From assembly GCA_963665695.1 (NCBI GenBank), contig OY762427.1, forward strand, positions 627,268-691,267: 64,000 nucleotides of DNA. Reading direction: 5' to 3'. This document shows positions 1-64,000 of this stretch, piece by piece. The notes beneath the pieces were generated by a model. It was not told where the DNA came from. It worked only from the letters and a program-made list of their open reading frames with translations, and made no database searches. The stretch comes from Alphaproteobacteria bacterium. Its GTDB lineage: Bacteria > Pseudomonadota > Alphaproteobacteria > Bin65. Position numbers and translations under genes: made by a program. Each line of letters begins with the position of its first letter. Within the stretch, counting starts at the first letter, position 1.

Positions 1-64
1 TAAGTGTAGAATCGCTGAAACGGCGGCGTACGCACGCCGCGCCGAGACGAGGACACCGACACCC

Positions 65-1033
65 ATGTTCGTTCATCGCCGCCGGGGATGGGAAATCCCC
101 GGGAACCGGGCCACGCCCGAGAGCATCTTCCTGCAGCGCCGCGCCCTGGCGAAGACGCTCGCCGCCGGGCCGATCCTGGCCGCCGCCGGGCCGCTGCTCG
201 GCGCCGGCCGCGCCCTTGCCGCCTCCGATCCGAGCGCCGGCCTCTATCCGGTCGAGCGCAACCCGAAATACACGGTGGACCGGGCGCTGACGCCGGAGCG
301 GATCGCCACGACCTACAACAATTTCTACGAGTTCGGCTCCCACAAGCAGATCTCCCGGGCGGCGCAGCGGCTGGAGACCCGGCCGTGGACCGTCGAGATC
401 GGCGGCATGGTCGAAAAGCCGATGACGATCGATATCGACGCCCTGCTGAAGAAGATGCCGCTGGAAGAGCGGATCTACGCCCACCGCTGCGTCGAGGCCT
501 GGTCGATGGTCGTGCCCTGGTCCGGCTTCCCGCTCAAGGCGCTGGTCGATTTCGCCCGGCCGCTGGGCAGCGCGAAATATCTCGTCATGCAGACCTTCAA
601 GAACCCGAAGGTCGCGCCGGGCCAGCGCCAGGTCTGGTATCCCTGGCCCTACACCGAGGGGCTGACGATGTTCGAGGCGGTCAACGAACTGGCCTTCATG
701 GCGACCGGCCTCTACGGCAAGCCCCTGCCGAAGCAGAACGGCGCGCCGCTGCGCCTCGCGGCGCCGTGGAAGTACGGCTTCAAGCACGTCAAGTCGATCG
801 TGCGCTTCGAGTTCGCCGGCAAGCGCCCGGTCAGCTTCTGGGAGAAGCTGCAGGCCCGGGAGTACGGCTTCTGGGCCAACGTCAACCCGGAGGTCCCGCA
901 CCCGCGCTGGAGCCAGGCGACCGAGCGCGATATCGGCACCGGAGAGCGCATCCCCACCAAGCCCTGGAACGGCTATGGCGATTATGTCGCCGCGATGTAC
1001 GCCAACCTGAAGGGCGAGGTGCTGTTCCGGTAG
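65..1033 (+). CDS. msrP: Protein-methionine-sulfoxide reductase catalytic subunit MsrP (YedY), molybdopterin oxidoreductase with Tat signal
   Basis: 322-aa ORF with an N-terminal twin-arginine motif (RRALAKTLAAGPILAAAG). Conserved YedY/sulfite-oxidase-fold blocks are present (YNNFYEFG, RCVEAWSM, NGAPLRL). Confidence 0.85.
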   Translation: MFVHRRRGWEIPGNRATPESIFLQRRALAKTLAAGPILAAAGPLLGAGRALAASDPSAGLYPVERNPKYTVDRALTPERIATTYNNFYEFGSHKQISRAAQRLETRPWTVEIGGMVEKPMTIDIDALLKKMPLEERIYAHRCVEAWSMVVPWSGFPLKALVDFARPLGSAKYLVMQTFKNPKVAPGQRQVWYPWPYTEGLTMFEAVNELAFMATGLYGKPLPKQNGAPLRLAAPWKYGFKHVKSIVRFEFAGKRPVSFWEKLQAREYGFWANVNPEVPHPRWSQATERDIGTGERIPTKPWNGYGDYVAAMYANLKGEVLFR

Positions 1034-1035
1034 GG

Positions 1036-1809
1036 ATGCGCTGCGCCGCACGCTGCCTGGCCGTTCTCGCCGGCCTGCTGCCGGCGGCGCCGCCCGCGTC
1101 TGCGATCGCCGAAGACGTCGATCTCGAGCTCGTTCTCGCCGTCGATATTTCCGGCAGCGTCGATCGTGTCGAGGCCCGGCTCCAGCGGCAGGGCTATCTG
1201 AAGGCGCTGGTCGATCCGCAGGTCGTCCGGGCCGTCACCGGCGGCGAGCGGCGCAGGGTCGCCGTTACCTACATGGAGTGGGCCGGCGCGCATTTTCAGA
1301 ACGTCGTCGCCGACTGGACGGTGGTGCGCGACATGGCGACGGCCAAGGCCTTTGCCGCAACGGTCGCCGAATACCCGGTATCGACCGAGCGCTGGACCTC
1401 GATCAGCACCGCCATCGACTACGCGCTCGGCCTGTTCCGGGCCAACCCCCATCGCGGCGCGCGCAAGGTGCTCGACCTTTCGGGCGACGGCCGGAACAAC
1501 AACGGCGGCCCGCTGGCGCCGGCGCGCGCCCGGGCCCTCGCGGCCGGCGTGACGATCAACGGCCTGCCGATCGTCAACGACCGGCCCAACCCGTGGGGCC
1601 TGCCGCCGCCGAAGGACCTCGACCGCTACTATTTCGAGCGGGTGATCGGCGGACCCGGCGCCTTCATCGTCGTGGCGCGCGGCTTCCGCAGCTTCGGCGA
1701 CGCTGTGAAAGCGAAGCTGGTCATGGAGATCGCCGGCCCGGCCCGCCCGCCACCGGTTCTTGCCCAACGCAGCCGTTCCCAACCCGGCTTTGCCCGGCGC
1801 CTGCCTTGA
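1036..1809 (+). CDS. DUF1194 / vWA-like secreted protein
   Basis: ATG at 1036 lies inside the listed 88..1809 frame. Signal-peptide-like N-terminus (MRCAARCLAVLAGLLPAAPPASA) and a DLELVLAVDISGSVD block typical of DUF1194 / vWA MIDAS-like proteins. It starts 2 nt after the msrP stop. Confidence 0.65.
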   Translation: MRCAARCLAVLAGLLPAAPPASAIAEDVDLELVLAVDISGSVDRVEARLQRQGYLKALVDPQVVRAVTGGERRRVAVTYMEWAGAHFQNVVADWTVVRDMATAKAFAATVAEYPVSTERWTSISTAIDYALGLFRANPHRGARKVLDLSGDGRNNNGGPLAPARARALAAGVTINGLPIVNDRPNPWGLPPPKDLDRYYFERVIGGPGAFIVVARGFRSFGDAVKAKLVMEIAGPARPPPVLAQRSRSQPGFARRLP

Positions 1810-1918
1810 CCGCGCCGCCATCCGGCGACGGAATCGGCCGGGCGCGGCGTACCGGGATCAGAGGGCCGTCGACGCCCCGGTTCGACCGCCCGGACCAGAC
1901 ACGGGAGACCGCTTCGCC

Positions 1919-2563
1919 ATGAGATCCCTTCCCCTCCTGCTCGCCGCCGGGCTGATCGGCCTGACCGCAACCGCAGCCCCCGCCGACGCCCATCGCGGGC
2001 TGCGCCTGTTCGACCGGGCCGACGCCGACAAGGACGGCAAGGTCACCGCCGCCGAATTTGCCGCCGCGCGCAACGCCCGGTTCGCCCAAATCGACGCCGA
2101 CAAGGACGGCGCGCTCGAGGTATCCGAACTTCGCGCGTGGCGGCGGGCCTGGCCGGCGCGCTTCCGCGACGCCCGCTTCAAGGCGCTCGACGGCGACGGC
2201 GACGGCAGGCTCGGCGTCGAGGAATATACCGCCCGGCGCAAGGCGGCCTTCGAACGGATCGACGCCGACAAGGACGGCGCGGTCGACAAGGCGGAGTTCG
2301 ACGCCGCTTTCGAGAAGATCCGCGAACGCATGCTGGCCTATTACGGCCGCGGCGACCGCCGCCATCGCTGGCGCGACGGCAAACGCCGCACGATGCACCG
2401 CCGCCCGGACCTGAACGGCGACGGCAAGGTGACCCGCGCGGAATTCGACGCGCTGGGCAGCCTGATCTTCCTGCGCCTGGACGGCGACGGCGACGGCGCC
2501 GTTACCCGGAAGGAGATGCGGACGGCGCGACGGCATTTCGACCGCGGCGACCGCGATCGCTAG
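1919..2563 (+). CDS. Secreted EF-hand calcium-binding protein with six canonical EF loops
   Basis: Signal peptide (MRSLPLLLAAGLIGLTATAAPADA). Six DxDxDG loops: DADKDGKVT, DADKDGALE, DGDGDGRLG, DADKDGAVD, DLNGDGKVT, DGDGDGAVT. ATG at 1919 is inside the 1760..2563 frame. Confidence 0.8.
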   Translation: MRSLPLLLAAGLIGLTATAAPADAHRGLRLFDRADADKDGKVTAAEFAAARNARFAQIDADKDGALEVSELRAWRRAWPARFRDARFKALDGDGDGRLGVEEYTARRKAAFERIDADKDGAVDKAEFDAAFEKIRERMLAYYGRGDRRHRWRDGKRRTMHRRPDLNGDGKVTRAEFDALGSLIFLRLDGDGDGAVTRKEMRTARRHFDRGDRDR

Positions 2564-2731
2564 GCGGCGCAGCGCCGGCGGCGCCCGGGGGAAAGCGGGA
2601 GGCGCAGGGTTGCCGGATGCGGCAATCTGACTTAGTTCAGCTTGCGAGGGCCGGCACTGCATTCGACGGCGCCGATCCGCGAAAGCCCGCCGGTCCAACG
2701 TCGGGCGCACCTTCAAACCGGGAGGAGAGAC

Positions 2732-3370
2732 ATGAAAATCCGTACAGACTTTTTCGCCTTCATCACGGTGGCCGCCGCGGCGCTGGTCGGCGCCCCGGCC
2801 GCCCAGGCTGTTGAGATCGACGCAAAAAAACTGATCGGCCACGCCTACTTAAAAAAGGCTGGCGCTGTGAAGAACAAGAAATTGAGTTTCGCCCAATTCC
2901 AAGACTATAACCGGTTGATTTTCTATGTTCATGACCGTAACGGGGACGGAGTCCTTGATCTATCGGAGATGCCGAGCGACTTGCTGGGACCCACGTCTCT
3001 AAAAGCCACGCTTATGGGTTCTTATGACGTACCATGGGTTATGCGCGTGCTGCGTTCGATGCCGTACCGGGAATATACCAACTTTATGACCGGAAAATCT
3101 TGCTCCCTTAAAGAAATTGCAGTCGAGAATTTTCTTATCGGCCCTTACGGAGTATGGCCCAAGTTAGAGGACTGGAAAAAAGAGCAGTTTCGGCGTGAAA
3201 AAGCCGCCCTTCTCCAGCTTCTCGATGCCAAAAAAGACTTCAAAGTGCCCGAAAAGGAATTTCATCTCGTTATGAACCTGGCGTTCCACCAGTTCGATAA
3301 AAACAAGAACGGAGTGCTCGAAAGCGACGAGCTTCCGCATGTTTCCGGTATGTTTGCCCTCGGCGGCTGA
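2732..3370 (+). CDS. Secreted EF-hand-like protein with atypically low GC
   Basis: ATG at 2732 is preceded by GGAGGAGAGA. Signal peptide (AAAALVGAPAAQA). Two EF-type loops (DRNGDGVLDLSE, DKNKNGVLESDE). The mature-domain DNA is visibly AT-richer (~47% GC) than the flanks (~68%). Confidence 0.7.
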   Translation: MKIRTDFFAFITVAAAALVGAPAAQAVEIDAKKLIGHAYLKKAGAVKNKKLSFAQFQDYNRLIFYVHDRNGDGVLDLSEMPSDLLGPTSLKATLMGSYDVPWVMRVLRSMPYREYTNFMTGKSCSLKEIAVENFLIGPYGVWPKLEDWKKEQFRREKAALLQLLDAKKDFKVPEKEFHLVMNLAFHQFDKNKNGVLESDELPHVSGMFALGG

Positions 3371-3387
3371 GGACTCCGGGAACCGGC

Positions 3388-4053
3388 GTGCGTGCCACCG
3401 CCCTGTCCGCAGCGCCCTTCGCCCCGGCGCAGGAGCCTCCGTCCCGGATGACGCCGTCCGGGACGCCTGCGCGGCCGGCGGCCGACAAGGCGGCCATTGC
3501 CGCCGATGCGGCGCTGATGGGCCGTGTCGTTGCGGGCGATCCGGCCGCCCACCGCGCGGTCGTGGACCGGCATCTGCCCGGCCTCGTCGCCTTCGCCTGG
3601 CGCCTGGCCGGCGACCGGGCGACCGCCGAGGACGTCGCCCAGGACGCCATGCTGAAACTGTGGCGCCAGGCGCCGCGCTGGAAGCCGAAGTCGCAGATCG
3701 GGACGTGGCTGCGCCGGGTCGCCTACAACCGGTGCATCGACCTGCACCGCCGGGCGCGGCCGGGCGAGGACATCGCCGGCCTGGACCTGGAGGACCCGGC
3801 CTCCGGCCCGGAGCGCACCCTGCTGGCCCAGGAAGTGTCGGCCATCGTCCGCCGGGCCCTGGCGGCGCTGCCCGACCGGCAGCGCGCGGCCATCGCCATG
3901 GTCCATTTCGACGGGATGAGCAACGGCGAGACCGCGGCGGCCCTCGAAGTCAGCGTCGAAGCGGTGGAATCGCTGCTGGCGCGCGGACGGCGGACGCTGC
4001 GCCAGCGCCTGACGGCCCTGAAACCGGACCTGCTCGAGGAGTTCGTATCGTGA
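3388..4053 (+). CDS. ECF (sigma-70 family) RNA polymerase sigma factor
   Basis: Region-2 and region-4 like blocks: AEDVAQDAMLKLW and a C-terminal HTH (LPDRQRAAIAMVHFDGMSNGETAAALEVSVEAVESLLARGR). The start may instead be the ATG at 3448. Confidence 0.8.
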   Translation: MRATALSAAPFAPAQEPPSRMTPSGTPARPAADKAAIAADAALMGRVVAGDPAAHRAVVDRHLPGLVAFAWRLAGDRATAEDVAQDAMLKLWRQAPRWKPKSQIGTWLRRVAYNRCIDLHRRARPGEDIAGLDLEDPASGPERTLLAQEVSAIVRRALAALPDRQRAAIAMVHFDGMSNGETAAALEVSVEAVESLLARGRRTLRQRLTALKPDLLEEFVS

Positions 4054-4063
4054 GGACCGCGCC

Positions 4064-4570
4064 ATGACTGCAAACGGGACCGCAAACGGGACCGAACCGG
4101 GCAGGGAAGCGGCCGTCCGGGCCCTTGAAGACCTGCTCGGCGCCTACGGCGCCGATCCGGCGCGCTGGCCGGCCGGAGACCCGCGCCGCGCCGCCGCCTG
4201 GGCGCTCATCGACTCCGGCGACGCGGCGGCGCTGCAATCCCTGGCCGCCGCCCGCGCCCTGGACCGGGCGCTGGACAGCACGGTTCCGCCCGCGCCCTCC
4301 GCCGCGCTGGCCGGGTCGGTTCTCCAGGCGGCGCGGCGGACCCGGCCGGGGTTGTCCGGCTGGGCCGGCCCGATCTGGAATCCCGCCTTCTTCAAACCGG
4401 CGGGCGCCTTGGCCTGCGCCATGCTCCTGGGGATCGCGGTCGGCATGTGGTCGCCGGCGCCGGTCTTCGTCTGGAGCGCGCAGGCGGACGGCCTGGAAAC
4501 CGAACTGGCGTCCCTCGGCGCGCTAGACGGCAACGGCGACGATAACGGCTTCGAGGATTTCGCCGAGTGA
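4064..4570 (+). CDS. Anti-sigma factor (single-pass membrane protein)
   Basis: ATG follows GAGGA 11 nt after the sigma-factor stop. One predicted TM segment (ALACAMLLGIAVGMW). Position immediately 3' of the ECF sigma gene. Confidence 0.55.
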   Translation: MTANGTANGTEPGREAAVRALEDLLGAYGADPARWPAGDPRRAAAWALIDSGDAAALQSLAAARALDRALDSTVPPAPSAALAGSVLQAARRTRPGLSGWAGPIWNPAFFKPAGALACAMLLGIAVGMWSPAPVFVWSAQADGLETELASLGALDGNGDDNGFEDFAE

Positions 4571-5061
4571 CGCGCCGCACGCTCATCGTTCTGCTGATCG
4601 TTTCCGGCGCGCTGAACCTGTTCCTCGTCGGGATCGTCGCGGCCAGCGTCATCGTTCATTGGGGCGGGCCGGAAACCGCGCGCGGCCCCGGCCCGCGCAC
4701 GGCCTTCCGCCTGTACCGCGCGGTCGACGGCCTCGACGAACCGGAGCGGGCGCGCGCCCGCGCCCTGCTGGAAGAGAAGCATCCGCAGATCCGCGCCAGG
4801 ATCCAGGCCATCCGCGCCGCGCGGCGGGACCTCAGGCGCCGCATCCGCGACGGCGCCGTATCGCCCGAAACGGTCGAGTCCGGCTTCCGCAGCCTGCAAC
4901 GGGCCCGCGGCGAAGCCCAGGCGGCCCTGCATGCCCTGGTCCGGCAGATCGCCGAGTCCCTGACGCCCGACCGGCGCCAGCGCTTCTACAGCCAGGCCTA
5001 CCGGCCGCGCGGCAAGAAACACAAGCGGCGCAAGGGCGACAGGGGCGAAAGGCGCGAGTAA
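4567..5061 (+). CDS. CpxP/Spy/ZraP-like periplasmic protein (LTxxQ family), membrane-anchored
   Basis: ATGA overlap with the anti-sigma stop. N-terminal TM helix. LTPDRRQRF (LTxxQ-type) motif. Basic C-terminal tail. Confidence 0.55.
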   Translation: MTRRTLIVLLIVSGALNLFLVGIVAASVIVHWGGPETARGPGPRTAFRLYRAVDGLDEPERARARALLEEKHPQIRARIQAIRAARRDLRRRIRDGAVSPETVESGFRSLQRARGEAQAALHALVRQIAESLTPDRRQRFYSQAYRPRGKKHKRRKGDRGERRE

Positions 5062-5075
5062 GGCCGGCGCCCGCC

Positions 5076-6098
5076 CTACGCCGCCGCCAGGGCGTTGAAG
5101 GCGGCGAGCGAACCCTCGATCGCGGCGCGGTCCATATCCTGCACGATGAAGACGATGCGCGAGCGGCGGTCGCCGTCGGGCCAGCCGCTCATGTGGGTCG
5201 GCGGATGGACGACATGCTGGACGCCGTTGATCAGCACCGGATCGGCGACGCCGGCGACGTTCAGCATGCCCTTGACGCGCAGGACGCGCTCGCCGTGGCG
5301 GTTCAGCAGCATGCTCATCCACAGGCCGAACGCGGTCCAGTCCATCGGCCCGTCGAACCGCAGGCAGAAGGAGCCGACCCCGTGGCTGTGGTCGTGGGTA
5401 TGGTCGGGGCCCTCGCCGGACGCCCCGGCGAAACCGTCCAGCCAGCCGGCGACCTCGCGCCGCTTGCCGCCGGGCGCGTAAAGGCCGCCGGTCAGCAGGG
5501 CGTCGGGATCGAGCGGTTCGGCGTCGAGGTCGAGGACCGGCGCGGCGGCGTTGATGTTGCGCACCGCGGCGCGGGCGGCCCGGCCGCCGTCGTCCGCCAT
5601 CGCCGATTTGGTCAGCACGAAGCGGTCGGCGATCGCCGCCTGCTTGACCGATTCGGGATGGCGCTGCAACTGCGCCGCCCCGTTCACCGCGTCGACCGCG
5701 GTGACGACGCCGCCGAGCCGGAAATGATGCTGAAGCACCGGCTCGGCGAGGATCGTATAGGCGATGGGCGTCGGGTCGGCGAGGCCGGACGTCTCGATCG
5801 CGATCCGCCGGAAGGCCGGGATCTCGCCGCGCTCGCGCCGGGAGAACAGGCCCCTCAGCGCGCCCTGCAAGTCGCCGCGGATGGCGCAGCACAGGCAGCC
5901 GCCGGCCATCGGGAGCACACTTTCTTCGGCATGTTCGATCAGGTGATGGTCGAGTCCGACCTCGCCGAACTCGTTGATGAGGACGGCGGTATCGCGCAGG
6001 GCGGGCGATTTGAGCAGCCGGGCCAGCAGGGTCGTCTTGCCGCTGCCGAGGAAACCGGTGACGATGTCGACCGGGATCAGCGTGTCGTAGACAGTCAT
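5076..6098 (-). CDS. COG0523 family GTPase (CobW/ZigA/YeiR-like metallochaperone)
   Basis: P-loop GFLGSGKTT, the GGCLCC CxCC metal motif, a His-rich stretch (HTHDHSHG) and a CobW C-terminal-like domain. Confidence 0.85.
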   Translation of the reverse strand: MTVYDTLIPVDIVTGFLGSGKTTLLARLLKSPALRDTAVLINEFGEVGLDHHLIEHAEESVLPMAGGCLCCAIRGDLQGALRGLFSRRERGEIPAFRRIAIETSGLADPTPIAYTILAEPVLQHHFRLGGVVTAVDAVNGAAQLQRHPESVKQAAIADRFVLTKSAMADDGGRAARAAVRNINAAAPVLDLDAEPLDPDALLTGGLYAPGGKRREVAGWLDGFAGASGEGPDHTHDHSHGVGSFCLRFDGPMDWTAFGLWMSMLLNRHGERVLRVKGMLNVAGVADPVLINGVQHVVHPPTHMSGWPDGDRRSRIVFIVQDMDRAAIEGSLAAFNALAAA

Positions 6099-6123
6099 GG
6101 CGGCCGTCGCCGCGCCCGGACCG

Positions 6124-6444
6124 TCATGCCGGCAGGCCGCCGAGCAGCCGCGGATCGAGCGGATCGCACTCCTTGCCGGTCAGGGCCTCGGCCGCGATCC
6201 AGACTTCGGCGATGTTGCCGACGATCTTCGAGCGGCCGGTGCGGGTCGAGAGCACATAGGAGCCGCCGCTGAAATCCGCGAGCTTCAGGCCGTAATGGCC
6301 GAGGATACGGTTGGCGAGGCGGATGCGCTCCTGGCGCTCGCGCCGCCGCGTGACCTCCTCCTGCCGGCTGGCGAAGGCCTCGGGCGAAGAGCTGCTCTCG
6401 GTCCAGTGGCCGCGCCCGCCGAGCACGCCGCACAGGCTGCACAT
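6124..6444 (-). CDS. Small Cys-containing hypothetical protein
   Basis: 106-aa ORF between the deacetylase and COG0523 genes, same strand. N-terminal CSLCG and a C-terminal Cys. No family recognised. Confidence 0.4.
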   Translation of the reverse strand: MCSLCGVLGGRGHWTESSSSPEAFASRQEEVTRRRERQERIRLANRILGHYGLKLADFSGGSYVLSTRTGRSKIVGNIAEVWIAAEALTGKECDPLDPRLLGGLPA

Positions 6445-6487
6445 GGCCGGCCTGCCCGTGGGGGGCCGCCCCGGCGCCGCCGCCCGG

Positions 6488-7582
6488 TCAGGCGAGCACC
6501 GATTCCGGCCGCGCCGCGCCTTCGCGCGGATAACGCTGGATGAAATCGTCGGCGATCTCGTCGAAGGTGCACCAGCGCACGCCGGGATGCCGGTCGATAT
6601 ACTCGAACACCCGCTCCAGCATGAGCAGGACCTGCGGCCGGCCCGAGACGTCCGGGTGGATGGTCAGCGTGTAGACCGCGTAGTCGTATTCCCGGTAGAC
6701 CCAGTCGAACTGCTGGAGCCACAGGTCCTCGATATCGCGTGGGTTGACGAAGCCGAAGCTGTTCGGCGCCGACTTGATGAACATCATCGGCGGCAGGTCG
6801 TCGAGATACCAGCTGCCCGGAATGTCGACCAGGTCGGTCTCGACGCCGCGCACCAGCGGCTTCATCCATTCCTCCGCCTTCTTCGAATAGTCGATCTTGG
6901 TCCAGTTGTCGCCGACCCGGGCGTAGAAGGGGTGGAAGTCGTTGTTCATCAGGCTGTGGTCGTACTTGATGCCCTTCTTCAGCAGCAGCTCGTTGGTGAT
7001 CGGGCTGAACTCCCACCAGGGCGCGACATAGCCGGTCGGCCGGCGGCCGGAGAGCCGCTCGATCAGCTCGATGCACTTGTCCATGACCGCCTCTTCCTGC
7101 TCCGGGGTCATGGAGATGGGATTCTCGTGGGAATAGCCGTGCATGCCGATCTCGTGGCCGGCGTCCACCACCATTTTCATCTGTTTCGGGAAGGTCTCGA
7201 TCGAATGGCCGGGGATGAACCAGGAGGTCCGGATGCCGAACTTGTCGAACAGCCGGACCATGCGCGGCGAACCGATTTCGCCGGAGAACAGGCCGCGCGA
7301 GATGTCGCAGGGCGAATCCTCGCCGCCGTAAGAGCCGAGCCAGCCGGCGACCGCATCGACGTCGACGCCGATGGCGCACAATATGTCCTTCTTGCCGCCG
7401 CCCGAGGCCGCCGAGGCCGGCGCGGGGCGGTTGGGCGCAGCCAGCGGCGCGCCCCCGCCGGGCGCCCGGCCGTCCCGGTCTATCAGGGAGCGCGGCCGGT
7501 AGCGCGGCCCGATGCCGCCGGAAGCGCGGGCGCCCCGCATCGAATCGTGGTTCCTGTCGTCGCTCATGTCGTCCTCGTCCAT
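6488..7582 (-). CDS. Polysaccharide deacetylase (NodB-fold) family protein, PuuE/allantoinase-like
   Basis: NodB-type motifs ([25 protein letters not shown]). Low-complexity N-terminus. The real start may be the ATG at 7567, which has GAGGA 5 nt upstream. Confidence 0.75.
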
Positions 7583-7709
7583 CGGGGTTCGCCGTCGACG
7601 GAAGAGTGTCGATTTTTGTCCGCAAGCGCAATGGGGGGATGCGCGGGCGGGCGCAGGTTCGCCGGGCGGCCGGTCCTTCTCGCTTCGAATCCGGGGCGCC
7701 GTCCGCCGC

Positions 7710-8828
7710 TCACCGCGCCAGCAGCGCGGCCAGCCCGGCTTCCTCCGCCGCGGCGATGGCGCGATCCTGGTGGGGCTGGAGAGCCTGCCAGGGGTTGCCG
7801 GCCAGCGCCGGCAGGAACGGATCGGTCACGTCTGTCGTCTCGCCGGTCAGCGCCTCGAACACGGCAAGCGCCATGAAGGGCACGATATGGGGCGCATAGC
7901 CGCCCTCGTGCAGCATGACGATCCGCCCGCCGCACAGGTCGTCCGCCGCCGCCATCAGCAGTTCGGTCATCCGGCGGAAGCTCCCGCTGGTCAGCATCAT
8001 GCGGGCGAGCGGATCGTGGCCGCCGGAATCGAAGCCGCTGGGCACGAAGATCATGTCCGGCCGGAAGGCGGTGAGCGCCGGCAGCACGACGCGCTCGAAC
8101 GCCGCCAGATAGGCGCCCTCGCCGGAGCCGGGCGGCAGGGGAATGTTGATATTGGTCCCGGCGCCTTCGCCTTCGCCGGTTTCTCCGGCCGCGCCGCTGT
8201 CCGGCGGGAAGGCGCAGTCCTGGTGCAGCGAGATCGTGAGCGCGCGCGGATCGGCCCGGAAGGCCGCCTGGGTGCCGTTGCCGTGATGGGCGTCCCAGTC
8301 GACGAAGGCGATGCGCTCCGGCCCGGCGGCGTCCAGCGCATACATGCCGGCGATGGCCGCGTTGGCGTAGATGCAGAAGCCCATGGCCTCGTCGGGCTCG
8401 GCGTGATGGCCGGGCGGCCGGTGCAGGCAATAGGCGTTGTCGACCGCGCCGGCGAGCACGGCGTCGACCGCCGCGATGCCGGCGCCGGCGGCGAGGCGGG
8501 CGATCCCTTCCCCGTCCGCGCCGACCCGGGTGGTGGCGAAGCGCCGGGCGACGTTGCCGCCGCCCGCTTCGCTGACCCGTCGGACACGGTCCAGATGCGC
8601 CTGCGTATGGACGCGCAGCAGGTCGGCATCGCTCGCCGGCGCCGGTGCAATCGTGACCAGCGACCGGGAAAGCCCGCTCGCGTCCAGCAGGTTCTTGATC
8701 CGCCGCTTGCCCGGCGCGCTTTCCGGCGGCTCCATCGGCTCCATCCAGTCGAGCCCGCCGATCGGGCCGAAGCGGGCGCCGGTGTCGTGCCACATGAAGC
8801 GCTCGTCCCAGACCAGGCCGGTCGTCAT
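7710..8828 (-). CDS. Histone deacetylase-family Zn amidohydrolase (AcuC / acetylpolyamine amidohydrolase-like)
   Basis: HDAC signature blocks: [44 protein letters not shown]. Confidence 0.8.
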
Positions 8829-8874
8829 GGCCGCCTCCCCTGCCTTCGGTTTCCTGCCGCCGCCGCGCCGCGCG

Positions 8875-10140
8875 TCACGCGCTGCCGCCGAACCAGTCGG
8901 GCGGCGCCCGTTCGGCGCGGAAGATCGCCCAGCCTTGCCCGGCGCCGCCGTCCCGGTCGTTCAGTTCGGCGTGGAACAGGATTTCCGGCGGGTCCGCCCG
9001 CGTCACCTCGAACACCTCCGCGCTGCCGTAGCCTTTCGGCGGCAGATCGGTGCGCGCGCCCTCCGGCCGGGTGAGCGTAATGCCGCCGAAGGTGACGAAG
9101 ACGTTGCCCGTCTGCGGCAGTTCCTGCGCGCCGCTGACATACATCGAATAGGGTCCCTCGAACGACCAGACCGGTTCGCAGGTCATCGCCCGCTCGTCGA
9201 TCCGGTAGGCGATGGCGCGGCTGACCAGGCTGTCGATATCCCGTTTCGGCGCCGGCGGGAAGGCGCCGCTCTCGCCGTTGTCGAACAGCAGCAGGCTGCC
9301 GTCCTGCATGAGGCTCGGATCGTGCTGATGCCAGAACCAGTCCGCCCGGCCGGCGGGCTTCAGCAGCTTGGACGCCCAGGGTTCGCGCCAGCCGTGCGGC
9401 GTGCCGAGGATCCATATGAGCGCGCCGCTTTTCCGGTCGATCTTGACGGTGCAGTCCTGGTGGCGGACCGTGACGATGAAGCTGTCGTCCGACGGATCGT
9501 GGATCAGCCCGTTGGCGTGGGTCCAGTCGGCGGCGCCGGGCGCGGCCTCCGCGATGGTCCAGAAAGGCGCGTCCAGCCCGTAGCCGATGCGGTGCGGGTC
9601 GATGACGTCGAAGAAATCGTGCTCGCGCACCGCCGTGCCGTCGGCGGCGAACTCGACGACCGTGTCGCCGGCGAGCAGCCGTTGCCCGCGCGGCCCGGCG
9701 ATATCGTTTTCGGACAGCGGGTAATCGTCGAAGGTCCGCGTCGTCAGCGACAGGGCGGCGAAATTGCCGTCGGGCAGTTCCTGCACCGAGTGGTGGAAAT
9801 ACAGCGTATCGACGGGAACCGCGTTCTCCGCCTGCGGGCCGCGGCCGGGCGAGGACCAGGCGCGGATCGTCTCGCCCGACTGCGCGACCTCGAGGATGCA
9901 GCCGTCGGTGGTCAAGACCAACAGCGTATCGCGCGGCGTGCGCTTGACGTCCATCAGCGAGCGGTTGCCGGGCGAACGCCACTGCCAGGCGATTTTGCCG
10001 TGACGGTCGAGCGCGACCAGCGCCTCGAACTCCGACTCGCGCGAGATCGCCCGCACCGCCTTGCCGACCGGCAGAACGATGAAGCCGGGCTCGCGCCGCT
10101 CCGGAATGCAGGTGTGAATGCGGAAAGGCGGAGCCTCCAT
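8875..10140 (-). CDS. Arylsulfotransferase (ASST)-like beta-propeller protein
   Basis: Start chosen at the ATG at 10140 (MEAPPF...), 1 nt after the upstream gene's stop. The longer listed ORF (to 10353) would overlap the upstream MetE-like gene. Confidence 0.5.
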   Translation of the reverse strand: MEAPPFRIHTCIPERREPGFIVLPVGKAVRAISRESEFEALVALDRHGKIAWQWRSPGNRSLMDVKRTPRDTLLVLTTDGCILEVAQSGETIRAWSSPGRGPQAENAVPVDTLYFHHSVQELPDGNFAALSLTTRTFDDYPLSENDIAGPRGQRLLAGDTVVEFAADGTAVREHDFFDVIDPHRIGYGLDAPFWTIAEAAPGAADWTHANGLIHDPSDDSFIVTVRHQDCTVKIDRKSGALIWILGTPHGWREPWASKLLKPAGRADWFWHQHDPSLMQDGSLLLFDNGESGAFPPAPKRDIDSLVSRAIAYRIDERAMTCEPVWSFEGPYSMYVSGAQELPQTGNVFVTFGGITLTRPEGARTDLPPKGYGSAEVFEVTRADPPEILFHAELNDRDGGAGQGWAIFRAERAPPDWFGGSA

Positions 10141-10141
10141 T

Positions 10142-11302
10142 CTACGCGGCCTTCCGCCCCCATAGCCGGTCGGTGGCGAGCGCCGCGCCGTCCGCCAGGG
10201 CGCGCAGCTTCTCCCAGACGATGCTGGGCCAGACCCGCGGCAGGCTGGCGAGCGTGGAGAAGCCGCAGTCGGTGCCGGCCTGGACCCGCTCGCGCCCGAC
10301 GATATCGGCGTAGGCGCACAAACGCTGGGCGACCAGCTTCGGATGCTCGACATGGTTGGTGTTGGTGTCGATCACGCCGGGCGCGAGGATCTTGTCGTCG
10401 GGAATCGGCAGGCCCGCCAGATCTTCGTGCTGGTGGCCGTGCTGCGGATTGGCGCCCTCGAACAGCACGACCGACGGCTTCGCCCGGAACACGATGTCCG
10501 CCATCGCGGCGAAAGGCACGTCGTGGGTGTGCGGGCCCGGATAGTTGCCCCAGCAGATGTGCATGCGCATCGCTTCGGCCGGGATGTTGCGGGTCGCGCG
10601 GTTGAGCGCCTCGACGCCGACTTCGGCGGCGCGGCGGAACTCGTCGAGGGACCGGCCGGCGAATTCCATGTGGCGGATCATGGCGAGGTCCGGGCAATCG
10701 ATCTGGAGCAGGAAGCCGGCCTTGTGGATCGCTTCGTATTCGTCGGCCAGCGCCTCGCCGAGCGCCAGCACATAGGCGTCGCGCGTCTCGTAATATGCGT
10801 TGGGCATGAAATGGGCGACGACGCCGGGCGAGGCGGCGTTCAGGAAGGCGCCGTATGGCTCCGCCGCGGCCACCGCCGCCCGGAAGTTCGCCAGGTCGGT
10901 CTCCAGCGGCCCGGTATCGCCCGGCTCGATGGGTGCGCGGCAGGCCGGCGGGTCGAGGTTCGGCAGCTTGGCGTTGGCGCGCATGCTGGCGGCGTAGTCC
11001 GGATGGGCCTTCAGGTCCGACGGCATCCAGCGCAGCGGCTCCGGATCGCCGAAGCCCTTGAGCCGGTGCTTGACATAGTTGGTGTAGGAGATTTTCGACA
11101 TTTCGCCGTCGCTGACGATGTCGACGCCGCACGCAACCTGCTTCCGCACGATCTCCGTCACCGATTCGGCGACTCGGCGCTCCAGCAGGGCCGGATCGTA
11201 GGGCCGGTCGCGGTCCCTGGCGACGAGCAGGTCGATCAGGTCGTCCGGCCGCGGCAGGCTGCCGACATGGGTGGCGAGAATGCGGTCGGCGGGGGGAGTC
11301 AT
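10142..11302 (-). CDS. Cobalamin-independent methionine synthase II-like (MetE C-terminal domain family) Zn enzyme
   Basis: 386 aa with UroD/MetE-like fold motifs (ICWGNYPGPHTHD, GTDCGFS). No N-terminal MetE domain. Confidence 0.65.
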   Translation of the reverse strand: MTPPADRILATHVGSLPRPDDLIDLLVARDRDRPYDPALLERRVAESVTEIVRKQVACGVDIVSDGEMSKISYTNYVKHRLKGFGDPEPLRWMPSDLKAHPDYAASMRANAKLPNLDPPACRAPIEPGDTGPLETDLANFRAAVAAAEPYGAFLNAASPGVVAHFMPNAYYETRDAYVLALGEALADEYEAIHKAGFLLQIDCPDLAMIRHMEFAGRSLDEFRRAAEVGVEALNRATRNIPAEAMRMHICWGNYPGPHTHDVPFAAMADIVFRAKPSVVLFEGANPQHGHQHEDLAGLPIPDDKILAPGVIDTNTNHVEHPKLVAQRLCAYADIVGRERVQAGTDCGFSTLASLPRVWPSIVWEKLRALADGAALATDRLWGRKAA

Positions 11303-11435
11303 GGCTGCAGGGTCGAAATTCCGGTCGCCGTTTCCCTACAGGAGGAAACGGGCAAACGCCAACCCCTTGCACGGTTGACCGGGCGGCGCCCCTGTCAGAG
11401 AAAACCCGACGGAAGCAATCGGGCGGAAGCGGCAC

Positions 11436-12434
11436 ATGCGCGTCATCGTCACCGGCGGGGCCGGGTTTCTCGGGCGGAAGCTGGCGCGGGCGATCCTGGA
11501 GCGCGGGACGCTCGCCGGACCGGACGGCGCGCCTGCCCCGGTATCGGAGCTCGTGCTGTTCGACAATGTCCCGCCGGACGATCTCGGCGGACGGGCCGAG
11601 GCGGCGACCGGCGATATCGGCGACGCCGCTACGGTGCGCGATCTGGTCGGCGGCGATGCGGCGAGCGTCTTCCATCTCGCCGCCGTCGTCAGCGCCGGGG
11701 CGGAGGAGGATTTCGCGCTCGGCTACCGGGTCAACCTGGACGGCACGCGCTACCTGCTGGAAGCCTGCCGCGGGCTGGCGCGCCCGCCGCGCCTGGTCTT
11801 CGCCTCCTCCATCGCGGTCTATGGCGGCGACCTGCCGGAGACGATCGAGGACGATACCCCGCCCCTGCCGCAGACCTCCTACGGCATCCAGAAGCTGGTC
11901 GGCGAGCAACTGGTCCACGACTACACCCGCAAGGGCTATATCGACGGCCGGGCGCTGCGCCTGCCGACGATCATGGTGCGGCCGGCGCCGAACCGCGCCG
12001 CCTCGACCTGGGCGAGCTCGATTATCCGCGAGCCGTTGCAGGGCAGGGATTACGACTGCCCGGTCGAGCCCGGTGTCGCGATGGCCTGCCTGTCGCCCCG
12101 GCGCACGGCGGACGCTTTCATCGCCGTCCACGACCTGCCCGGCGAACGGCTCGGCCTGAAGCGGACCCTGCTGCTGTCGGGCCTCCGGGCGACGGCGGCG
12201 GACATGGCCGATGCGGTGGCGCGCAACGCCGGCAACCGCCGGACCGGCGCAATCCGCTGGACGCCGGACCCGGCGACCATGAAGATCGTCGGCGGCTGGC
12301 CGGGCGAGGCCCGCGGCGCCCGGGCCGAGGCGCTCGGCATCGCGCCGGACGGTTCGATCGACGAGATCGTCCGCGCCTTCATCGCCGACGATCTGGCGGA
12401 CGGGGGCAGCGCCGAAGGGGAGACCGGCCGATGA
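11436..12434 (+). CDS. NAD-dependent epimerase/dehydratase (SDR extended family)
   Basis: N-terminal Rossmann motif VTGGAGFLGRKL and a YxxxK catalytic motif (SYGIQK). Confidence 0.7.
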   Translation: MRVIVTGGAGFLGRKLARAILERGTLAGPDGAPAPVSELVLFDNVPPDDLGGRAEAATGDIGDAATVRDLVGGDAASVFHLAAVVSAGAEEDFALGYRVNLDGTRYLLEACRGLARPPRLVFASSIAVYGGDLPETIEDDTPPLPQTSYGIQKLVGEQLVHDYTRKGYIDGRALRLPTIMVRPAPNRAASTWASSIIREPLQGRDYDCPVEPGVAMACLSPRRTADAFIAVHDLPGERLGLKRTLLLSGLRATAADMADAVARNAGNRRTGAIRWTPDPATMKIVGGWPGEARGARAEALGIAPDGSIDEIVRAFIADDLADGGSAEGETGR

Positions 12435-13144
12435 CGACCTTCGTTCTGGTGCATGGCGCCTGGCACGGCGGCTGGTGCTGGCGCGACGTTGCGGACCGTC
12501 TGCGCGCAGACGGCCATGCCGTGTACGCGCCGACGCTGACCGGGCTTTCCGACCGCTCGCACCTGCTGACGCGCGAGACCGGCCTGGAGACCCACATCCT
12601 CGACATCGTCAACCTGCTCGAATGGGAGGAGCTGGACGATATCGTGCTGTGCGGCCACAGCTATGGCGGGATGGTCGTCACCGGCGCCGCCGACCGCGCG
12701 GCCGGGCGGCTCCGGGCGCTGGTCTATCTCGACGCCTTCGTGCCGGCGGACGGGCAGTGCGTCAACGATATGGCCCCGCCCGAGCGCGTCGCGGCGTTCG
12801 AGAGGTCCGCCGCGGAACGGGGCGGCGGCTGGAAGGCGCCGCCCCTGCCGGCGAGCGCCTGGCTCGACGATCCGGCCCAGCAGGCGTGGGTCGAGGCCAA
12901 GGTGACGCCGCACCCCCTGCGCTGCCTCACCGAACCCATCGAGCTGTCCGGCGCATGGGAGGCGGCCGGCCGCAGGATGCACATCCTGGCGAGCGCCAAC
13001 GACCCCTCGCCCTTCCACGCGATCCACGAGCGCGTAGCGTCCGAACCGGGCTGGCAGCGCCGCCGCATCGACGGCCCGCACGACCTGATGATCTCGCATC
13101 CGGAGGAGACCGCCGCGCTTCTGCTGGAAGCCGCCGAACCCTGA
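12431..13144 (+). CDS. Alpha/beta hydrolase (methylesterase/salicylate-esterase-like)
   Basis: HGAWHGGW oxyanion region and a GHSYGG nucleophile elbow. ATGA overlap with the upstream epimerase. The start is inside the long artefactual ORF 10343..13144. Confidence 0.7.
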   Translation: MTTFVLVHGAWHGGWCWRDVADRLRADGHAVYAPTLTGLSDRSHLLTRETGLETHILDIVNLLEWEELDDIVLCGHSYGGMVVTGAADRAAGRLRALVYLDAFVPADGQCVNDMAPPERVAAFERSAAERGGGWKAPPLPASAWLDDPAQQAWVEAKVTPHPLRCLTEPIELSGAWEAAGRRMHILASANDPSPFHAIHERVASEPGWQRRRIDGPHDLMISHPEETAALLLEAAEP

Positions 13145-13234
13145 ACGCCGACGAGGCCCTGCGCCTCCGCGGGTCGGGTTGGGAGGGCGACCCGGACCGG
13201 ATGCGCCGCGACCGCAGCCGGTGAGGACCTCTGC

Positions 13235-14080
13235 CTAACGTTTCTCCAGTATCCCCTTGATTTCGTCCATCTGGCGCTGGAGGGCTTCCATACGCTGGAT
13301 CAGGGCGGAGGCTTCGGCCTCGGTGACCGCGTGCATCTCCGCCTTGAGCGCGGCGGATTCGGCCTGGCTCTGCTCGGTCATGGCGTTGACGATCACGGCG
13401 ATGAACAGGTTGATGACGGCGAAGCTGGTCATCAGGATGAACGGCACGAAAACCATCCAGGCGCCGGGATACTGCTCCATCACCGGCCGGACGATGCCCA
13501 TGGACCAGCTTTCCAGGGTCATGATCTGGAACAGCGAATACATGCTGTCGCCGACCGTGCCGAACCAGTCGGGGAACGCCTTGCCGTAGAGCTTCGTCAC
13601 CATCACGGCGAAGACGTAGTAGACCAGCGCCAGCAGGGCGATCACGCTGGAGACGCCGGGGATCGCCGCCATCAGCGCCATCACCACCTTGCGCATCGAG
13701 GGAACGATGGCGACCAGCCGCAGGACGCGCAGGATGCGCAGGGAGCGCAGGACCGCAAGATCGCCGCTCGCCGGCGCAAGCGCGATGCCGACGATGATGA
13801 AATCGAAGACGTTCCAGCCGTTGGTGAAATAGCGCCAGCCGAAGGCGAACAGCTTGGCGAGCAGTTCGGCGACGAAGATCGCCAGCACGGCGTCGTCGAG
13901 GAACAGGAGCAGCGGCCCGGCCCGCTCCGTGACGCTTGCCGAGGTTTCCAGGCCGAGGGCGATCGCGTTGAACACGATGACCGCGGTGATCGCGCGCGTC
14001 ACCCGCGGGCTCTCCATGAAGACGCCGACCCGGCGGCGCACCCGGTTGAGCGGCGAGGTCGGCTCCGGCAGCGCGGTCAC
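13235..14080 (-). CDS. Bacterial voltage-gated sodium channel, BacNav/NaChBac family (paralog 1)
   Basis: Six-TM architecture. S4 with Arg every third residue (LRSLRILRVLRLV). Selectivity filter TLESWSM, as described for NavAb/NavMs. C-terminal coiled coil. GTG start, with GTGA overlapping the stop of paralog 2. Confidence 0.85.
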   Translation of the reverse strand: MTALPEPTSPLNRVRRRVGVFMESPRVTRAITAVIVFNAIALGLETSASVTERAGPLLLFLDDAVLAIFVAELLAKLFAFGWRYFTNGWNVFDFIIVGIALAPASGDLAVLRSLRILRVLRLVAIVPSMRKVVMALMAAIPGVSSVIALLALVYYVFAVMVTKLYGKAFPDWFGTVGDSMYSLFQIMTLESWSMGIVRPVMEQYPGAWMVFVPFILMTSFAVINLFIAVIVNAMTEQSQAESAALKAEMHAVTEAEASALIQRMEALQRQMDEIKGILEKR

Positions 14081-15072
14081 GGCTTGTCCGCCAGCAGGGA
14101 CTTGAGTTCGCGGATCTCGGCCTTGAGCGCGCCGATCTCCGCCGTCAGCTCCCCGGTCTGGGCGTCGACCTTGTCGCTCAGGGTCTCCGTCCGCGCTTTC
14201 GCTTCCTCGGTCAGCTTCATGGTCTGCTCGGCGATGTCCTGTTCAAGCGTGTCGCGGGCCTCTTCGAGATCGTAGGCCTGCTGCTCCTGCATGGCGTTGA
14301 CGATCACCGCGATGAACAGGTTGAGCACGGCGAAGCTGGTCACGAGGATGAAGGGCACGAAGACCAGCCAGGCGTTCGGAAAGGTCTCCATCACCGGGCG
14401 GACGATGCCCATGGACCAGCTTTCCAGGGTCATGATCTGGAACAGGGAATACATGCTCTCGCCGACCGTGCCGAACCATTGCGGGAAGGTTTCGCCGTAA
14501 AGGCGGGTGGCGATCACGGCGAAAATGTAGAAGACCAGCACCATCAGCATCATGATCGAACTGACGCCGGGAATGCTGGCAAGCAATGCCATCACCACCT
14601 TGCGCATGGCCGGCACGATCGAGACCAGCCGCAGGACGCGCAGGATGCGCAGCGCCCGCAGAACGGAAAACGCCCCGGCGCTCGGCGCCAGCGCGATGCC
14701 GACGATGACGAAATCGAAGACGTTCCAGCCGCGCCGGAAGAAGCCGAGCGGCCCGAAGGCGACCATCTTGAGCAGGATTTCGGCAACGAAGACGGCGAGG
14801 ATGATCCGGTCCAGCCCGGCGATCAGCCCGCCGGCGTGGGCCATGGCGACCTTCGAGGTTTCGAGGCCGAGGGTGAGGGCGTTGACGGCGATGAGCGCGG
14901 TGACCGTCCACTGGAAGTGCGGCCCGTCGATAACGGCGCGCAGCCGGCCGCGCAGCCCGGCCGCGTCGGCGGCGGGCTCCTTCGAGGCCTCCGGTCCTTT
15001 CTTGTCGGCGCGGCTCCGGCCGGCCGGCGTCTCGCCCGGCCTGATGGCGCCGACCCAGCGACGGGCTCTCAC
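14077..15072 (-). CDS. Bacterial voltage-gated sodium channel, BacNav/NaChBac family (paralog 2)
   Basis: Same architecture (S4 LRALRILRVLRLV, filter TLESWSM, long C-terminal coiled coil). Start placed at GTG 15072, which has GGGAGA 9 nt upstream. The listed ORF start at 15309 would overlap the divergent YHS gene, and that extra N-terminus is low-complexity. Confidence 0.8.
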   Translation of the reverse strand: MRARRWVGAIRPGETPAGRSRADKKGPEASKEPAADAAGLRGRLRAVIDGPHFQWTVTALIAVNALTLGLETSKVAMAHAGGLIAGLDRIILAVFVAEILLKMVAFGPLGFFRRGWNVFDFVIVGIALAPSAGAFSVLRALRILRVLRLVSIVPAMRKVVMALLASIPGVSSIMMLMVLVFYIFAVIATRLYGETFPQWFGTVGESMYSLFQIMTLESWSMGIVRPVMETFPNAWLVFVPFILVTSFAVLNLFIAVIVNAMQEQQAYDLEEARDTLEQDIAEQTMKLTEEAKARTETLSDKVDAQTGELTAEIGALKAEIRELKSLLADKP

Positions 15073-15289
15073 CCCGGATTCTCCCTTGCATACCGACTGT
15101 GGCGGGATCGGTCGTTCGACGGCCCGTGTTTTAGACGGCGCGGGCGGCAGATCAACCCGGACGCCGCGTCGCGCACGGATAGCGGCGCGATCCGGCCTCA
15201 CAGCCGCGTCGAACGGTTTGGGCTGAATTCCCGGTTCGCCATACCCATATAACACACCGAACCGATCCCCCGACCGCAGGGAGCCTCCG

Positions 15290-15760
15290 ATGACCCCGAC
15301 TCGCCGCATCTTTCTCGCTGCCGCCCTCGCCGCGCCGATCGCGGCCGTTGCGGGCTATTACGCCGTGGCGCCGGCCACGGCCGCCAAGCCGGAAATCTTC
15401 GCGCCGGACGGCAAGGCGATCCGCGGCTACGATCCCGTGGCCTATTTCACCGAAGGAAAGCCGGTCGCCGGCAAGCCGGAATTCACCCACAAGTGGAAAG
15501 GCGCGACCTGGTATTTCTCCAGCGCCGCCAACCGGGACAGGTTCGGGAGCGACCCCGGACGCTGGGCGCCGCAATACGGCGGCTACTGCGCCTACGGCAT
15601 CGCCCAGGGCTATGCCGTCAAGATCGAGGTCGACCAGTGGTCGGTCGTCGACGGCAAGCTCTACCTCAACTACGACCGCAGCGTGCAGCGGACCTGGAAA
15701 CGGGACATTCCCGGTTATATCCGCAAGGCCGACAGGAACTGGCCGGGCGTGCTGAAATAG
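15290..15760 (+). CDS. YHS-domain protein with Tat-type signal peptide
   Basis: RRIFLAAALAAPIAAVAG signal, followed by repeated YHS/TRASH-like Y..KW/Y..Y motifs. Confidence 0.7.
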   Translation: MTPTRRIFLAAALAAPIAAVAGYYAVAPATAAKPEIFAPDGKAIRGYDPVAYFTEGKPVAGKPEFTHKWKGATWYFSSAANRDRFGSDPGRWAPQYGGYCAYGIAQGYAVKIEVDQWSVVDGKLYLNYDRSVQRTWKRDIPGYIRKADRNWPGVLK

Positions 15761-15814
15761 ATCCGGGTTGAAACGGACCCGGGCCGAAACAGACCCGGGC
15801 GGGGCGCACGGCGT

Positions 15815-17260
15815 TCAGGACGTTCCGGGCGCGCCCTTGGGCGAAGCCGGAGCGGGGTCCGGGCCTGTACCGGGCGGGTGCGCGCTCTCGCGCTTGCGGC
15901 GGATGACGCCCCGGCGCTCCAGGCGCGCCAGCACGAGGATCAGGATGACCGCCGGCGCGCCGAGGACCGAGGCGTAGGCGAAGAACGGCACATAGCCCGC
16001 AGCGTCGACGACCACGCCGGAAAATCCGGCGACTAGCTTGCCCGGCAGCAGCATGATCGAGGTCAGCAGTGCGTATTGCGTCGCCGTGTACTGGATGTTG
16101 GTGAGCGACGACAGATAGGCGATGAAGGCCGATCCGGCCATGCCGGCGGCGATGCTGTCGGCGCTGACGATGGCGGTGAGCAGCCAGAAGCTGTTTGTCT
16201 GGATCAGCGCCATGAAGCCGAACAGCAGGTTGGTCGCGATCACGGTGAGCGCGGCGGCCATCAGCGCCGGCAGGACGCCGATCCGGGCCACGACGAAGCC
16301 GCCGAACAGCGCGCCGCCGATCGCCGCGAGCAGGCCGAACAGCTTGGTCGCGTTGGCGATCTCGGCCTTGGAGAAACCGAGGTCGATATAGAAGGGCCCG
16401 GCCATGACGCCGAGCGTGATGTCGGACAGGCGGTAGACCGCGATCAGCAGCAGGATCAGCAGGGTCCAGCTGCCGTTGCGGGTGAAGAACTCGGTGAACG
16501 GCCCGATCGCGGCGGTGCTGAACCAGGTCGCGATCCGGGTAAGGGCGGTCTGCCGGCCGCCGCGCAGGCCGGCCGCCGCCTGGATCTTCGCCAGCAGTTC
16601 GTCGGTCGCCCCGGTGCGCGCCGCCGCCGGCTCCGGGCGGATCAGGATGGTGACGACGCCGATGAGCATGAAGGCGGCCATGGCGGCATAGGCCGTGCCC
16701 CAATCGATATATTCGGCCAGATAGAGCGCCAGCGCGCCGCCGACGATCTTGACCGCCAGCATGTAGCCGGCCTGGTAGGCGCCGGCGGTCGCGCCCTGCA
16801 TACGGTCGGGCGCGCTCTCGATCCGGAAGGCGTCGAGCGCGATATCCTGGGTCGCGCTGCTGAACGCCACGATGAAGGCGAACAGGGCCATCTGCCACAG
16901 GTCGCTCTTCGGGTCGGTCAGCGCCATGCCGATCAGGCCGGCGATTACGCCTGCTATGGCGAGCAGGACCCAGCTCCGGCGCCGGCCGAGCCGGGAAAGC
17001 GGCCCGGGAAGCTGCAACCGGTCGACCAGCGGCGACCACAGGAACTTGAAGCCGTAGGTCAATGCGACCCAACTGAAGAAGCCGATGGCGGTGCGGCTGA
17101 CCCCGACATCGCGCAGCCAGACCGACAGCGTGGTAAACACCAGGATGAGCGGCAGCCCGGCCGAGATGCCCATGAAGAACATGGTGACGACGCGCGGGTC
17201 GCGATAGGCGCCGAGCGCCTGCCGCCATGTCGGCGCCGGTTTTTCCGATGCGTCTGTCAA
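15815..17260 (-). CDS. ampG: AmpG family muropeptide MFS permease
   Basis: 481 aa with 12-14 TM helices. The N-terminal region (FFMGISAGLPLILVF...LSVWL) is characteristic of AmpG. Confidence 0.85.
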   Translation of the reverse strand: MTDASEKPAPTWRQALGAYRDPRVVTMFFMGISAGLPLILVFTTLSVWLRDVGVSRTAIGFFSWVALTYGFKFLWSPLVDRLQLPGPLSRLGRRRSWVLLAIAGVIAGLIGMALTDPKSDLWQMALFAFIVAFSSATQDIALDAFRIESAPDRMQGATAGAYQAGYMLAVKIVGGALALYLAEYIDWGTAYAAMAAFMLIGVVTILIRPEPAAARTGATDELLAKIQAAAGLRGGRQTALTRIATWFSTAAIGPFTEFFTRNGSWTLLILLLIAVYRLSDITLGVMAGPFYIDLGFSKAEIANATKLFGLLAAIGGALFGGFVVARIGVLPALMAAALTVIATNLLFGFMALIQTNSFWLLTAIVSADSIAAGMAGSAFIAYLSSLTNIQYTATQYALLTSIMLLPGKLVAGFSGVVVDAAGYVPFFAYASVLGAPAVILILVLARLERRGVIRRKRESAHPPGTGPDPAPASPKGAPGTS

Positions 17261-17351
17261 GTCCCGTTCTCCGGACGGCCCGTTCGTCCCGGCGGACGTT
17301 TGGGCGGACGTCCCCGCGCGCGGCCCTGCTTCGGGCGGCGGCCGGAGCGTG

Positions 17352-18344
17352 TCAACCCGACTTTTCCGTTACCAGTTCCCTGAGCGGCGCGGCGGGCCGG
17401 GCGCCGAAATGGCCGATGACCTCGGCGGCGCACAGGCTGCCGAGCCGGCCGCATTCGGCAAGGCTGCCGCCGCGGCACAGGCCGTGCAGGAAGCCGGCGG
17501 CATACAGGTCGCCCGCGCCGGTGGTGTCCACCGCGTTTTCGACCGGCTCGGCGGCGACTTCGAAAACGCCGGCGCCGGAGACGACCGCGGAGCCCTTCTC
17601 GCTCCGGGTCAGCGCCGCGATCCCGCATTTGCCGCGCACCGCCTCCAGCGCGCCGGCGAAATCGCGCGCTTCGTAGAGCGAGACGATCTCCTCCTCGTTG
17701 GCGAACAGGATATCGATATGGCCGTCGACCAAGTCGCGGATTTCGGCCCGGTGCCGCTCGACGCAAAAGGCGTCCGAGAGCGACAGCGCGACCTTGCGGC
17801 CGGCGGCATGGGCCGCCTCGGCCGCCTTGTAGAAGGCCGCCCGGGCCGGCGGCGGATCGAACAGATAGCCTTCGAGATAGGCGATTCGGGAACTCCGGAC
17901 GAGGTCTTCGTCGATATCCTCCGGCCCGAACTCCGCCGCGGCGCCCAGGCAGGTCTGCATGGTCCGTTCGGCGTCCGGCGTCACGGCGATCAGGCAGCGG
18001 CCGGTGGCGGCCCCGTCGGGCGCCGGCGCGGCCTCGAAACGGACGCCGGCGGCGCGGATGTCGCGGGCGAAGGCGGCGCCCAGTTCGTCGTTGCACACCC
18101 GGCCGATGAAGGCCGGCCGGCCGCCGAGCGAGGCGATCCCGGCCATGGTGTTGGCCGCCGAGCCGCCGGACATTTCGGTGGCCGGGCCCAAGGCGGCGTA
18201 GAGCGCCTCCGAGGCCGCCGCGTCCGCCAGCGTCATGCCGCCCTTGCGCAAGCCGTGCCGCGCGATGAACGACTCGTCGACCGGTGCGATCACGTCGACG
18301 ATGGCGTTGCCGAGGCCGACAACATCGAAAGCGGCGTCATTCAT
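17352..18344 (-). CDS. PfkB-family carbohydrate/nucleoside kinase (adenosine-kinase-like)
   Basis: N-terminal GLGNAIVDV and the C-terminal DTTGAGDLYAAGFLHGL PfkB signature. Start placed at the ATG at 18344 (MNDAAFD). Confidence 0.7.
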   Translation of the reverse strand: MNDAAFDVVGLGNAIVDVIAPVDESFIARHGLRKGGMTLADAAASEALYAALGPATEMSGGSAANTMAGIASLGGRPAFIGRVCNDELGAAFARDIRAAGVRFEAAPAPDGAATGRCLIAVTPDAERTMQTCLGAAAEFGPEDIDEDLVRSSRIAYLEGYLFDPPPARAAFYKAAEAAHAAGRKVALSLSDAFCVERHRAEIRDLVDGHIDILFANEEEIVSLYEARDFAGALEAVRGKCGIAALTRSEKGSAVVSGAGVFEVAAEPVENAVDTTGAGDLYAAGFLHGLCRGGSLAECGRLGSLCAAEVIGHFGARPAAPLRELVTEKSG

Positions 18345-18477
18345 CGGGAAAATGTCCGGTCCGGTGGTAATTCGCGCAACCGGCACCAACTATAGCCGGC
18401 GCGCGCCGGCCGCAACAGCGGCGATGCCGGCGGCGGCCGCGTTGTCCTGCCGTCCGGGACGGAAGAAGGGAGACTCC

Positions 18478-19185
18478 ATGGCGTCCAACGAAGCCGTCCA
18501 GGCCGCCGGGTCGCTCGCCCGGGCCTTCGGCGCCCTGCTCAACCCGCGGATAAGCTGGGTCGTGCTGGTCAGCATCGTGCTGACGGTGGCCGCGCTGGCC
18601 ATCCTGTGGACGGTCATGGCCTGGCTGCTCACCGGCTTCGAGATTTTCCGCTGGGGCTGGGCCAACTGGATCGTCGACACCTTCACCGAGCTGGCGATCT
18701 TTTTCGCCGCGCTCCTGGTCGCCCCGGCCGTGCTGCTGACGATTACCGGCTTTTTCCTGTCTTACGTCGTCGCGGCGGTCGAGCGGCGGCACTATCCGCA
18801 CCTGCCCGCCGCGCGGGACATTCCGATCGCCGAGGATATCGCCGGCGTGCTCCGCTTCACCGGGCTGCTGCTGTTGCTCAACCTGCTGGTCCTGCCGCTC
18901 TACCTGCTGCTGCCCGGCGTCAACTTCCTGATTTCCTGGACGCTGAACGGCTACCTCGCCGGCCGGGAATATTACGACCTGGTCGCCATGCGCCGGCTGG
19001 CGAAGGACGAGCGCACCGCGCTGCGCCGCGCCAACGGCGGACGGGTGTTCCGCGCCGGTTTCGCGATCGCCATGCTGATGACGGCGCCGGTGCTCAACCT
19101 GGTCATGCCGGTCGTCGCCGCGGCCTACATGACCCACGTCTTCCACGCCATCCGGGAACGGACGCCGCAGCCCGGTTCCGGCTGA
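18478..19185 (+). CDS. EI24-domain membrane protein (CysZ-like)
   Basis: RBS GGAAGAAGGGAGAC upstream of the ATG. About 4 TM helices with an EI24/CysZ-like layout. Confidence 0.6.
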   Translation: MASNEAVQAAGSLARAFGALLNPRISWVVLVSIVLTVAALAILWTVMAWLLTGFEIFRWGWANWIVDTFTELAIFFAALLVAPAVLLTITGFFLSYVVAAVERRHYPHLPAARDIPIAEDIAGVLRFTGLLLLLNLLVLPLYLLLPGVNFLISWTLNGYLAGREYYDLVAMRRLAKDERTALRRANGGRVFRAGFAIAMLMTAPVLNLVMPVVAAAYMTHVFHAIRERTPQPGSG

Positions 19186-19240
19186 CGGCGCGCCCGAACC
19201 TAAGCGGCCGAGGCGGCCGGAGCGGCTGCGGCGCCGGCGG

Positions 19241-20956
19241 CTACCAGGCCGCCACCACCTCGTCCATCGCGGCGTTGACCTCTGCGGCGTGCAGCCGTCC
19301 GGTCTTGTCGGTCGGCGCGAGCGGCTCGTGCAGGAAGAATTCCGGCAGCTCGTCGTCTTCGACCGTGAAGCCGGCCCGGCGGTTGAATTCCTTTTCGAGC
19401 TTCAGGGTCTCGATGCCGATCTCGTCGATGAATTCCGGCGGTATGTCGATATTGTAGGAATTGTTGATGGCGTCGGCGATCAGCTTGCGGTTCACGTCCG
19501 TCACCGTGCGGCCGAACACGCACAGGCCGAGGGAATCGGCGACCGCGCTGTTGATCTGTACCTGGTAGCTTTTCTCGGCCAGGTCCTTCATCGGCTTGCC
19601 GCTGCTGTCGTAGTGCGGCAGGTTGCCGGCGGTGTGGTCGGCGCCCTGGGCGGTCAGCATCATGGAAACGCCGGTCACCTCGATGACCCGCGGATCGTAG
19701 GCGCTGATCGCCTGTTTCTTGATCACCGGCACCCGCTCGATGCCGTAGTGCTCGCCGACCCGGGCGGTGCCCTGGGCCAGGATACGGCCGCGCTCGCTGC
19801 CGGCGCGGATATCCTCCAGCGCCTGCTCCATGAAGGCGACGTCGCCGAATTCGGCCTCGCCGTGATCCATAAGGATCGCCAGCATGGCGCCGACCTCGAT
19901 GGTGTCGATGCCGAGATCGTTGGCGATGAAGTTGAGCCGGGCGATATCGTCCGGATCCTTGATGCCGCAATTGGTGCCGAGCAGGCCGATCGTCTCGTAT
20001 TCCAGCGGCGAGACGACCTCGTTGCCGTCGGCGTCGTTATAGATGTTGGAGCATTTGATCAGGCAGCCGGGCATGCAGGCGTGGGAGGGGTCGCCGCCGC
20101 GCTCGGTATTGAGGTTGTAGATGTGGTCGCCGCCCGCCTCGAAGGTCTCCTCCTTCGGATCGACGATCTGGCCGGCGCTGAAATTGCGCACCGGCAGGGC
20201 GCCCGTGGCGTTGGTGTAGTCCGCCATCATGGCGGTGCCGTAGGTCGACATGTTCTGGACCGCCGGCTGTTCGCGCAGCATGGCGCCGTATTCCTTGATC
20301 GCGCCCATCACCTTCGGGCGGTCGTGCAGCGGCGGCATCTTCGTCTTGTCGACGACGATCGCCTTGACCTTCTTGAGGCCCATGACCGCGCCGACGCCGC
20401 CGCGCGCCGCGATGCGCACCGGCCGGTTCTCGGCGTCGCTCACCGCGATGCCGGCCAGCAGGCCGCAATATTCGCCGACCGGGCTGCACAGGGCGACGCT
20501 GGTCTTCCTGCCGTACTTTTCGTGCAGCAGCGCGGCGGCCTCGATATTGCCCTTGCCCATGTAGGGCCCGGCGGTGTCCCAGCTGAAATTGCCGTCCTTG
20601 TCGATATGGATGACGACCCAGTCGTCCGCCGCGCCGTGCAGCGTGAACCCGGCGATCTGCAGATGGCCCATGGCGAGCGCGAAGGTGCCGCCGGCGTTGG
20701 ATTCCTTGATCCCGCCGGTCAGCGGGCTCTTGCAGCCGATCGACAGCCGGTTGGCGTTGGAGAAGTTGGTGCCGGCGAAAGGCCCGGCGGAGAAGATCAG
20801 CGGGTTGTCCGGCGACATCGGATCGACCGCGGCGACGCCGTCGTTCAGCAGGGTCTTGGCGATGAAATAGCGGCCGGCCTCGGCGAATTCCCGGCCTTTC
20901 AGCTCGCGGGATTTCACGGTGCGGGTCGCAAGATCGATATCGAGATAGTGGCGCAT
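19241..20956 (-). CDS. Aldehyde:ferredoxin oxidoreductase family (tungsten/molybdopterin, AOR-type)
   Basis: 571 aa. AOR N-terminal domain (MRHYLDIDL...TRT) and conserved AOR-family blocks throughout. Confidence 0.85.
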   Translation of the reverse strand: MRHYLDIDLATRTVKSRELKGREFAEAGRYFIAKTLLNDGVAAVDPMSPDNPLIFSAGPFAGTNFSNANRLSIGCKSPLTGGIKESNAGGTFALAMGHLQIAGFTLHGAADDWVVIHIDKDGNFSWDTAGPYMGKGNIEAAALLHEKYGRKTSVALCSPVGEYCGLLAGIAVSDAENRPVRIAARGGVGAVMGLKKVKAIVVDKTKMPPLHDRPKVMGAIKEYGAMLREQPAVQNMSTYGTAMMADYTNATGALPVRNFSAGQIVDPKEETFEAGGDHIYNLNTERGGDPSHACMPGCLIKCSNIYNDADGNEVVSPLEYETIGLLGTNCGIKDPDDIARLNFIANDLGIDTIEVGAMLAILMDHGEAEFGDVAFMEQALEDIRAGSERGRILAQGTARVGEHYGIERVPVIKKQAISAYDPRVIEVTGVSMMLTAQGADHTAGNLPHYDSSGKPMKDLAEKSYQVQINSAVADSLGLCVFGRTVTDVNRKLIADAINNSYNIDIPPEFIDEIGIETLKLEKEFNRRAGFTVEDDELPEFFLHEPLAPTDKTGRLHAAEVNAAMDEVVAAW

Positions 20957-21053
20957 GTCAGCCCCGATGGTTCCGGTCGTACGGGCGCGATATTAGCGGG
21001 TCGGGCCGGGGGTGTGTGGGAAAAATCCGCCCGTCCCGCCGTAGCGGCCTCGG

Positions 21054-21833
21054 CTAGGGCGCGTGCAGCCAGGCGGCGGGATCGCCGGATTCGGGGCGGA
21101 AATAGACGACCGTCCGCTCGCTGGCCGTCGCATCCCGGCGCCACGGCGCGATGCCGTGCAGGGCGAGCCGGTGCGCCAGATACGCTTCGCCCCGGCCGGC
21201 CGTCAGCGTCACGCGCCGGCATTCCGCGAAAATGCGCCGGCGGACCGCGCGGTAGACGTCCGTAACGTCGATATCGCGCCATGCCGCGGGCGGCCGGTCG
21301 CCGAAGGCTTCGGCGAAGGTTTGCCGCACGATGCGGTGCGAACCTTCCCAGAGGACGAAGGGAGAGGCCGCCGCGTCCGCCGGGCCGACCGGCAGGCCGA
21401 GGATGAAGCGGTGATGCTCGCGCAGGAAGCGGCGGCGCTTCGGCCCGGCCGGCAGCAGCCCGTCGACATGGGCGGCGTCGCGCCGGCGGCGGTAGGCGAA
21501 GGCGGCGTCGCTCTCGTCCCGGTCCTGCTGCGGATAACCGGGCCGGCAGACCGAGACCTGGGCCCGGTCCCAGTCGAAGGGCCCGCCGGCCAGCGCTTCG
21601 GCGAAGCGGACGGCCGCGCCGCCGAGCGGCGGACCGCCGGCGACCGCGCCGGTTGCGTCGTTGGGGAGCGCATTGACCCCGGCGAACCAGGTGCCGCCGC
21701 AGCGATGCCACCGGCCGAAGGCGGGATCGGAGACGCTGCGGCGGGCCGCGGCCTCGCTCGCGTCGAGCCAGTCCAGAACCTCCGGATCGACGCCGAAGCG
21801 GGTCCAGCCGCGTTCGAAAAATTCATCGGTCAT
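21054..21833 (-). CDS. Hypothetical protein (possible non-haem Fe dioxygenase-like fold)
   Basis: 259-aa ORF immediately upstream of the AOR gene on the same strand. Has HVDG and LWEGSH motifs. No confident family. Confidence 0.45.
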   Translation of the reverse strand: MTDEFFERGWTRFGVDPEVLDWLDASEAAARRSVSDPAFGRWHRCGGTWFAGVNALPNDATGAVAGGPPLGGAAVRFAEALAGGPFDWDRAQVSVCRPGYPQQDRDESDAAFAYRRRRDAAHVDGLLPAGPKRRRFLREHHRFILGLPVGPADAAASPFVLWEGSHRIVRQTFAEAFGDRPPAAWRDIDVTDVYRAVRRRIFAECRRVTLTAGRGEAYLAHRLALHGIAPWRRDATASERTVVYFRPESGDPAAWLHAP

Positions 21834-22159
21834 TTCGGGTTCGTCCCGGACCGCGTTGGCCGGATTGGCGAGGGAGCCGGCCCGGTCCTGCGCCCCTGTC
21901 TTTGAGGATTCCCCTGCGAAGGGCCGTGCGCCGGGCCGGCTCTCATAAATATTTCCTCTTTATCGACAATATTCCTTGACATCGCAGGTCCAGCGCCCAA
22001 TATCGGCCCGGTCAACGCCCGAAATGCGCCTGCCGCGGCCGCCGGCCGGCCGGGATTCTGGAAAAATTCCTACAAAAATAACTTTTGTGCACTTCCGAAG
22101 GGTGTTTTTCCAACGATTCCAAAGAATTAGGCCCGCCGGGTGTAAAAAAACATATTTTA

Positions 22160-22195
22160 TTGAACATTCATTAAAAATCCGGCCGTTTTCCGGCG
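22160..22195 (-). terminator. Possible intrinsic terminator downstream of kynA
   Basis: On the minus strand, a short GC stem (CCGG..CCGG) followed by TTTTT, within a locally AT-rich stretch. Confidence 0.25.
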
Positions 22196-22215
22196 TCCCT
22201 GCCGGCCGGCGCCCC

Positions 22216-23181
22216 TTACAGTTCCGTCCGCACCGCCCAGAGTTCCGGGAACAGGCGGATGGTCGTCGCCCTGGTGAGGTAGCCGACGCCGCTGGTGCCG
22301 CCGGTGCCGATCTTGTGGCCGATCACCCGCTCGACGGCGTTGCGGTGGCGGAAGCGCCAGGTCTGGAACAGGTCGTCCATGTCGATCAGGTCCTCGGCCA
22401 GCTCGTAGAGCCCCCAGTGCTTGTCGCTGTTGAAGTAGATGTCGCGCCAGGCGGCCATCACGGATGCGTTGTCGTCGCGCTTCTGCGACCAGTCCCGGTC
22501 CAGCACCCCGGCGTCGATGGCGTAGCCGCGCCGCGCCAGCAACATGACGGCCTCGTCGTAGAGGCTCGGCCGTTCGAGCAGTTCCGTGAGGCGTTGGGCG
22601 ATTTCCGGCCGGTGATCGAAGGTGCGGATCATCGCCCGGTTCTTGTTGCCGAAGATGAATTCGATCGAGCGGTTCTGGAACGACTGGAAGCCGGAGGACT
22701 GGCCGAGCCCGTCGCGGAAGGCGAGATAGTCGGCCGGCGTCATGGTCGTCAGGATGTGCCAGGCCTGGATCAGGTTTTCCTGGATGCGCTTGACCCGGGC
22801 GAAAATCTTGAAGGCGGGCCGGAGATCGTCGTTGCGGATGTGCGGGAAGACCGCCTCCAGCTCGTGCAGCATGAGCTTCATCCACAGTTCCTTGACCTGA
22901 TGCAGGATGAAGAACAGCGCCTCGTCGTGCTCGCCGGTGATGACCGGCTGGGCGTTGAGGATTTTGTCGAGTTCGAGGAAATCGTGATAGCTGCGCTGGC
23001 CGCCGAGGTCGGCATGGTAGGATTCGCCGGCGAAGTCCTCGCCCAGCGCAGTCGCGCCGCGGGTCTGGGCTCCGGTCCGACCGGGGGTCCGACCGGGGGT
23101 TCGACCGGGGGTTCGACCGGGGGTCCGAACGGGGGTCCGGGAGGCGCCGGGCCGCGCCGTGTCGCCGTCACCGTCCGTCAT
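22216..23181 (-). CDS. kynA: Tryptophan 2,3-dioxygenase
   Basis: TDO core blocks: SYHDFLELDKIL, FFILHQVKELWMKL, GTGGTSG. Start at ATG 23181 with an upstream GGAAGGAGAG RBS. The N-terminal tail carries a (PGRT)x5 repeat. Confidence 0.85.
   Translation of the reverse strand: MTDGDGDTARPGASRTPVRTPGRTPGRTPGRTPGRTGAQTRGATALGEDFAGESYHADLGGQRSYHDFLELDKILNAQPVITGEHDEALFFILHQVKELWMKLMLHELEAVFPHIRNDDLRPAFKIFARVKRIQENLIQAWHILTTMTPADYLAFRDGLGQSSGFQSFQNRSIEFIFGNKNRAMIRTFDHRPEIAQRLTELLERPSLYDEAVMLLARRGYAIDAGVLDRDWSQKRDDNASVMAAWRDIYFNSDKHWGLYELAEDLIDMDDLFQTWRFRHRNAVERVIGHKIGTGGTSGVGYLTRATTIRLFPELWAVRTEL
23074..23139 (-). repeat. 12-bp tandem repeat (GGTCCGACCGGG-like, ~5.5 copies) inside kynA
   Basis: The repeat is directly visible in the DNA. 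It is in-frame and encodes RTPGRTPGRTPGRTPGRTG in the N-terminal tail. Confidence 0.7.
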
Positions 23182-23381
23182 GGTCTCTCCTTCCCGCGTG
23201 TGCAGCGTTTCCCGCCGGCGCCGGGCGCCCGAATCGCGCCCCAATCGCATCCCAATCGCATCGGGGCGCGCCGCGCCAAGATTGCCGGTTTCTCGGCGCC
23301 AGCATATCCGATACAAACCCCGCCGGGTACGAAATCGCGCCGGCGCCTGCCGGGTCCCGCAGACTTCAGGGAGAAAGGCTC

Positions 23382-24743
23382 ATGTCCAACCAGGTCAAAT
23401 ACCTGCTCGACGAAAACGACATTCCGAAGGACTGGTACAACATCATGGCGGATTTCAAGAATCCGCCCTCGCCGCCGCTCCATCCGGGCACGCTGCAGCC
23501 CTGCGGGCCGGACGATCTGGCGCCGCTGTTCCCGATGGAACTGATCATGCAGGAGGTCTCGACCGAGCGGTATATCGAGATCCCGAACGCCCTGCGCGAC
23601 GTCTACCGGCAATGGCGGCCGAGCCCGCTGCACCGGGCCCGCCGGCTGGAGCAGGCGCTCGATACCCCGGCGCGCATCTACTACAAATACGAAGGCGTGA
23701 GCCCGGCCGGCAGCCACAAGCCGAACACGGCGCTGGCCCAAGCCTTCTTCAACAAGAAGGAAGGCGTCGCGCGCCTCACGACGGAAACCGGCGCCGGCCA
23801 GTGGGGCTCGTCGCTCGCCCTCGCCGGCGCGTTTTTCGGCCTCGAAGTCGAGGTCTTCATGGTCAAGATCAGCTTCGAGCAGAAGCCCTACCGCAAGGCC
23901 TTCATGGAGAGCTTCGGCGCGAAGTGCCACGCCAGCCCGTCGACCCTGACCGAGGGCGGCAAGGCGATCCTGAAGGACAACCCGGACAGCACCGGCTCGC
24001 TCGGCATCGCGATCTCCGAGGCGGTGGAGCGCGCGGTCCAGCGCGACGACACCAAATACGCGCTCGGCAGCGTGCTCAACCATGTCCTGATGCACCAGAC
24101 GGTGATCGGCCAGGAAGCCATCAAGCAGATGGAAATGGCCGACGACTATCCGGATATCGTCGTCGGCTGCACCGGCGGCGGCTCCAACTTCGCCGGCATC
24201 GCCTTCCCCTTCCTGGGCGAGAAGCTGCGCGGCGGCCGCGATGTCGAGATCGTCGCCGTCGAGCCGGCGAACTGCCCGTCGCTGACCAAGGGGCAGTACG
24301 CCTACGATTTCGGCGACACCGTGAAGATGACGCCGCTGGTCAAGATGCACACGCTGGGCTCGGGCTTCGTGCCGCCGGCCAACCATGCCGGCGGGCTGCG
24401 GTATCACGGCATGTCGCCGCTGGTCAGCCAGATGGTCCACGAGAGCCATGTCCGGCCGACCGCCTGGCACCAGACCGAGTGCTTCGCCGCCGGCGTGGCG
24501 TTCGGCAAGGCCGAAGGCATCCTGCCGGCGCCGGAAGCCAACCATGCGGTCAAGGGCGCGATCGACGAGGCGCTGAAATGCAAGCGCGACGGACGGTCGA
24601 AGGCGATCCTGTTCAACCTGTGCGGCCACGGCAATTTCGACATGGCGGCCTATCAGAGCTACGCTTCCGGCCAGCTGACCGACGACGACTACAACGACCG
24701 GGAACTGGCGATGGCGCTCGCCGCCCTGCCGAAGGTGGCGTAG
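23382..24743 (+). CDS. trpB: Tryptophan synthase beta chain, TrpB2 type (PLP-dependent)
   Basis: 453 aa. N-terminal DENDIPKDWYNIMAD motif typical of TrpB2, the PLP-binding lysine region (SHKPNTA) and the GGGSNFAG block. RBS GGAGAAAGG. Confidence 0.85.
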   Translation: MSNQVKYLLDENDIPKDWYNIMADFKNPPSPPLHPGTLQPCGPDDLAPLFPMELIMQEVSTERYIEIPNALRDVYRQWRPSPLHRARRLEQALDTPARIYYKYEGVSPAGSHKPNTALAQAFFNKKEGVARLTTETGAGQWGSSLALAGAFFGLEVEVFMVKISFEQKPYRKAFMESFGAKCHASPSTLTEGGKAILKDNPDSTGSLGIAISEAVERAVQRDDTKYALGSVLNHVLMHQTVIGQEAIKQMEMADDYPDIVVGCTGGGSNFAGIAFPFLGEKLRGGRDVEIVAVEPANCPSLTKGQYAYDFGDTVKMTPLVKMHTLGSGFVPPANHAGGLRYHGMSPLVSQMVHESHVRPTAWHQTECFAAGVAFGKAEGILPAPEANHAVKGAIDEALKCKRDGRSKAILFNLCGHGNFDMAAYQSYASGQLTDDDYNDRELAMALAALPKVA

Positions 24744-24829
24744 CCGGCATCGGGGCATGGCCTTCCCGGCCCGCAATCGCGGCCGGGAAGGCCGGCCCGC
24801 TTCCCCTCGCAGCAGCCGGGACGGACCGC

Positions 24830-25459
24830 ATGAAACTCCATTATTTTCAGGCCTCCTGCGCGCTGGCGCCCCATATCGCGCTGGAATGGGCCGGCGCCGA
24901 TTATGAACTGGCGGAAATGAAACGCAGCGAGACGCGCGCGCCGGCGTTCCTGAAGAAGAACCCGGCCGGCAAGGTGCCGGTGCTGGAGCTGGACGACGGA
25001 ACCTGCATCAGCCAGGTCAACGCAGTCCTGCAATACATCGCCGAGACATGGCCCGACGCCGGGCTGAGCCCCGGATCGAACGGGGATGGCAACGCGGAAG
25101 CCCGGCACGCGATGCAGCGCTGGCTGTCCCATTTCAACGGCGACGTGCACACCGGCTTCACGCCCTATTTCATGACCCACCGCTACGCCGACAGCGACGC
25201 GGCCAAGGCGGAGGTCAAGGCCCATGCCGCCGGGGAAGTCGCCTTCCAGCTTGGGGTGATCGAGGACCATATGGCCGGCCGGGACTGGATGCTCGGCGAC
25301 GCGCGCTCGATCCTCGATCCCTACCTGTTCGTCTTTACCGTGTGGGCCGGTTTCATGCCCGAGCGGCTGAATGCCTTTCCAAACCTCAAGGCCTTCAACA
25401 AGCGCATGAAGGACGATCCGGGCGTCCGCAACGCCCTGAAGATGCAGGGCATGGCCTGA
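24830..25459 (+). CDS. Glutathione S-transferase
   Basis: 209 aa with an N-terminal thioredoxin-like GST domain (MKLHYFQASCALAPHIALEW). Internal start inside the long artefactual ORF 23159..25459. Confidence 0.75.
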   Translation: MKLHYFQASCALAPHIALEWAGADYELAEMKRSETRAPAFLKKNPAGKVPVLELDDGTCISQVNAVLQYIAETWPDAGLSPGSNGDGNAEARHAMQRWLSHFNGDVHTGFTPYFMTHRYADSDAAKAEVKAHAAGEVAFQLGVIEDHMAGRDWMLGDARSILDPYLFVFTVWAGFMPERLNAFPNLKAFNKRMKDDPGVRNALKMQGMA

Positions 25460-25564
25460 GCCTGCCGGATTGTTCCTCCCGTTGCCGCCGGTTCGAGGCC
25501 GGCCCGGATCCGGAGCGTATCCGGGGGCGCCGCAATCCGGTTGAGGCGACAGGTTCTCGGCGCT

Positions 25565-26074
25565 TCAGCTGCGGCGCGGCGGGGTGCGGCCGGGGCGGCG
25601 GCCGAGCCGGAAGGCGCGCACCATGCGGTGCAGCAGATAGAAGCCGATGGCCAGGATCACCACGACGATCATGGCGAGCAGCTTGCGCCCGAAGACCGGA
25701 TCGAGCACCGTGCCCTTGTCGATCAGATGCAGGCTCAGCATCTCGATCAGTTGAAGGATCCCGCCGGCGCACAGGATAAGCGCCACCAGCAGCGCCACCT
25801 GCAACGTATCGAACACCAGCCCCTCGGCGTCGAGATCGGCGACCCTGCGGAAGAAATGCTGCCGGAAGGACTGCCAGTGCGCGATGACGTAGGCGACGAC
25901 GCCGACGAAGGCGGCGAACCAGAAGACGATGGTGGACGAGGCGAGCCCGCGGATGCTGTCGCTGACCAGCTTCTCGAACGGCGGATAGAAATAGACGAAG
26001 ACCGCCAGGATCACGAGGCCGACGACAACGATCCAGTATCGTAGGGAACGCACGCCCTCGGTTTCCTGCGCCAT
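25565..26074 (-). CDS. Small hypothetical membrane protein (4 TM)
   Basis: 169 aa from ATG 26074, with four hydrophobic helices. No family recognised. Confidence 0.5.
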   Translation of the reverse strand: MAQETEGVRSLRYWIVVVGLVILAVFVYFYPPFEKLVSDSIRGLASSTIVFWFAAFVGVVAYVIAHWQSFRQHFFRRVADLDAEGLVFDTLQVALLVALILCAGGILQLIEMLSLHLIDKGTVLDPVFGRKLLAMIVVVILAIGFYLLHRMVRAFRLGRRPGRTPPRRS

Positions 26075-26279
26075 GGGTCCACCGGTTTGCAATTGCTGAA
26101 GCGGCGGCAGTACAGCATACAAGGAATCCGAAAAAAAGCCCTGACGCACAGCGCCGGGGCATCGGACTCTGTATTTGGCCGGACCGGCGGCGCGGCGCGG
26201 GCTGCATCGGTTGACGCCGCGCGCCGGGTTGGGAATTATCCGCGTGCGCAGCCGCGCGCCGGAAATGATGGAAATCTCC

Positions 26280-28334
26280 ATGCCCCATCGCCTGGGAATC
26301 GATATCGGCAAGACCTTCACGGATCTGGTGCTGCTCGACGAGTCGGGGACGGCGCACGCCCTCAAGATGCCCAACGACCCCGGCGACCCGGTTGCCGCGG
26401 TCGCCGCCGGCATCCGCAAGCTGGCCGACGGAGCGGGCGTGGCGCCCGGCGACATCGCGACGGTCGTTCACGGCGCGCCCGTTCGCGGCGTCCTGGACCT
26501 CGATCCGGCGCAGGCCGGCGGACCGGCCGTCGGCCTGCTGGTCACCGCCGGGTTCGAGCATGTGCTCCATCTCGGACGCGGCCAGGGCGCAAGCCCGCTG
26601 GCCGGCGGCATCGTCGCGACCCTCGGCGTCGCCGAGCGGATGGATGCGCGCGGGCAGGTGCAGCAGCCGATCGACGAAGCGAAGGCCCGGGCGGCGATCC
26701 AGGCCCTGCGTGATATGGGCGCGGAGGCCATTGCGGTTTCCCTGCTCCATGCGGCGGCCAACCCGGCGCACGAACGGGCGCTCGGGGCGCTGGTCGGCGA
26801 TATCGACGCCGATCTGCCGGTGACCCTGTCCAGCGACGTCGTCCGCGAAGCCGCCGACTACGAACGGACCGTCGCGGCGGTGGCGGCGGCCGTCCTGCGC
26901 CCGGCGCTGGCCCGGTATTTCGAAACATTCGCCGATTCCCTGCGCGCCCTGGAGTCCACGGCGGAAATCCGGGTCGCGCGCGCCGACGGCGGCTCCATGT
27001 CGCTCGCGCATGCCGGCGATGCGCCAGTCGATGCGCTCAACGCCGGTCCGGCCGCCGGCGTGGCCGCCGCAGCCGCAGCGGCGTCGCACGCCGGCTGCCG
27101 CGATGCGCTGGCGCTCGATATGGGCGGCGGCATGGCGACCGTCGGCATCGTCCTGAACGGCGCGCCCGTCGTCACGCGCAAGACGCCGGTCGCCGGCGCG
27201 AACCTTACCCTGCCGTCGGTCGCGGTCGTCCGGGCCGGCGGCGGCGGTGCGGCGGTCCGGCTGACCGGCCACGGCGCCCTGCGCGTCGGGCCCGGAGCTG
27301 CAAGCGGCGGCCCGGCCTGTTTCGGCGGCGACGGACCGACGCTGACCGACGCAAATCTTGTGCTCGGCCTGATCCCGGCAGGCCCGGACAGCGGCAACGG
27401 GCAGGACCGGGCGCCCGACCGCGCCGCTGCTGAAGCTGCCATCGCCCGCCTTGCCGACCGGCTGGGCGCAAACCCCTTTCAGGCGGCGCAGGGCATTCGC
27501 GACCTGGCGATCGAGAAACTGTATGGCGCCCTGCGCCAGACCGCGGCGGCGCACGGCGTCGATATCGCTTCGATGCCGCTGGTCGCCTATGGCGGCGCCG
27601 GGCCGCTGCACGGCAACGCGCTGGCCATACTGTGCGGCGACGGGCCGGTCGTCGTGCCGGCGCAGCCGGGCGCGATGTCGGCGCGCGGCTATGCCGAAGC
27701 GCCGCCGCGCCAGGAATTCGGCGAAAGCTGCCGGCGGCTGCTCGACGATATCAACGCCGCGGCGGTCGGCGAAATTCTGGACGGGCTGGGCGCACGGGCG
27801 AATGACTGGCTGGACGGCGAGGGCGCGCCGGCAACCGGCCGCCGACTCCGCTTCGAGGCCGATCTGCGGTTCCGCGGCGGGGGCGGCGATTTCGCCCTGG
27901 AGGTCGATCCGGCCAACCTGCCGAACTGGGGATTGCGCGATCTGGAGGACCGGTTCCATGCGGCCTTCGAGCAGCGGCACGGCGTGCGCCTCGGCGCGCC
28001 GGTCGAACTGGTCCGCCTGCGCGCCGTCGCCGGCGGCCGGGCGGCGGGCCGGCGCAACGGCGGATCGCAAGTCCGGGCGCCGGGCCGGCTGTCCGGATCC
28101 GGCGACGCTTCGGCCGCGCGTATCGGCGAGCAGCGCGTCTATCTGGAGGGCGCTTTCCTGAACGCGCCGGTCTATGCGGCCGGCAGACTGGAGGCCGGCA
28201 GCCGGGTTGCGGGACCGGCCCTGGTCGCCGGCGGCGATTGGACGGCCCCGGTCCATCCCGGTTATGCCGGCGCCGTCGGAGCGGACGGCGCCCTCGCGAT
28301 CGCACCGGACCGCAGCGGGAGCGCCGACGCATGA
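26280..28334 (+). CDS. hyuA: Hydantoinase/oxoprolinase family, A subunit (HyuA-like)
   Basis: N-terminal LGIDIGKTFTDLVLLDE and an internal ALDMGGGMATVGIVLNG block (ASKHA-fold signature). Confidence 0.85.
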   Translation: MPHRLGIDIGKTFTDLVLLDESGTAHALKMPNDPGDPVAAVAAGIRKLADGAGVAPGDIATVVHGAPVRGVLDLDPAQAGGPAVGLLVTAGFEHVLHLGRGQGASPLAGGIVATLGVAERMDARGQVQQPIDEAKARAAIQALRDMGAEAIAVSLLHAAANPAHERALGALVGDIDADLPVTLSSDVVREAADYERTVAAVAAAVLRPALARYFETFADSLRALESTAEIRVARADGGSMSLAHAGDAPVDALNAGPAAGVAAAAAAASHAGCRDALALDMGGGMATVGIVLNGAPVVTRKTPVAGANLTLPSVAVVRAGGGGAAVRLTGHGALRVGPGAASGGPACFGGDGPTLTDANLVLGLIPAGPDSGNGQDRAPDRAAAEAAIARLADRLGANPFQAAQGIRDLAIEKLYGALRQTAAAHGVDIASMPLVAYGGAGPLHGNALAILCGDGPVVVPAQPGAMSARGYAEAPPRQEFGESCRRLLDDINAAAVGEILDGLGARANDWLDGEGAPATGRRLRFEADLRFRGGGGDFALEVDPANLPNWGLRDLEDRFHAAFEQRHGVRLGAPVELVRLRAVAGGRAAGRRNGGSQVRAPGRLSGSGDASAARIGEQRVYLEGAFLNAPVYAAGRLEAGSRVAGPALVAGGDWTAPVHPGYAGAVGADGALAIAPDRSGSADA

Positions 28335-30616
28335 CGCCGCCCCGCCCTTCGGCCTCGTCGCTCGATGCGCTGCTGCAATCGACCCGCGAGCAGTTCGACC
28401 GGACCTTCGCCGACCGGCTGCGCCAGGCGGACGCCGCCGGCCTGCGCAACCGGCGGACGCCGTCCGCGCAATCGTCCGCCGCTACCGGGGCGGCGCCTGC
28501 GGCAACGGCAGCGCCGCCCGCCGGATCGGACCCGGACATCGACGCAACACTGAACCGCCGGTTCGGCGACGACTGGTCGGCCGAACTGGTCGAAACCCAG
28601 ATCACCGGCGGGCGGCTGTCGGCGCTTTACCGGCTGACGGTCGACGGCCGTTCGGCGCTGGAATTCGGCGATGCGGCGGCGGACGGCGACCGCGACGCGG
28701 CGCTGGAGGCGGCGCGCCGGTCTGCGCTCGCCAAGGCGGCGGATGCGCTGGCCAACGGCGGGCAGCCGTCGGCGCCCGCCGCAGAGCGCAGCCTGCCGCA
28801 CGCACCGGCCGCCACGCCCGCGACCCGACCGGCCGGAGGCCCGCGCGCCGCGGCGGCGCCGAGCGGCGCGCTGGACGGGCTGACGCTCGACCGGATCGAG
28901 TCGGCCTGGCGCCAGATCCGCAAGGAGGCCGGCATCGCCCTGGCCCAAAGCGCACTCGGCGATGCGGCGCGCCAGAAGGCGGCCGACGCCGCGACCCTGA
29001 CCGACGCCCGCGGCGCCACGCTGACCGGCAGGCCGGCGCCGGCCGTCGCTGCCCTGGTCCGCGACCGGTCGCGCGACATGCAGCCCGGCGACGTCTTTCT
29101 GTTGGGCGATCCCTATGCCGGCGCCCCCGCGGGCCAGTGGTGCGCCATCGTTCCGGTCTTCGGCCCGGAGGCCGGCGATCCCGTCGGTTTCAGTGTGGCG
29201 TCGGCCCCGATTCCGGACGGCCGCACAGCGCCGGACAGCCGGTCTAACGGCGCGACGTCGGTCTACCGCGAAGGTTTGCGCATTCCGCCGGTCCTCATCC
29301 ACGAGCGCGGCGCGGCCAACCGTGCGGCGCTGGACGTGATCCTGAACAACCTGCCCGAACCCGACGCGGCCCACGGCGAGCTGCGGGCCCTGGTCGCCGC
29401 GGCGCAGACCGGCGAACTGGGCATCGCCGACCTGTGCGTCCGCTTCGGCGCCGAATGCTACCGGCAGGCCTGCGCGGCGGCGCAAGAGCGCACCGGGCGC
29501 GCAGTGCGCAGGATTGTCGCGGCGCACCTGCCCGAAGAGCCGAAATCCTTCGAGGACGTGCTGGATAGCGACGGCTGCGGCAACGGGCCGTTTACGCTCA
29601 AGCTGGCGGTCTGGCGCGAGGGCGACCGGGCCCTTTTCGACTGGACCGGCACGTCTGCCCAGGCGGAAGGACCGGTCAACCTGCTGCTGGACGATGCGGC
29701 CTTCGCCCATCTCGCCGGCGGGCTGCTGATCCGGGCCTTCGATCCGGAAATCGCCACGAACGACGGCCTGCTCGACGCCTTCCGGATCGCCGTTCCCTCG
29801 GGCAGCCTGCTGCGCCCGCATTTTCCGGCGCCGCTGGGCAACGGGGCGCAGACCCTGGCCCGGGTCTACGACGTGCTGAACGGTGCGCTCGGCCAGTGCG
29901 CCGGCGAGGCGGCGACGGCGGCCGGCTACGGATCGAGCCCGCTCGTCGCCTTCAGCGGCCGCGACGCGGGCGGGCGAACGGTCAGCTTCACCGACCGCCT
30001 CTTCGGCGGCGGGCCGGCGCGTTCCGGCCGGGACGGGCAGGACGGCCGCTCGCTGTCGTCCGGCGCCAGGACCCGTCCGGTCGAGCAGTTCGAATCCGAT
30101 CATCCCGTGACCGTGGAACGTGTGGCGGCGATCGCCGACAGCGGCGGCGCGGGAGCGCAGCGCGGCGGGTGCGGGATCGAGAAGGTCTACCGTTTCCGGG
30201 CCGCCGGCGAGGTAAGCTGGCGCGACGACCGGGACCGGTCCCGGCCCTGGGGCCGCGACGGCGGCGAGGCGGGGGCTTCGTCGGCCAGGATCGTTGTCCG
30301 GACAGACGGGTCGCGCGAAGAGCCGGGATCGAAAGCCGATGGCGTGAAGGTGGCTGCCGGCGACCGGCTGGTTTTCCGGACCGCGGGCGGCGGCGGATGG
30401 GGCAATCCGCTGGACCGCGCGCCCGAACGGGTCCAGAAAGACGTCCGGAGCGGCCTGGTCTCGACGGTTGCGGCCCGGGATCGCTATGGTGTGGTCGTCG
30501 CAGGCAGTCCGGCGGCCTGTAAGGTGGACGAAGCGGCGACGCAGGACATGCGCGAAACGCTCGGCCGGTCGCGCGCTATGGCGCCCGGCCGGTCCCCCGG
30601 CGGGGGAGCGCAGTGA
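28331..30616 (+). CDS. hyuB: Hydantoinase/oxoprolinase family, B subunit (HyuB-like) with ~185-aa N-terminal extension
   Basis: ATGA overlap with the hyuA stop. The HyuB core starts near DGLTLDRIESAWRQIRKEAG, followed by MQPGDVFLLGDPYAG. Upstream of the core is an Ala/Pro-rich linker and a ~100-aa segment that looks folded. Confidence 0.8.
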   Translation: MTPPRPSASSLDALLQSTREQFDRTFADRLRQADAAGLRNRRTPSAQSSAATGAAPAATAAPPAGSDPDIDATLNRRFGDDWSAELVETQITGGRLSALYRLTVDGRSALEFGDAAADGDRDAALEAARRSALAKAADALANGGQPSAPAAERSLPHAPAATPATRPAGGPRAAAAPSGALDGLTLDRIESAWRQIRKEAGIALAQSALGDAARQKAADAATLTDARGATLTGRPAPAVAALVRDRSRDMQPGDVFLLGDPYAGAPAGQWCAIVPVFGPEAGDPVGFSVASAPIPDGRTAPDSRSNGATSVYREGLRIPPVLIHERGAANRAALDVILNNLPEPDAAHGELRALVAAAQTGELGIADLCVRFGAECYRQACAAAQERTGRAVRRIVAAHLPEEPKSFEDVLDSDGCGNGPFTLKLAVWREGDRALFDWTGTSAQAEGPVNLLLDDAAFAHLAGGLLIRAFDPEIATNDGLLDAFRIAVPSGSLLRPHFPAPLGNGAQTLARVYDVLNGALGQCAGEAATAAGYGSSPLVAFSGRDAGGRTVSFTDRLFGGGPARSGRDGQDGRSLSSGARTRPVEQFESDHPVTVERVAAIADSGGAGAQRGGCGIEKVYRFRAAGEVSWRDDRDRSRPWGRDGGEAGASSARIVVRTDGSREEPGSKADGVKVAAGDRLVFRTAGGGGWGNPLDRAPERVQKDVRSGLVSTVAARDRYGVVVAGSPAACKVDEAATQDMRETLGRSRAMAPGRSPGGGAQ

Positions 30617-30721
30617 TTCCGGGCGCCGATCGAACGACCGGGCGTCGCAGGCCGGAAACGGGAAGACACCGGCCGGCCGCGCGCCGCGGCATGAGTATGC
30701 CCGATACGGAGGGGCGGAAGT

Positions 30722-33280
30722 ATGGTTGAGAACATCATCGTCGGCATTGTGCTGGCGGTCATCGTCGTCGCGATCGTCTACATCCTGTCGATCTGGGTGT
30801 ATAAGCGCGCGCCGTCGAACATGGGCTTCATCCGCACCGGCTTCCTCGGCACCAAGGTGTGCCTGGGCCGCGGCGCGGTCGTCCTGCCCGTGTTCCACGA
30901 GGTGACCTGGGTCTCGCTGGAAACGATCAAGCTGATCGTCAGCCGCTCGCGCGACCAGGCGGTGCTGACCCACGACAATGTCCGCGTCGACGTCGCGGCG
31001 GAGCTCTACACCCATGTCGGCCGCACCGAGCAGGAACTGCTGACCGCCGGGCGCAGCCTGGGCGAAAAGACCTTCGATCCGGAAAAGGTGCGCATCCTGC
31101 TCGAAGCCAAGGTGGTCGGCGCCCTGCGCAGCTATGCCGCCACCAAGTCGCTCAAGGAACTGCACGAGAACCGCGAGGCGATGGCCGAGGCTATCAAGGC
31201 CAACGTGACCGAGAGTTTCAACGCCAACGGCCTGACGCTGGAAGAGGTCACCGTCGTCACCCTGGAACAGACCGGCAAGGAGCATTTCAAGACCGACAAC
31301 GTGTTCGACGCCGAAGGCCTGAAGATCATCACCGAGATCACCAGCGACGCCCGGCGCAAGGTCCACGACACCGAGAAGCGCACCACGGTCGCGATCCGCC
31401 AGAAGGACCTGGATACCCAGCTCGAACTGCTCGAGATCGAGCGCCAGGAGGCGACCGCCCGGGCCAACCAGGACAAGGCGATCTCCAATGAGGAAGCCCT
31501 GCAGATGCGCGAGAAGCAGGTCTTCATCCTGAACCAGCGCAAGGCGGTGGAAGAACAGGAGATCGGCAACGAGGTCGAGCTCGAGAAAATGCGCACCGAC
31601 CGCGAACTTGCGATCACGGAAGAGGCCCAGAAGCGCGAGGCGTCGGAAATCCAGAAGGCCCTGAAGCTGGAGCAGGAGCGCCGCGACAAGGAAATCGCCA
31701 TCATCGCCAAGGCAAAGGAAGAGGAACTGGCCGAGATCGACCGCGCGTTGGCGCGCGAGAAGGCCGAGAAGGACAAGCAGATCGGCCTGATCCAGAAGGA
31801 GATCGAGCGCCAGAAGGCCGACATCGCCCAGGCGACGGCGGTCGCCGCCGAAGAGGAGTCGGCCCGGATCGAACGCCACAAGGCCGCCGAGCAGGCGGCG
31901 CTGGAGACCCGCCGGCTCAGCCTGGCGACGAGGCTGAACCTGCTGGAACTGGACAAGGAGGAGGAGTTCGCCGCCGCCAACCAGGAGCAGGAAGTCTCCA
32001 ACGAAAAAGCCCGGACGATGAGCGAATCCCAGCGCTTCATCATCGAACAGCGCTGGACCGTACAGCAGGAGGAGATCCAAAAGGAGCGGGCCTACGAGGC
32101 CGCCCGGATCGAGAAAGACGCGGCGATCATCGACGAGGGCACCAAGAAGGAAGCCGCTGAGATCAAACGCCAGCTCGCCGTCGAACTGGAAGAGCGGGAG
32201 CGGGAAATCGCGCTGATCGGCAAGGAACAGGAGCGCGAGACCGTCGACATCCGGCGCTTCCTGACGCGGGAGATCGAGGAGCGCGACCGCGAGATCGCGC
32301 TGGAACAGAAGACCAGGGAACTGGAAGCTGCCGAAGCCGACCGGCTGGCCACCACCGCCGACCGCATCCGGGCGACCCACGCCGCCGAGGCCGCCGGCCA
32401 TCTCGCCGACGCCGAGACGGAGAAGGAAATCCGGCGCATCGAGGCCGAGAAGCAGGCCGCGGCAGACCGGATCGCCGAAGAAGCGAAAGCGCAGATCGCC
32501 AGCATGCACATGGTCACCCAGTCCGAGGCGCGCCAGCAGGCGGCGGAGCGCGAGGCCGCAGCCACGCTGACAAAGGCCAATGCCAACAGCGAGGCCCAGA
32601 AGATCACCGCCGAGGGCGTCGAGCGCGAGGCCGGCGCCCGCGGCCGGGCCGAAATGGAGATCGAGGCGCTGCGCGTCCAGCGGACCGAGGAGAAGCTCAA
32701 AGCCGAGGCCGCCGGCATGGAGGCCAAGGCCGACGCGCTCAAGAAATACAACGAAGCCGCGATGTTCCTGGAGCTTTCGAAGCTGTTCATCGAGGCCGAG
32801 CGCGACGTCCATATCGACCAGGCCAAGGCCATGGGCAACGCCCTGGAGGGCGCGCATATCCGCATGTATGGCGGCAGCAACGACGGCACGATGGACACAA
32901 TCCGCGGCCTGTTCAACTCCGGCTTCGGCCTGGGCGAGGCCATGGAGGGCCTGGCCCATTCCATGCCCGACGGCCTGCGCGACCGCTTCAACGCCAACGG
33001 GCTGCGCGGCCTGTTCGGCCGGCCGGCGGACAGCGGCCTGCTGCTCCAGGCCCACGGGCAGCTCAAGGTTCTGGTCGAACGCGAATTCGGCACCGCGGCG
33101 GCCCGGCAGGCGCCGCTCGGCGAGGCGGTCGGCACGCTGGAGGAAGCGGCCGGCAACGATCCGGCGCAGCAGCGCGCCGTCGGCCTGCTCAGGCAGGTGG
33201 CGGCACAGGACGACTTCGCCGACGTGCCTTTCGAGACGATCTGGTCGCTGTTGACCGCGCTGACGGAAAAGACCGACTGA
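30722..33280 (+). CDS. Flotillin/SPFH (band-7) family protein, YqiK-like, with greatly expanded coiled coil
   Basis: N-terminal TM helix plus SPFH domain, followed by >500 aa of E/A/K/R-rich heptad-like repeats. 852 aa in total. Confidence 0.8.
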   Translation: MVENIIVGIVLAVIVVAIVYILSIWVYKRAPSNMGFIRTGFLGTKVCLGRGAVVLPVFHEVTWVSLETIKLIVSRSRDQAVLTHDNVRVDVAAELYTHVGRTEQELLTAGRSLGEKTFDPEKVRILLEAKVVGALRSYAATKSLKELHENREAMAEAIKANVTESFNANGLTLEEVTVVTLEQTGKEHFKTDNVFDAEGLKIITEITSDARRKVHDTEKRTTVAIRQKDLDTQLELLEIERQEATARANQDKAISNEEALQMREKQVFILNQRKAVEEQEIGNEVELEKMRTDRELAITEEAQKREASEIQKALKLEQERRDKEIAIIAKAKEEELAEIDRALAREKAEKDKQIGLIQKEIERQKADIAQATAVAAEEESARIERHKAAEQAALETRRLSLATRLNLLELDKEEEFAAANQEQEVSNEKARTMSESQRFIIEQRWTVQQEEIQKERAYEAARIEKDAAIIDEGTKKEAAEIKRQLAVELEEREREIALIGKEQERETVDIRRFLTREIEERDREIALEQKTRELEAAEADRLATTADRIRATHAAEAAGHLADAETEKEIRRIEAEKQAAADRIAEEAKAQIASMHMVTQSEARQQAAEREAAATLTKANANSEAQKITAEGVEREAGARGRAEMEIEALRVQRTEEKLKAEAAGMEAKADALKKYNEAAMFLELSKLFIEAERDVHIDQAKAMGNALEGAHIRMYGGSNDGTMDTIRGLFNSGFGLGEAMEGLAHSMPDGLRDRFNANGLRGLFGRPADSGLLLQAHGQLKVLVEREFGTAAARQAPLGEAVGTLEEAAGNDPAQQRAVGLLRQVAAQDDFADVPFETIWSLLTALTEKTD

Positions 33281-33335
33281 CCGGGACACCCGCCGGGCCT
33301 GAGGGACCGTTGCCAATGCGACGGCGGCACCGCCG

Positions 33336-34427
33336 ATGACCGACTATGACGTCGTCCTGGACGGGGTGAACAAGACCTTTCCGGGCAACGTGCGCGCCGT
33401 GATCGATTTCAACGCCGAAATCCGGCACGGCGAGTTCGTCGCGATGCTGGGGCCGAGCGGCTGCGGCAAGACGACGACCCTGCGCATGATCGGCGGCCTG
33501 GAGGAAGTGACCAGCGGCAAAATCTGGCTCGCCGGCAAGGATGTGACGGACCTGCCGCCGTCCCAGCGCAACACCTCCATGATGTTCCAGAGCTTCGCGC
33601 TCTTTCCGCACCGCAACGTGCATCAGAATGTCGAGTTCAGCCTGAAGATGCAGGGCGTGCCCAGGGAGGAGCGGTCGCGCCGGACCCGGGACATGGTGGA
33701 GATGGTCGGCCTGGGACCGCTGGCCGACCGCCGGCCGCACGACCTTTCCGGCGGCCAGCAGCAGCGCGTGGCGCTTGCCCGCGCGCTGATCAGCGAGCCG
33801 ACGGTGCTCCTGCTCGACGAGCCGCTCGGCGCACTGGACTACAATCTGCGCCAGTCGATGATCATCGAACTGAAGAAGATCCAGCGCGAGACCGGCATCA
33901 CCTTCATCATGGTGACCCACTCCCAGGAGGAGGCCATGTCGATGGCCGACAAGGTGATCGTGATGAGCGACGCGCTGATCCAGCAGACCGGCACGTCGCG
34001 GGAAATCTACGAATCGCCGCGCACCAGCTTCGTCGCCTCCTTCATCGGCAACAACAACCTGTTCCGCGGCACGGTGCGCTCGCGCTCCGGCTCGATCGTG
34101 CTGGTCGAGGCTCACGGCAAGATGTTCTACGTCCGCGCGCCGGACTATATCGCGGCCGTCCATATCGACCGGGAGGCGCATTTCTCGGTGCGCGCCGACC
34201 TCATGCACACCGGCGAACACCCGGACATGGCGAACCGGGTCGAAGGCACTTACGTCACGACCGAGTTCAAGGGATCGCTGGAGACCGATGTGTTCGAGAT
34301 TGCGCCCGACGCATACGTCTCGGTCGAGCAGCATCGCGGCGTCAACGACCGCATGTACGAGCCCGGCGAACGCGAAACCGTCTGCTGGCCCGCCGACGCC
34401 GGCGTGCTGCTGGAGCAGAATCCGTAG
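33336..34427 (+). CDS. ABC transporter ATP-binding protein (PotA/spermidine-putrescine type)
   Basis: Walker A GPSGCGKTT, signature LSGGQQQRVALARAL and Walker B LLLDEP, with a C-terminal TOBE-like domain. Confidence 0.85.
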   Translation: MTDYDVVLDGVNKTFPGNVRAVIDFNAEIRHGEFVAMLGPSGCGKTTTLRMIGGLEEVTSGKIWLAGKDVTDLPPSQRNTSMMFQSFALFPHRNVHQNVEFSLKMQGVPREERSRRTRDMVEMVGLGPLADRRPHDLSGGQQQRVALARALISEPTVLLLDEPLGALDYNLRQSMIIELKKIQRETGITFIMVTHSQEEAMSMADKVIVMSDALIQQTGTSREIYESPRTSFVASFIGNNNLFRGTVRSRSGSIVLVEAHGKMFYVRAPDYIAAVHIDREAHFSVRADLMHTGEHPDMANRVEGTYVTTEFKGSLETDVFEIAPDAYVSVEQHRGVNDRMYEPGERETVCWPADAGVLLEQNP

Positions 34428-34854
34428 GGGTTGGCACCCGGAATTCGCTCAGGACGCGAACGGTCCAGGGTCGGGCTCCCGCCGACGGGCCGATCGTTTC
34501 GATACCGGTTTCGGGGACATCGCGGACGTTGCGCGTCGCGGCGCTGTCGAACGGCAGAATCCGATTCGCAAACCCTGTCTCCATGACCCGTCGAAGGGTC
34601 GCCTCAATCGAAACCCAATCGAAGCGGAGCGGATCGCGCATCGGCCCGCGCGGCGGCAGTTCGAGTTCCGCCCCGCCAAGGGGGTGCGAAGCATTCGCGG
34701 ACGAAGCTGGCCAGCTTCCCGGGATCGGACCCGACCGCGCCGCGCGCGGGATAACCCGCGCTTCCTCTTCCATGGACCGGCCGTTTCCCGCCGCCCGGAT
34801 GCGCAGACGGACTTTCGCATCGTCGTCGAGTTTTCGGATCGTGACGCTCGCCAT
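34342..34854 (-). pseudogene. Decayed vapB-vapC-like toxin-antitoxin remnant: RHH antitoxin fused in frame to a truncated PIN toxin
   Basis: The ATG at 34854 opens MASVTIRKLDDDAKVRLRIRAAGNGRSMEEEARVI...ELELPPRGPMRDPLRFD, which reads as a FitA/VapB-type antitoxin. The same frame continues without a stop into fragments of a VapC PIN domain (LRRVMETGFANRILPFD...ATRNVRDVPETGIETIGP). The PIN N-terminal acidic core is missing. The frame then runs through and overlaps the 3' end of the convergent ABC ATPase gene. Confidence 0.45.
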
Positions 34855-35019
34855 GGCCGTTCCCCCTGCATCATGCAATCGGAATGTAAAGAGCGCTGTC
34901 GATGCCGTCATCCGGCCGGCCGGGCCGTCGAAGCGACGGACAGACGGGCCGTCCGGGCGGATTCGTGTTAGGACGGGCCGAAGGCGGCGCCGGCGACGCC
35001 CCTCGCCGCCGTCTTTTCC

Positions 35020-36192
35020 GTGCAAAAACCAGGACGACCGATGACCGCGCCTCCCGCCGTGCCCCGCACGCTCTATTCGCCGGACCACGAGTTGTTCCGC
35101 GCCTCCGTGCAGTCGTTTCTGGAGGCCGAGGTCGTGCCGCATTACGCGGACTGGGAGGAGGCCGGATACACGCCGCGGGATATCTGGCTGCGGGCCGGCG
35201 AGATGGGCCTGCTCGGCACCGGCATCCCCGAGGAATACGGCGGCGCCGGCGGCGACTTCCTCTGGGACGCCATCGTCATAGAGGAACTGGGCCGATACGG
35301 CCTCGCGGCGCCGGCCTGGGACATGCACGGGCACATCATCGCGCCGATGATCGCCGCGCACGGCACAGAGGAGCAGAAGCGCAGAATCCTGCCGGCCATG
35401 GCGGCCGGCGAATCGATCTTCTGCATCGGCCTGACCGAGCCCGGCGGGGGCAGCGATCTGGCCGCGCTGCGGACCCGCGCAACGGAATCGGGCAACGGCT
35501 TTCTCGTCAACGGCTCGAAGACCTTCATTACGAACGGACACATCGCCGATTTCATTCTTCTGGCGGCGAACCGGCATCCGGATCGCGGCGCGAAGGGCGT
35601 ATCCCTGTTTATCGTGCCGCTCGATTCGGACGGCATTACCCGCGGCCGGAATCTGAAAAAAATCGGCAACAAGGCGCAGGACACCGCCGAACTCTTCTTC
35701 GACGACGTCCGATTGCCGGGATCGGCGCTGCTCGGCGATTCGGAGCACGGCTGGAGCCAGCTGATGCACGGCCTCGCCCGCGAACGGATGGTCGTCGCCG
35801 TGCGTTCCATGGCGATCGCCGAGGCCGCGCTCGAGCAGACCGTCGCCTACACCAAGGACCGAACCGCCTTCGGCCAGCGTATCTTCGATTTTCAGAACAC
35901 CCAGTTCAAGCTGGCGGAACTGGCGACGGCCTGCACGGCGATGCGCCCTTTCGTCGACCAGTCGATCCGGCTGCTGGCCCGGGACGAACTGAGCGCCGAA
36001 CGCGCCGCAATGGCAAAGCTCGCGTTGACGGAGCTTGCCGACCGGGTGCTCGACGAATGCCTGCAGCTCCACGGCGGCCACGGCTACATGTGGGAGACTC
36101 CGGTCGCCCGGGCCTGGGCGGACGCGCGCGTGCACCGGATCTACGCCGGCACCAACGAAATTATGAAATACATCGTCGGGCGGTCGCTGTAG
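35020..36192 (+). CDS. Acyl-CoA dehydrogenase
   Basis: ACAD blocks: GLTEPGGGSD, the catalytic-base region YTKDRTAFGQRI and a C-terminal IYAGTNEI motif. The start may be the ATG at 35041. Confidence 0.85.
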   Translation: MQKPGRPMTAPPAVPRTLYSPDHELFRASVQSFLEAEVVPHYADWEEAGYTPRDIWLRAGEMGLLGTGIPEEYGGAGGDFLWDAIVIEELGRYGLAAPAWDMHGHIIAPMIAAHGTEEQKRRILPAMAAGESIFCIGLTEPGGGSDLAALRTRATESGNGFLVNGSKTFITNGHIADFILLAANRHPDRGAKGVSLFIVPLDSDGITRGRNLKKIGNKAQDTAELFFDDVRLPGSALLGDSEHGWSQLMHGLARERMVVAVRSMAIAEAALEQTVAYTKDRTAFGQRIFDFQNTQFKLAELATACTAMRPFVDQSIRLLARDELSAERAAMAKLALTELADRVLDECLQLHGGHGYMWETPVARAWADARVHRIYAGTNEIMKYIVGRSL

Positions 36193-36228
36193 CGGCGCCG
36201 GCAACCGTTCCGGCCCGACATGTCCGGC

Positions 36229-37056
36229 TTACCGCGAGCGCCGGTACAGGATGGTGTAGACCACGATGAACAGCCCGATCAGGCAGAAGGAGAAGATCGT
36301 CGAGGCGGTGCCGAGCGCGAACAGGGTCGGGCGGATGCGCTGGGTCATCGAGGCGTTGATGTCCAGCGGCAGGGTGTTGTACTCGCCCGACAGCAGGGTG
36401 GTGCGGGCGAACTCGTCGTAGGACAGCGTAAAGCCGAACAGGCCGGCGGCGACGATGCCGGGCAGGATAAGCGGCAGGGTGATCTCCCGGAACACCGTCC
36501 ATTCGCCGGCGCCCATGTCCCGGGCGGCCTCCTCCAGGCTGCTGTCGAACCGGTTGAAGACGGCCATCATCACGAGAAATCCGAAGGGCAGGGTCCAGAC
36601 GACGTGGACGCCCAGGCCCGACGACCACCAGGCCGGCGGAATGCCGATCTGGCGCATCAGGGTGGCGAGGCCCAGGCTGAGCAGCACGCCGGGCACCATC
36701 AGGCCCAGCATGATCGTGTAAAACAGCAGGTTGGAGCCCCGGAACTTGCGCCGGAAGGCCATCGCCAGCATGGTCGAGAACAGCGCCGTGATGACCATGA
36801 CGACCAGCGCGAGGATGAGCGACCGGGCGAGCGCGCCCTGGAGATCGCCGATCGAGGACGGCTCGAGCAGCTTCTCCCACCAGTAAGTGCTGAACCCGCG
36901 CATCGGGAAGCTGGTGCCGCCGCGCCTGCCCTGGAAGGACAGGGCGAACATGGCGATCATCGGCCCGAAAATGAAGACGATGAACAGGATGTAATAGATG
37001 CTGAAGCCGGTTTTCACGGCCAGCGCCTTCGTCCTCCGCCGGGTCCAGCGCGTCAT
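36229..37056 (-). CDS. ABC transporter permease (PotC-like)
   Basis: 6 TM helices with an EAA-like loop (EEAARDMGAGEWTVFREITLPL). Confidence 0.8.
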   Translation of the reverse strand: MTRWTRRRTKALAVKTGFSIYYILFIVFIFGPMIAMFALSFQGRRGGTSFPMRGFSTYWWEKLLEPSSIGDLQGALARSLILALVVMVITALFSTMLAMAFRRKFRGSNLLFYTIMLGLMVPGVLLSLGLATLMRQIGIPPAWWSSGLGVHVVWTLPFGFLVMMAVFNRFDSSLEEAARDMGAGEWTVFREITLPLILPGIVAAGLFGFTLSYDEFARTTLLSGEYNTLPLDINASMTQRIRPTLFALGTASTIFSFCLIGLFIVVYTILYRRSR

Positions 37057-37059
37057 CGC

Positions 37060-38055
37060 CTACAGCTCCTTGCGGATGTCGACGACGCGCAGGATGAAGA
37101 ACACGCCGATCATCATGGCCAGCATCAGCATGATCGCGTTCACCGCGGCGAACGGATAGTTCGCGGTCGCGTAGTAGTTCAGGATCACGGTGCCGGTGGT
37201 CGAGGTCTTGCCGCCGTAGACGACCACGGCGGTGGCGAACTCGCCCATCAGCATGACGAACAGGAAGATCAGGCCGATGGCGACGCCGGGCAGGGAGAGC
37301 GGCAGGATAATCTCGCGGAAGACCCGGTAACTGCTGGCCCCCATGTCCCGCGCCGCCTCGAGGATGTCCTTGTCGATCTTGGCGAGCGAAAAGAAGATCG
37401 GCCCGATGCACAGCACGACATAAAGCTGCGCCAGCGCCATCGTGTAGCCGAACTCGGAATACAGGAAGAAGGAACTCGGCTTGTCGATGACGCCCAGATT
37501 CATCAGCATCTTGTTGAACAGGCCGCGCCGGCCGAGCATCGGCAGCCAGGCCACGGCGCGGATCAGGTAGCTGGTCCAGAACGGCACCATCGCCACCAGG
37601 AACAGCGCCAGCTGCCATTTGAAATTCTTCACCTGCATCGCCAGGAAAAAGGCGATCGGGTAGCCGATGATCAGGCAAACGGCCATCACGGTGATGGTGA
37701 AGCGGAAGGTCGTCCACAGGGTGGTCAGGAAAATGCTGAGCTTCAGGAAATTGCGGTGTTCGGGATCGAAAAACCCTTCCTGCCGGAAGAAATTGCCGAA
37801 GTTGATGAGCGTGAAGTCCGGCGTCATGCCGCCCCTGACCGGCGTCCAGAAGCTGAACACCACGATGCCGATCAGCGGCACGACGAGAAAGACGATCAGC
37901 CAGAGGCTTGCCGGCGCGACCAGCCAGCCGGGATGGATGGCCTGGTCGCGCTTGGTTTTCTTCAGCCGCGCGATGTCCTGCGCCGGCGGCGCCGGCTGGT
38001 CGCCGATCAGGCCGCTGTGATGCCGTTTTGCATGCGGTGGCGCAGTCTGAAGCAT
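37060..38055 (-). CDS. ABC transporter permease (PotB-like)
   Basis: 6 TM helices with an EAA-like loop (LEAARDMGASSYRVFREIILPL). Confidence 0.8.
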   Translation of the reverse strand: MLQTAPPHAKRHHSGLIGDQPAPPAQDIARLKKTKRDQAIHPGWLVAPASLWLIVFLVVPLIGIVVFSFWTPVRGGMTPDFTLINFGNFFRQEGFFDPEHRNFLKLSIFLTTLWTTFRFTITVMAVCLIIGYPIAFFLAMQVKNFKWQLALFLVAMVPFWTSYLIRAVAWLPMLGRRGLFNKMLMNLGVIDKPSSFFLYSEFGYTMALAQLYVVLCIGPIFFSLAKIDKDILEAARDMGASSYRVFREIILPLSLPGVAIGLIFLFVMLMGEFATAVVVYGGKTSTTGTVILNYYATANYPFAAVNAIMLMLAMMIGVFFILRVVDIRKEL

Positions 38056-38187
38056 GGCGGCGTCAGCCGGCGCCCGCCGGGGCGGCCGGGCGGACGAAGA
38101 GAGAGGCAGGGGGGCGGCGCAAGGGCGGGGGCAGGCCCCGCCCTTGCCATGCCGTTTCGGCCCTGAAGGCCGGAGCGATTAAGCCCG

Positions 38188-39471
38188 TCAGGCGCTCAGG
38201 AATTCCGTCCAGCGCTTCACGAGGTAGTCGTTTTCCTTCATGAGCGAGTTCCAGACGGCGATATTCTTGAAGCGCGCCTCGTAGGAACCGCCGTCGCGGA
38301 TTTCGCCTTTCTTGACGATCGGCGTGCCGAACGGATCGCTCAGCTCCTTGGCGGCGGGCTTGCCGAGGTACCAGAAGTCCCATTCCTCCTGCGAGAGATG
38401 GTCCTTCACGTTGCTCCATACCGACATGTAGTAGCCCTGGCGGGCGACGAAGGCGCCGGCCCAGCCGTCGAGCCACCAGTTGAGATACTCGTAGGCGGCG
38501 TCCAGCTGCTTGCCGGTGACCCTGGCCGAGATGGCGCAGCCGCCGTGCCAGCCGCGCATGCCTTCCTTGGGCGCTGCGTAGATGCAGGGCACGCCCTCGG
38601 CCTTCACGGCGGTGACCGCCGGCGACCACATGCTCTGGATCGCGACCTCGCCGCTCACCATCAGGTTGACCGACTGGCCGAAGGTTTCCCAGAACGCGCG
38701 GAAGTGGCCTTCCTTCTTCTTTTCGATCAGGAAGTTGACCAGCTTGTCGATTTCGGCCCGGGTCATGTCGCCCTTGTTGCCGAACTTCATCAGGCCCATG
38801 GCCTCGACGGCCATGGCGGCGTCCATCGTGCCGATCTGCGGCGCGTTCACCAGCGCGACCTTGCCCTTGAAATCGGGGCTGAACAGCTCGGCCCAGCTCT
38901 CGATCTTGCGGCCGGTCTCCTCCGGGTTGTAGCCGATCGAATCGGCGTTGTGCCAGCCGGGCAGCATGGAGATGTACTGCGTCGGCCCCTTGGCCCGGCT
39001 ACCGTCCTTGTTCAGCCAGAGATGGCGGAACGGCGCATCGCCCTGCCCCAGGCTCGAGCCCGTTGTCAGGCGTCCGGTCTTGGTCAGGTTGGAGACCTTG
39101 CCCCAGTTCTTGATGCGCTTGGTGTCGATCGGCTGCCAGACCTTCGACGGGATCATCAGATCCATGTCGTTGAAGTAGCCTTCGGCAACTTCGTACTGAT
39201 CGTTCTGGTTCAGCATCTTGCCGATCATGGCGCCGTAGCCGAGCGCCTGGCCGCGGATCTTGTCGCCGGTATCCTTCGACGCCTTGCTCTGGATCTCGTT
39301 GATGATGCTGACGCCGAGCCCGATGGTCCGGATCGATTCGGCGCCGTACACGATGGCGGGCGCGCCGGTCATGGTTCCGGCCGCAGCGGCGCCTGCAGTT
39401 GTCAGCACGAACCGACGGCGGGACAGTCCGGTCTTCATTTCGTGCAATGTCGGTTTTCTCGGCATGGTCAT
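38188..39471 (-). CDS. ABC transporter periplasmic solute-binding protein (PotD/PotF-like) with Tat-type signal
   Basis: SRRRFVLTTAGAAAAG signal. Family-1 SBP length and composition. Lies upstream of the two permeases on the same strand. Confidence 0.8.
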   Translation of the reverse strand: MTMPRKPTLHEMKTGLSRRRFVLTTAGAAAAGTMTGAPAIVYGAESIRTIGLGVSIINEIQSKASKDTGDKIRGQALGYGAMIGKMLNQNDQYEVAEGYFNDMDLMIPSKVWQPIDTKRIKNWGKVSNLTKTGRLTTGSSLGQGDAPFRHLWLNKDGSRAKGPTQYISMLPGWHNADSIGYNPEETGRKIESWAELFSPDFKGKVALVNAPQIGTMDAAMAVEAMGLMKFGNKGDMTRAEIDKLVNFLIEKKKEGHFRAFWETFGQSVNLMVSGEVAIQSMWSPAVTAVKAEGVPCIYAAPKEGMRGWHGGCAISARVTGKQLDAAYEYLNWWLDGWAGAFVARQGYYMSVWSNVKDHLSQEEWDFWYLGKPAAKELSDPFGTPIVKKGEIRDGGSYEARFKNIAVWNSLMKENDYLVKRWTEFLSA

Positions 39472-39642
39472 CCTTTCAATCCTCCCATACTCGGTCCAAA
39501 CAGCCGGCTCGTTCCGCCGGCCCGCCCCGCCCGGGAGCGGAACGGCGCCGCGGCACGGCGCAACTTGTCACACCATACAAGTCAACGGGGCTTCCGCAAA
39601 CCGAAAAGCCGCCCGTCGGAAACAGCGCGCGCCCGCTGCGGT

Positions 39643-40110
39643 TCAGGCGCGCTCCGTGTGGAAGCGGACCAGCCTCAGCAGCCAGAAGATGATCGAGAAC
39701 ACGCCGGTCAGCACGATCAGCGCCAGGACGGCGGCGATCCGTTTGCCGAGGTCCGGGCCGAGGACGACCGACTCGCGCACCAGGTAGACGATCAGGGTCT
39801 GGACCGATTGCAATGTCGCGCCGGCGCCGATCAGGATGGCGATGAAGGTCGAGCCGCGCAGCGAACTCAGCACCATATTCTCCATGCTGCGCTGTTCGAC
39901 GATATGCAGCCGGTAGGCCCGCCAGTGATAGCCGCAAAAGCCGACGATGCCGGTGAGCAGGGCCGCCCAGAACACGACATTGTCGAAGGTCGTGTCCGCG
40001 ATGATAAAATTGAACAGTTCTTCGAACGGTTTGTAGAAGAACAGGAAAATCAGGACGACGATGTAGACCAGGAAGCCGACGAGCGTCCAGAACCACCCCC
40101 AACCGCTCAT
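39643..40110 (-). CDS. Small hypothetical membrane protein (4 TM)
   Basis: 155 aa from ATG 40110, rich in aromatic and hydrophobic residues. No family recognised. Confidence 0.5.
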   Translation of the reverse strand: MSGWGWFWTLVGFLVYIVVLIFLFFYKPFEELFNFIIADTTFDNVVFWAALLTGIVGFCGYHWRAYRLHIVEQRSMENMVLSSLRGSTFIAILIGAGATLQSVQTLIVYLVRESVVLGPDLGKRIAAVLALIVLTGVFSIIFWLLRLVRFHTERA

Positions 40111-40241
40111 CGCTTGCCTCCCCTGTCGCCGCGTTTCCTGTCGCCGCGTTCCCTGTCGCCGCATCCGGGCCGGACGCGCGCGCCGCGTCCCCGCCGGCGC
40201 CGCTCAATAGCCGAAGACGGAAGGGTTAGGCAAATCGGCAT

Positions 40242-41642
40242 TTAGTCTGCCCGCCTGTCTTCCGGGGCAGCCATCGGCGGTCGCCGGCCGTCCCAGCCGC
40301 TTGCCGCTTCGTAACAGGCTGCGATCCCGAGCAGTCTTTCGTCGCCGTTCCGGTCGCCGATCAGCTGCAGCCCGGCCGGCAGTCCGCCCGAGGTCAGGCC
40401 GCAGGGAACCGAGACCGCCGGCTGGCCGGTGAAGGACGCGAGGCGCGCCAGCCGCCCGAGCGCCCTGGCGCCGTCGACCGGCGCGCCATCCAGACTGCCC
40501 CGGCCGTCGGCGGCATCGACGGCCGGAATCGGCGTCGTCGGAAGGACGAATGCATCGTAACGCTGCATGAGTTCCGATACCTGCGCCTGCACCGCCTGCC
40601 GGACCGACAGCGCTTTCTCGATATCGCCGGCGGTAATGTCCCGTCCGGTCAGGACCCGCTCGCGCACGTTGGGCGCCAGTTTGCTGTCCGCTGCCTCGGC
40701 GCGCGCGCCGTGCAGGGCGTAGACCCGGCCGAGGGCGATCGTCGTCCAGGCCGTAACCGCATCGTCCGCAAACGGCAGGGCCAGGGCCTCGATCTCGGCG
40801 CCGAGCGCTTCGAGAACGGCGATGGCGGCGCGGCAATGCCGGGCGATATCCGGGTCGATACCGCCCTCGAACGGGGCTTGCAGCACGCCGATCCGGATCC
40901 CCTTCAGCGACGGCAGGGCCCGGTGGGCGCCGAACCCGCCGTCCGGGTCTAGCGCCGCCATCATGAGCGCGGTATCGCGAACCGAGCGGGTCATCGGCCC
41001 GCCGGTGTCGAATTCGCCGGCCAGCGGATAGATGCCCTGCTGGCTGACGCGCAGATGGGTCGGCTTCAGCCCGACGATGCCGCACAGCGCCGCCGGGATG
41101 CGCACCGAGCCGCCGGTGTCCGTGCCCATGGCGCCGGGCGCCAGGCCGGCCGCCACGGCGCAGCCCGATCCGCTGCTCGAACCGCCGCACACCTTGCCGC
41201 GGTCCCACGGGTTCCGCGCCGTGCCGAAATGCGGGTTTATCCCGGTCGGGCCGAAGGCGAATTCGTGCAGGTTTGCAAGGCCGACTACGATGCCTCCGGC
41301 GGCGCGCAGGGCGGCGACGGCCTCGGCGTCCGCTTCGCCCGGGCCCTCGTCGATCAGGCGCGAGCCGCAGGTCCGCACCATGCCCCGGACGGCAAACAGG
41401 TCTTTGACCGCCAGCGGAACGCCGTGCAGCGGCCCGGTATTCTCGCCCGCCATGACCGCCGCCTCGGCGGCGCGGGCATCGGCCAGCGCCTGTTCCGGAT
41501 AGACCGAGATAAAGGCGCGCAGCCCGCCGTTCAGCCGCTCGATCCGGTCCAGGCAGGCCCGGACGGCCTCGACCGGCGAAACCCGCTTGTTCCGGATATT
41601 CTCCGCCAGGTCGGCGATCGGCATCCAGTCCAGTTCGGTCAT
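40242..41642 (-). CDS. Amidase (amidase-signature family, GatA-like)
   Basis: AS-family Ser-cisSer-Lys region: GGSSSGSGCAVAAG...GTDTGGSVRIPAALCG. Confidence 0.85.
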   Translation of the reverse strand: MTELDWMPIADLAENIRNKRVSPVEAVRACLDRIERLNGGLRAFISVYPEQALADARAAEAAVMAGENTGPLHGVPLAVKDLFAVRGMVRTCGSRLIDEGPGEADAEAVAALRAAGGIVVGLANLHEFAFGPTGINPHFGTARNPWDRGKVCGGSSSGSGCAVAAGLAPGAMGTDTGGSVRIPAALCGIVGLKPTHLRVSQQGIYPLAGEFDTGGPMTRSVRDTALMMAALDPDGGFGAHRALPSLKGIRIGVLQAPFEGGIDPDIARHCRAAIAVLEALGAEIEALALPFADDAVTAWTTIALGRVYALHGARAEAADSKLAPNVRERVLTGRDITAGDIEKALSVRQAVQAQVSELMQRYDAFVLPTTPIPAVDAADGRGSLDGAPVDGARALGRLARLASFTGQPAVSVPCGLTSGGLPAGLQLIGDRNGDERLLGIAACYEAASGWDGRRPPMAAPEDRRAD

Positions 41643-41649
41643 CGCGCCT

Positions 41650-42711
41650 TTATCCTTCGGCCGCCGGAACCGCGACGATCAGCACGATCCCGACGAGGAC
41701 GACATAGAGGCCGTCCTTGATCGCCGGCACGGCCTGTTTTTCCCGGTCGCTCGATGCGATCACGGCGATCGTTTCCAGCACGAAGAAGATCGCGCCGAGG
41801 GAGAACAACGGCCAGATCGTCTCCCACCAGGACGGGTCCTTGGCCGCCGGCGCGCCCTGCATCGCCCGCCAGATCAGCAGCAGGACCGGCAGCAGCGCCA
41901 GATAGAGATAGGCGGCGAGAAAGCGGAACCGGGTCAGCCGGCGGTCAAGCAGCCAGAAGACCAGGAAGAACGCCGCCAGGTGCAGCATGTCCCAGATCAG
42001 CGATTCGTATTTTGCGCCCGCGTTCGACTCCAGCAGGTTCAGGAAACCCAGAATCAGGAAAAAGACGAGCAGATCGCAGAACAGCCATTCGCGGAAGGAT
42101 TCGCCGCCGTTCTTCGCGCTCCACGACCGGGTCGCCTTGTCGAACAGCATGACCAGGGCGACCGCCAGCGACGCCGGATACAGCAGGTAGAGCATCAGCG
42201 CGTATTGCTGCCCCGGATCGAGGGCGATCCAGCACAGCAGCAGGATTGCCGCCACCGGCAGAAGCAGGCCGAACAGCCGCGCCGCCGACGGCGCCTCGAC
42301 GGTTGCGGGAACGGCCTTTTCCGCCGCCTCTTCCTCGTCGGCGGGCGGCGCGCTCAGCCGCGGATGGGCCCGGATGACCAGGGTTATCAGAAAGACGAGG
42401 ACCGCGCCGCCGGCGACCGCCAGCATAACGATGAAAAAGGCGAGCGCGTCCGGGTCGCTGCGCCATTGCCGGGCCTGCGCCTGGGCCGGGTCGCCGTCCA
42501 GCGGCGGGAAGTGCCACACGACGATCGCGGCGACGGCGATCAGCAGGATGAGCGCCAACACGACCTGCGGCCAGCGGATGTTCAGTTGCCGCGCGCCGGC
42601 GGAGGTCGCCATGCGGATGCGGCCGGCCAGCAACAGCACCAGGAACGCCAACACGCCGACGACGGCAATGCCGATCATGATTTCGAGAAAGGCGGTCGAC
42701 CTGGCGTCCAT
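41650..42711 (-). CDS. Hypothetical polytopic membrane protein (~9 TM)
   Basis: Start placed at ATG 42711 (MDARSTAFLEIMIGIAVVGVL...). The listed ORF extension to 43821 is antisense to the isochorismatase gene and is low-complexity. Confidence 0.55.
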   Translation of the reverse strand: MDARSTAFLEIMIGIAVVGVLAFLVLLLAGRIRMATSAGARQLNIRWPQVVLALILLIAVAAIVVWHFPPLDGDPAQAQARQWRSDPDALAFFIVMLAVAGGAVLVFLITLVIRAHPRLSAPPADEEEAAEKAVPATVEAPSAARLFGLLLPVAAILLLCWIALDPGQQYALMLYLLYPASLAVALVMLFDKATRSWSAKNGGESFREWLFCDLLVFFLILGFLNLLESNAGAKYESLIWDMLHLAAFFLVFWLLDRRLTRFRFLAAYLYLALLPVLLLIWRAMQGAPAAKDPSWWETIWPLFSLGAIFFVLETIAVIASSDREKQAVPAIKDGLYVVLVGIVLIVAVPAAEG

Positions 42712-42861
42712 CGAAATTCCGTGCCGGGAAAGCGGCCGACCCCGTGTCGGCGGGCGGACGTTAGCCGGTTCGGTCGCGAATGCCAAACGGCTTGGACTCG
42801 ACGCCGGCAATCTGGTTTTCTGTTCGCCGCCGCTGGCCCCGGGGTTGGGGAGGGAGGAGCC

Positions 42862-43512
42862 ATGACAGACGCATCGAGCGAAACCTACGTCGACCGGACC
42901 TACGGCGCGGCCGGAATCGGCTACGGCGACCGGCCGGGCGTTGTCGTCGTCGATTTCCAGACCGCCTTTACCGATGCGCAATACGCGCTGGGCGGCGCGC
43001 CGCTGATCGAGCGCGCCGTCGGCAATACCGCGCGGCTGCTGGACGCGGCGCGCCGGGCGGACGTGCCCGTCGCCTCCTGCTATACCGCCTACTCGGCGAC
43101 CGGCCGGGACCGGCCCTACTGGAAGGTGCAGGCCGTGATCGAAGACCTGGTGCACGGCCATCCCGCCACCCGGCTCGATCCGCGCATCCACGATCCGGAT
43201 TACGACGTCGCCTTCTGCAAGTCCGGCGCGTCGATTTTCTTCCAGACGCCGCTGGTCGCCTTCTTCGCGAAAGAGCGGGTCGACACCGTCATCGTCACCG
43301 GCTGCGTGACCAGCGGCTGCGTGCGCGCCTCGGCGGTCGACAGTTTCCAGTGGGGTTTCCGCACCATTGTCCCGGAGGATTGCGTGGGCGATCATCACGA
43401 GGCGCCGCACCGCGATAATCTCCGCGATATCGGCCGGCGTTATTGTGATATTACCGATGCGGATTCGACGATCGGCTGGATCGAAACGTGGCGCGGCCGC
43501 AACCGCCGCTAG
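42862..43512 (+). CDS. Isochorismatase-family cysteine hydrolase (N-carbamoylsarcosine amidase-like)
   Basis: RBS GGGAGGGAGGAG upstream of the ATG. Conserved D...K...C triad context (VVVVDFQ...VIVTGCVTSGCVRASAVD). Confidence 0.8.
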   Translation: MTDASSETYVDRTYGAAGIGYGDRPGVVVVDFQTAFTDAQYALGGAPLIERAVGNTARLLDAARRADVPVASCYTAYSATGRDRPYWKVQAVIEDLVHGHPATRLDPRIHDPDYDVAFCKSGASIFFQTPLVAFFAKERVDTVIVTGCVTSGCVRASAVDSFQWGFRTIVPEDCVGDHHEAPHRDNLRDIGRRYCDITDADSTIGWIETWRGRNRR

Positions 43513-43534
43513 CCGAAACAACGAGAGACGCCCG

Positions 43535-45994
43535 ATGAGCAGTTCCGGCAGCGACCTCACAAGCTGGTTCGACAGCAAACTCGCCGATTTGCAGGAGCAG
43601 ATCGACAAGCTCGGCAACGGCGAGACGACCGACCGCGGCCCGGAGCCCGACCTGTCGGCGCCGCCGCCCGCTCGCGCAGCGCCTGGGCCTGGGCCTGCGC
43701 CTGCCGGGCGCACCAACGGCGGATTGGAGGCGCGCGCGCCGGCCGCGCCGGCGGGCGGCGCGGTCCCGGAGGCCGGGCGGGAAATCGCCCGCGACGTTGA
43801 CCGCGACATTGGCAGGGGCAATGGCGACGGCGCCGCGATCGAGGCCCGCGAGGCCCGCGCCGTACCGGACAGCGCGGCCGCCGGGCGCCGTCCGGCCCCG
43901 ATGGCCCGGCCGCGCCGGCGCGCCGCCGTCGGCGGCGGCTACCGGCTCGGCGTCGATGTCGGCGGCACTTTCACCGATCTGTTGCTGATCGAGGAGGAAA
44001 CCGGCCACGCCTGGACCGCCAAGGTGCCGTCCACGCCGCAGGATTCCTCGCAGGGCGTTCTGAACGGCATCGAGCGCATCTGCGGCTATGCCGGGATCGA
44101 ACCGACCGATATCGGCGCGGTGATGCACGGCACGACGGTTGCAACCAACACGATCCTTACCCTGAGCGGCGCCCGGGTCGGCCTGGTGACGACCAAGGGC
44201 TACAAGCAGACGCTCCAGATCGCGCGCTCCTATGTGCCGGGCGGCCTCGGCGGCTGGGTGATCTTCAACAAGACCGATCCGCTGGCGCCGCTGGAGCTGA
44301 CGATCGAGGCCGACGAGCGGACCGGGGCGAAGGGCGAGATCGTTGAGCCGCTGGACGAGGAAGCGCTGCGCCGCGACCTTCAGACGCTGCGCGGCGAGGG
44401 CATCGAGGCGCTGACCGTCTCGCTGATGAACGCCTACGCCAGCGGCGTCCACGAACAGCGCATCCGGCGCATCGCCGAGGAGATCCTGCCCGGCGTGCCG
44501 ATCTCGATTTCCTCGGAAGTCGTGCCGGAAATGTACGAATACGAGCGGACCGAGACGACGGTCGTGAACTCCTACATCCGGCCGGTCGTCTCCCGCTACA
44601 TCGAGAGCCTCAACGCCGAACTCGACCGGCGCATGAACGGCGTGCAGCTGCATATCCTGCGTTCCGACGGCGGCCTGGCGAGCGCCGACGCCGCCAAGGC
44701 GACGCCGGTCAACCTGCTGATGAGCGGCCCGGCCGGCGGCGTTTCCGGCGCGATCTGGATGGCCCGCCAGGCCGGCTACGACAATCTGCTGACCTTCGAT
44801 ATGGGCGGCACCTCGACCGATGTCGCGCTGATCCAGAAAGGCGTCGCCCAGACCCGGCGCGAGACGCGGGTTGCCGACGTGACGGTGCGGGCGTCGTCGG
44901 TCGATGTCCGCACGGTCGGCGCCGGCGGCGGCTCGATCGCCTATGTGCCGGAGTTGACGAAAGCGCTGCGCGTCGGGCCCCAGAGCGCCGGGGCGGAGCC
45001 GGGCCCCGCGGCCTACGGCAAGGGCGGCGGCGAGCCGACCGTGACCGACGCCAACGTCGTGCTCGGCTATCTGCCGTCCGGCGCCCGGCTCGGCGGCGAG
45101 ATGCAGCTGGATTACCGGGCCGCCGAGGAGGCGGTCGGCAAGGTCGCCAAGGCGATGGACCTGCCGCTCAAGGCCGCCGCCGAAGGCATCGTCGACATCG
45201 TCAACGAGAACATGTTCGGCGCCCTTCGGCTGGTCTCGGTCGAGCAGGGTTTCGATCCGCGGGACTTTGCGCTCATCGGCTTCGGCGGCGCCGGCCCGCT
45301 GCACGCCAACGCGCTCGGCCGGCTGATGAATTCCTGGCCGGTCATCGTCCCGCCGGGGCCGGGCGTGCTGTGCGCCTACGGCGATGCGACCACGCGGGTG
45401 CGCGACGAGGCCTCCCGCACCTTCGTGCGCCGCTTCGACGAGACGACGGACGCCGAGGTCGCCGAGGCGCTGGAGGCGCTGGCCCGGCAGGCGGCGGAAG
45501 CGCTCAATGCCGAGGGCGTGCCGCGCAACGAGCAGACGACGCTCTACCAGATCGACCTGCGCTATCACGGCCAGGGCATGCAGCTGACCGTCGACATGAC
45601 GCCGGAGGACTTCGCCCAGGGCGGCCTGCGCGACGTCGCGCGCCGCTTCGACGAACTGCACGAGCAGCTCTTCACCTTCCGGCTCGACACCATGCACGAA
45701 TCCTACAATCTGCGCGCCCTGGTGCAGGGGCGGGAGAGTGCGGCGACGGCCGAGGAACTGCCCCGGGGCAACGGCGACGCCTCCGGCGCGGTGCACGAGC
45801 AGACGCAGATCTATTTCGAGGGCCGGGAGCACCGGGCGCAGATCTACGACCGCGCCCTTCTCAAGGCCGGCGACCGGATCGCCGGGCCGGCCATCGTCAC
45901 CGAAATGGATTCGACGACCCTGATCCTGAACGGCCACACGGGCGCCGTGGACGAGGTCGGCAACATCCTCATCCGCCCGATGAACGGCCGATAG
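43535..45994 (+). CDS. hyuA: Hydantoinase/oxoprolinase family, A subunit (second copy) with ~120-aa N-terminal leader
   Basis: Core begins YRLGVDVGGTFTDLLLIEE. The leader is 22 nt downstream of the isochorismatase stop. The alternative start MARPRRRAAVGGGYRLGVDVGG is at 43901. Confidence 0.8.
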   Translation: MSSSGSDLTSWFDSKLADLQEQIDKLGNGETTDRGPEPDLSAPPPARAAPGPGPAPAGRTNGGLEARAPAAPAGGAVPEAGREIARDVDRDIGRGNGDGAAIEAREARAVPDSAAAGRRPAPMARPRRRAAVGGGYRLGVDVGGTFTDLLLIEEETGHAWTAKVPSTPQDSSQGVLNGIERICGYAGIEPTDIGAVMHGTTVATNTILTLSGARVGLVTTKGYKQTLQIARSYVPGGLGGWVIFNKTDPLAPLELTIEADERTGAKGEIVEPLDEEALRRDLQTLRGEGIEALTVSLMNAYASGVHEQRIRRIAEEILPGVPISISSEVVPEMYEYERTETTVVNSYIRPVVSRYIESLNAELDRRMNGVQLHILRSDGGLASADAAKATPVNLLMSGPAGGVSGAIWMARQAGYDNLLTFDMGGTSTDVALIQKGVAQTRRETRVADVTVRASSVDVRTVGAGGGSIAYVPELTKALRVGPQSAGAEPGPAAYGKGGGEPTVTDANVVLGYLPSGARLGGEMQLDYRAAEEAVGKVAKAMDLPLKAAAEGIVDIVNENMFGALRLVSVEQGFDPRDFALIGFGGAGPLHANALGRLMNSWPVIVPPGPGVLCAYGDATTRVRDEASRTFVRRFDETTDAEVAEALEALARQAAEALNAEGVPRNEQTTLYQIDLRYHGQGMQLTVDMTPEDFAQGGLRDVARRFDELHEQLFTFRLDTMHESYNLRALVQGRESAATAEELPRGNGDASGAVHEQTQIYFEGREHRAQIYDRALLKAGDRIAGPAIVTEMDSTTLILNGHTGAVDEVGNILIRPMNGR

Positions 45995-46007
45995 GGAGAC
46001 AGCAGCC

Positions 46008-47903
46008 ATGCCAGCCCGCCTGATCCAGACCAACACCGCGCCGTTCAAGAAGGTCGAGGTCGATCCCGTCACCCTCGACATCATCGAGAACGCGATGCGC
46101 AACGCGCGCACCGAGATGGACGCCGTGCTGTTCCGCACCGCCATGTCGCCCGGCATCCGCGAGCAGCACGACGCTTTCCCGATGATCGCCAACGCCGAGG
46201 GCAAAATGGTCGTCGGCCAGTTCGGCTCCTTCTTCTGGGGCTTCCAGCAGGGGTACGACGGCGAGATCGAGGAAGGCGACGTCTTCCTGACCAACGATCC
46301 CTATTCCTGCAACGGCGCGGTCAGCCATCTGAACGACTGGCTGACCATGATGCCGATCTATATCGAAGGCCGGATCGTCGCCTGGGCCGCCATGTTCGGC
46401 CATATGACGGACATCGGCGGCAAGGTGCCGGGCAGCCTGCCGACCGACGCGGCGCAGATTTTCGAGGAAGGCATCCAGATCCCGCCGGTCAAGATTTACC
46501 GCAAGGGCAAGCTGAACGAGGAAATCCTCGAACTCATCCTGCGCAACTGCCGCCTGCCGGACTGGAACCGCTCGGACTTCAACGCCGTCGTCGCCGCCCT
46601 GCGCCTGGCCGAGCGGCGGGTGCACGAGATGGCCGAGCGCTTCGGGGTCGACGAGCTCAACGCGGCGATGGCCGAGATGCTCGACCGCAACAAGCGGGCG
46701 ATGAGCGCGATCCTCCAGATGGTGATCCCGGAATCGCGCCAGTATTTCGAGGACTTTATCGACGACGACGGCCTCGGCATGGGCCCCTACAAGATCGCCT
46801 GCACCATGTGGCGCGAGGGCGAAAAGGTGGTCTTCGATTTCGAGGGCACCGATCCGCAGTCGATCAGCTCGGTGAACTTTCTCCTCAACGAGGAGATGTT
46901 CAAGATGTTCCTCGGCTCCTTCTTCATCAACATTTTCGACCCGCAGATCCTGTTCAACGACGGCTTCTACGACCTGGTCGACGTGCGCATTCCGCGGGGC
47001 ACCATCCTGAAGCCGGTCCGGCCGGCCGCGCTCTCTTCGCGCACCCACATGCTGGCGCGCATCTTCGACATCATGAGCGGCCTGCTCGGCCAGGGTTCGC
47101 CCGAGGCGCTGTGCGCCGCCGGCTTCTCCGACAGCCCGCACTTCATGTATTCGGGCTACGACAAGACCGGCGAATGGTATCAGCTCTACCAGATCGGCTT
47201 CGGCGGCGTGCCGGGCCGGCCGGCGGGCGACGGGCCGGACGGCCATTCCCTGTGGCCGTCCTTCACCAATGTGCCGAACGAGTTCCTCGAGGCCTATTTC
47301 CCGCTGCGCATCGTGAAATACGAGACGATCGCCGACAGCGGCGGCCCCGGCGCGCACCGGGGCGGCAACGGCCTCTCGATGGGCTACCAATTCCTGGAGC
47401 CGGGCGAAATCTCGATCCACGACGACCGCTGGCTGACCCATCCCTGGGGCGTCAGCGGCGGCCTGCCCGGCCGGCGCAGCACCAAGCTGATGGTGCGCGC
47501 CGACGGCTCGGAGCAGTGGATGGAGTCGAAGTGCGACCGTATCCGTGTCGAACCCGGCGACACGCTCTACTTCAACACCTGGGGCGGCGGCGGCTGGGGC
47601 GACCCGCTGGAGCGCGACGCCGAGCGGGTGGCGCTGGATGTGCGCCGCGGCCTGGTGACGCGCGACGGCGCCCGGCGCTACGGCGTGGTGCTGGATGACG
47701 ACCTGGGCGTGAACGCGCGCGATACCGGGACCCTGCGCAGCCGCATGGCGGCCGAGCGCGGCGACGTCGCCCTGTTCGACACCGGCGGCACGGTCGAGGA
47801 GCTCAAGGCGCGCTGCAAGGCCGACACCAGCCTCGATCCGCCGCGCCAGCCCGTCTTCCAGAAATGGATGCAGGCCCAGCCGATGAAGCTGGCGGCGGAA
47901 TAG
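46008..47903 (+). CDS. hyuB: Hydantoinase/oxoprolinase family, B subunit (second copy)
   Basis: Canonical HyuB N-terminus (VDPVTLDIIENAMRNARTEMDAVLFRTAMSP) and a FLTNDPY block. RBS GGGAGACAGCAGCC. Confidence 0.85.
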   Translation: MPARLIQTNTAPFKKVEVDPVTLDIIENAMRNARTEMDAVLFRTAMSPGIREQHDAFPMIANAEGKMVVGQFGSFFWGFQQGYDGEIEEGDVFLTNDPYSCNGAVSHLNDWLTMMPIYIEGRIVAWAAMFGHMTDIGGKVPGSLPTDAAQIFEEGIQIPPVKIYRKGKLNEEILELILRNCRLPDWNRSDFNAVVAALRLAERRVHEMAERFGVDELNAAMAEMLDRNKRAMSAILQMVIPESRQYFEDFIDDDGLGMGPYKIACTMWREGEKVVFDFEGTDPQSISSVNFLLNEEMFKMFLGSFFINIFDPQILFNDGFYDLVDVRIPRGTILKPVRPAALSSRTHMLARIFDIMSGLLGQGSPEALCAAGFSDSPHFMYSGYDKTGEWYQLYQIGFGGVPGRPAGDGPDGHSLWPSFTNVPNEFLEAYFPLRIVKYETIADSGGPGAHRGGNGLSMGYQFLEPGEISIHDDRWLTHPWGVSGGLPGRRSTKLMVRADGSEQWMESKCDRIRVEPGDTLYFNTWGGGGWGDPLERDAERVALDVRRGLVTRDGARRYGVVLDDDLGVNARDTGTLRSRMAAERGDVALFDTGGTVEELKARCKADTSLDPPRQPVFQKWMQAQPMKLAAE

Positions 47904-48007
47904 CTGGCGGCGGAGCTGGCGGCGGCGCGCCCGCCCCTCGACATGCCGCCGGAACCGGAAAAGGAATAATATCCTTTATATTTGAGCGATCGTTCAATAT
48001 CGAATTT

Positions 48008-48237
48008 CAGAGAATAAGGCGGGAAAACAGAGGCTTGGCCCGGTTTCCTGACCTGGACAGACCGGTCTTTCTTTTTCGTTTTTTCACGCCGCGCAGCCCT
48101 AACCCTTTGGAATCGCTGAAAAACGCCATCGGGGAGTGCCGCAAATTCCGGATTACAAGGATAATAGTCCTTGCCCGGCGACCCCCTGTCCGTTTTCCGG
48201 AGAATAAGCGGAAATACAACGGGTTGGCCGGCGTTCC
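48008..48237. repeat. Two copies of a ~40-bp motif (GAGAATAAGGCGGGAAAACAGAGGCTTGGCCCGGTTTCC / GAGAATAAGCGGAAATACAACGGGTTGGCCGGCGTTCC)
   Basis: Seen directly at ~48010 and ~48199. A third, degenerate copy sits near 48413. Confidence 0.6.
48040..48090 (+). terminator. Possible intrinsic terminator after hyuB
   Basis: Hairpin CCGGT...ACCGG (GACCGGTC palindrome) followed by the T-rich run TCTTTCTTTTTCGTTTTTTC. Confidence 0.3.
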
Positions 48238-48600
48238 GCCGACGCCGCAGGCTCCGGCGCCTGGCCGGCCTCCGTCGCCAGCCGGATTTCTCCGCTCGCT
48301 TCGCTTCGGTCGAAATGACGGGAAGGGGCTTGCGCTTCGCCCGAATCGGCGGCGCGCGGACGGCGCTCCGCACTCCCGTCATTTCGACCGGAGCCCCAGC
48401 CCGCCGGGCCGGGGCGGAGCGGAGAAACCCGGAGGGCGCTCCGTCGACGCCGCAGCCTCCGGCGTCCGCCCGGCGCCCGTCGCCGGCCGGATTTCTCCAC
48501 TCGCTTCGCTTCGGTCGAAATGACGGGAAGGGGGAGTGCTTCGGTCGAAATGACGGCGAGAGGGAGTGCTCCGGTCGGAATGACGGCGAGGGATTTCGCA
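48229..48600. repeat. ~100-bp direct repeat (two copies, ~88% identical) plus four or more copies and one inverted copy of a TCGGTCGAAATGACGG REP-like motif
   Basis: The 100-bp copies are at ~48229-48322 and ~48427-48532. Short-motif copies are at 48298, 48507, 48540 and 48562 (degenerate), with an inverted copy CCCGTCATTTCGACCGG at 48365. Confidence 0.65.
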
Positions 48601-48978
48601 GAGGGATCCTTGGGCAAGGATCAGCCGCCGGCCCGGGCGCGGCGGGCGCGGGGAACAGGGACCGGGACCGGACGGGAAAGGCGCCTGCGGGGTGCTCCCG
48701 GACGCGCTTCGAGCGCATTCCGGGCGTTGACGGGAACCGATATAGGGAACGAAAGGCGGTATTTCAAGGAAAAAAGTGAGGTAATAGGGATTTTTTGGAT
48801 TCGACCCGATATCCCGGATTTCCGCCCCAGGCGCCTGCCGCCCTCCTCTGCATTGCACGGCGGGAGGCGGTACACTGCGGCGGCTCCCGGCCGGGGCGGC
48901 GCGACATTGCCGCGCCTGCCTTGCGCCCCGGTCCGGGCCTATTTCGCGCCGCAACCCGCCGGCGCCGCCGGCCCGCGC

Positions 48979-49045
48979 GCCCGAACCGCAGACCCCGAAC
49001 CGTAGACCCCGAACCGTAGACCCCGAACCGTAGACCCCGACCGTG
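48979..49045 (+). repeat. 14-bp tandem repeat (GACCCCGAACCGTA, ~4.7 copies) abutting the ettA start
   Basis: Seen directly. The last, degenerate unit contains the GTG at 49043 and the in-frame TAG at 49031. Confidence 0.7.
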
Positions 49046-50722
49046 GACCCGAAGAAATACATCTATGTCATGAAGGGCCTGTCGAAGACCTGGCCCGGCG
49101 GCCGGCAGGTCCTGAAGGACATATGGCTGTCCTTCCTCCCCGGCGCCAAGATCGGCGTGCTCGGCCTGAACGGCGCCGGGAAATCCTCCCTGCTCAGGAT
49201 CATGGCCGGGCTGGACGACGGCATTTCCGGCGAGGCCTGGGCCGCGGACGGCGTCAGGGTCGGCTATCTGGCCCAGGAGCCGGAACTCGATGAGGCGCTG
49301 ACGGTCGGCGAGAATGTCAGGGCGGGCGCCGGCCCGCTGGCGGCGCTGGTCGAGCGGTTCAACGAGGTCTCCCTGCGCTTCGGCGAGGAGCTGACCGACG
49401 CGGAGACGGACGCCCTGATCGAGGAGCAGGCCGCGCTTCAGGAACGGATCGACGCCGCCGACGCCTGGAACCTCGACCGGCGCATCGGGATCGCGATGGA
49501 CGCGCTGCGCTGCCCGCCGGCGGACGGCGGCGTCGCCACCCTCTCCGGCGGCGAGCGGCGGCGCGTCGCGCTCGCGCGGCTGCTGCTTTCGGGGCCGGAC
49601 ATGCTGCTGCTCGACGAGCCGACCAACCATCTCGACGCCGAATCGGTCGCCTGGCTCGAGCGCTTCCTGGCGGAATTTCCCGGCGCCGTCGTCGCGGTGA
49701 CCCACGACCGCTATTTCCTCGACAACGTCGCCGGCTGGATCCTCGAACTGGACCGCGGGCAGGGCATTCCCTGGCAGGGCAACTACTCGTCGTGGCTGGA
49801 GCAGAAACAGAAGCGGCTGGAGCAGGAGGGCAAGGCCGAAGCAGCGCGCCGGCGCACCCTGGGCCGGGAGCTGGAATGGATCCGCCAGGCGCCGCGGGCG
49901 CGCCAGTCCAAGAGCAAGGCGCGGATCGGCGCCTACGAGGCGCTGCTCGCCGAAGCCGGCGACCGGGCGCCGGAGCAGATGCAGATCTGGGTGCCGCCGG
50001 GGCCGCGCCTGGGCGACATGGCGGTCGAGGCCAGCGGCGTGCGCAAGGCGTTCGGCGACCGGCTGCTTATGGACGACCTGAACTTCCTCATGCCGCCGGG
50101 CAGCATCGTCGGCATCGTGGGGCCGAACGGCGCCGGCAAGACGACCCTGTTCCGCATGATCGCCGGGCAGGAGGCGCCGGACGCCGGCACGCTCACGGTC
50201 GGCGAGACGGTGCAGCTCGGCTATGTCGACCAGTCCCGCGGCGCGCTCGACGATTCGAAGACGGTGTGGGAGGAGATTTCGGGCGGCCTGGACATGCTGC
50301 AACTGGGCAAGCGGGAGCTCCCCAGCCGCGCCTATGTCTCCAATTTCAACTTCAAGGGCGGCGACCAGCAGAAGAAGGTCGGCATGCTCTCCGGCGGCGA
50401 GCGCAACCGGGTGCATCTCGCCAAGGTGCTGAAATCCGGCGCCAACCTGCTGCTGCTCGACGAGCCGACCAACGATCTGGACGTCGATACCATGCGCGCG
50501 CTGGAGGAAGCGCTGCTCGCCTTCGCCGGATCGGTCATGGCGATCAGTCACGACCGCTGGTTCCTCGACCGCATCTGCACCCACATCCTCGCCTTCGAGG
50601 GCGACAGCCGGGCGGTCTGGAACGAAGGCAACTGGCAGGACTACGAGGAAGACCGCCGGAAACGGATGGGCGAGGCGGCCGAACGGCCGCACCGCATCGA
50701 ATACCGCCGGCTGGAGGCGTGA
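49043..50722 (+). CDS. ettA: Energy-dependent translational throttle protein EttA (ABC-F ATPase)
   Basis: Two ABC cassettes and an EttA-like N-terminus (KYIYVMKGLSKTWPGGRQVLKDIWLSFLPGAKIGVLGLNGAGKSSLLRIMAG). GTG start at 49043; the alternative ATG is at 49070. Confidence 0.85.
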   Translation: MDPKKYIYVMKGLSKTWPGGRQVLKDIWLSFLPGAKIGVLGLNGAGKSSLLRIMAGLDDGISGEAWAADGVRVGYLAQEPELDEALTVGENVRAGAGPLAALVERFNEVSLRFGEELTDAETDALIEEQAALQERIDAADAWNLDRRIGIAMDALRCPPADGGVATLSGGERRRVALARLLLSGPDMLLLDEPTNHLDAESVAWLERFLAEFPGAVVAVTHDRYFLDNVAGWILELDRGQGIPWQGNYSSWLEQKQKRLEQEGKAEAARRRTLGRELEWIRQAPRARQSKSKARIGAYEALLAEAGDRAPEQMQIWVPPGPRLGDMAVEASGVRKAFGDRLLMDDLNFLMPPGSIVGIVGPNGAGKTTLFRMIAGQEAPDAGTLTVGETVQLGYVDQSRGALDDSKTVWEEISGGLDMLQLGKRELPSRAYVSNFNFKGGDQQKKVGMLSGGERNRVHLAKVLKSGANLLLLDEPTNDLDVDTMRALEEALLAFAGSVMAISHDRWFLDRICTHILAFEGDSRAVWNEGNWQDYEEDRRKRMGEAAERPHRIEYRRLEA

Positions 50723-50892
50723 GGGCGGAATTCCCGCCGCAGCCGCGCCCGACGCCGCACCGGGGCGTATGGACAGGCCCGGGGGGAGGCGTCATATTTC
50801 TGCCGGCTTTGGGCCGATCCTGACTCTCCCCCATAAGGCCGTTCGGGCGTCGGTGACGGCAACGGCGAATTTCCGGCCAGGAAAGGCGTTTC

Positions 50893-51867
50893 ATGGGATT
50901 TGCGCTTTCGCACATCCGGGCGGCGGCGGCTGCCCCTTTGCTTATTGCCGGGGTCCTGGCGGCCGGAACGGCGTCCGAGGCCCTGGCCTGTGCCCGGGTT
51001 TCCGATACGATACTGGTCACCGGCAAACCGGCAACCGGGACCGGAGGCGTTTCCGGTCACGACCTCAGTCCGCCGCTGGACGATTTCGAGGCCTTCGCCG
51101 CCTTCATGCAGAAGGCCCGGGGCGACAAACCGGACTTTCTGCGCGCGAAATGGGAACGCTACCTGGCGATGATCGAGAATTTCGACCTGTCGCGGGACAA
51201 GGAAAAACGCGCCTTCCTGGCGACGCCCCGCGAGGAATTTTCCCGCGCCCGGGACGCCGGCCGGAGCTATGCCCATTCCTTCCTCGATATCGGCTGCGGC
51301 GTGACGATATCCGGCCCGCATATCGTCGGCCGCATGACCTCGGAACTGGATGTCAGGCCGGCGGACAAGGTGCTCGAGATCGGCACCGGCTCCGGCTATC
51401 AGGCGGCATTGCTGAGCTATCTCACGCCGCACGTCTATTCCGTGGAGATCATCCCGCCGCTTTCGGAGACGACGGACAGGATTCTCACCAGGCTGACCGC
51501 GGCCAAATATGCCGAATACGGCCGGATCCGGCGCAAGACCGCCGACGGCTACTTCGGATGGCCCGAGCATGCGCCCTTTGCCAAGATCATCGTGACCGCC
51601 GGGATCGACCATATCCCGCCGCCGCTGCTGAAACAGCTTGCCGAAGGCGGCACCATGGTCATTCCGGTCGGGCCGCCGGGCGCCCAGTCCCTGCTCAAGC
51701 TGACCAAGACCAGGAGCGAAACCGGCCGCGTCCGCATCGAGCGGCACGACATCTACGCCGCACAATGCAGCCGGGCGGAAAAGCAGCGCTGCAAGCGCAA
51801 GGTGAACTTCGTGGCGCTCACCAAGTACCGGGGCGGCAAGACCGTCTCGCGCTGGGGCGGGAACTAG
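50893..51867 (+). CDS. pcm: Protein-L-isoaspartate O-methyltransferase family protein with signal peptide and N-terminal extension
   Basis: SAM-binding LEIGTGSGYQAALLS, plus pre- and post-motif PIMT blocks (HSFLDIGCGVTISGPHIVGRM; EGGTMVIPVG). About 100 extra N-terminal residues, including a hydrophobic leader. Confidence 0.7.
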   Translation: MGFALSHIRAAAAAPLLIAGVLAAGTASEALACARVSDTILVTGKPATGTGGVSGHDLSPPLDDFEAFAAFMQKARGDKPDFLRAKWERYLAMIENFDLSRDKEKRAFLATPREEFSRARDAGRSYAHSFLDIGCGVTISGPHIVGRMTSELDVRPADKVLEIGTGSGYQAALLSYLTPHVYSVEIIPPLSETTDRILTRLTAAKYAEYGRIRRKTADGYFGWPEHAPFAKIIVTAGIDHIPPPLLKQLAEGGTMVIPVGPPGAQSLLKLTKTRSETGRVRIERHDIYAAQCSRAEKQRCKRKVNFVALTKYRGGKTVSRWGGN

Positions 51868-51963
51868 CCCGGATTTCCCACAGCGCCGCGCCGCACCGGC
51901 CCCGCGCGCAGGATATCGTTGCGAAACGGCCCGGACGCGCCCGCGGCCCTTCCGGCATCGCCG

Positions 51964-53049
51964 CTATGTTTGCATCAGGTCCGACAGACGCGCTCGCTTT
52001 GCATCGGCGCCCATGTGCAATAGCATGATGCGATCCGGTTCCGACATGAACCAGGCGAACGAACGCCATGCCAGTTCGCTTACGGAAGCCTTGAAGGCCG
52101 AATCGTCCCGATCCGCATAAGCTGTCAGGAACGCGACCTGCCCTTCGCTGAAGCCCGCTTCTGTTGCGATGGCCATCAGCGCTGCCTGCCGTCCTTCAGT
52201 GACCGGTCCTGCCGTTGCGACGACCTCGACGAACACGAGGAGCGGCTCGACCGGTTCAAGGTCAACCAGAATCGGATCAGGCAGATTCCTGTCTGGCTCG
52301 ATTGCGAGGCCGATGTCCTGTGCCAGGCTGTCGTCCCGCGCCACCACCCGATTTCGGCTCTCGCTCAGCCAGATAACCCCCGGTTGCCCCAGGAACCGCG
52401 CCGCAAACTCTTCAACGACCGCCTTAGAGATCGTGGAACTCGGACCGGGTTCCATGTGCCGTGTCTCCCCATTAGGAAACGTAACGAGAACTTTCGCCTC
52501 GCGGGCGACCGCTCCCCGGCGCATGATCGCAACTCGGGCCAATGCGCCCTTGGACAGGTTCGCTGCCCGCCATTCCTCCGTCAGTGTATTCAACGCATCT
52601 TCCGTCAGCGAAGGATCGAACAGAGCTGCAAAATCCGGCGCTAACGAATAACGCGGGAGTGGCGATGTCGTCGGCAGCCCTTCCCTTTCCTTCACCGCGC
52701 CGATTCGCACCAACCCTTCGCGCAGGGTTTCGTCACGGATCGGCTCGCGCGTGTTCGCGGCGTACCACCTCCCTTCGATGTCGCTCGCTGCCGGGCGCAT
52801 AGACACCTGCAACCATCGTTTCCGTTCGGGGCCGTCTGCCAGTGCCGCCTGGGCATCGGACATTCGCGTCACCTGATCGGGGCGTAGCCAGCAATCCTCG
52901 CCATCTACTGCTCCGATATAAAGCATGACAAAAACCGTTTTGGCCGCGATCTCCCGGGTCACATAGTTTCGGTTCGCCGTTCCCTCGGGAAAGATCGTCT
53001 GCAGGCGTTCGTGGATACCGGCGACCGGCAGTAGCGGCGGCAATGGCAT
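51964..53049 (-). CDS. Type II restriction endonuclease, BsuBI/PstI family
   Basis: The C-terminal domain is characteristic of BsuBI/PstI REases (GVIWLSESRNRVV...LVDLEPVEPLLVFVEVVATAG...). It lies immediately 3' of the MTase, with start and stop codons overlapping. Local GC is lower than the flanks. Confidence 0.7.
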   Translation of the reverse strand: MPLPPLLPVAGIHERLQTIFPEGTANRNYVTREIAAKTVFVMLYIGAVDGEDCWLRPDQVTRMSDAQAALADGPERKRWLQVSMRPAASDIEGRWYAANTREPIRDETLREGLVRIGAVKEREGLPTTSPLPRYSLAPDFAALFDPSLTEDALNTLTEEWRAANLSKGALARVAIMRRGAVAREAKVLVTFPNGETRHMEPGPSSTISKAVVEEFAARFLGQPGVIWLSESRNRVVARDDSLAQDIGLAIEPDRNLPDPILVDLEPVEPLLVFVEVVATAGPVTEGRQAALMAIATEAGFSEGQVAFLTAYADRDDSAFKASVSELAWRSFAWFMSEPDRIMLLHMGADAKRARLSDLMQT

Positions 53050-54857
53050 CAGCCGGCGCCGCGGCTGTACAGGCGTTCTACCGCGCGCTCCAGCGTCGCG
53101 CGGTTCGCTCGCTCGTTCACCAGCCGCTCGATCTCCCCCACATCCTCCGGCAGCGGAAGAGGCAAGGCTTCCAGTTCATAGGCCGAAACGGCCACACTTC
53201 CATTGATGCACCGGAAAACCTGATCGACGACATCGCTGTTGAAAAGGACGGCCAGGGCTGCCAGCGCCACCTTCGGGGCGCCATTGAGCGGTTTGATCAT
53301 GTTCAGGTGATTCTCGATTACCACCGCACCGTGTTTCGCCAGGAACGATACCGGTAGTTCCGCCGCTATCAGCCGCCTGCACTGCTCTTTCGCCGTCGTT
53401 CTTTGCAGCAGTACGCACGGAAACTCCGTCACCACCCACATTTCCTTGGCTTTGGGCTCAAAATACGGCTTGTGGTTTCGTTTCTCCGCCCGGAACGAAA
53501 ACACCCCGTCCGGCCGCACGGATTCTGCCCAGATCAGCGGATAGCGTCCCGTGCCGGGGCCGGACCGCAAGCTCGTTTTGTGGCGGTTCCACACCAGCGG
53601 CCCCGTGCTGACAGTGTAGCCGTAGCCGGCAAGCCTACAGGGCATTTCGTCGACCTGCCTCAGCAACGCGCTCTGCGCTTCCGTTCTCGGCATCAGCCAG
53701 GGCCGACCCGGGTCTTCGGGCAGGTTGAACGGACCTGCAGCCCTTGTCGCGACAGAGCCGTCCCGTGCCGGCGAGATGAAATAGACCTTCCCGGTGCGCG
53801 AAGTCGCGTCCCGCTTGTAGGTCGCCAACAGCGTTTCCTGCAGCACGTCCGCGAAGACCCCCTTCCGCTCCGCGACAAAGCCGATGCTCACCGGGGGCGC
53901 CTCCCGGCCCAGCAAACCGCGGAGCGCCTTGAAATATTCTCCAGCCAGGAAGCTCGTAGGGGTGACATAGGCGACGACTCCGCCCGGCCGCGCGAACCGA
54001 AGAGCCAGGTCGGTAAACACGCCGTACAGGTTTGCGTGGCCGAACAGGCTGCGCCGGAATTTTTCGCGCAATTCCGGCGAGAGCCCGATACGTCCGTAAG
54101 GAGGATTGCCGACGACGAGATCGAATCCTTCGTTCCCGACCGCCTGTTCGAGGCTGTCGCAGACACGCACCACCGAATCCGGGCGCGTCCCCGCTTCATG
54201 GCACAAGTCGGCGAGCGCCGCTTCGAGGAACACCTGCGATAGCCAGGCAGCGAACGGATCCAGTTCGAATCCCAGTAACCGCTGCTCGATGTTCTTCAGC
54301 GCAATCCTGGGCTCGCAGTCCCTCAAACTCCTCGCCATGCGCCGGGCCACCGGCGACAGGAAAGCGCCGCCTCCGCACGCCGGATCCAGAATCCGCGCCG
54401 TTCGCCAATCCACCCCTGCTTCCGCCGCCATGTCCAACAGGACTTCGCAGAGTGCCGGCGGCGTATAATAGGCGCCGTTTCGAGATCGAAAGCCGCCCGG
54501 CATCGTCGCGGTGTACAGCACCCCGATCGCGTAGCCGGCGTCCATCGCATCCAGCTTCGCAGCAGCGGCCCCGATGTTCTCGGCCAGCACTCCGGCCTCC
54601 TCCGGCAGCGAAGAAAGGCCGATATCCAAGGGCGGTCTGCGCAGCGGCCGAATACGGCCCGACGCCCTCTGCAACTGTTGCCAATATCCGGAGACCGCCC
54701 CAAAGACCACTCGCCGCGCAAAGCCCATACGATGTTGCTGCTCGACTGACGACGCCAATGCGCGGGCGCGCAAAGACCCCTCTTCGATCCCCGCCAGCGC
54801 CGACTTTAGCGGCGCCGCGTTTCGGACTTCCAATATGTTCGATATTCTCGTCGCCAC
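53049..54857 (-). CDS. N6-adenine DNA methyltransferase (gamma class, NPPY), partner of the BsuBI/PstI-type REase
   Basis: SAM motif I (ILDPACGGGAFL), catalytic motif IV (VVGNPPYGRIG) and a C-terminal TRD-like region. 602 aa. Confidence 0.8.
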   Translation of the reverse strand: MATRISNILEVRNAAPLKSALAGIEEGSLRARALASSVEQQHRMGFARRVVFGAVSGYWQQLQRASGRIRPLRRPPLDIGLSSLPEEAGVLAENIGAAAAKLDAMDAGYAIGVLYTATMPGGFRSRNGAYYTPPALCEVLLDMAAEAGVDWRTARILDPACGGGAFLSPVARRMARSLRDCEPRIALKNIEQRLLGFELDPFAAWLSQVFLEAALADLCHEAGTRPDSVVRVCDSLEQAVGNEGFDLVVGNPPYGRIGLSPELREKFRRSLFGHANLYGVFTDLALRFARPGGVVAYVTPTSFLAGEYFKALRGLLGREAPPVSIGFVAERKGVFADVLQETLLATYKRDATSRTGKVYFISPARDGSVATRAAGPFNLPEDPGRPWLMPRTEAQSALLRQVDEMPCRLAGYGYTVSTGPLVWNRHKTSLRSGPGTGRYPLIWAESVRPDGVFSFRAEKRNHKPYFEPKAKEMWVVTEFPCVLLQRTTAKEQCRRLIAAELPVSFLAKHGAVVIENHLNMIKPLNGAPKVALAALAVLFNSDVVDQVFRCINGSVAVSAYELEALPLPLPEDVGEIERLVNERANRATLERAVERLYSRGAG

Positions 54858-54900
54858 ACCGCCTCCCCAGCCGGCATCGGAAGTTCGTTCGCTTTGCCCC

Positions 54901-57303
54901 TTACCCGCACTTGCTGTAGGTGCAGCCGGTGCAGATATCGCAGCCTTCCTGGCGGATCAGGGCGCGCTGGCCGCATTTCGGACAGCCGCGCATGGCCGGG
55001 CCGGCGCTTCCCGACCCCGGCCCGCCGCCCGTTACGGCGACCGCCTGCGCGCCCGCACCCGCGCCACCGGCCGCAACGGCCTCCGTGCCGCCGACGACCT
55101 TCAGCTCGCGCCGGCCTTCCCGCGCCTCTTTCGGATCGGGCAGGAAGCCGATGTCGATCATGTGCTGCTCGATGACGTCGCCGATCGCGGCGAGCAGGCT
55201 GGGGACGTAGCGCGGGCCGACCCACTGGCCGCCGCGCGGATCGAACACCGCCTTCAGCTCCTCGACCACGAAGGACACGTCGCCGCCGCGCCGGAACACG
55301 GCGCTGATCATGCGGGTCAGGCCGACCGTCCAGGCATAATGCTCGGTATTCTTCGAGTTGATGAAAATCTCGAAGGGCCGGCGGCGGCCGTCCTGGATAA
55401 TGTCGTTGAGCGTGATGTAGATGGCGTGGTCGCTCTCCGGCCAGCGGATCTTGTAGGTCCGGCCGGGCAGCGCTTCCGGCCGGTCGAGCGGCCTGGTCAT
55501 GTAGACGACTCCGCCGGCGTCCAGATCGTCCGCCGGCTTCGCCGCAGCCGGTTTCTGCGGCGGCGCGAGCGGCAGTTCCCGCTGCGCCGCGTCGGCCGGT
55601 TTCGCGTCCCGACCGGCGGTCAGCACCGCACCGGTGACGTCGTTCGGCCGGTAGGTCGTACAGCCCTTGCAGCCCATGTCGAAGGCCAGCGCGTAGACAT
55701 CCCGGAAGGCATCGAAGCCGATGTCCTCCGGGCAGTTGATCGTTTTGGAGATCGAGCTGTCGACATGTTTCTGGACCGCCGCCTGCATCGCGACATGGTC
55801 GCGCGGGCTCAGGTCGCCGGCGTCGACGAACCAGTCCGGCAGCGGCGCATCCGCGCCCTTCAGCCGGCGGTAGAGCCGCCAGGCGTAGTCGGCGACCTCC
55901 TCCTCGCGCCGGGCGCCGTCCGGCATCAGCACGTTGCGGGTGTAGGACCAGGTGAAGACCGGCTCGATGCCGGACGACACGTTATCGGCGAGCAGCGAGA
56001 TCGTGCCGGTCGGCGCGATCGAGGTCAGCAGGGCGTTGCGCAAGCCCTTTTCGCGGATCGCGTCGCGCACTTCCCCGTCCGCTTCGGCCATGGCCGGGGT
56101 TGCGAGATATTTCTCCGGGTCGAACAGCGGGAAGGCGCCTTTCTCGGCAGCCAGACCGGCCGAGGCCAGATACGCCGCCTTCTGCACCGCCGCGAGCCAT
56201 TCTCCGGCCAGCCGCACGGCCTCCGCGCCGCCGTAGCGCGCCCGGCACATGATGAGCGCGTCGGCCAGCCCCGTCACGCCGAGCCCGATGCGCCGCTTGG
56301 CCAGCGCCTCCGCCCGCTGCGCTTCCAGCGGGAAGTTCGAGAGGTCGGTAACGTTGTCCATCATGCGCACGGCGACGGCGGTGAGCGCGCGCAATTCTTC
56401 GAGGTCCAGCGCGGCGCCCGGCTCGAACGGCTCCCGGACCAGCCGCGCCAGGTTGATCGAGCCGAGCAGGCAGGCGCCGTAGGGCGGCAACGGCTGTTCG
56501 CCGCATGGATTGGTGCTGGCTATTTTTTCGCAATAATTCAATGGGTTAAGCCGGTTGATCCGGTCGATGAAGATGACGCCCGGCTCGGCGAACGCGTAGG
56601 TCGAGCGCATGATGGCATCCCACAGCGCCCGCGCCTGCACGGTGCGGCAGACCGCGCCGCCGAAGACGAGATCCCACGGATCGTCCCGCCGGACGGCCTC
56701 CATGAAGGCGTCGGTCACCAGCACCGACAGGTTGAACATGCGCAGCCGGCCGGGCTCGCGCTTGGCCTCGATGAAGGCCTCGATATCCGGATGGTCGCAG
56801 CGCAGCGTCGCCATCATGGCGCCGCGGCGGTGGCCGGCGCTCATGATCGTCCGGCACATCGAATCCCAGACATCCATGAAGGAGAGCGGCCCGGAAGCAT
56901 CGGCGCCGACGCCGCGGACCGGCGCGCCGCGCGGCCTGAGCGTCGAGAAGTCGTAGCCGATGCCGCCGCCCTGCTGCATGGTGAGCGCGGCTTCCCGGAG
57001 CTGGCGGAAGATGCCGCTCATGTCGTCCGGGATCTCGCCCATGACGAAGCAGTTGAACAGGGTGACGTTGCGGTCCGCGCCGGCGCCGGCGAGGATGCGC
57101 CCGGCCGGCAGGAAGCGGAAATCGCGCATGGCGTCGAAGAACCGGCCTTCCCACGCCGCCGGTTCGCGCTCGACCGCCGCCAGCGCCTTCGCCACCCGCC
57201 GCCAGGTATCGTCGATCGTCCGGTCGACCGGCGCGCCGTCCGGCCCCTTGAGCCGGTACTTCATGTCCCAGATCCGCTGGGAGATGGCGGCGATGTTGGT
57301 CAT
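54901..57303 (-). CDS. nrdJ: Ribonucleoside-diphosphate reductase, class II (adenosylcobalamin-dependent)
   Basis: 800 aa. Active-site block NPCGEQPLPPYGACLLGSINL and a C-terminal Cys cluster (CPKCGQ...CDICTGC). Confidence 0.9.
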   Translation of the reverse strand: MTNIAAISQRIWDMKYRLKGPDGAPVDRTIDDTWRRVAKALAAVEREPAAWEGRFFDAMRDFRFLPAGRILAGAGADRNVTLFNCFVMGEIPDDMSGIFRQLREAALTMQQGGGIGYDFSTLRPRGAPVRGVGADASGPLSFMDVWDSMCRTIMSAGHRRGAMMATLRCDHPDIEAFIEAKREPGRLRMFNLSVLVTDAFMEAVRRDDPWDLVFGGAVCRTVQARALWDAIMRSTYAFAEPGVIFIDRINRLNPLNYCEKIASTNPCGEQPLPPYGACLLGSINLARLVREPFEPGAALDLEELRALTAVAVRMMDNVTDLSNFPLEAQRAEALAKRRIGLGVTGLADALIMCRARYGGAEAVRLAGEWLAAVQKAAYLASAGLAAEKGAFPLFDPEKYLATPAMAEADGEVRDAIREKGLRNALLTSIAPTGTISLLADNVSSGIEPVFTWSYTRNVLMPDGARREEEVADYAWRLYRRLKGADAPLPDWFVDAGDLSPRDHVAMQAAVQKHVDSSISKTINCPEDIGFDAFRDVYALAFDMGCKGCTTYRPNDVTGAVLTAGRDAKPADAAQRELPLAPPQKPAAAKPADDLDAGGVVYMTRPLDRPEALPGRTYKIRWPESDHAIYITLNDIIQDGRRRPFEIFINSKNTEHYAWTVGLTRMISAVFRRGGDVSFVVEELKAVFDPRGGQWVGPRYVPSLLAAIGDVIEQHMIDIGFLPDPKEAREGRRELKVVGGTEAVAAGGAGAGAQAVAVTGGGPGSGSAGPAMRGCPKCGQRALIRQEGCDICTGCTYSKCG

Positions 57304-57540
57304 GAACGGTCTGCTACTGCGAAAGCGCCCGCTGAACCTCGCAGGCTACAACAGTTGCGTTCGGGCGAACACACGGGAATGTTCTTTTTTCGTTTCCACA
57401 ATATAAGCCACATTTCCCTGCCCGCCAACCCGCTGAATCGAAGGAACTTTGCGGGCTTATCCCCGGACTTTGCCGGGTGCGGATCGTTGCAGCACGCCGC
57501 CGACGCGACGAAATCTCGCCGGCCGCCCGACGGAACTTTC

Positions 57541-58539
57541 TCAAATGGGGTTCCCGCCGCTATCCGAATAGCGCACCAGCATCTTGCCGACATGGTTGCC
57601 GGAGAGCACGTCGTGCAGGGCGGCGGGCGTCCGCTCCATGCCGTCGACGGTCTGGTTGTGCATCGCCAGGCGGCCGGCCCGCAGCAGCGCGCCCAGGCGC
57701 TCGATGACTTTGGGATACAGCGCCTTGTAAGCGTAGCGGTTGAACGAATGGATCGTCGCCTCCCGCGACCAGACATGGCGCAGGTTCGCCATGTCCCGCT
57801 CCGGCTCGGCGCTGTTGTTCGCCGCGACGCGGCCGACCAGCAGGATATCGGCCCCCAGGGCGAGGTGTTCCGACACGGCGTCGGCCACCGGGCCGCCGAC
57901 CGTATCGAAATAGAGGTTCACGCCGTCGGGGCAGGCCGCGGCGAGGTCGTCGCGGAAGCTGCCGGAGCGGTAATCGACCGCGGCGTCGGCGCCCAGCCGG
58001 TCGCGCACGAAGGCGGCCTTTTCCGGGCCGCCGGCGATCCCGACGACCCGCGCCCCGGCCAGCCGGCCGAGCTGCACCGCATAGCTGCCGACCGCGCCCG
58101 CCGCCGAGGTGACGACCAGGGTTTCGCCCGGCATCGGCCGCACCTTCTGCGAAAAGGCGAGATACGGGGTCTGCCCCGGCGAGGACAGGGCGGTCAGCCA
58201 TTCCTCCGCGGTAAAGTCGTCGGAGGCGGGCGAGACATCCTCCGGCCGGACGATGGCGTAATCCTGCCAGCCCTGGCGGCCGACCGCCGCCGCGCCGGCC
58301 GGCAGCGCAGCGCACCGGCTCTCGACGACCCGGCCGAAGGTATCGCAGGAGATCGGCTCGCCGATATCGAACGGCCGGATGAAATTTTTGAAATCCTTGG
58401 TGCGCATACCCTGCCAGGCCGACAGCGCCGCCATCTCGATCCGCACCAGCGCCTGGCCGTCCCCGATCTCCGGAACCGGGCCGCGCTGGAGTTCGAAATT
58501 TTCGGGACCGGCAAGACGGACCGGGCGGGAACGCAGCAC
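57541..58539 (-). CDS. NADPH-dependent medium-chain dehydrogenase/reductase (quinone oxidoreductase / YncB-like)
   Basis: MDR Rossmann segment (VTSAAGAVGSYAVQLGRLAGARVVGIAG) and overall MDR layout without structural-Zn cysteines. Confidence 0.8.
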   Translation of the reverse strand: MLRSRPVRLAGPENFELQRGPVPEIGDGQALVRIEMAALSAWQGMRTKDFKNFIRPFDIGEPISCDTFGRVVESRCAALPAGAAAVGRQGWQDYAIVRPEDVSPASDDFTAEEWLTALSSPGQTPYLAFSQKVRPMPGETLVVTSAAGAVGSYAVQLGRLAGARVVGIAGGPEKAAFVRDRLGADAAVDYRSGSFRDDLAAACPDGVNLYFDTVGGPVADAVSEHLALGADILLVGRVAANNSAEPERDMANLRHVWSREATIHSFNRYAYKALYPKVIERLGALLRAGRLAMHNQTVDGMERTPAALHDVLSGNHVGKMLVRYSDSGGNPI

Positions 58540-58753
58540 GAAGCGGCGGTTTTCGCGGGACGGGATGGCGGAGCACTCCTTTCGGTATCGGGATTGCCGG
58601 CACCGTATAGAAGGGGCGGCGGCGTGTGAAGCGGACCCGGCCAGAAGCCTTTGCGCCCGGGCCGGTTCGTGCTAGCGCTGGGCAAATTCCCTGCTTTTTC
58701 CGGAAAATCTGGCCAAGCGCAGCCCTCTCGGCAGCCGGCGCCGGGAGGCGAAC

Positions 58754-59647
58754 ATGGACTATCGCGACTTACCGCGCGAAGAATTGATACGCCAGTACAG
58801 CCCGCGCATCGCGGTGCCCGAACATCCGGTCTGGAAGGCCCAGTGGACGCTCGCCAGCGCGCTGGCGCGCAGCGCTTACGAGGGGCGGCTGCGCATTCCC
58901 TACGGGCCGACGGAGGGCCAGACCCTGGACCTGTTTCCGGCGAAGGAGCCGGGGTCGCCGATCAACATCTTCGTCCATGGCGGCTTCTGGCGCTTTCTCG
59001 ACAGCTTCGACCACACCCTGGTCGCCCCGGCGGTCCTGGACGCCGGCGGCGCGTCGATCCTGCTCAACTACGATCTCTGCCCGAAGGTTCCGCTCACCGA
59101 GGTCGTGCGCCAGGTCCGCGCCGCCCTGAAATGGGTCTGGGACCATGCCGAAGAGGCCAACGGCGACCGGGAGAAGATATACATCTCCGGCCATTCCGCC
59201 GGCGGCCACCTCGCCTCGATGATGTGCACCGGCGATTTCAACCGCGACTTCGGCCTGCCGGACGATGCGGTCAAGGGCGCGACCATCGTGAGCGCGATGC
59301 TCGACCTCGAACCGGTGATGCTGGTGCCGGGGTCGGAGGAACTGCTCGTGCCGGACGACCGGGTCCGGGAGTTGAGCCCGCGCTACAATCCGCCGGCGCC
59401 GCATATTCCGCTGGTCGTCGCCGTCGGCGGCATGGAGACCGAGGAGTGGATCCGCCAGACCGGGGACATGATGGTCGTGCTGCGGGACCGGGGCAGCCCG
59501 GCGGTCTATCTCAAGCCGGAATTCGACCAGCATTATTCGATCCTGCTGTCGCTCGGCAATCCGCTTTCGGAACTGTGCTGCGCCATGCTCCGGCAGATGG
59601 GCCTGCCGGCGATGGACCCGTATGTGTTCGGCGACGTCGTCTGGTGA
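58754..59647 (+). CDS. Alpha/beta hydrolase fold-3 esterase (HGGFW type; arylformamidase-like)
   Basis: HGGFW oxyanion motif and GHSAGGHL nucleophile elbow. 297 aa. Confidence 0.7.
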   Translation: MDYRDLPREELIRQYSPRIAVPEHPVWKAQWTLASALARSAYEGRLRIPYGPTEGQTLDLFPAKEPGSPINIFVHGGFWRFLDSFDHTLVAPAVLDAGGASILLNYDLCPKVPLTEVVRQVRAALKWVWDHAEEANGDREKIYISGHSAGGHLASMMCTGDFNRDFGLPDDAVKGATIVSAMLDLEPVMLVPGSEELLVPDDRVRELSPRYNPPAPHIPLVVAVGGMETEEWIRQTGDMMVVLRDRGSPAVYLKPEFDQHYSILLSLGNPLSELCCAMLRQMGLPAMDPYVFGDVVW

Positions 59648-59714
59648 GCGCCGCGCCCGAGCGGCTGCAATCGTGCAGCGCAAGAATAATTCAGCGCCCT
59701 TGGAGAAAGCGGAA

Positions 59715-61403
59715 ATGACCGAACCGATCTATGGCGGCCAGGCCGTTGTCGAAGCCCTCAAGAACGAGAATGTCCGCCATGTTTTCGGGCTCATCGGTTC
59801 GGCGACCATGGAGGTGTTCGACGGGCTCTACGAGGCCAATTCCATCCGCTTCGTCGGCGTCCACGACGAGCGGACCGGAACCCATATGGCCGACGGCTAC
59901 GCCCGGGCGAGCGGCGGCCCCGGCGTCATCGTCGCGGGCCAGAACGGGCCGGGGGCGACCAACCTGCTGACCGGCCTCGCCCAGGCGTCGGCCGCTTATT
60001 CCCCGGTCGTGGCCATCGCCGGGGCGCTCTCGTCCGCCCATGTCTACCGCGACGCCTTTCAGGAGGTCGACCAGCACGCGACCCTGTCCCCGGCGACCAA
60101 ATCCAGCGTGACCGTGCCGAGCGTCGACCGCATCCCGGAGTTGTTCCAGGCCGGCTTCCGCACCGCGCTGACGCCGCGGCGCGGCCCGGTGCTGCTGAAC
60201 GTGCCGCGCAATGTGCAGTCCGCCAAGGCCGTGTTCCCCGAGCCGCCGGCGCCGGACGCCTATCGCGTCCAGTACGCCCCGGCGGCCCCGGCGGCGGCGG
60301 TCGAGCGGGCGGCGCAAATGCTGCTCGACGCGGAGCGGCCGGTCATCGTCGCCGGCGGCGGGATCAAGAATACCGGCGGCGCGGCGCAGACCCTCGCCCT
60401 CGCCGAACTTTTGGGCGCGCCCGTCGCCATGTCGCCGGGCCACGGCGACGCCATCCCGTTCGGGCATCCGCTCAACGCCGGCCAGATGGGGCCGCGCGGC
60501 AATCCGGTGGCGTCCCGCCTCGTGCTCAAGGCCGATGTCATCCTCGCGCTCGGCACCCGCCTCGGCTTCAACTCGACCTTCTATTCCTACGACAACATCA
60601 ACCGGGACGCGGCGATAATCCAGGTCGAGATCGAACCGACGGAAATCGGCCGGCATTTCCCGGTTTCGCTGGGCATCTGGGCCGATGCGCCGACCGTCGC
60701 CGATCAACTCGCCGAGGCCGTGCGCAGAGCCGCCGCGATCCGCGAGGCGGCGCAGTGGACGGCGCAGTTCCAGGCGGAGCGCAAGGCGTTCCTCGCCCGG
60801 CGCGATGCCGAAGCGGTCATGGACGAAACCCCGATTCAGCCCTCCGGCCTGTTCCGGGCCTACCGCCGGGTGCTGCCGCGCAACGCCGCCATCGTGCTCG
60901 ACGCCGGCACCATGACGCTCCAGGCCACCGACGCACTCGAATACTGGGAGCCGCCCTGCCTGTTCACGCCGCTCGATTTCGGCCTGGTCGGCTTCTCCTT
61001 CGCCTGCGGCCTCGGCGTGAAGGCGGCGCAGCCGGACCGGCCGGTCGTCAGCTTCGCCGGCGACGGCGGCTTCGGCATGCAGGTCTCGGAGCTCAGCACG
61101 GCGGTGGACCACGGTCTCAACACCGTGGCGGTGGTCATGAACAACGGCTGCTGGGGCGCGGAAAAGGCCTATCAGCGGGACTTTTTCGGCGAGCGGTACA
61201 TCGGCGCGGACGTCGGCAGCCCGCCGTTCGACGAGCTGGCCCGGCTCTACGGCGCGGCCGGCTACCGGGTCGAGCGGCTGTCGGAGGTCGAAGACGCGAT
61301 CGCCGCGGCGCTGGACGAAGACCGCCCTGCGGTCGTCGACATCAAGGTCGACCCGGACGCGCTCTACAGCTTCCGGCGCGACAGCTTCGCCCACCGCATG
61401 TGA
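59715..61403 (+). CDS. Thiamine-pyrophosphate enzyme, sulfoacetaldehyde acetyltransferase (Xsc)-like
   Basis: TPP-enzyme three-domain layout. Blocks shared with Xsc-type enzymes: FQEVDQ, ADVILALGTRLGFNSTF, AAIIQVEIEPTEIG. PP-binding GDGGFGM. RBS GGAGAAAGCGG. Confidence 0.75.
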   Translation: MTEPIYGGQAVVEALKNENVRHVFGLIGSATMEVFDGLYEANSIRFVGVHDERTGTHMADGYARASGGPGVIVAGQNGPGATNLLTGLAQASAAYSPVVAIAGALSSAHVYRDAFQEVDQHATLSPATKSSVTVPSVDRIPELFQAGFRTALTPRRGPVLLNVPRNVQSAKAVFPEPPAPDAYRVQYAPAAPAAAVERAAQMLLDAERPVIVAGGGIKNTGGAAQTLALAELLGAPVAMSPGHGDAIPFGHPLNAGQMGPRGNPVASRLVLKADVILALGTRLGFNSTFYSYDNINRDAAIIQVEIEPTEIGRHFPVSLGIWADAPTVADQLAEAVRRAAAIREAAQWTAQFQAERKAFLARRDAEAVMDETPIQPSGLFRAYRRVLPRNAAIVLDAGTMTLQATDALEYWEPPCLFTPLDFGLVGFSFACGLGVKAAQPDRPVVSFAGDGGFGMQVSELSTAVDHGLNTVAVVMNNGCWGAEKAYQRDFFGERYIGADVGSPPFDELARLYGAAGYRVERLSEVEDAIAAALDEDRPAVVDIKVDPDALYSFRRDSFAHRM

Positions 61404-61589
61404 TCCCTTCCGGGCCGCCTTTCGATCCGTTGCCTATCGCGCCGGCGCAACGCTTCTTTGCCCTGCATACATGCGGGTCCGGGCCGGGACGCAGCCATGA
61501 GCGGGGTTGCCTTGACAGGGTGTAGGGGCGCCCTGACAATGCCGCGCCCCGCAAACCGGGGGCAATTTTTCCAACGGGAGGAATCGATC

Positions 61590-62633
61590 GTGTCGATCTG
61601 GAAACATGTCAAAAGGCCTGCGGTTTTCGCCGCGATGGCGCTGGCCGGAACGGCTCTGGCGAGCCACGCGCCGCAGGCCCAGGAATTCAAGTTCACCTAC
61701 GCCGGCTATCCCAGCCCGAAAATTTCGTCGGGCAAGGCGGTCAACTTCTTCGCCGCCGAGGTCGAGAAGCGGACCAACGGCCGGGTCAAGTTCAAGATTC
61801 ACCACAGCGGCAGCCTCTATCAGGAAGAGAAGGCGCTCGAGGCGCTGCTCGCCGGATCGATCGATTTCGCGGCCGCCGGCACGTCCACGGTCGGCGTGTT
61901 CACCCGGCACTACGACTGGGTCAACCTGCCCTTCATCGTCAGCGGCGACCTCAAGACCGGGCCGCGCCAGTTGCTGCAGATGATCAACAGCGACGTCGGC
62001 AAGGAGATCCAGGCCAAGGTCGAGAAGGAGACCGGCCTCAAGCTGGTCTACATCATGCCGAGCAACGGCGGCGCCCGGGCGATCGCGACCCGCAAGGTCC
62101 GGCTCGTCGTCCCGGCCGACATCAAAAACACCAAGCAGCGGGTCAGCCTCGCGCCACTCGACATCGTCATCAACAAGGCGTGGGGCGCCAATCCGGTCCC
62201 GGTGCCGTGGGCCGATACTTTCACCGGCTTCAGCCAGGGCGTGTTCGAGGGCGTGCAGATCCCGATCCCGCACATCCACAATGTCGGCTTCGACGAAATC
62301 GCCAAACACATCACGATGGTGAATTTCCAGTATCTGCCGCAGGTGATGTGGGTCCGGGTCGATTTCTGGAACAAGCTGCCGGCGGACATCCGCAAGGTCA
62401 TGACCGAGGTCGGCAAGGAAGCCGCCCTCTACGAGATGAAGGTGGACCAGGAGGCGCACCAGGCCTTCCGCGACGCGATCAAGAAGCGCGGCGCCGAGAT
62501 CATCGACCTGACCCCGGAACAGATGGCCATGTGGCAGAAGGCCAGCGCGAGCGTTTACAAGAGCAAGGATGTGGCGAAATACACGCCGCCCGCGCTGCTG
62601 GCCCGTCTCCGGAAAGCCGGCATGCTCAAATAG
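61590..62633 (+). CDS. dctP: TRAP transporter substrate-binding protein (DctP family)
   Basis: GTG start with GGGAGGAAT 6 nt upstream. Signal peptide (AVFAAMALAGTALASHA). DctP-family length and motifs. Confidence 0.8.
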   Translation: MSIWKHVKRPAVFAAMALAGTALASHAPQAQEFKFTYAGYPSPKISSGKAVNFFAAEVEKRTNGRVKFKIHHSGSLYQEEKALEALLAGSIDFAAAGTSTVGVFTRHYDWVNLPFIVSGDLKTGPRQLLQMINSDVGKEIQAKVEKETGLKLVYIMPSNGGARAIATRKVRLVVPADIKNTKQRVSLAPLDIVINKAWGANPVPVPWADTFTGFSQGVFEGVQIPIPHIHNVGFDEIAKHITMVNFQYLPQVMWVRVDFWNKLPADIRKVMTEVGKEAALYEMKVDQEAHQAFRDAIKKRGAEIIDLTPEQMAMWQKASASVYKSKDVAKYTPPALLARLRKAGMLK

Positions 62634-62743
62634 CCCACAGCGACCGGCCGACGGTCCGATGAATCCGATTCCGCCCGAGGCGGCCCCGGCCGTTTCGGGC
62701 GGTTTCGTTCGGGCCGGCGCCGGCCTGCACCGAGGCGCGTGAC

Positions 62744-63205
62744 ATGCAGGAACGGGTCCTGAGGCTGAGCGGGCGGGTCCGAAAATACCTCTTCGTTCCG
62801 GCGATCGCCGCCGTGATCGCGCTGCTGTTCGTGAACATCGTCGACCGATTCGTGCTCGACGGCGCGCTGGGCATCTCCTGGGTCGAGGAACTCAGCGTCA
62901 TCATCATGATCTGGCTGGTGTTCCTGAGCGTCTTCGCCATCGACCAGGACAGGAGCCATATCAAGGTCCAGATACTCGACCTGCCACCCCGGTTGCAGGA
63001 GATCCTGGAAGATATCGCCATCGTCCTGTTCGTCGGCTTCCTCGTCTGGTCGACCTGGGCCCTGCTGCCCAGGATGTTCTCGAAATACGCCGCGCTCGGC
63101 TGGCCGATCCAGGTCGGCTACTACGCCATCCTGGTCGGCGGCGGCGTAACGATCCTCGCCAAGTTCGGCAAATACCTCCTGCGGGGACTCCGCCGATGGA
63201 GTTGA
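62744..63205 (+). CDS. dctQ: TRAP transporter small permease (DctQ family)
   Basis: 153 aa with 4 TM helices. Lies immediately 5' of the large permease and overlaps it by 10 nt. Confidence 0.75.
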   Translation: MQERVLRLSGRVRKYLFVPAIAAVIALLFVNIVDRFVLDGALGISWVEELSVIIMIWLVFLSVFAIDQDRSHIKVQILDLPPRLQEILEDIAIVLFVGFLVWSTWALLPRMFSKYAALGWPIQVGYYAILVGGGVTILAKFGKYLLRGLRRWS

Positions 63206-64000
63206 TCGCCGGCGGAATCGCCTTCGTCGTCCTGTTCTCGCTGGCGATTTTCGGCGTGCCGCTGGCCGCCGCCATGGGGCTGGCCGGCCTCGTCGGCATG
63301 CTGGTGGCCGGCATTCCGCTGCTGGGATCGCCGATCGCCGTGATGGGCGTGCTCGGCAACTTCGCCTGGCTGGCGCTGCCGCTCTTCATCATTTTCGGCG
63401 GCGTGCTGTCGGATATCGGCGTCGCCCGCGGCGTGGTCTGGTTCGGCGAGGTCATCGGCCGGCGCGTCCGGGGCGGCACGTCCCAGGTCCTGATCGTCTC
63501 CTCGCTCTTCATGGGCGGCATGACCGGCTCGACCCTGGCCGAGGCCGGGATGCTCAGCTCCATGTTCCGGGACGAGATGGAGCGGATCGGCTATGCCCGG
63601 GGCTATCTGGCCGGGCTGATCTCCTGCGCCGGGCTGATCGGCGCCCTGATCCCGCCGAGCAACGTCCTGCTGATCCTGGGCCTCGCCGGCGAAATCTCGA
63701 TCCTGCGCCTGTGGATCGCGGGAATCGCGCCGGGCATCATGGTCGCCATCGGGTTGATGATCGTCGCGGCGTTCCTGCAAAAACGCTACGAGAGCGCGAA
63801 ACCGGCCGTGGCCGGCGCGCCGGGCGGCGCGCCGAGGATCCACCACCGGCGCGGCGGCTCGCCGGCGGCGGCGCTCGTCGGCCTGGCCATTCCGATCTTT
63901 ATCCTCGGCGGGATGCGCTTCGGCATTTTCTCGCCGGTCGAGGCGGGCGCAGCGGGGATCGTCTTCGCGCTGTTCCTCGGTTTCACCGTATTCCGGGCCG
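63196..64000 (+). CDS. dctM: TRAP transporter large permease (DctM family), 5' partial; runs off the window end
   Basis: Open frame from ATG 63196 to the end of the window. Strongly hydrophobic, DctM-like N-terminus (MELIAGGIAFVVLFSLAIFGVPLAAAMGLAGLVGML...). Confidence 0.8.
   Translation, partial: MELIAGGIAFVVLFSLAIFGVPLAAAMGLAGLVGMLVAGIPLLGSPIAVMGVLGNFAWLALPLFIIFGGVLSDIGVARGVVWFGEVIGRRVRGGTSQVLIVSSLFMGGMTGSTLAEAGMLSSMFRDEMERIGYARGYLAGLISCAGLIGALIPPSNVLLILGLAGEISILRLWIAGIAPGIMVAIGLMIVAAFLQKRYESAKPAVAGAPGGAPRIHHRRGGSPAAALVGLAIPIFILGGMRFGIFSPVEAGAAGIVFALFLGFTVFRA

Follow-up and report, generated by a model that had tools for sequence, protein, structure and literature searches.

The 1139-nt gap between hyuB and ettA (47904-49042 of the window, as the whole 64-kb stretch of DNA analysed here is called) is probably a mosaic island with hairpin repeats of a divergent NTS/SRM type, which would be recognised, nicked and spread by an Ssn nuclease and would have no specific role for ettA, and with a promoter in a separate module, termed Y.

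Extent and coding potential of the island

The island is bordered on the left by hyuB (Hydantoinase_B; 46008-47903, + strand) and on the right by ettA, which encodes an ABC-F/EttA protein (49043-50722, + strand). In a preliminary description the gap was regarded as non-coding and dense in repeats, and its open reading frames (ORFs) were not believed to be genes; both views were borne out. GC3 of the island ORFs was 0.59-0.75 and GC2 0.52-0.70, unlike hyuB and ettA with 0.92-0.93 and 0.43-0.45, respectively, and the three longest island ORFs had no match in Pfam. A coding role of the hairpin units described below was also considered and rejected, since their lengths are not multiples of three and the island ORFs are without GC3 bias. 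For genome annotation, the hairpin units account for spurious ORFs (peptides of the type "SLRFGRNDG...") as well as for assembly breaks, and the contig of locus L119 stops within the repeats. The assembly artefact that was named in the preliminary description as a possible objection is excluded, as the gap and its flanks recur in L119 and L120, which come from two independent sponge-metagenome assemblies.

Repeats and hairpin units of the island

The 16-mer TCGGTCGAAATGACGG, which had been described as REP-like with four direct copies and one inverted copy, was found in exactly these numbers, on the + strand at 48306, 48511, 48541 and 48571 and on the - strand at 48376. Allowing up to three mismatches, six matches were present in the 64-kb window against 0.88 expected, and no shuffle gave six; one of the six, at 2530, differs at three positions and is probably a chance match. 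The 16-mer is one arm of a structured hairpin unit of 27-80 nt. Three full units and two half-units, all of them within the island, make up the content of the window, and the covariance-model scan returned only one cluster in 64 kb, which gives no sign of a high copy number in this genome and counts against the explanation preferred here. Unit A (48285-48321, + strand; 42.6 bits, E=2.6e-8) is of the short form, GATTTCTCC..TCGGTCGAAATGACGG; its NTS-sense strand (CGTCATT...) is the minus strand, and it represents the solo right half of a doublet. Unit B (48376-48429, - strand; 63.2 bits, E=2.8e-13) is of the long form with a 10-bp inner hairpin, and its NTS-sense strand is the plus strand, reading CCGTCATTTCGACCGGAG...GGAGAAACC. 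Together with the short-form unit C (48490-48526, + strand; 41.5 bits) it forms an inverted doublet (48376-48526). When folded as single-stranded DNA, the doublet region (48370-48532) reached -57.4 kcal/mol (z=-4.76); single units of the window were thermodynamically ordinary (z from +0.9 to -0.9), a further point against that explanation. About 215 nt of this part (48375-48592) are 72-83% identical to stretches of loci L081, L046, L068 and L022 that have other genomic surroundings, and copies of the unit occur in relatives at several unrelated loci with neither ettA nor hyuB nearby.

The direct repeat formerly given as about 100 bp proved to be 99 nt long, with 90% identity between copy 1 (48230-48328, + strand; family D1), which is composed of a 55-nt spacer and unit A, and copy 2 (48435-48533). 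A 30-nt tandem repeat of 2.8 copies (48508-48590, + strand) reiterates only the GRAATGAC-side half of the hairpin unit, and its extra half-boxes are located at 48541-48556 and 48571-48586 (+ strand), the latter being orthologous to 3536-3551 of L120. A motif of about 45 nt, GAGAATAAG..GGAAAACA..GG.TTGGCC.GG.TTYCC, is present at 48005-48052 (conserved in L120, L271 and L217) and at 48195-48242 (conserved in L120), and the two copies are about 75% identical, with gaps. Two of the two to three copies formerly proposed for this motif, then given as about 40 bp, can thus be retained, and the supposed third one near 48413 fails to align and is part of hairpin unit B. A palindrome, GGACAGACCGGTCTTTC, followed by a T-run (48054-48086; inverted repeat I14), has a core, AGACCGGTCT, that recurs in the same module of L014, L120 and L245, and is found in degenerate versions only in L211, L271 and L217.

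At 47960-47984 (+ strand), 57 nt past the hyuB stop, a weak hairpin rich in A/T, AAAGGA-ATAATA-TCCTTT, can be read from the sequence; a T-rich tail follows it, and its position is conserved in L120. It is possibly the hyuB terminator; it fell below the criteria of the terminator scan, which made no call within the island. Another AT-rich stretch, 48740-48800, proved to be a promoter. The ettA start is adjoined by a 14-nt tandem repeat, CCCGAACCGTAGAC, that is absent from the preliminary description; its 5.1 copies (48980-49050, + strand) reach into the start codon. The start is GTG at 49043 here, and ATG accompanied by about two copies of the 14-nt repeat in L119 and L120.

The hairpin-unit family in other bacteria

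One architecture is common to 68 units defined by a regular expression. The consensus is 5'-G-ATTYC-T-CC-RCT-[variable hairpin]-CT-YCGG-TC-GRAAT-GACGG, or, in the NTS sense, C-GTC-ATTYC-GA-CCG-RAG-[optional variable hairpin]-AG-YGG-A-GRAAT-C. Pairing is supported by covariation. Among the 18 units of the seed alignment, 94% of the cells were paired, against 36-52% when partner columns were slid, compensatory changes occurred at four of the five pairs of the inner helix, and pair 5:48 was UA in 10 units and CG in seven, and unpaired in none. Further searches with the covariance model yielded 96 and 83 matches; pair 5:48 in the 96-hit alignment was UA in 60, CG in 28, UG in three and unpaired in 0. 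Over both alignments, helices P1 and P2 were 90-94% paired and co-varying. On the complement of the NTS-sense strand, 18 G:T wobbles were counted vs six A:C mismatches, an excess that runs opposite to selection for folding of the NTS-sense strand alone and stems mostly from the outermost pair.

Usually, a minus copy precedes a plus copy, and the resulting inverted doublet folds as a long hairpin. Reiteration of the half-site was seen in 22 of the 160 units (16 sources), vs four on the control side. By record title, the units are distributed over at least 12 bacterial phyla, and they also occur in phage contigs. Because the loci were selected with the 16-mer itself, from among the matches listed, the list of phyla is a lower bound and, like the conservation of the 16-mer box, is affected by this choice. 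Matches were found in Alphaproteobacteria, Bacteroidota, Bacillota, Actinomycetota, Acidobacteriota, Planctomycetota, Verrucomicrobiota, Chloroflexota, Spirochaetota, Cloacimonadota, Patescibacteria and Dadabacteria, and in 27 IMG/VR contigs including a Mu-like phage. BLAST of the consensus unit against the PLSDB plasmids gave marginal partial matches only, and a literature search on the 12-mers returned only unrelated primer sequences. Rfam gave no match at the gathering score in the window and nothing relevant at E<=10 in the island, and the same was true at E<=1 for nine element-rich loci. Hammerhead, twister and other ribozyme cores were looked for by eye and rejected, CUGAUGA-type cores being absent, in agreement with Rfam.

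Modules X and Y

Two further modules belong to the mosaic, of which Y, the carrier of the promoter, is lineage-specific. The core of module X (CTAACCCTTTGGAATCGCTGAAAAACGCC...GCAAATTCC) lies at 48098-48149, and a second copy with 76% identity lies on the other strand of the window at 22089-22151; another was found in L014, upstream of a gene that by its start is putatively argG. The second window copy is part of a second X-Y module (21926-22185, - strand), in which no hairpin units stand between X and Y and the promoter of module Y (P_Y) lies on the + strand, with its -35 element from 21975 and the -10 element CAATAT. Within the island, P_Y (48740-48768, - strand) consists of the -35 hexamer CTTGAA (48768-48763), a 17-nt spacer and the -10 hexamer CTATAT (48745-48740). 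The hexamers and the 17-nt spacer length were conserved in all 10 copies, which derive from eight independent contexts, and the spacer sequences are unrelated. P_Y fits the alpha-proteobacterial sigma-70 consensus, CTTGAC-N17-CTATAT (PMC2873474), and is directed away from ettA. It was recognised by comparing copies of module Y; a promoter scan with E. coli-style criteria called no promoter in the island. Downstream follows a conserved leader (GTCAACGCCCGGAATGCGC...; 48669-48733, - strand) with a GC hairpin and a short U-rich run, the first 20 nt of which are nearly invariant in the 10 copies. Since the consensus hairpin is mostly invariant, its covariation is uninformative, for or against. A metagenome scan with the module Y core returned 120 loci, five of which were real. 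P_Y could give rise to a short non-coding transcript from the minus strand.

Orthologous gaps and the expression of ettA

The equivalent gap of a related species (L120) has conserved flanks but holds other units, in a central part that does not correspond to that of the island. Relatives with EttA proteins 85-91% identical have an eamA-ettA gap of only about 100 nt. Throughout the family, the sole part of the island with conservation upstream of ettA is the ancestral ettA-proximal region (48894-49000, + strand), which is 75-79% conserved in L121-L124, where the gap is about 100 nt; the promoter and the 5' untranslated region that belong to ettA itself presumably lie there. In the preliminary description, an array of binding sites for the control of ettA was considered. 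Such an array of sites for proteins, or else a long leader with a regulatory function, would be in keeping with the location of the island directly upstream of the gene and with the 14-nt tandem repeat that abuts the start codon. Control of ettA by the island is nevertheless unsupported, because the units differ in the related species and the distant relatives retain about 100 nt only, and repeat units elsewhere adjoin unrelated genes. We therefore consider this proposal very improbable, and the hyuB-ettA gap should not be read as ettA regulation. It is possible that the units, which probably have no specific role in ettA expression, incidentally block read-through from hyuB or affect RNA stability. 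The island is probably selfish or structural DNA with one stray promoter, and not a control region for ettA.

Possible involvement of Ssn nucleases

Ssn is a small single-strand DNA nuclease that recognises NTS/SRM hairpin repeats (SRM, Ssn-related motif) in other bacteria (Chenal 2025, PMC11893778). Such repeats are 20-50-nt inverted repeats present in many clustered copies per genome; they are bound and cut in a strand-specific manner, as single-stranded DNA, by the cognate Ssn, whose single-domain GIY-YIG gene (cd10448) they often flank. The NTS of Neisseria is CGTCATTCCCGCGMAVGCGGGAATCYRG; cleavage depends on the three bases that precede the palindrome on its 5' side, SsnA binding depends most strongly on the C that directly follows the palindrome, and the identity of the loop is dispensable and its extension tolerated (PMC11893778). 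The corresponding positions of the unit, namely the GAC that follows GRAAT and the G that precedes ATTYC (GTC and C, respectively, on the other strand), do not vary in the seed and are conserved to at least 90% in the 96 hits. The published SRM pattern, HGTCWYN(0-2)YYVSBRHN(0-5)WNVSBRGN(0-2)RNCYNB, which was hand-built by its authors from 29 genomes (PMC11893778), had no match on either strand of the window. A generic scan of the window for 'GTC-stem-loop-stem-C' gave 40 matches vs 33 in random sequence, i.e., no enrichment, and no further SRM-like family is evident in the window.

GIY-YIG genes were present within a few hundred nucleotides of unit arrays in L003 (5633-5899) and L103 (4372-4650), which belong to two unrelated phyla. 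Both are single-domain genes for proteins of about 95 aa, first found with two approximate query sequences and then confirmed with Pfam (PF01541, E about 1e-17 each). They were the only ones among about 2 Mb of fetched DNA, and no Ssn-like GIY-YIG gene occurred in the 64-kb window or in about 110 kb from close relatives, which, like the missing match to the SRM pattern, speaks against the explanation preferred here.

Based on these observations, the following course of events can be suggested. One sub-lineage of the 'Rhodospirillaceae' that live with sponges would have accumulated repeat modules between hyuB and ettA. An Ssn-type GIY-YIG nuclease, with its gene elsewhere in the 3.8-Mb chromosome, would recognise the hairpin units when they are folded as single-stranded DNA, and may nick them on the 5' side of the GTC, a few bases away. 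Nicking with repair, or copying, in the course of replication or DNA uptake could spread the units, reiterate the cleavage-side half-site, resulting in the 30-nt tandem repeat, and favour unequal recombination, resulting in the 99-nt duplication. The separate module Y would supply a sigma-70 promoter firing away from ettA into the conserved leader of about 60 nt.

More tentatively, and with greater doubt than in the case of the island itself, the unit may represent a large undescribed Ssn-related branch, bipartite and with an expandable loop, and Ssn nucleases may drive a class of non-autonomous mobile DNA, the GIY-YIG counterpart of the REPIN-RAYT system. If this is true, turnover, dispersal and half-site reiteration, which bear on whether NTS-ssnA-NTS units are mobile elements, would indicate a mobile class that goes beyond the marking of DNA for restriction during transformation. 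For work on Ssn nucleases, the results suggest that the published SRM pattern misses a widespread branch of doublets with interrupted stems and expandable loops. The host is a sponge symbiont, which agrees with reports that repeats of this kind are enriched in symbionts.

Alternative explanations

A cluster of MITE or REP elements and a small-RNA locus had also been suggested for the island. The former is supported by what was observed, namely a hairpin repeat in inverted doublets that is dispersed in related genomes and varies in number and arrangement between orthologous gaps. Classical REP/REPIN elements, mobilised by a single-copy RAYT (a Y1 HUH transposase) encoded elsewhere in the genome, would likewise consist of imperfect palindromes in inverted doublets with a spacer, form long hairpins, occur in alternating clusters and lack target-site duplications. 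RAYT-associated REPs reportedly have a GTAG-type tetranucleotide head, whereas the conserved head of the units is GTC. The doublets do consist of two inverted palindromic units and a spacer that together form a hairpin, which is the definition of a REPIN (PMC3337134), but each REPIN type is confined to a lineage and evolves together with its RAYT (PMC3337134), unlike the unit box shared by at least 12 phyla. The genes that adjoin arrays are GIY-YIG genes, and tblastn of about 2 Mb of loci with an approximate IS200 TnpA query, which is insensitive to RAYTs, detected no Y1 transposase. Taken together, mobilisation by a RAYT is unlikely. We regard as still less likely that the doublets are MITEs moved by a DDE transposon (e.g., Mu, Tn7 or IS21-like), with the box as terminal inverted repeat, and give an equally low chance to the accompanying idea that the reiterated half-boxes are multiple transposase-binding sites. 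The doublet ends are indeed inverted repeats, often starting with 5'-TGTCATT or CGTCATT, the end box is directly reiterated in sub-terminal position in the 22 of 160 units mentioned above, and many doublets reside within a Mu-like phage. However, those phage doublets occupy internal intergenic gaps and not the ends, none of 23 doublets inspected had a target-site duplication, and the boxes within each half co-vary even where the halves of the doublet differ, which a simple terminal inverted repeat does not need.

The island could also be a non-coding RNA locus, in which the units act as RNA structures, or P_Y produces a regulatory RNA antisense to the hyuB-ettA spacer, or both. The consensus promoter with its invariant spacer length in 10 copies, the conserved leader and the G:U wobble pairs within the unit helix speak for it. 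On the other hand, units occur on both strands of one gap and, relative to co-directional flanking genes, 33 were in the same and 27 in the opposite orientation (by a crude gene call); they match no Rfam family, and SsnA does not bind RNA (PMC11893778). The hairpin of the P_Y leader is almost without covariation, and in L183 a promoter of the P_Y type simply precedes T7-like phage genes. Of the small-RNA suggestion, what stands is the conserved minus-strand sigma-70 promoter; the repeats, having no Rfam match, both orientations and no bias to the flanking genes, do not support it, and an RNA locus is improbable to about the same degree as RAYT-mobilised REPINs.

Comparison with known systems

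RIMEs are Rhizobium-specific intergenic mosaic elements, and similar mosaics exist in alpha-proteobacteria. The island resembles them in its make-up from several short modules without mutual relationship (the hairpin units, the ~45-nt motif, X and Y), the order of which varies among intergenic regions of one lineage; it differs in that no sequence similarity is documented and module Y is a working-looking promoter, not a palindrome. With REP/BIME/REPIN-RAYT systems the units share imperfect palindromes, doublets forming single-stranded DNA hairpins, alternating intergenic arrays and the lack of target-site duplication, and they are set apart by another head, cross-phylum spread and GIY-YIG neighbours where present. 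The palindrome core ATTCC...GGAAT and the mosaic intergenic arrays recall dRS3 and the intergenic mosaic elements (NIMEs) of Neisseria. The dRS3, which is the inner part of the NTS (PMC11893778), is a 20-bp ATTCCC-N8-GGGAAT that serves as a phage integration target, a role not evident for the island units.

Compared with the NTS/SRM repeats, the island unit misses the degenerate search pattern, its stem is interrupted (5 bp, an internal loop and 2-3 bp), it often contains an additional hairpin that is variable and may reach about 50 nt, it is usually an inverted doublet with the cleavage-side half-site often reiterated, and no ssnA gene was among the window or lineage DNA searched. The likeness lies in the oriented hairpin C-GTC-[ATTYC stem start]...[GRAAT]-C with conserved GTC 5' and C 3' of the palindrome, in a loop that takes any sequence or insertion, probably in copies clustered around genes and enriched in symbionts, and in the single-domain GIY-YIG gene (about 95 aa) that adjoins unit arrays in L003 and L103.

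Results

Repeats and coding potential of the island

The island, a gap of 1139 nt at 47904-49042, lies between hyuB (Hydantoinase_B, 46008-47903, + strand) and ettA (ABC-F/EttA, 49043-50722, + strand), and every repeat type listed in the preliminary description was present in it. A 99-nt direct repeat occupies 48230-48328 and 48435-48533 (copies 90% identical) and a 30-nt tandem repeat 48508-48590. The 16-mer TCGGTCGAAATGACGG occurs in four direct copies and one inverted copy; with up to three mismatches, the 64-kb window held six matches against 0.88 expected, five of them within the island. Two copies of the ~40-nt motif are real (48005-48052 and 48195-48242), while the proposed third fails to align. 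The ORFs had been dismissed as genes, rightly so: they are without strong GC3 bias (0.59-0.75 vs 0.92-0.93 in the flanking genes), and the three longest gave no Pfam match.

Simple repeats were also seen at the borders. A 12-nt unit, AGCTGGCGGCGG, present three times, spans the hyuB stop codon (47885-47925), and through it the C-terminal KLAAE coding sequence of hyuB reappears twice in the 3' flank. At the other border, 5.1 tandem copies of a 14-nt unit, CCCGAACCGTAGAC (48980-49050), extend into the start codon of ettA, GTG in the window vs ATG in the related loci L119 and L120 with about two copies. The annotated start of the database protein P0001, to which the window EttA is 100% identical, is an ATG at 49070, nine codons downstream of this GTG; no Shine-Dalgarno sequence was visible upstream of ettA in any relative. 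In another part of the window, two 640-nt segments (13361-13992 and 14275-14906; 77% identical) lie inside adjoining minus-strand ORFs (13235-14080 and 14077-15309), which are probably tandem paralogous genes.

The hairpin unit

Loci for comparison were chosen by presence of the 16-mer and the comparison was then widened outward; in about half of them similarity extended well beyond the 16 bases. The 16-mer is one arm of a hairpin unit with the consensus 5'-G-ATTYC-T-CC-RCT-[0-50 nt]-CT-YCGG-TC-GRAAT-GACGG, in which the insert is usually a hairpin of arbitrary sequence. In a seed alignment of 18 sequences, ATTTC always occurred with GAAAT and ATTCC with GGAAT (UA 10, CG 7, unpaired 0), four of the five inner-helix pairs showed compensatory changes, and 94% of cells were paired vs 36-52% with the partner columns slid. 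From this alignment a covariance model was built; it matched only the island copies in the 64-kb window, i.e., units A (48285-48321, +), B (48376-48429, -) and C (48490-48526, +), together with two partial boxes. At least 96 and at least 83 further copies were found in the fetched loci, and the covariation was upheld in them (UA 60, CG 28, UG 3, unpaired 0), these model-derived alignments being biased towards the model's own structure. The hosts belong to at least 12 phyla by record title, and the unit is carried by 27 viral contigs, a Mu-like phage among them. Rfam gave no match for it, its 12-mers were absent from the literature searched, and the folding stability of single window units was not unusual.

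The usual arrangement is an inverted doublet, namely a minus copy, a spacer of 15-100 nt and a plus copy, with the GRAATGAC boxes pointing outward; doublets fold as long hairpins. Units B and C of the island make up such a doublet (48376-48526), and 48370-48532 folded as ssDNA gave z=-4.76. Unit A stands alone as a right half with the same 55-nt spacer in front of it, and this explains the 99-nt direct repeat. A stretch of about 215 nt (48375-48592) recurs in L081, L046, L068 and L022 at 72-83% identity; ettA and hyuB are absent from these loci, and therefore copies of the doublet are scattered within the lineage. Further copies of the outer half-box follow 22 of 160 units (16 sources) vs 4 on the control side, the 30-nt tandem repeat being one such case. 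By a crude gene call, the units showed no preferred orientation relative to the genes around them (33 units in the same direction, 27 opposite).

The Mu-like phage L149 (with L136 and L139; IMG/VR contig 3300029288_000501), whose genes include a MuA-type transposase, an AAA ATPase in the MuB position, Gam and an amidase, carries at least eight hairpin doublets in internal intergenic gaps. A second short motif, CCCTTCG(A/G)CTTCGCTCAGGGCAGGC, which looks like another widespread repeat, is nested at the loop position of some units (L014 745-775, L068 1600-1640, L099 4700-4740, L106 4380-4420, L217 ~6800-6880, L119 1-40); it is tandemly repeated in L217 and translates as 'PFD.LRAG..'.

Modules X and Y

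Module X (~48054-48149) comprises the palindrome GGACAGACCGGTCTTTC, a T-run and the core CTAACCCTTTGGAATCG..., and module Y lies at ~48669-48800. A second X-Y module, in which hairpin units are absent between X and Y, was found on the other strand (21926-22185), between the genes for tryptophan 2,3-dioxygenase (22216-23316, -) and an unannotated product (21054-21833, -). Both modules also occur in L014, upstream of a gene that may be argG to judge by its first residues, and five sponge-metagenome contigs have partial copies. Neither ettA nor hyuB lies next to any of these other copies.

Comparison of ten Y copies revealed a promoter, P_Y, on the strand opposite to ettA, with a -35 box of CTTGAC, CTTGAA or CTTGGC, a spacer of exactly 17 nt with unrelated sequences, and a -10 box of CTATAT (CAATAT once, TTATAT once), matching the alpha-proteobacterial sigma-70 consensus (PMC2873474). 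In the island the boxes lie at 48768-48763 and 48745-48740 (-). In the second module P_Y is on the + strand (CTTGAC 21975-21980, 17-nt spacer, CAATAT) and is aimed at the 3' end of the dioxygenase gene. Downstream follows a conserved leader, GTCAACGCCCGRAATGCGCC, with a GC hairpin, for which covariation was uninformative, and in some copies a U-rich run. In the island, P_Y may yield a short RNA or read into the repeats. The same promoter and leader occur in L183 (8815-12248), followed by a small ORF, a T7-like head-tail connector (PF12236, E=3.5e-128) and capsid-assembly genes. These T7-like portal and scaffold genes indicate a promoter module common to chromosomal intergenic regions and a podovirus-like element.

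The gap in related genomes

Numerous sponge-metagenome proteins labelled 'Rhodospirillaceae bacterium' are 89-94% identical to the window EttA. L120 (EttA 93% identical) keeps the order hyuA-hyuB-gap-ettA with a gap of 1116 nt, whose flanks align to 47804-48237 at 77% and to 48568-49142 at 80%. The centre differs: two hairpin units in inverted orientation in L120, three units and two half-units in the window. The contig of L119 (94%) stops within repeats. The more distant L121-L124 (85-91%) have eamA and then ettA, separated by only ~100 nt, and the only part of the window conserved upstream of ettA there is 48894-49000. In L121, hairpin units lie two intergenic regions upstream, around clpS (2074-2112 and 2777-2908), adjoining a phage integrase and a terminase gene.

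Discussion

The preliminary reading of the island as a cluster of REP/MITE-type elements is supported. The unit, a hairpin repeat of NTS/SRM type (SRM, Ssn-related motif), is structured and oriented; it is arranged in doublets, has dispersed, and turns over from one species to another. The units may be recognised as ssDNA by an Ssn-type nuclease whose gene lies elsewhere in the genome; nick-dependent copying or repair could give rise to new copies and to the half-site reiteration, and unequal recombination to the 99-nt duplication. The island itself is regarded as ordinary selfish or structural DNA.

Among the four rival explanations, mobilisation as RAYT-driven REPINs is the most plausible, followed by an RNA role of the units or of the P_Y transcript. 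DDE-type MITEs come third, and against them no target-site duplications were seen at doublets. The suggestion that the island controls ettA is the least plausible and was not borne out: since L121-L124 manage with ~100 nt upstream of ettA, the gene has no need of the island, and the hairpin repeats are dispensable for it. Judged from conservation, its own control region would be the last ~150 nt of the gap.

The comparison with NTS/SRM repeats starts from dRS3 of Neisseria, whose ATTCC...GGAAT core is similar to that of the unit and which forms one portion of the oriented repeat NTS, CGTCATTCCCGCGMAVGCGGGAATCYRG (Chenal et al. 2025, PMC11893778). NTS and its relatives flank genes of single-domain GIY-YIG proteins of 94 aa in many phyla; that of N. 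meningitidis, SsnA, binds the hairpin as ssDNA of one strand only and cuts a few nucleotides upstream (PMC11893778). Cutting is controlled by the three nucleotides on the 5' side of the palindrome, binding relies most critically on the C that directly follows it, and the loop tolerates replacement or extension (PMC11893778). The other strand of the unit reads C-GTC-ATTYC...GRAAT-C, with both determinants kept exactly; they never vary in the seed, and among 96 copies their conservation is 90% or more. Its variable insertion occupies the loop position, where NTS tolerates change.

All the fetched DNA was searched for GIY-YIG genes, and matches were then confirmed with Pfam. Two were found (PF01541, E about 1e-17, ~95 aa), each adjoining an array of the unit: one in Dialister (L003 5633-5899, 94 aa), next to an alternating-unit array, and one in Cloacimonadota (L103 4372-4650), flanked by units on either side. 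The L003 array (3884-5541; units of ~80 nt whose orientation alternates, with a period of about 365 nt) lies in a 2.7-kb stretch without long ORFs (2914-5614) between a TonB-dependent receptor gene and the GIY-YIG gene. What speaks against full membership is that none of the window's copies fits the degenerate SRM pattern as published, and that no Ssn-like gene was found in the 64-kb window or in ~110 kb from close relatives. We provisionally class the unit as a divergent branch of NTS/SRM repeats, because of the shared determinants, the loop insertion and the adjoining GIY-YIG genes. The kind of element is already known, namely REP-like hairpin repeats and specifically NTS/SRM; this branch, with its interrupted stem, expandable loop, doublets and reiterated half-sites, lies outside the published search pattern.

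What the first reader, a model, noticed from the sequence alone, without database searches (positions are those of the whole stretch)
51880..54900. PstI/BsuBI-type type II restriction-modification pair inserted, with lower GC, between pcm and nrdJ
A gamma-class N6-adenine MTase (NPPY) and a BsuBI/PstI-family endonuclease are co-oriented, with overlapping stop and start codons (ATG 53049). The DNA is visibly less GC-rich than its surroundings, consistent with horizontal acquisition of a defence module into a housekeeping neighbourhood. The MTase, at 602 aa, is longer than classical M.PstI-like enzymes and may carry an extra domain.
Basis: partly seen in the sequence, partly recalled or inferred. 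Interest (0 to 1): 0.5.

Follow-up and report, generated by a model that had tools for sequence, protein, structure and literature searches.

The report
Ordinary PstI-family restriction-modification gene pair
This is an intact, apparently working two-gene bacterial defence cassette (a DNA methylase plus a matching DNA-cutting enzyme) of an already catalogued family. It was picked up from elsewhere and landed just behind the ribonucleotide reductase gene, so it is real but ordinary.

Summary
A 602-aa gamma-class N6-adenine methyltransferase gene (53049-54857, minus strand) sits upstream of a 361-aa BsuBI/PstI/SdaI-family endonuclease gene (51964-53049). Both are on the same strand and share a 1-nt TGATG stop/start overlap. 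Together they are the lowest-GC 2.9 kb of the window.

Both genes are full length against REBASE-derived PADLOC profiles. They keep the family's conserved catalytic residues and are under purifying selection (dN/dS 0.11-0.22).

Horizontal origin is supported. A close relative has an empty site. Another relative has the same cassette flanked by an 82-bp duplication of the nrdJ 3' end, which is the known "insertion with long target duplication". Copies at 58-80% identity occur in other phyla and on conjugative plasmids.

Two refinements:
- **Insertion site.** The original insertion was between nrdJ and gdh/chaC. pcm was brought alongside later by a rearrangement that ends at the cassette's right edge.
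- **Methylase length.** The extra length is a helical N-terminal extension of about 100-145 aa. The whole subfamily has it, so it is not peculiar to this gene.

The recognition site is unproven. Identity to characterised CTGCAG enzymes is only 25-30%, although CTGCAG is depleted in the window.

Verdict: new member of a known kind, low interest.

The parts
53049..54857 (-). M gene: 602-aa gamma-class N6-adenine DNA methyltransferase, GTG start
   Evidence: ORF. Pfam Eco57I and N6_Mtase. PADLOC MTase_II profile PDLC03338 matched at positions 22-598 of 604, 792 bits. Closest solved structures are M.TaqI and M.BseCI. dN/dS 0.15-0.20.
54862..54868 (-). Shine-Dalgarno-like GGGGAGG, 4 nt before the GTG start of M
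   Evidence: Read directly from the sequence. The GTG GCG AC start is conserved in relatives. The first 43 aa are conserved in homologs of 597-602 aa.
54483..54857 (-). N-terminal extension of M (aa 1-125), helical, no Pfam match
   Evidence: AlphaFold2 gives helices 17-36, 40-66, 86-99, 104-118 and 121-127, with 10-residue block pLDDT means of 81-94 over aa 21-120. No Pfam hit even at E<=10. The classical ~494-position M profile aligns only from query aa 124. Residues are conserved across the subfamily from about aa 30.
54366..54386 (-). AdoMet-binding motif I (D158-P-A-C-G-G-G164)
   Evidence: D158, P159, G162 and G164 are invariant across 50 homologs and A160, C161 and G163 are conserved in at least 90%. 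The motif aligns to M.TaqI LEPACAHG.
54096..54107 (-). Catalytic motif IV, NPPY (aa 251-254)
   Evidence: Read from the sequence. Invariant in 50 homologs. Aligned to M.TaqI NPPY and to the NPPY of the EcoGIII-type methylase.
53052..53840 (-). C-terminal part of M (aa ~340-602), presumed target-recognition domain
   Evidence: No Pfam match. It is 29% identical to the CTGCAG methylase of phage TL-2011c through aa 568. The structure model is poor here, so the domain assignment is inferred from the gamma-class layout.
51964..53049 (-). R gene: 361-aa BsuBI/PstI/SdaI-family type II endonuclease, ATG overlapping the M stop by 1 nt
   Evidence: ORF. Pfam PF17728 and PF06616. PADLOC REase_II profile PDLC03589 matched at positions 1-361 of 364, 442 bits. 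SdaI (2ixs) E 2e-15. dN/dS 0.11-0.22.
52525..53019 (-). R N-terminal winged-helix DNA-binding domain (aa 11-175), with the conserved R101-E102-x-x-R105 stretch
   Evidence: Pfam BsuBI_PstI_RE_N E 8e-30. R101 and R105 are invariant and E102 nearly invariant across 18 diverse relatives, including SdaI and the EcoGIII-type enzyme.
52015..52491 (-). R C-terminal PD-(D/E)XK-type catalytic domain (aa 187-345). P257-D258 lie at 52276-52281 and E275 at 52225-52227.
   Evidence: Pfam BsuBI_PstI_RE E 3e-40. P257 and E275 are invariant and D258 nearly invariant in alignment A1. The position of SdaI K251 is not conserved in the family, and it is also not Lys in the EcoGIII-type enzyme, whose counterpart in E. 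coli C227-11 is reported to be active.
54858..54900 (-). 43-bp nrdJ-M spacer holding the left junction of the cassette. Homology to the empty-site relative stops at 54878.
   Evidence: blastn of the window against L004 ends at 54878. Alignment A3. No terminator-like site or significant hairpin here.
54896..54975 (-). 3' end of nrdJ: the target sequence that is duplicated on both sides of the cassette in relative L089
   Evidence: Window 54975-54896 matches L089 9102-9181 at 91%. Within L089 the repeat is 82 bp and 95% identical, at 6071-6152 and 9102-9183.
51938..51963 (-). Tail after the R stop that is still shared with L089. The right junction and rearrangement breakpoint lie at about 51938.
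   Evidence: Window-L089 homology runs to 51938 and window-L001 homology to 51973. Beyond that the window has pcm where L001, L089 and L004 have gdh-chaC.

Best explanation
This is a functional, minimal type IIP restriction-modification cassette with gene order M then R.

M is a gamma-class N6-adenine methyltransferase. It protects the host's own copies of a short palindromic site. R is a two-domain enzyme like SdaI: an N-terminal winged-helix domain reads the site and a C-terminal PD-(D/E)XK-type domain cuts it. R cleaves incoming DNA that lacks the methyl mark.

The cassette has only about 20 bp of its own upstream DNA, no controller gene and no terminator separating it from nrdJ. It is therefore most likely transcribed by read-through from nrdJ. 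R translation is probably coupled to M through the TGATG overlap, so methylase is made first or together with the nuclease. These expression steps are inferred.

The most likely target contains CTGCAG. That is inferred from family membership, from conserved residues in the DNA-binding domain and from site depletion. I rate it at about 55%.

The cassette is foreign DNA. It entered this Rhodospirillaceae lineage at the 3' end of nrdJ by insertion with a long (at least 82 bp) target duplication. In the window's sub-lineage a later rearrangement replaced the downstream copy and the gdh-chaC flank with pcm-ettA.

What is shown: gene integrity, family membership, selection, the empty site, the duplication in a relative, and spread across taxa and plasmids. 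What is inferred: enzymatic activity, the target sequence and the mode of expression.
For: - Domains and motifs.
- Full-length matches to REBASE-derived PADLOC profiles for both genes.
- dN/dS 0.11-0.22 and no frameshifts.
- The M-R pair with the same 1-nt overlap recurs in every locus retrieved.
- The characterised CTGCAG pair of the EcoGIII type has the same M-then-R overlapping layout, 29% (M) and 25% (R) identity, and shares the conserved residues.
- Lowest GC and GC3 in the window.
- L004, whose nrdJ protein is 90% identical to the window's, has nrdJ followed by 376 bp and then gdh, with no M or R.
- L089 has an 82-bp, 95% identical direct repeat of the nrdJ 3' end on both sides of the 2.95-kb insert. 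Both copies align to the single copy in L004. This meets the criteria of Furuta et al. 2010 (PMC2853133).
- chaC converges on nrdJ in dozens of more distant relatives that lack the cassette.
- Homologs at 72-79% identity occur in Bryobacterales in an unrelated context next to an IS1595 transposase. Homologs at 58-60% occur on 138 plasmid records, 75 of them conjugative.
- CTGCAG in the window outside the cassette: 10 observed against 27.4 expected from a Markov model (ratio 0.37). The ratio is 0.78 in high-GC relatives without the cassette (P about 0.005).
- There is no terminator-like site or significant hairpin between nrdJ and M. The only sigma-70-like site in 51700-57700 lies upstream of nrdJ.
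Against: - No enzymatic or methylome data exist for this pair or, as far as I could find, for any named member of its subfamily.
- Identity to characterised CTGCAG or CCTGCAGG enzymes is only 25-30%.
- A dinucleotide-shuffle null shows no CTGCAG depletion (13 observed, 13.2 expected). The depletion under the Markov null would not survive correction over 36 palindromes. Three of the 13 sites lie inside the cassette itself.
- The long target duplication is seen only in relative L089, not in the window.
- L004 could in principle have lost the cassette by recombination between the repeats, so the direction of the event rests on composition and wider synteny.
- Co-transcription with nrdJ rests only on the absence of detectable signals.
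Confidence: 0.8

Rival explanations
1. It is the same cassette and is active, but its target is not CTGCAG. The subfamily would have diverged to a different, possibly longer or unrelated, palindrome.
For: Identity to CTGCAG (EcoGIII-type) and CCTGCAGG (SdaI) enzymes is only 25-30%. The pair matches its own PADLOC profiles, which are distinct from the classical ~494-aa M and ~317-aa R profiles. M has an extra N-terminal region. The dinucleotide-shuffle test shows no CTGCAG avoidance. CCTGCAGG occurs once in 148 kb of cassette-bearing loci against a Markov expectation of 5.9, so an 8-bp variant is possible.
Against: Similarity to the CTGCAG methylase extends through the presumed target-recognition region to aa 568. 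R101, E102 and R105 in the DNA-binding domain are shared with both CTGCAG-core enzymes. CTGCAG is the second most differentially depleted 6-bp palindrome in the window.
Confidence: 0.35
2. The cassette is a decaying or domesticated remnant. The methylase still works, for example as an epigenetic regulator, but the endonuclease is inactive.
For: The Lys that aligns with SdaI K251 is Ala here. There is no dedicated promoter or controller. The cassette appears to have been inherited vertically for some time in this lineage.
Against: That Lys position is not conserved anywhere in the family. It is also not Lys in the EcoGIII-type enzyme, whose counterpart in E. coli C227-11 is reported to be active. 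R keeps every invariant residue, is full length against its profile and has dN/dS 0.11-0.22, as low as M.
Confidence: 0.08
3. The cassette is ancestral to the lineage rather than horizontally acquired. The low GC would be gene-specific, and the 'empty site' relative would simply have deleted it by recombination between the flanking repeats.
For: The 82-bp direct repeats in L089 would allow precise excision. The cassette is present in at least seven loci from this clade (the window, L001 with the near-identical L002, L089 and L090-L093), some with differing flanks. L004 shows a similarly low CTGCAG density, although only 4 sites in 19 kb.
Against: GC3 is 0.68-0.76 against 0.83-0.92 in neighbouring genes. 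None of the 80 nrdJ loci recovered from other species carries the cassette, and dozens have chaC directly after nrdJ. Near-identical architecture at 58-80% identity occurs in unrelated phyla and on conjugative plasmids. Allele histories are mosaic and incongruent with the flanks.
Confidence: 0.1

Closest known systems
EcoGIII-type / BsuBI / PstI type II R-M systems (CTGCAG). The copy examined here is on Stx2a phage TL-2011c (JQ011318.1).
   Same: Gene order M then R on one strand with overlapping stop and start codons. The methylase carries the Eco57I Pfam domain with NPPY. The endonuclease belongs to the same family and shares the conserved PD...E core and the R-E-x-x-R stretch. M similarity runs from motif IV to near the C-terminus. 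The system also travels on mobile DNA (PMC3893438).
   Different: Identity is only 29% (M) and 25% (R). M is 602 aa against 459 aa annotated, which could extend to at most about 521 aa upstream. R is 361 aa against 317 aa. The overlap is 1 nt (TGATG) against 4 nt. The pair is best matched by separate PADLOC profiles. Its specificity has not been shown.
SdaI (CCTGCAGG), PDB 2ixs
   Same: It is the only solved structure that matches R (E 2e-15, aa 94-344). It has the same two-part layout of a winged-helix DNA-binding region and a C-terminal nuclease domain (Pfam PF17728 and PF06616). The D and E of the active site are conserved.
   Different: Identity is about 26%. SdaI K251 has no counterpart here or in most of the family. 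SdaI recognises 8 bp. That its specificity lies on the wHTH recognition helix is from my recollection of Tamulaitiene et al. 2006, which I could not read.
REBASE-derived PADLOC profiles PDLC03338 (MTase_II) and PDLC03589 (REase_II), and plasmid copies in Xanthomonas, Rhizobium, Cereibacter and Burkholderia
   Same: End-to-end matches at 792 and 442 bits. The plasmid copies have a 603-aa 'Eco57I domain' methylase followed by a 364-aa BsuBI/PstI-family endonuclease in the same order. This is the subfamily the window pair belongs to.
   Different: Plasmid copies are 58-60% identical. The Xanthomonas copy has a small ribbon-helix-helix gene overlapping the M start, which the window lacks. No profile or record names a recognition site.
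R-M 'insertion with long target duplication' (Nobusato/Furuta/Kobayashi; PMC2853133)
   Same: In relative L089 a 2.95-kb insert holding only M and R is flanked by an 82-bp direct repeat. The repeat is single-copy in the empty-site relative, and no transposase or integrase is present.
   Different: In the window itself the downstream repeat has been lost to a later rearrangement, leaving at most about 26 bp of shared tail.

Membership tests
BsuBI/PstI/SdaI restriction endonuclease family (Pfam PF17728 + PF06616) | N-terminal winged-helix DNA-binding domain (BsuBI_PstI_RE_N) | tested here: met
   E 8.2e-30, 103.9 bits against a cut-off of 27, aa 11-175.
BsuBI/PstI/SdaI restriction endonuclease family (Pfam PF17728 + PF06616) | C-terminal catalytic domain (BsuBI_PstI_RE) with the conserved PD...E residues | tested here: met
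   E 2.8e-40, 137.7 bits against a cut-off of 27. P257, D258 and E275 align with SdaI P232, D233 and E248 and with the EcoGIII-type enzyme.
BsuBI/PstI/SdaI restriction endonuclease family (Pfam PF17728 + PF06616) | Recognition of a CTGCAG-core palindrome and cleavage within it | tested here: inconclusive
   CTGCAG ratio is 0.37 in the window against 0.78 in relatives under a Markov null, P about 0.005. There is no depletion under dinucleotide shuffles. Identity to characterised enzymes is 25-30%.
Gamma-class N6-adenine DNA methyltransferase (M.TaqI / Eco57I-domain type) | Motif I (AdoMet binding) lies N-terminal of motif IV NPPY, with the target-recognition region C-terminal | tested here: met
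   DPACGGG at aa 158-164 and NPPY at aa 251-254, followed by about 260 aa of C-terminal region after the core. Both motifs align to M.TaqI. Foldseek returns gamma-class adenine methylases as the best and most numerous matches; weaker matches at lower ranks are small SAM-dependent methyltransferases (low-confidence model).
Orthodox type II R-M system | Separate, adjacent M and R genes, both intact | tested here: met
   Two ORFs with a 1-nt overlap. Full-length profile matches. dN/dS 0.11-0.22.
Orthodox type II R-M system | M and R act on the same sequence, and methylation blocks cleavage | not testable with these tools
   Needs a methylome and digestion assays.
C-protein (controller)-regulated R-M systems | A small HTH or RHH regulator gene within or just upstream of the cassette | tested here: not met
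   Only 43 bp separate the nrdJ stop from the M start, and no small ORF lies within the cassette. A Xanthomonas plasmid copy does have an RHH gene.
R-M insertion with long target duplication (criteria of PMC2853133) | The insert holds both R and M, is shorter than 20 kb, and is flanked by direct repeats longer than 30 bp that align to a single copy in a genome lacking the insert | tested here: met
   Met in relative L089: a 2.95-kb insert with an 82-bp, 95% identical repeat, both copies aligning to L004 12308-12389. Not met in the window itself, where no flanking repeat remains.

The most novel reading that the evidence does not exclude
This large but apparently uncharacterised ~600-aa M / ~361-aa R subfamily might recognise a sequence not yet assigned to any PstI-family enzyme. 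Its conserved N-terminal helical extension might have a function of its own, for example autoregulation or partner binding that replaces a controller protein in chromosomal copies.
Probability: 0.15. Interest if true: 0.35.

Novelty: new member of a known kind. Interest (0 to 1): 0.18.

Why it matters
The finding mainly matters for annotation.

- It marks a defence and addiction cassette, and a likely m6A methylation motif, in an uncultured Rhodospirillaceae genome. That is relevant to transformation barriers and to linking plasmids or phages to hosts by their methylation pattern.
- The comparison with relatives gives a clean, datable example outside the usual model species of an R-M cassette entering by long target duplication.
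- It also shows such a cassette sitting at a later rearrangement breakpoint, with alleles that recombine within the clade.
- None of this changes what is known about R-M systems.

Tried and rejected
- **Missing catalytic Lys.** I first suspected an inactive nuclease because SdaI K251 aligns with Ala here. I rejected this: the position varies across 18 diverse relatives and is Thr in the EcoGIII-type enzyme.
- **Flanking repeats in the window.** No convincing direct or inverted repeats bound the cassette. A 9-bp CGATGCCGG occurs near both ends (read) but has no counterpart in relatives, so I treated it as chance.
- **Terminator or structure.** Nothing above shuffled controls between nrdJ and M or after R.
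- **Structure of M.** The model is poor (pLDDT 58), especially aa 300-570. The Foldseek result only confirms a gamma-class methylase core and says nothing about the target-recognition region.
- **Pfam on the N- and C-terminal parts of M at E<=10.** No hits.
- **Literature for a named, characterised member of the ~600-aa subfamily.** None found. The Pseudomonas syringae CTGCAG system is only 2.4 kb, which is the classical size. The Sinorhizobium paper lists the motif without a gene. The SdaI structure paper is not held.
- **Exact-match look-up of the window's R.** No contig was returned.
- **Rfam.** No family reached threshold anywhere in the window.
- **RHH regulator in the Bryobacterales copies.** The small upstream ORFs there are unrelated to the Xanthomonas RHH gene.
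Full report
**Observation**

One runs 53049..54857 (602 aa) with a GTG start preceded by GGGGAGG. The other runs 51964..53049 (361 aa) with an ATG at 53049. The upstream TGA and the downstream ATG share one base.

The long ORF matches Pfam Eco57I and N6_Mtase. It carries motif I (DPACGGG, aa 158-164) ahead of NPPY (aa 251-254). This is the gamma-class order, and its best solved relatives are M.TaqI and M.BseCI.

The short ORF matches both halves of the BsuBI/PstI endonuclease family well above the gathering scores. Its only solved relative is SdaI.

nrdJ ends 43 bp upstream on the same strand, and pcm converges from the other side.

The cassette is the lowest-GC 2.9 kb of the window: 0.628 against a mean of 0.682 (sd 0.023). 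Its GC3 is 0.68-0.76 against 0.83-0.92 in neighbouring genes.

**Are the genes intact and in use?**

- Both proteins match REBASE-derived PADLOC profiles end to end. M matches positions 22-598 of 604 at 792 bits, and R matches positions 1-361 of 364 at 442 bits.
- Against four relatives for M and five for R, dN/dS is 0.11-0.22 for both genes.
- In an 18-sequence alignment spanning 21-61% identity, R keeps every invariant residue: R101, R105, P257, E275, R287 and P338. It also keeps the nearly invariant E102 and D258.
- I first suspected a dead nuclease because SdaI K251 aligns with Ala. That position is variable across the family. It is Thr in the EcoGIII-type enzyme of phage TL-2011c, and the endonuclease of this system in E. 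coli C227-11 was reported to be biochemically active. I dropped the idea.

**What kind of system is it?**

The closest characterised pair I could retrieve is the EcoGIII/BsuBI-type CTGCAG system carried by Stx2a phages. It has the same M-then-R order and overlapping codons. Identity is only 29% for M (aa 238-568) and 25% for R (aa 93-342).

The window pair belongs to a separate and very large subfamily.
- Thousands of database proteins of 597-604 aa (M) and about 361 aa (R) are 70-96% identical to it. They come from Rhodospirillaceae, Chromatiales, Bryobacterales and Chloroflexi.
- Copies 58-60% identical lie on 138 plasmid records from Xanthomonas, Burkholderia, Rhizobium, Cereibacter and others. 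Of these, 75 are conjugative.

The 602-aa length is therefore the norm for the subfamily. The classical ~494-position methylase profile aligns only from aa 124. The extra N-terminal part is conserved from about aa 30. It is predicted with good confidence as a set of helices at aa 17-127, although the model as a whole is poor. It matches no Pfam family. Its role is unknown.

**Specificity**

This cannot be settled here.

In favour of a CTGCAG-core site:
- family membership;
- M similarity to a CTGCAG methylase that extends through the presumed recognition region;
- the R-E-x-x-R stretch of the DNA-binding domain, shared with both CTGCAG and CCTGCAGG enzymes;
- site depletion. Outside the cassette, the window has 10 CTGCAG sites against 27.4 expected from a maximal-order Markov model (ratio 0.37). 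The ratio is 0.78 in 650 kb of high-GC relatives that lack the cassette (P about 0.005 for this pre-specified site).

Against:
- a dinucleotide-shuffle null shows no depletion (13 observed, 13.2 expected);
- the sample is small;
- the cassette-bearing loci are not independent of one another.

I put CTGCAG or a close variant at roughly 55%.

**Origin**

L004 (Rhodospirillaceae bin65) is a close relative; its nrdJ protein is 90% identical to the window's. It has nrdJ followed by 376 bp and then gdh, with no M or R. Its homology to the window stops at 54878, which is 23 bp past the nrdJ stop.

Two other relatives, L001 and L089, have nrdJ-M-R-gdh-chaC.

In L089 the 2.95-kb insert is flanked by an 82-bp, 95% identical direct repeat of the nrdJ 3' end. 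The copies lie at 6071-6152 and 9102-9183. Both align to the single copy in L004, and the sequence after the second copy continues into L004's intergenic DNA. This satisfies the published criteria for R-M "insertion with long target duplication" (PMC2853133).

chaC converges directly on nrdJ in dozens of more distant relatives, none of which has the cassette.

Bryobacterales copies lie in an unrelated context near an IS1595 transposase.

Together with the composition, this supports horizontal acquisition at the nrdJ 3' end.

**The pcm flank is secondary**

The window and L090-L093 have pcm-ettA after R instead of gdh-chaC. Homology to L089 ends at 51938, about 26 bp past the R stop. That is where the downstream repeat copy begins in L089. 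gdh and chaC are absent from the whole window.

So the cassette was not inserted "between pcm and nrdJ". A later rearrangement with a breakpoint at the cassette's right edge joined pcm to it.

Allele histories are also mosaic.
- The window's M is 96% identical to the L090 copy and 80% identical to the L001 copy, even though the flanking genes are 96% identical to L001.
- The middle of the window's R (aa 151-300) resembles the L001 allele, while its ends resemble L090 and L091.

This points to recombination between cassette alleles within the clade.

**Expression (inferred)**

The cassette brings only about 20 bp upstream of the M start and no controller gene. There is no terminator-like site or significant hairpin between nrdJ and M. 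The only sigma-70-like match in 51700-57700 lies upstream of nrdJ. Read-through from nrdJ, with R translation coupled through TGATG, is the simplest reading. It is untested.

**Verdict**

This is a real, intact, horizontally acquired type IIP R-M cassette of an already profiled subfamily of the BsuBI/PstI/SdaI family. It is a new member of a known kind and of low interest. The long-target-duplication footprint in a relative and the breakpoint at the cassette edge are tidy but expected features of R-M mobility.

Noticed in passing
window ~56505-56525 (inside nrdJ); L001 4598-8146, L089 2612-6145, L091 6288-9827: nrdJ is 800 aa in the window and 793-803 aa in L004 and L090. It is 1177-1182 aa in L001, L089 and L091/L092, where it carries an intein with a LAGLIDADG homing-endonuclease domain. 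Window homology to those loci breaks between 56525 and 56505, which marks the intein insertion point. This is a presence/absence polymorphism of a second selfish element in the same gene.
   Followed up: partly
L004 ~12440-12785 (the 'empty site' relative): The spacer between nrdJ and gdh holds a ~300-bp element with terminal inverted repeats (GGGGATTATAC... / ...GATGTAATCCCC). It sits inside a hairpin (GGGAGGGTTT / AACCCTCCC) that is uninterrupted in L089, so it looks like a MITE. The nrdJ-gdh spacer seems to be a repeated landing site.
   Followed up: partly
window 51964-53049 compared with L001, L089, L090, L091: The window's R allele is mosaic. aa 151-300 are 92-98% identical to L001 but 70-86% to L090/L091. 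aa 51-100 and 301-361 show the reverse. M is L090/L091-like throughout. This suggests recombination between cassette alleles.
   Followed up: partly
window, whole 64 kb: AAGCTT (the HindIII site) is absent, against about 11 expected from a Markov model. CTCGAG, ATCGAT and ATGCAT are also depleted more than in relatives. This hints at other R-M systems in this genome.
   Followed up: no
window 48230-48600 and 48980-49049: There are REP-like repeats: a 99-nt unit present twice at 90% identity, and 30-nt GCTTCGGTCGAAATGACGG... units in direct and inverted orientation. A 14-bp tandem repeat (CCCGAACCGTAGAC, about 5 copies) runs into the start of the ABC-F gene at 49043. Short matches to the REP units occur in L089.
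   Followed up: partly
window 50893-51867 (pcm): The PCMT domain covers only aa 101-286 of a 324-aa protein. The first ~35 aa look like a signal peptide (MGFALSHIRAAAAAPLLIAGVLAAGTASEALA), which suggests an exported isoaspartyl methyltransferase. Some relatives annotate shorter forms (253-299 aa).
   Followed up: no
L094 2017-2211 (Xanthomonas phaseoli conjugative plasmid NZ_CP029285.1): The plasmid copy of this R-M subfamily has a 64-aa ribbon-helix-helix gene overlapping the start of M, probably a controller. It is missing from the window and from the Bryobacterales copies.
   Followed up: partly
PADLOC profile PDLC03359 (840 positions) against window M aa 407-579 and R aa 88-344: One 'MTase_II' profile is matched by the C-terminal half of M and also by R. 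Single-chain M-R fusions of this family therefore exist. From memory, YenI of Yersinia enterocolitica is such a fusion.
   Followed up: no
window ~36600-37300: This is the second-lowest GC stretch of the window (about 0.634 over 2.9 kb). It lies in a region of long overlapping ORFs. I did not examine it.
   Followed up: no
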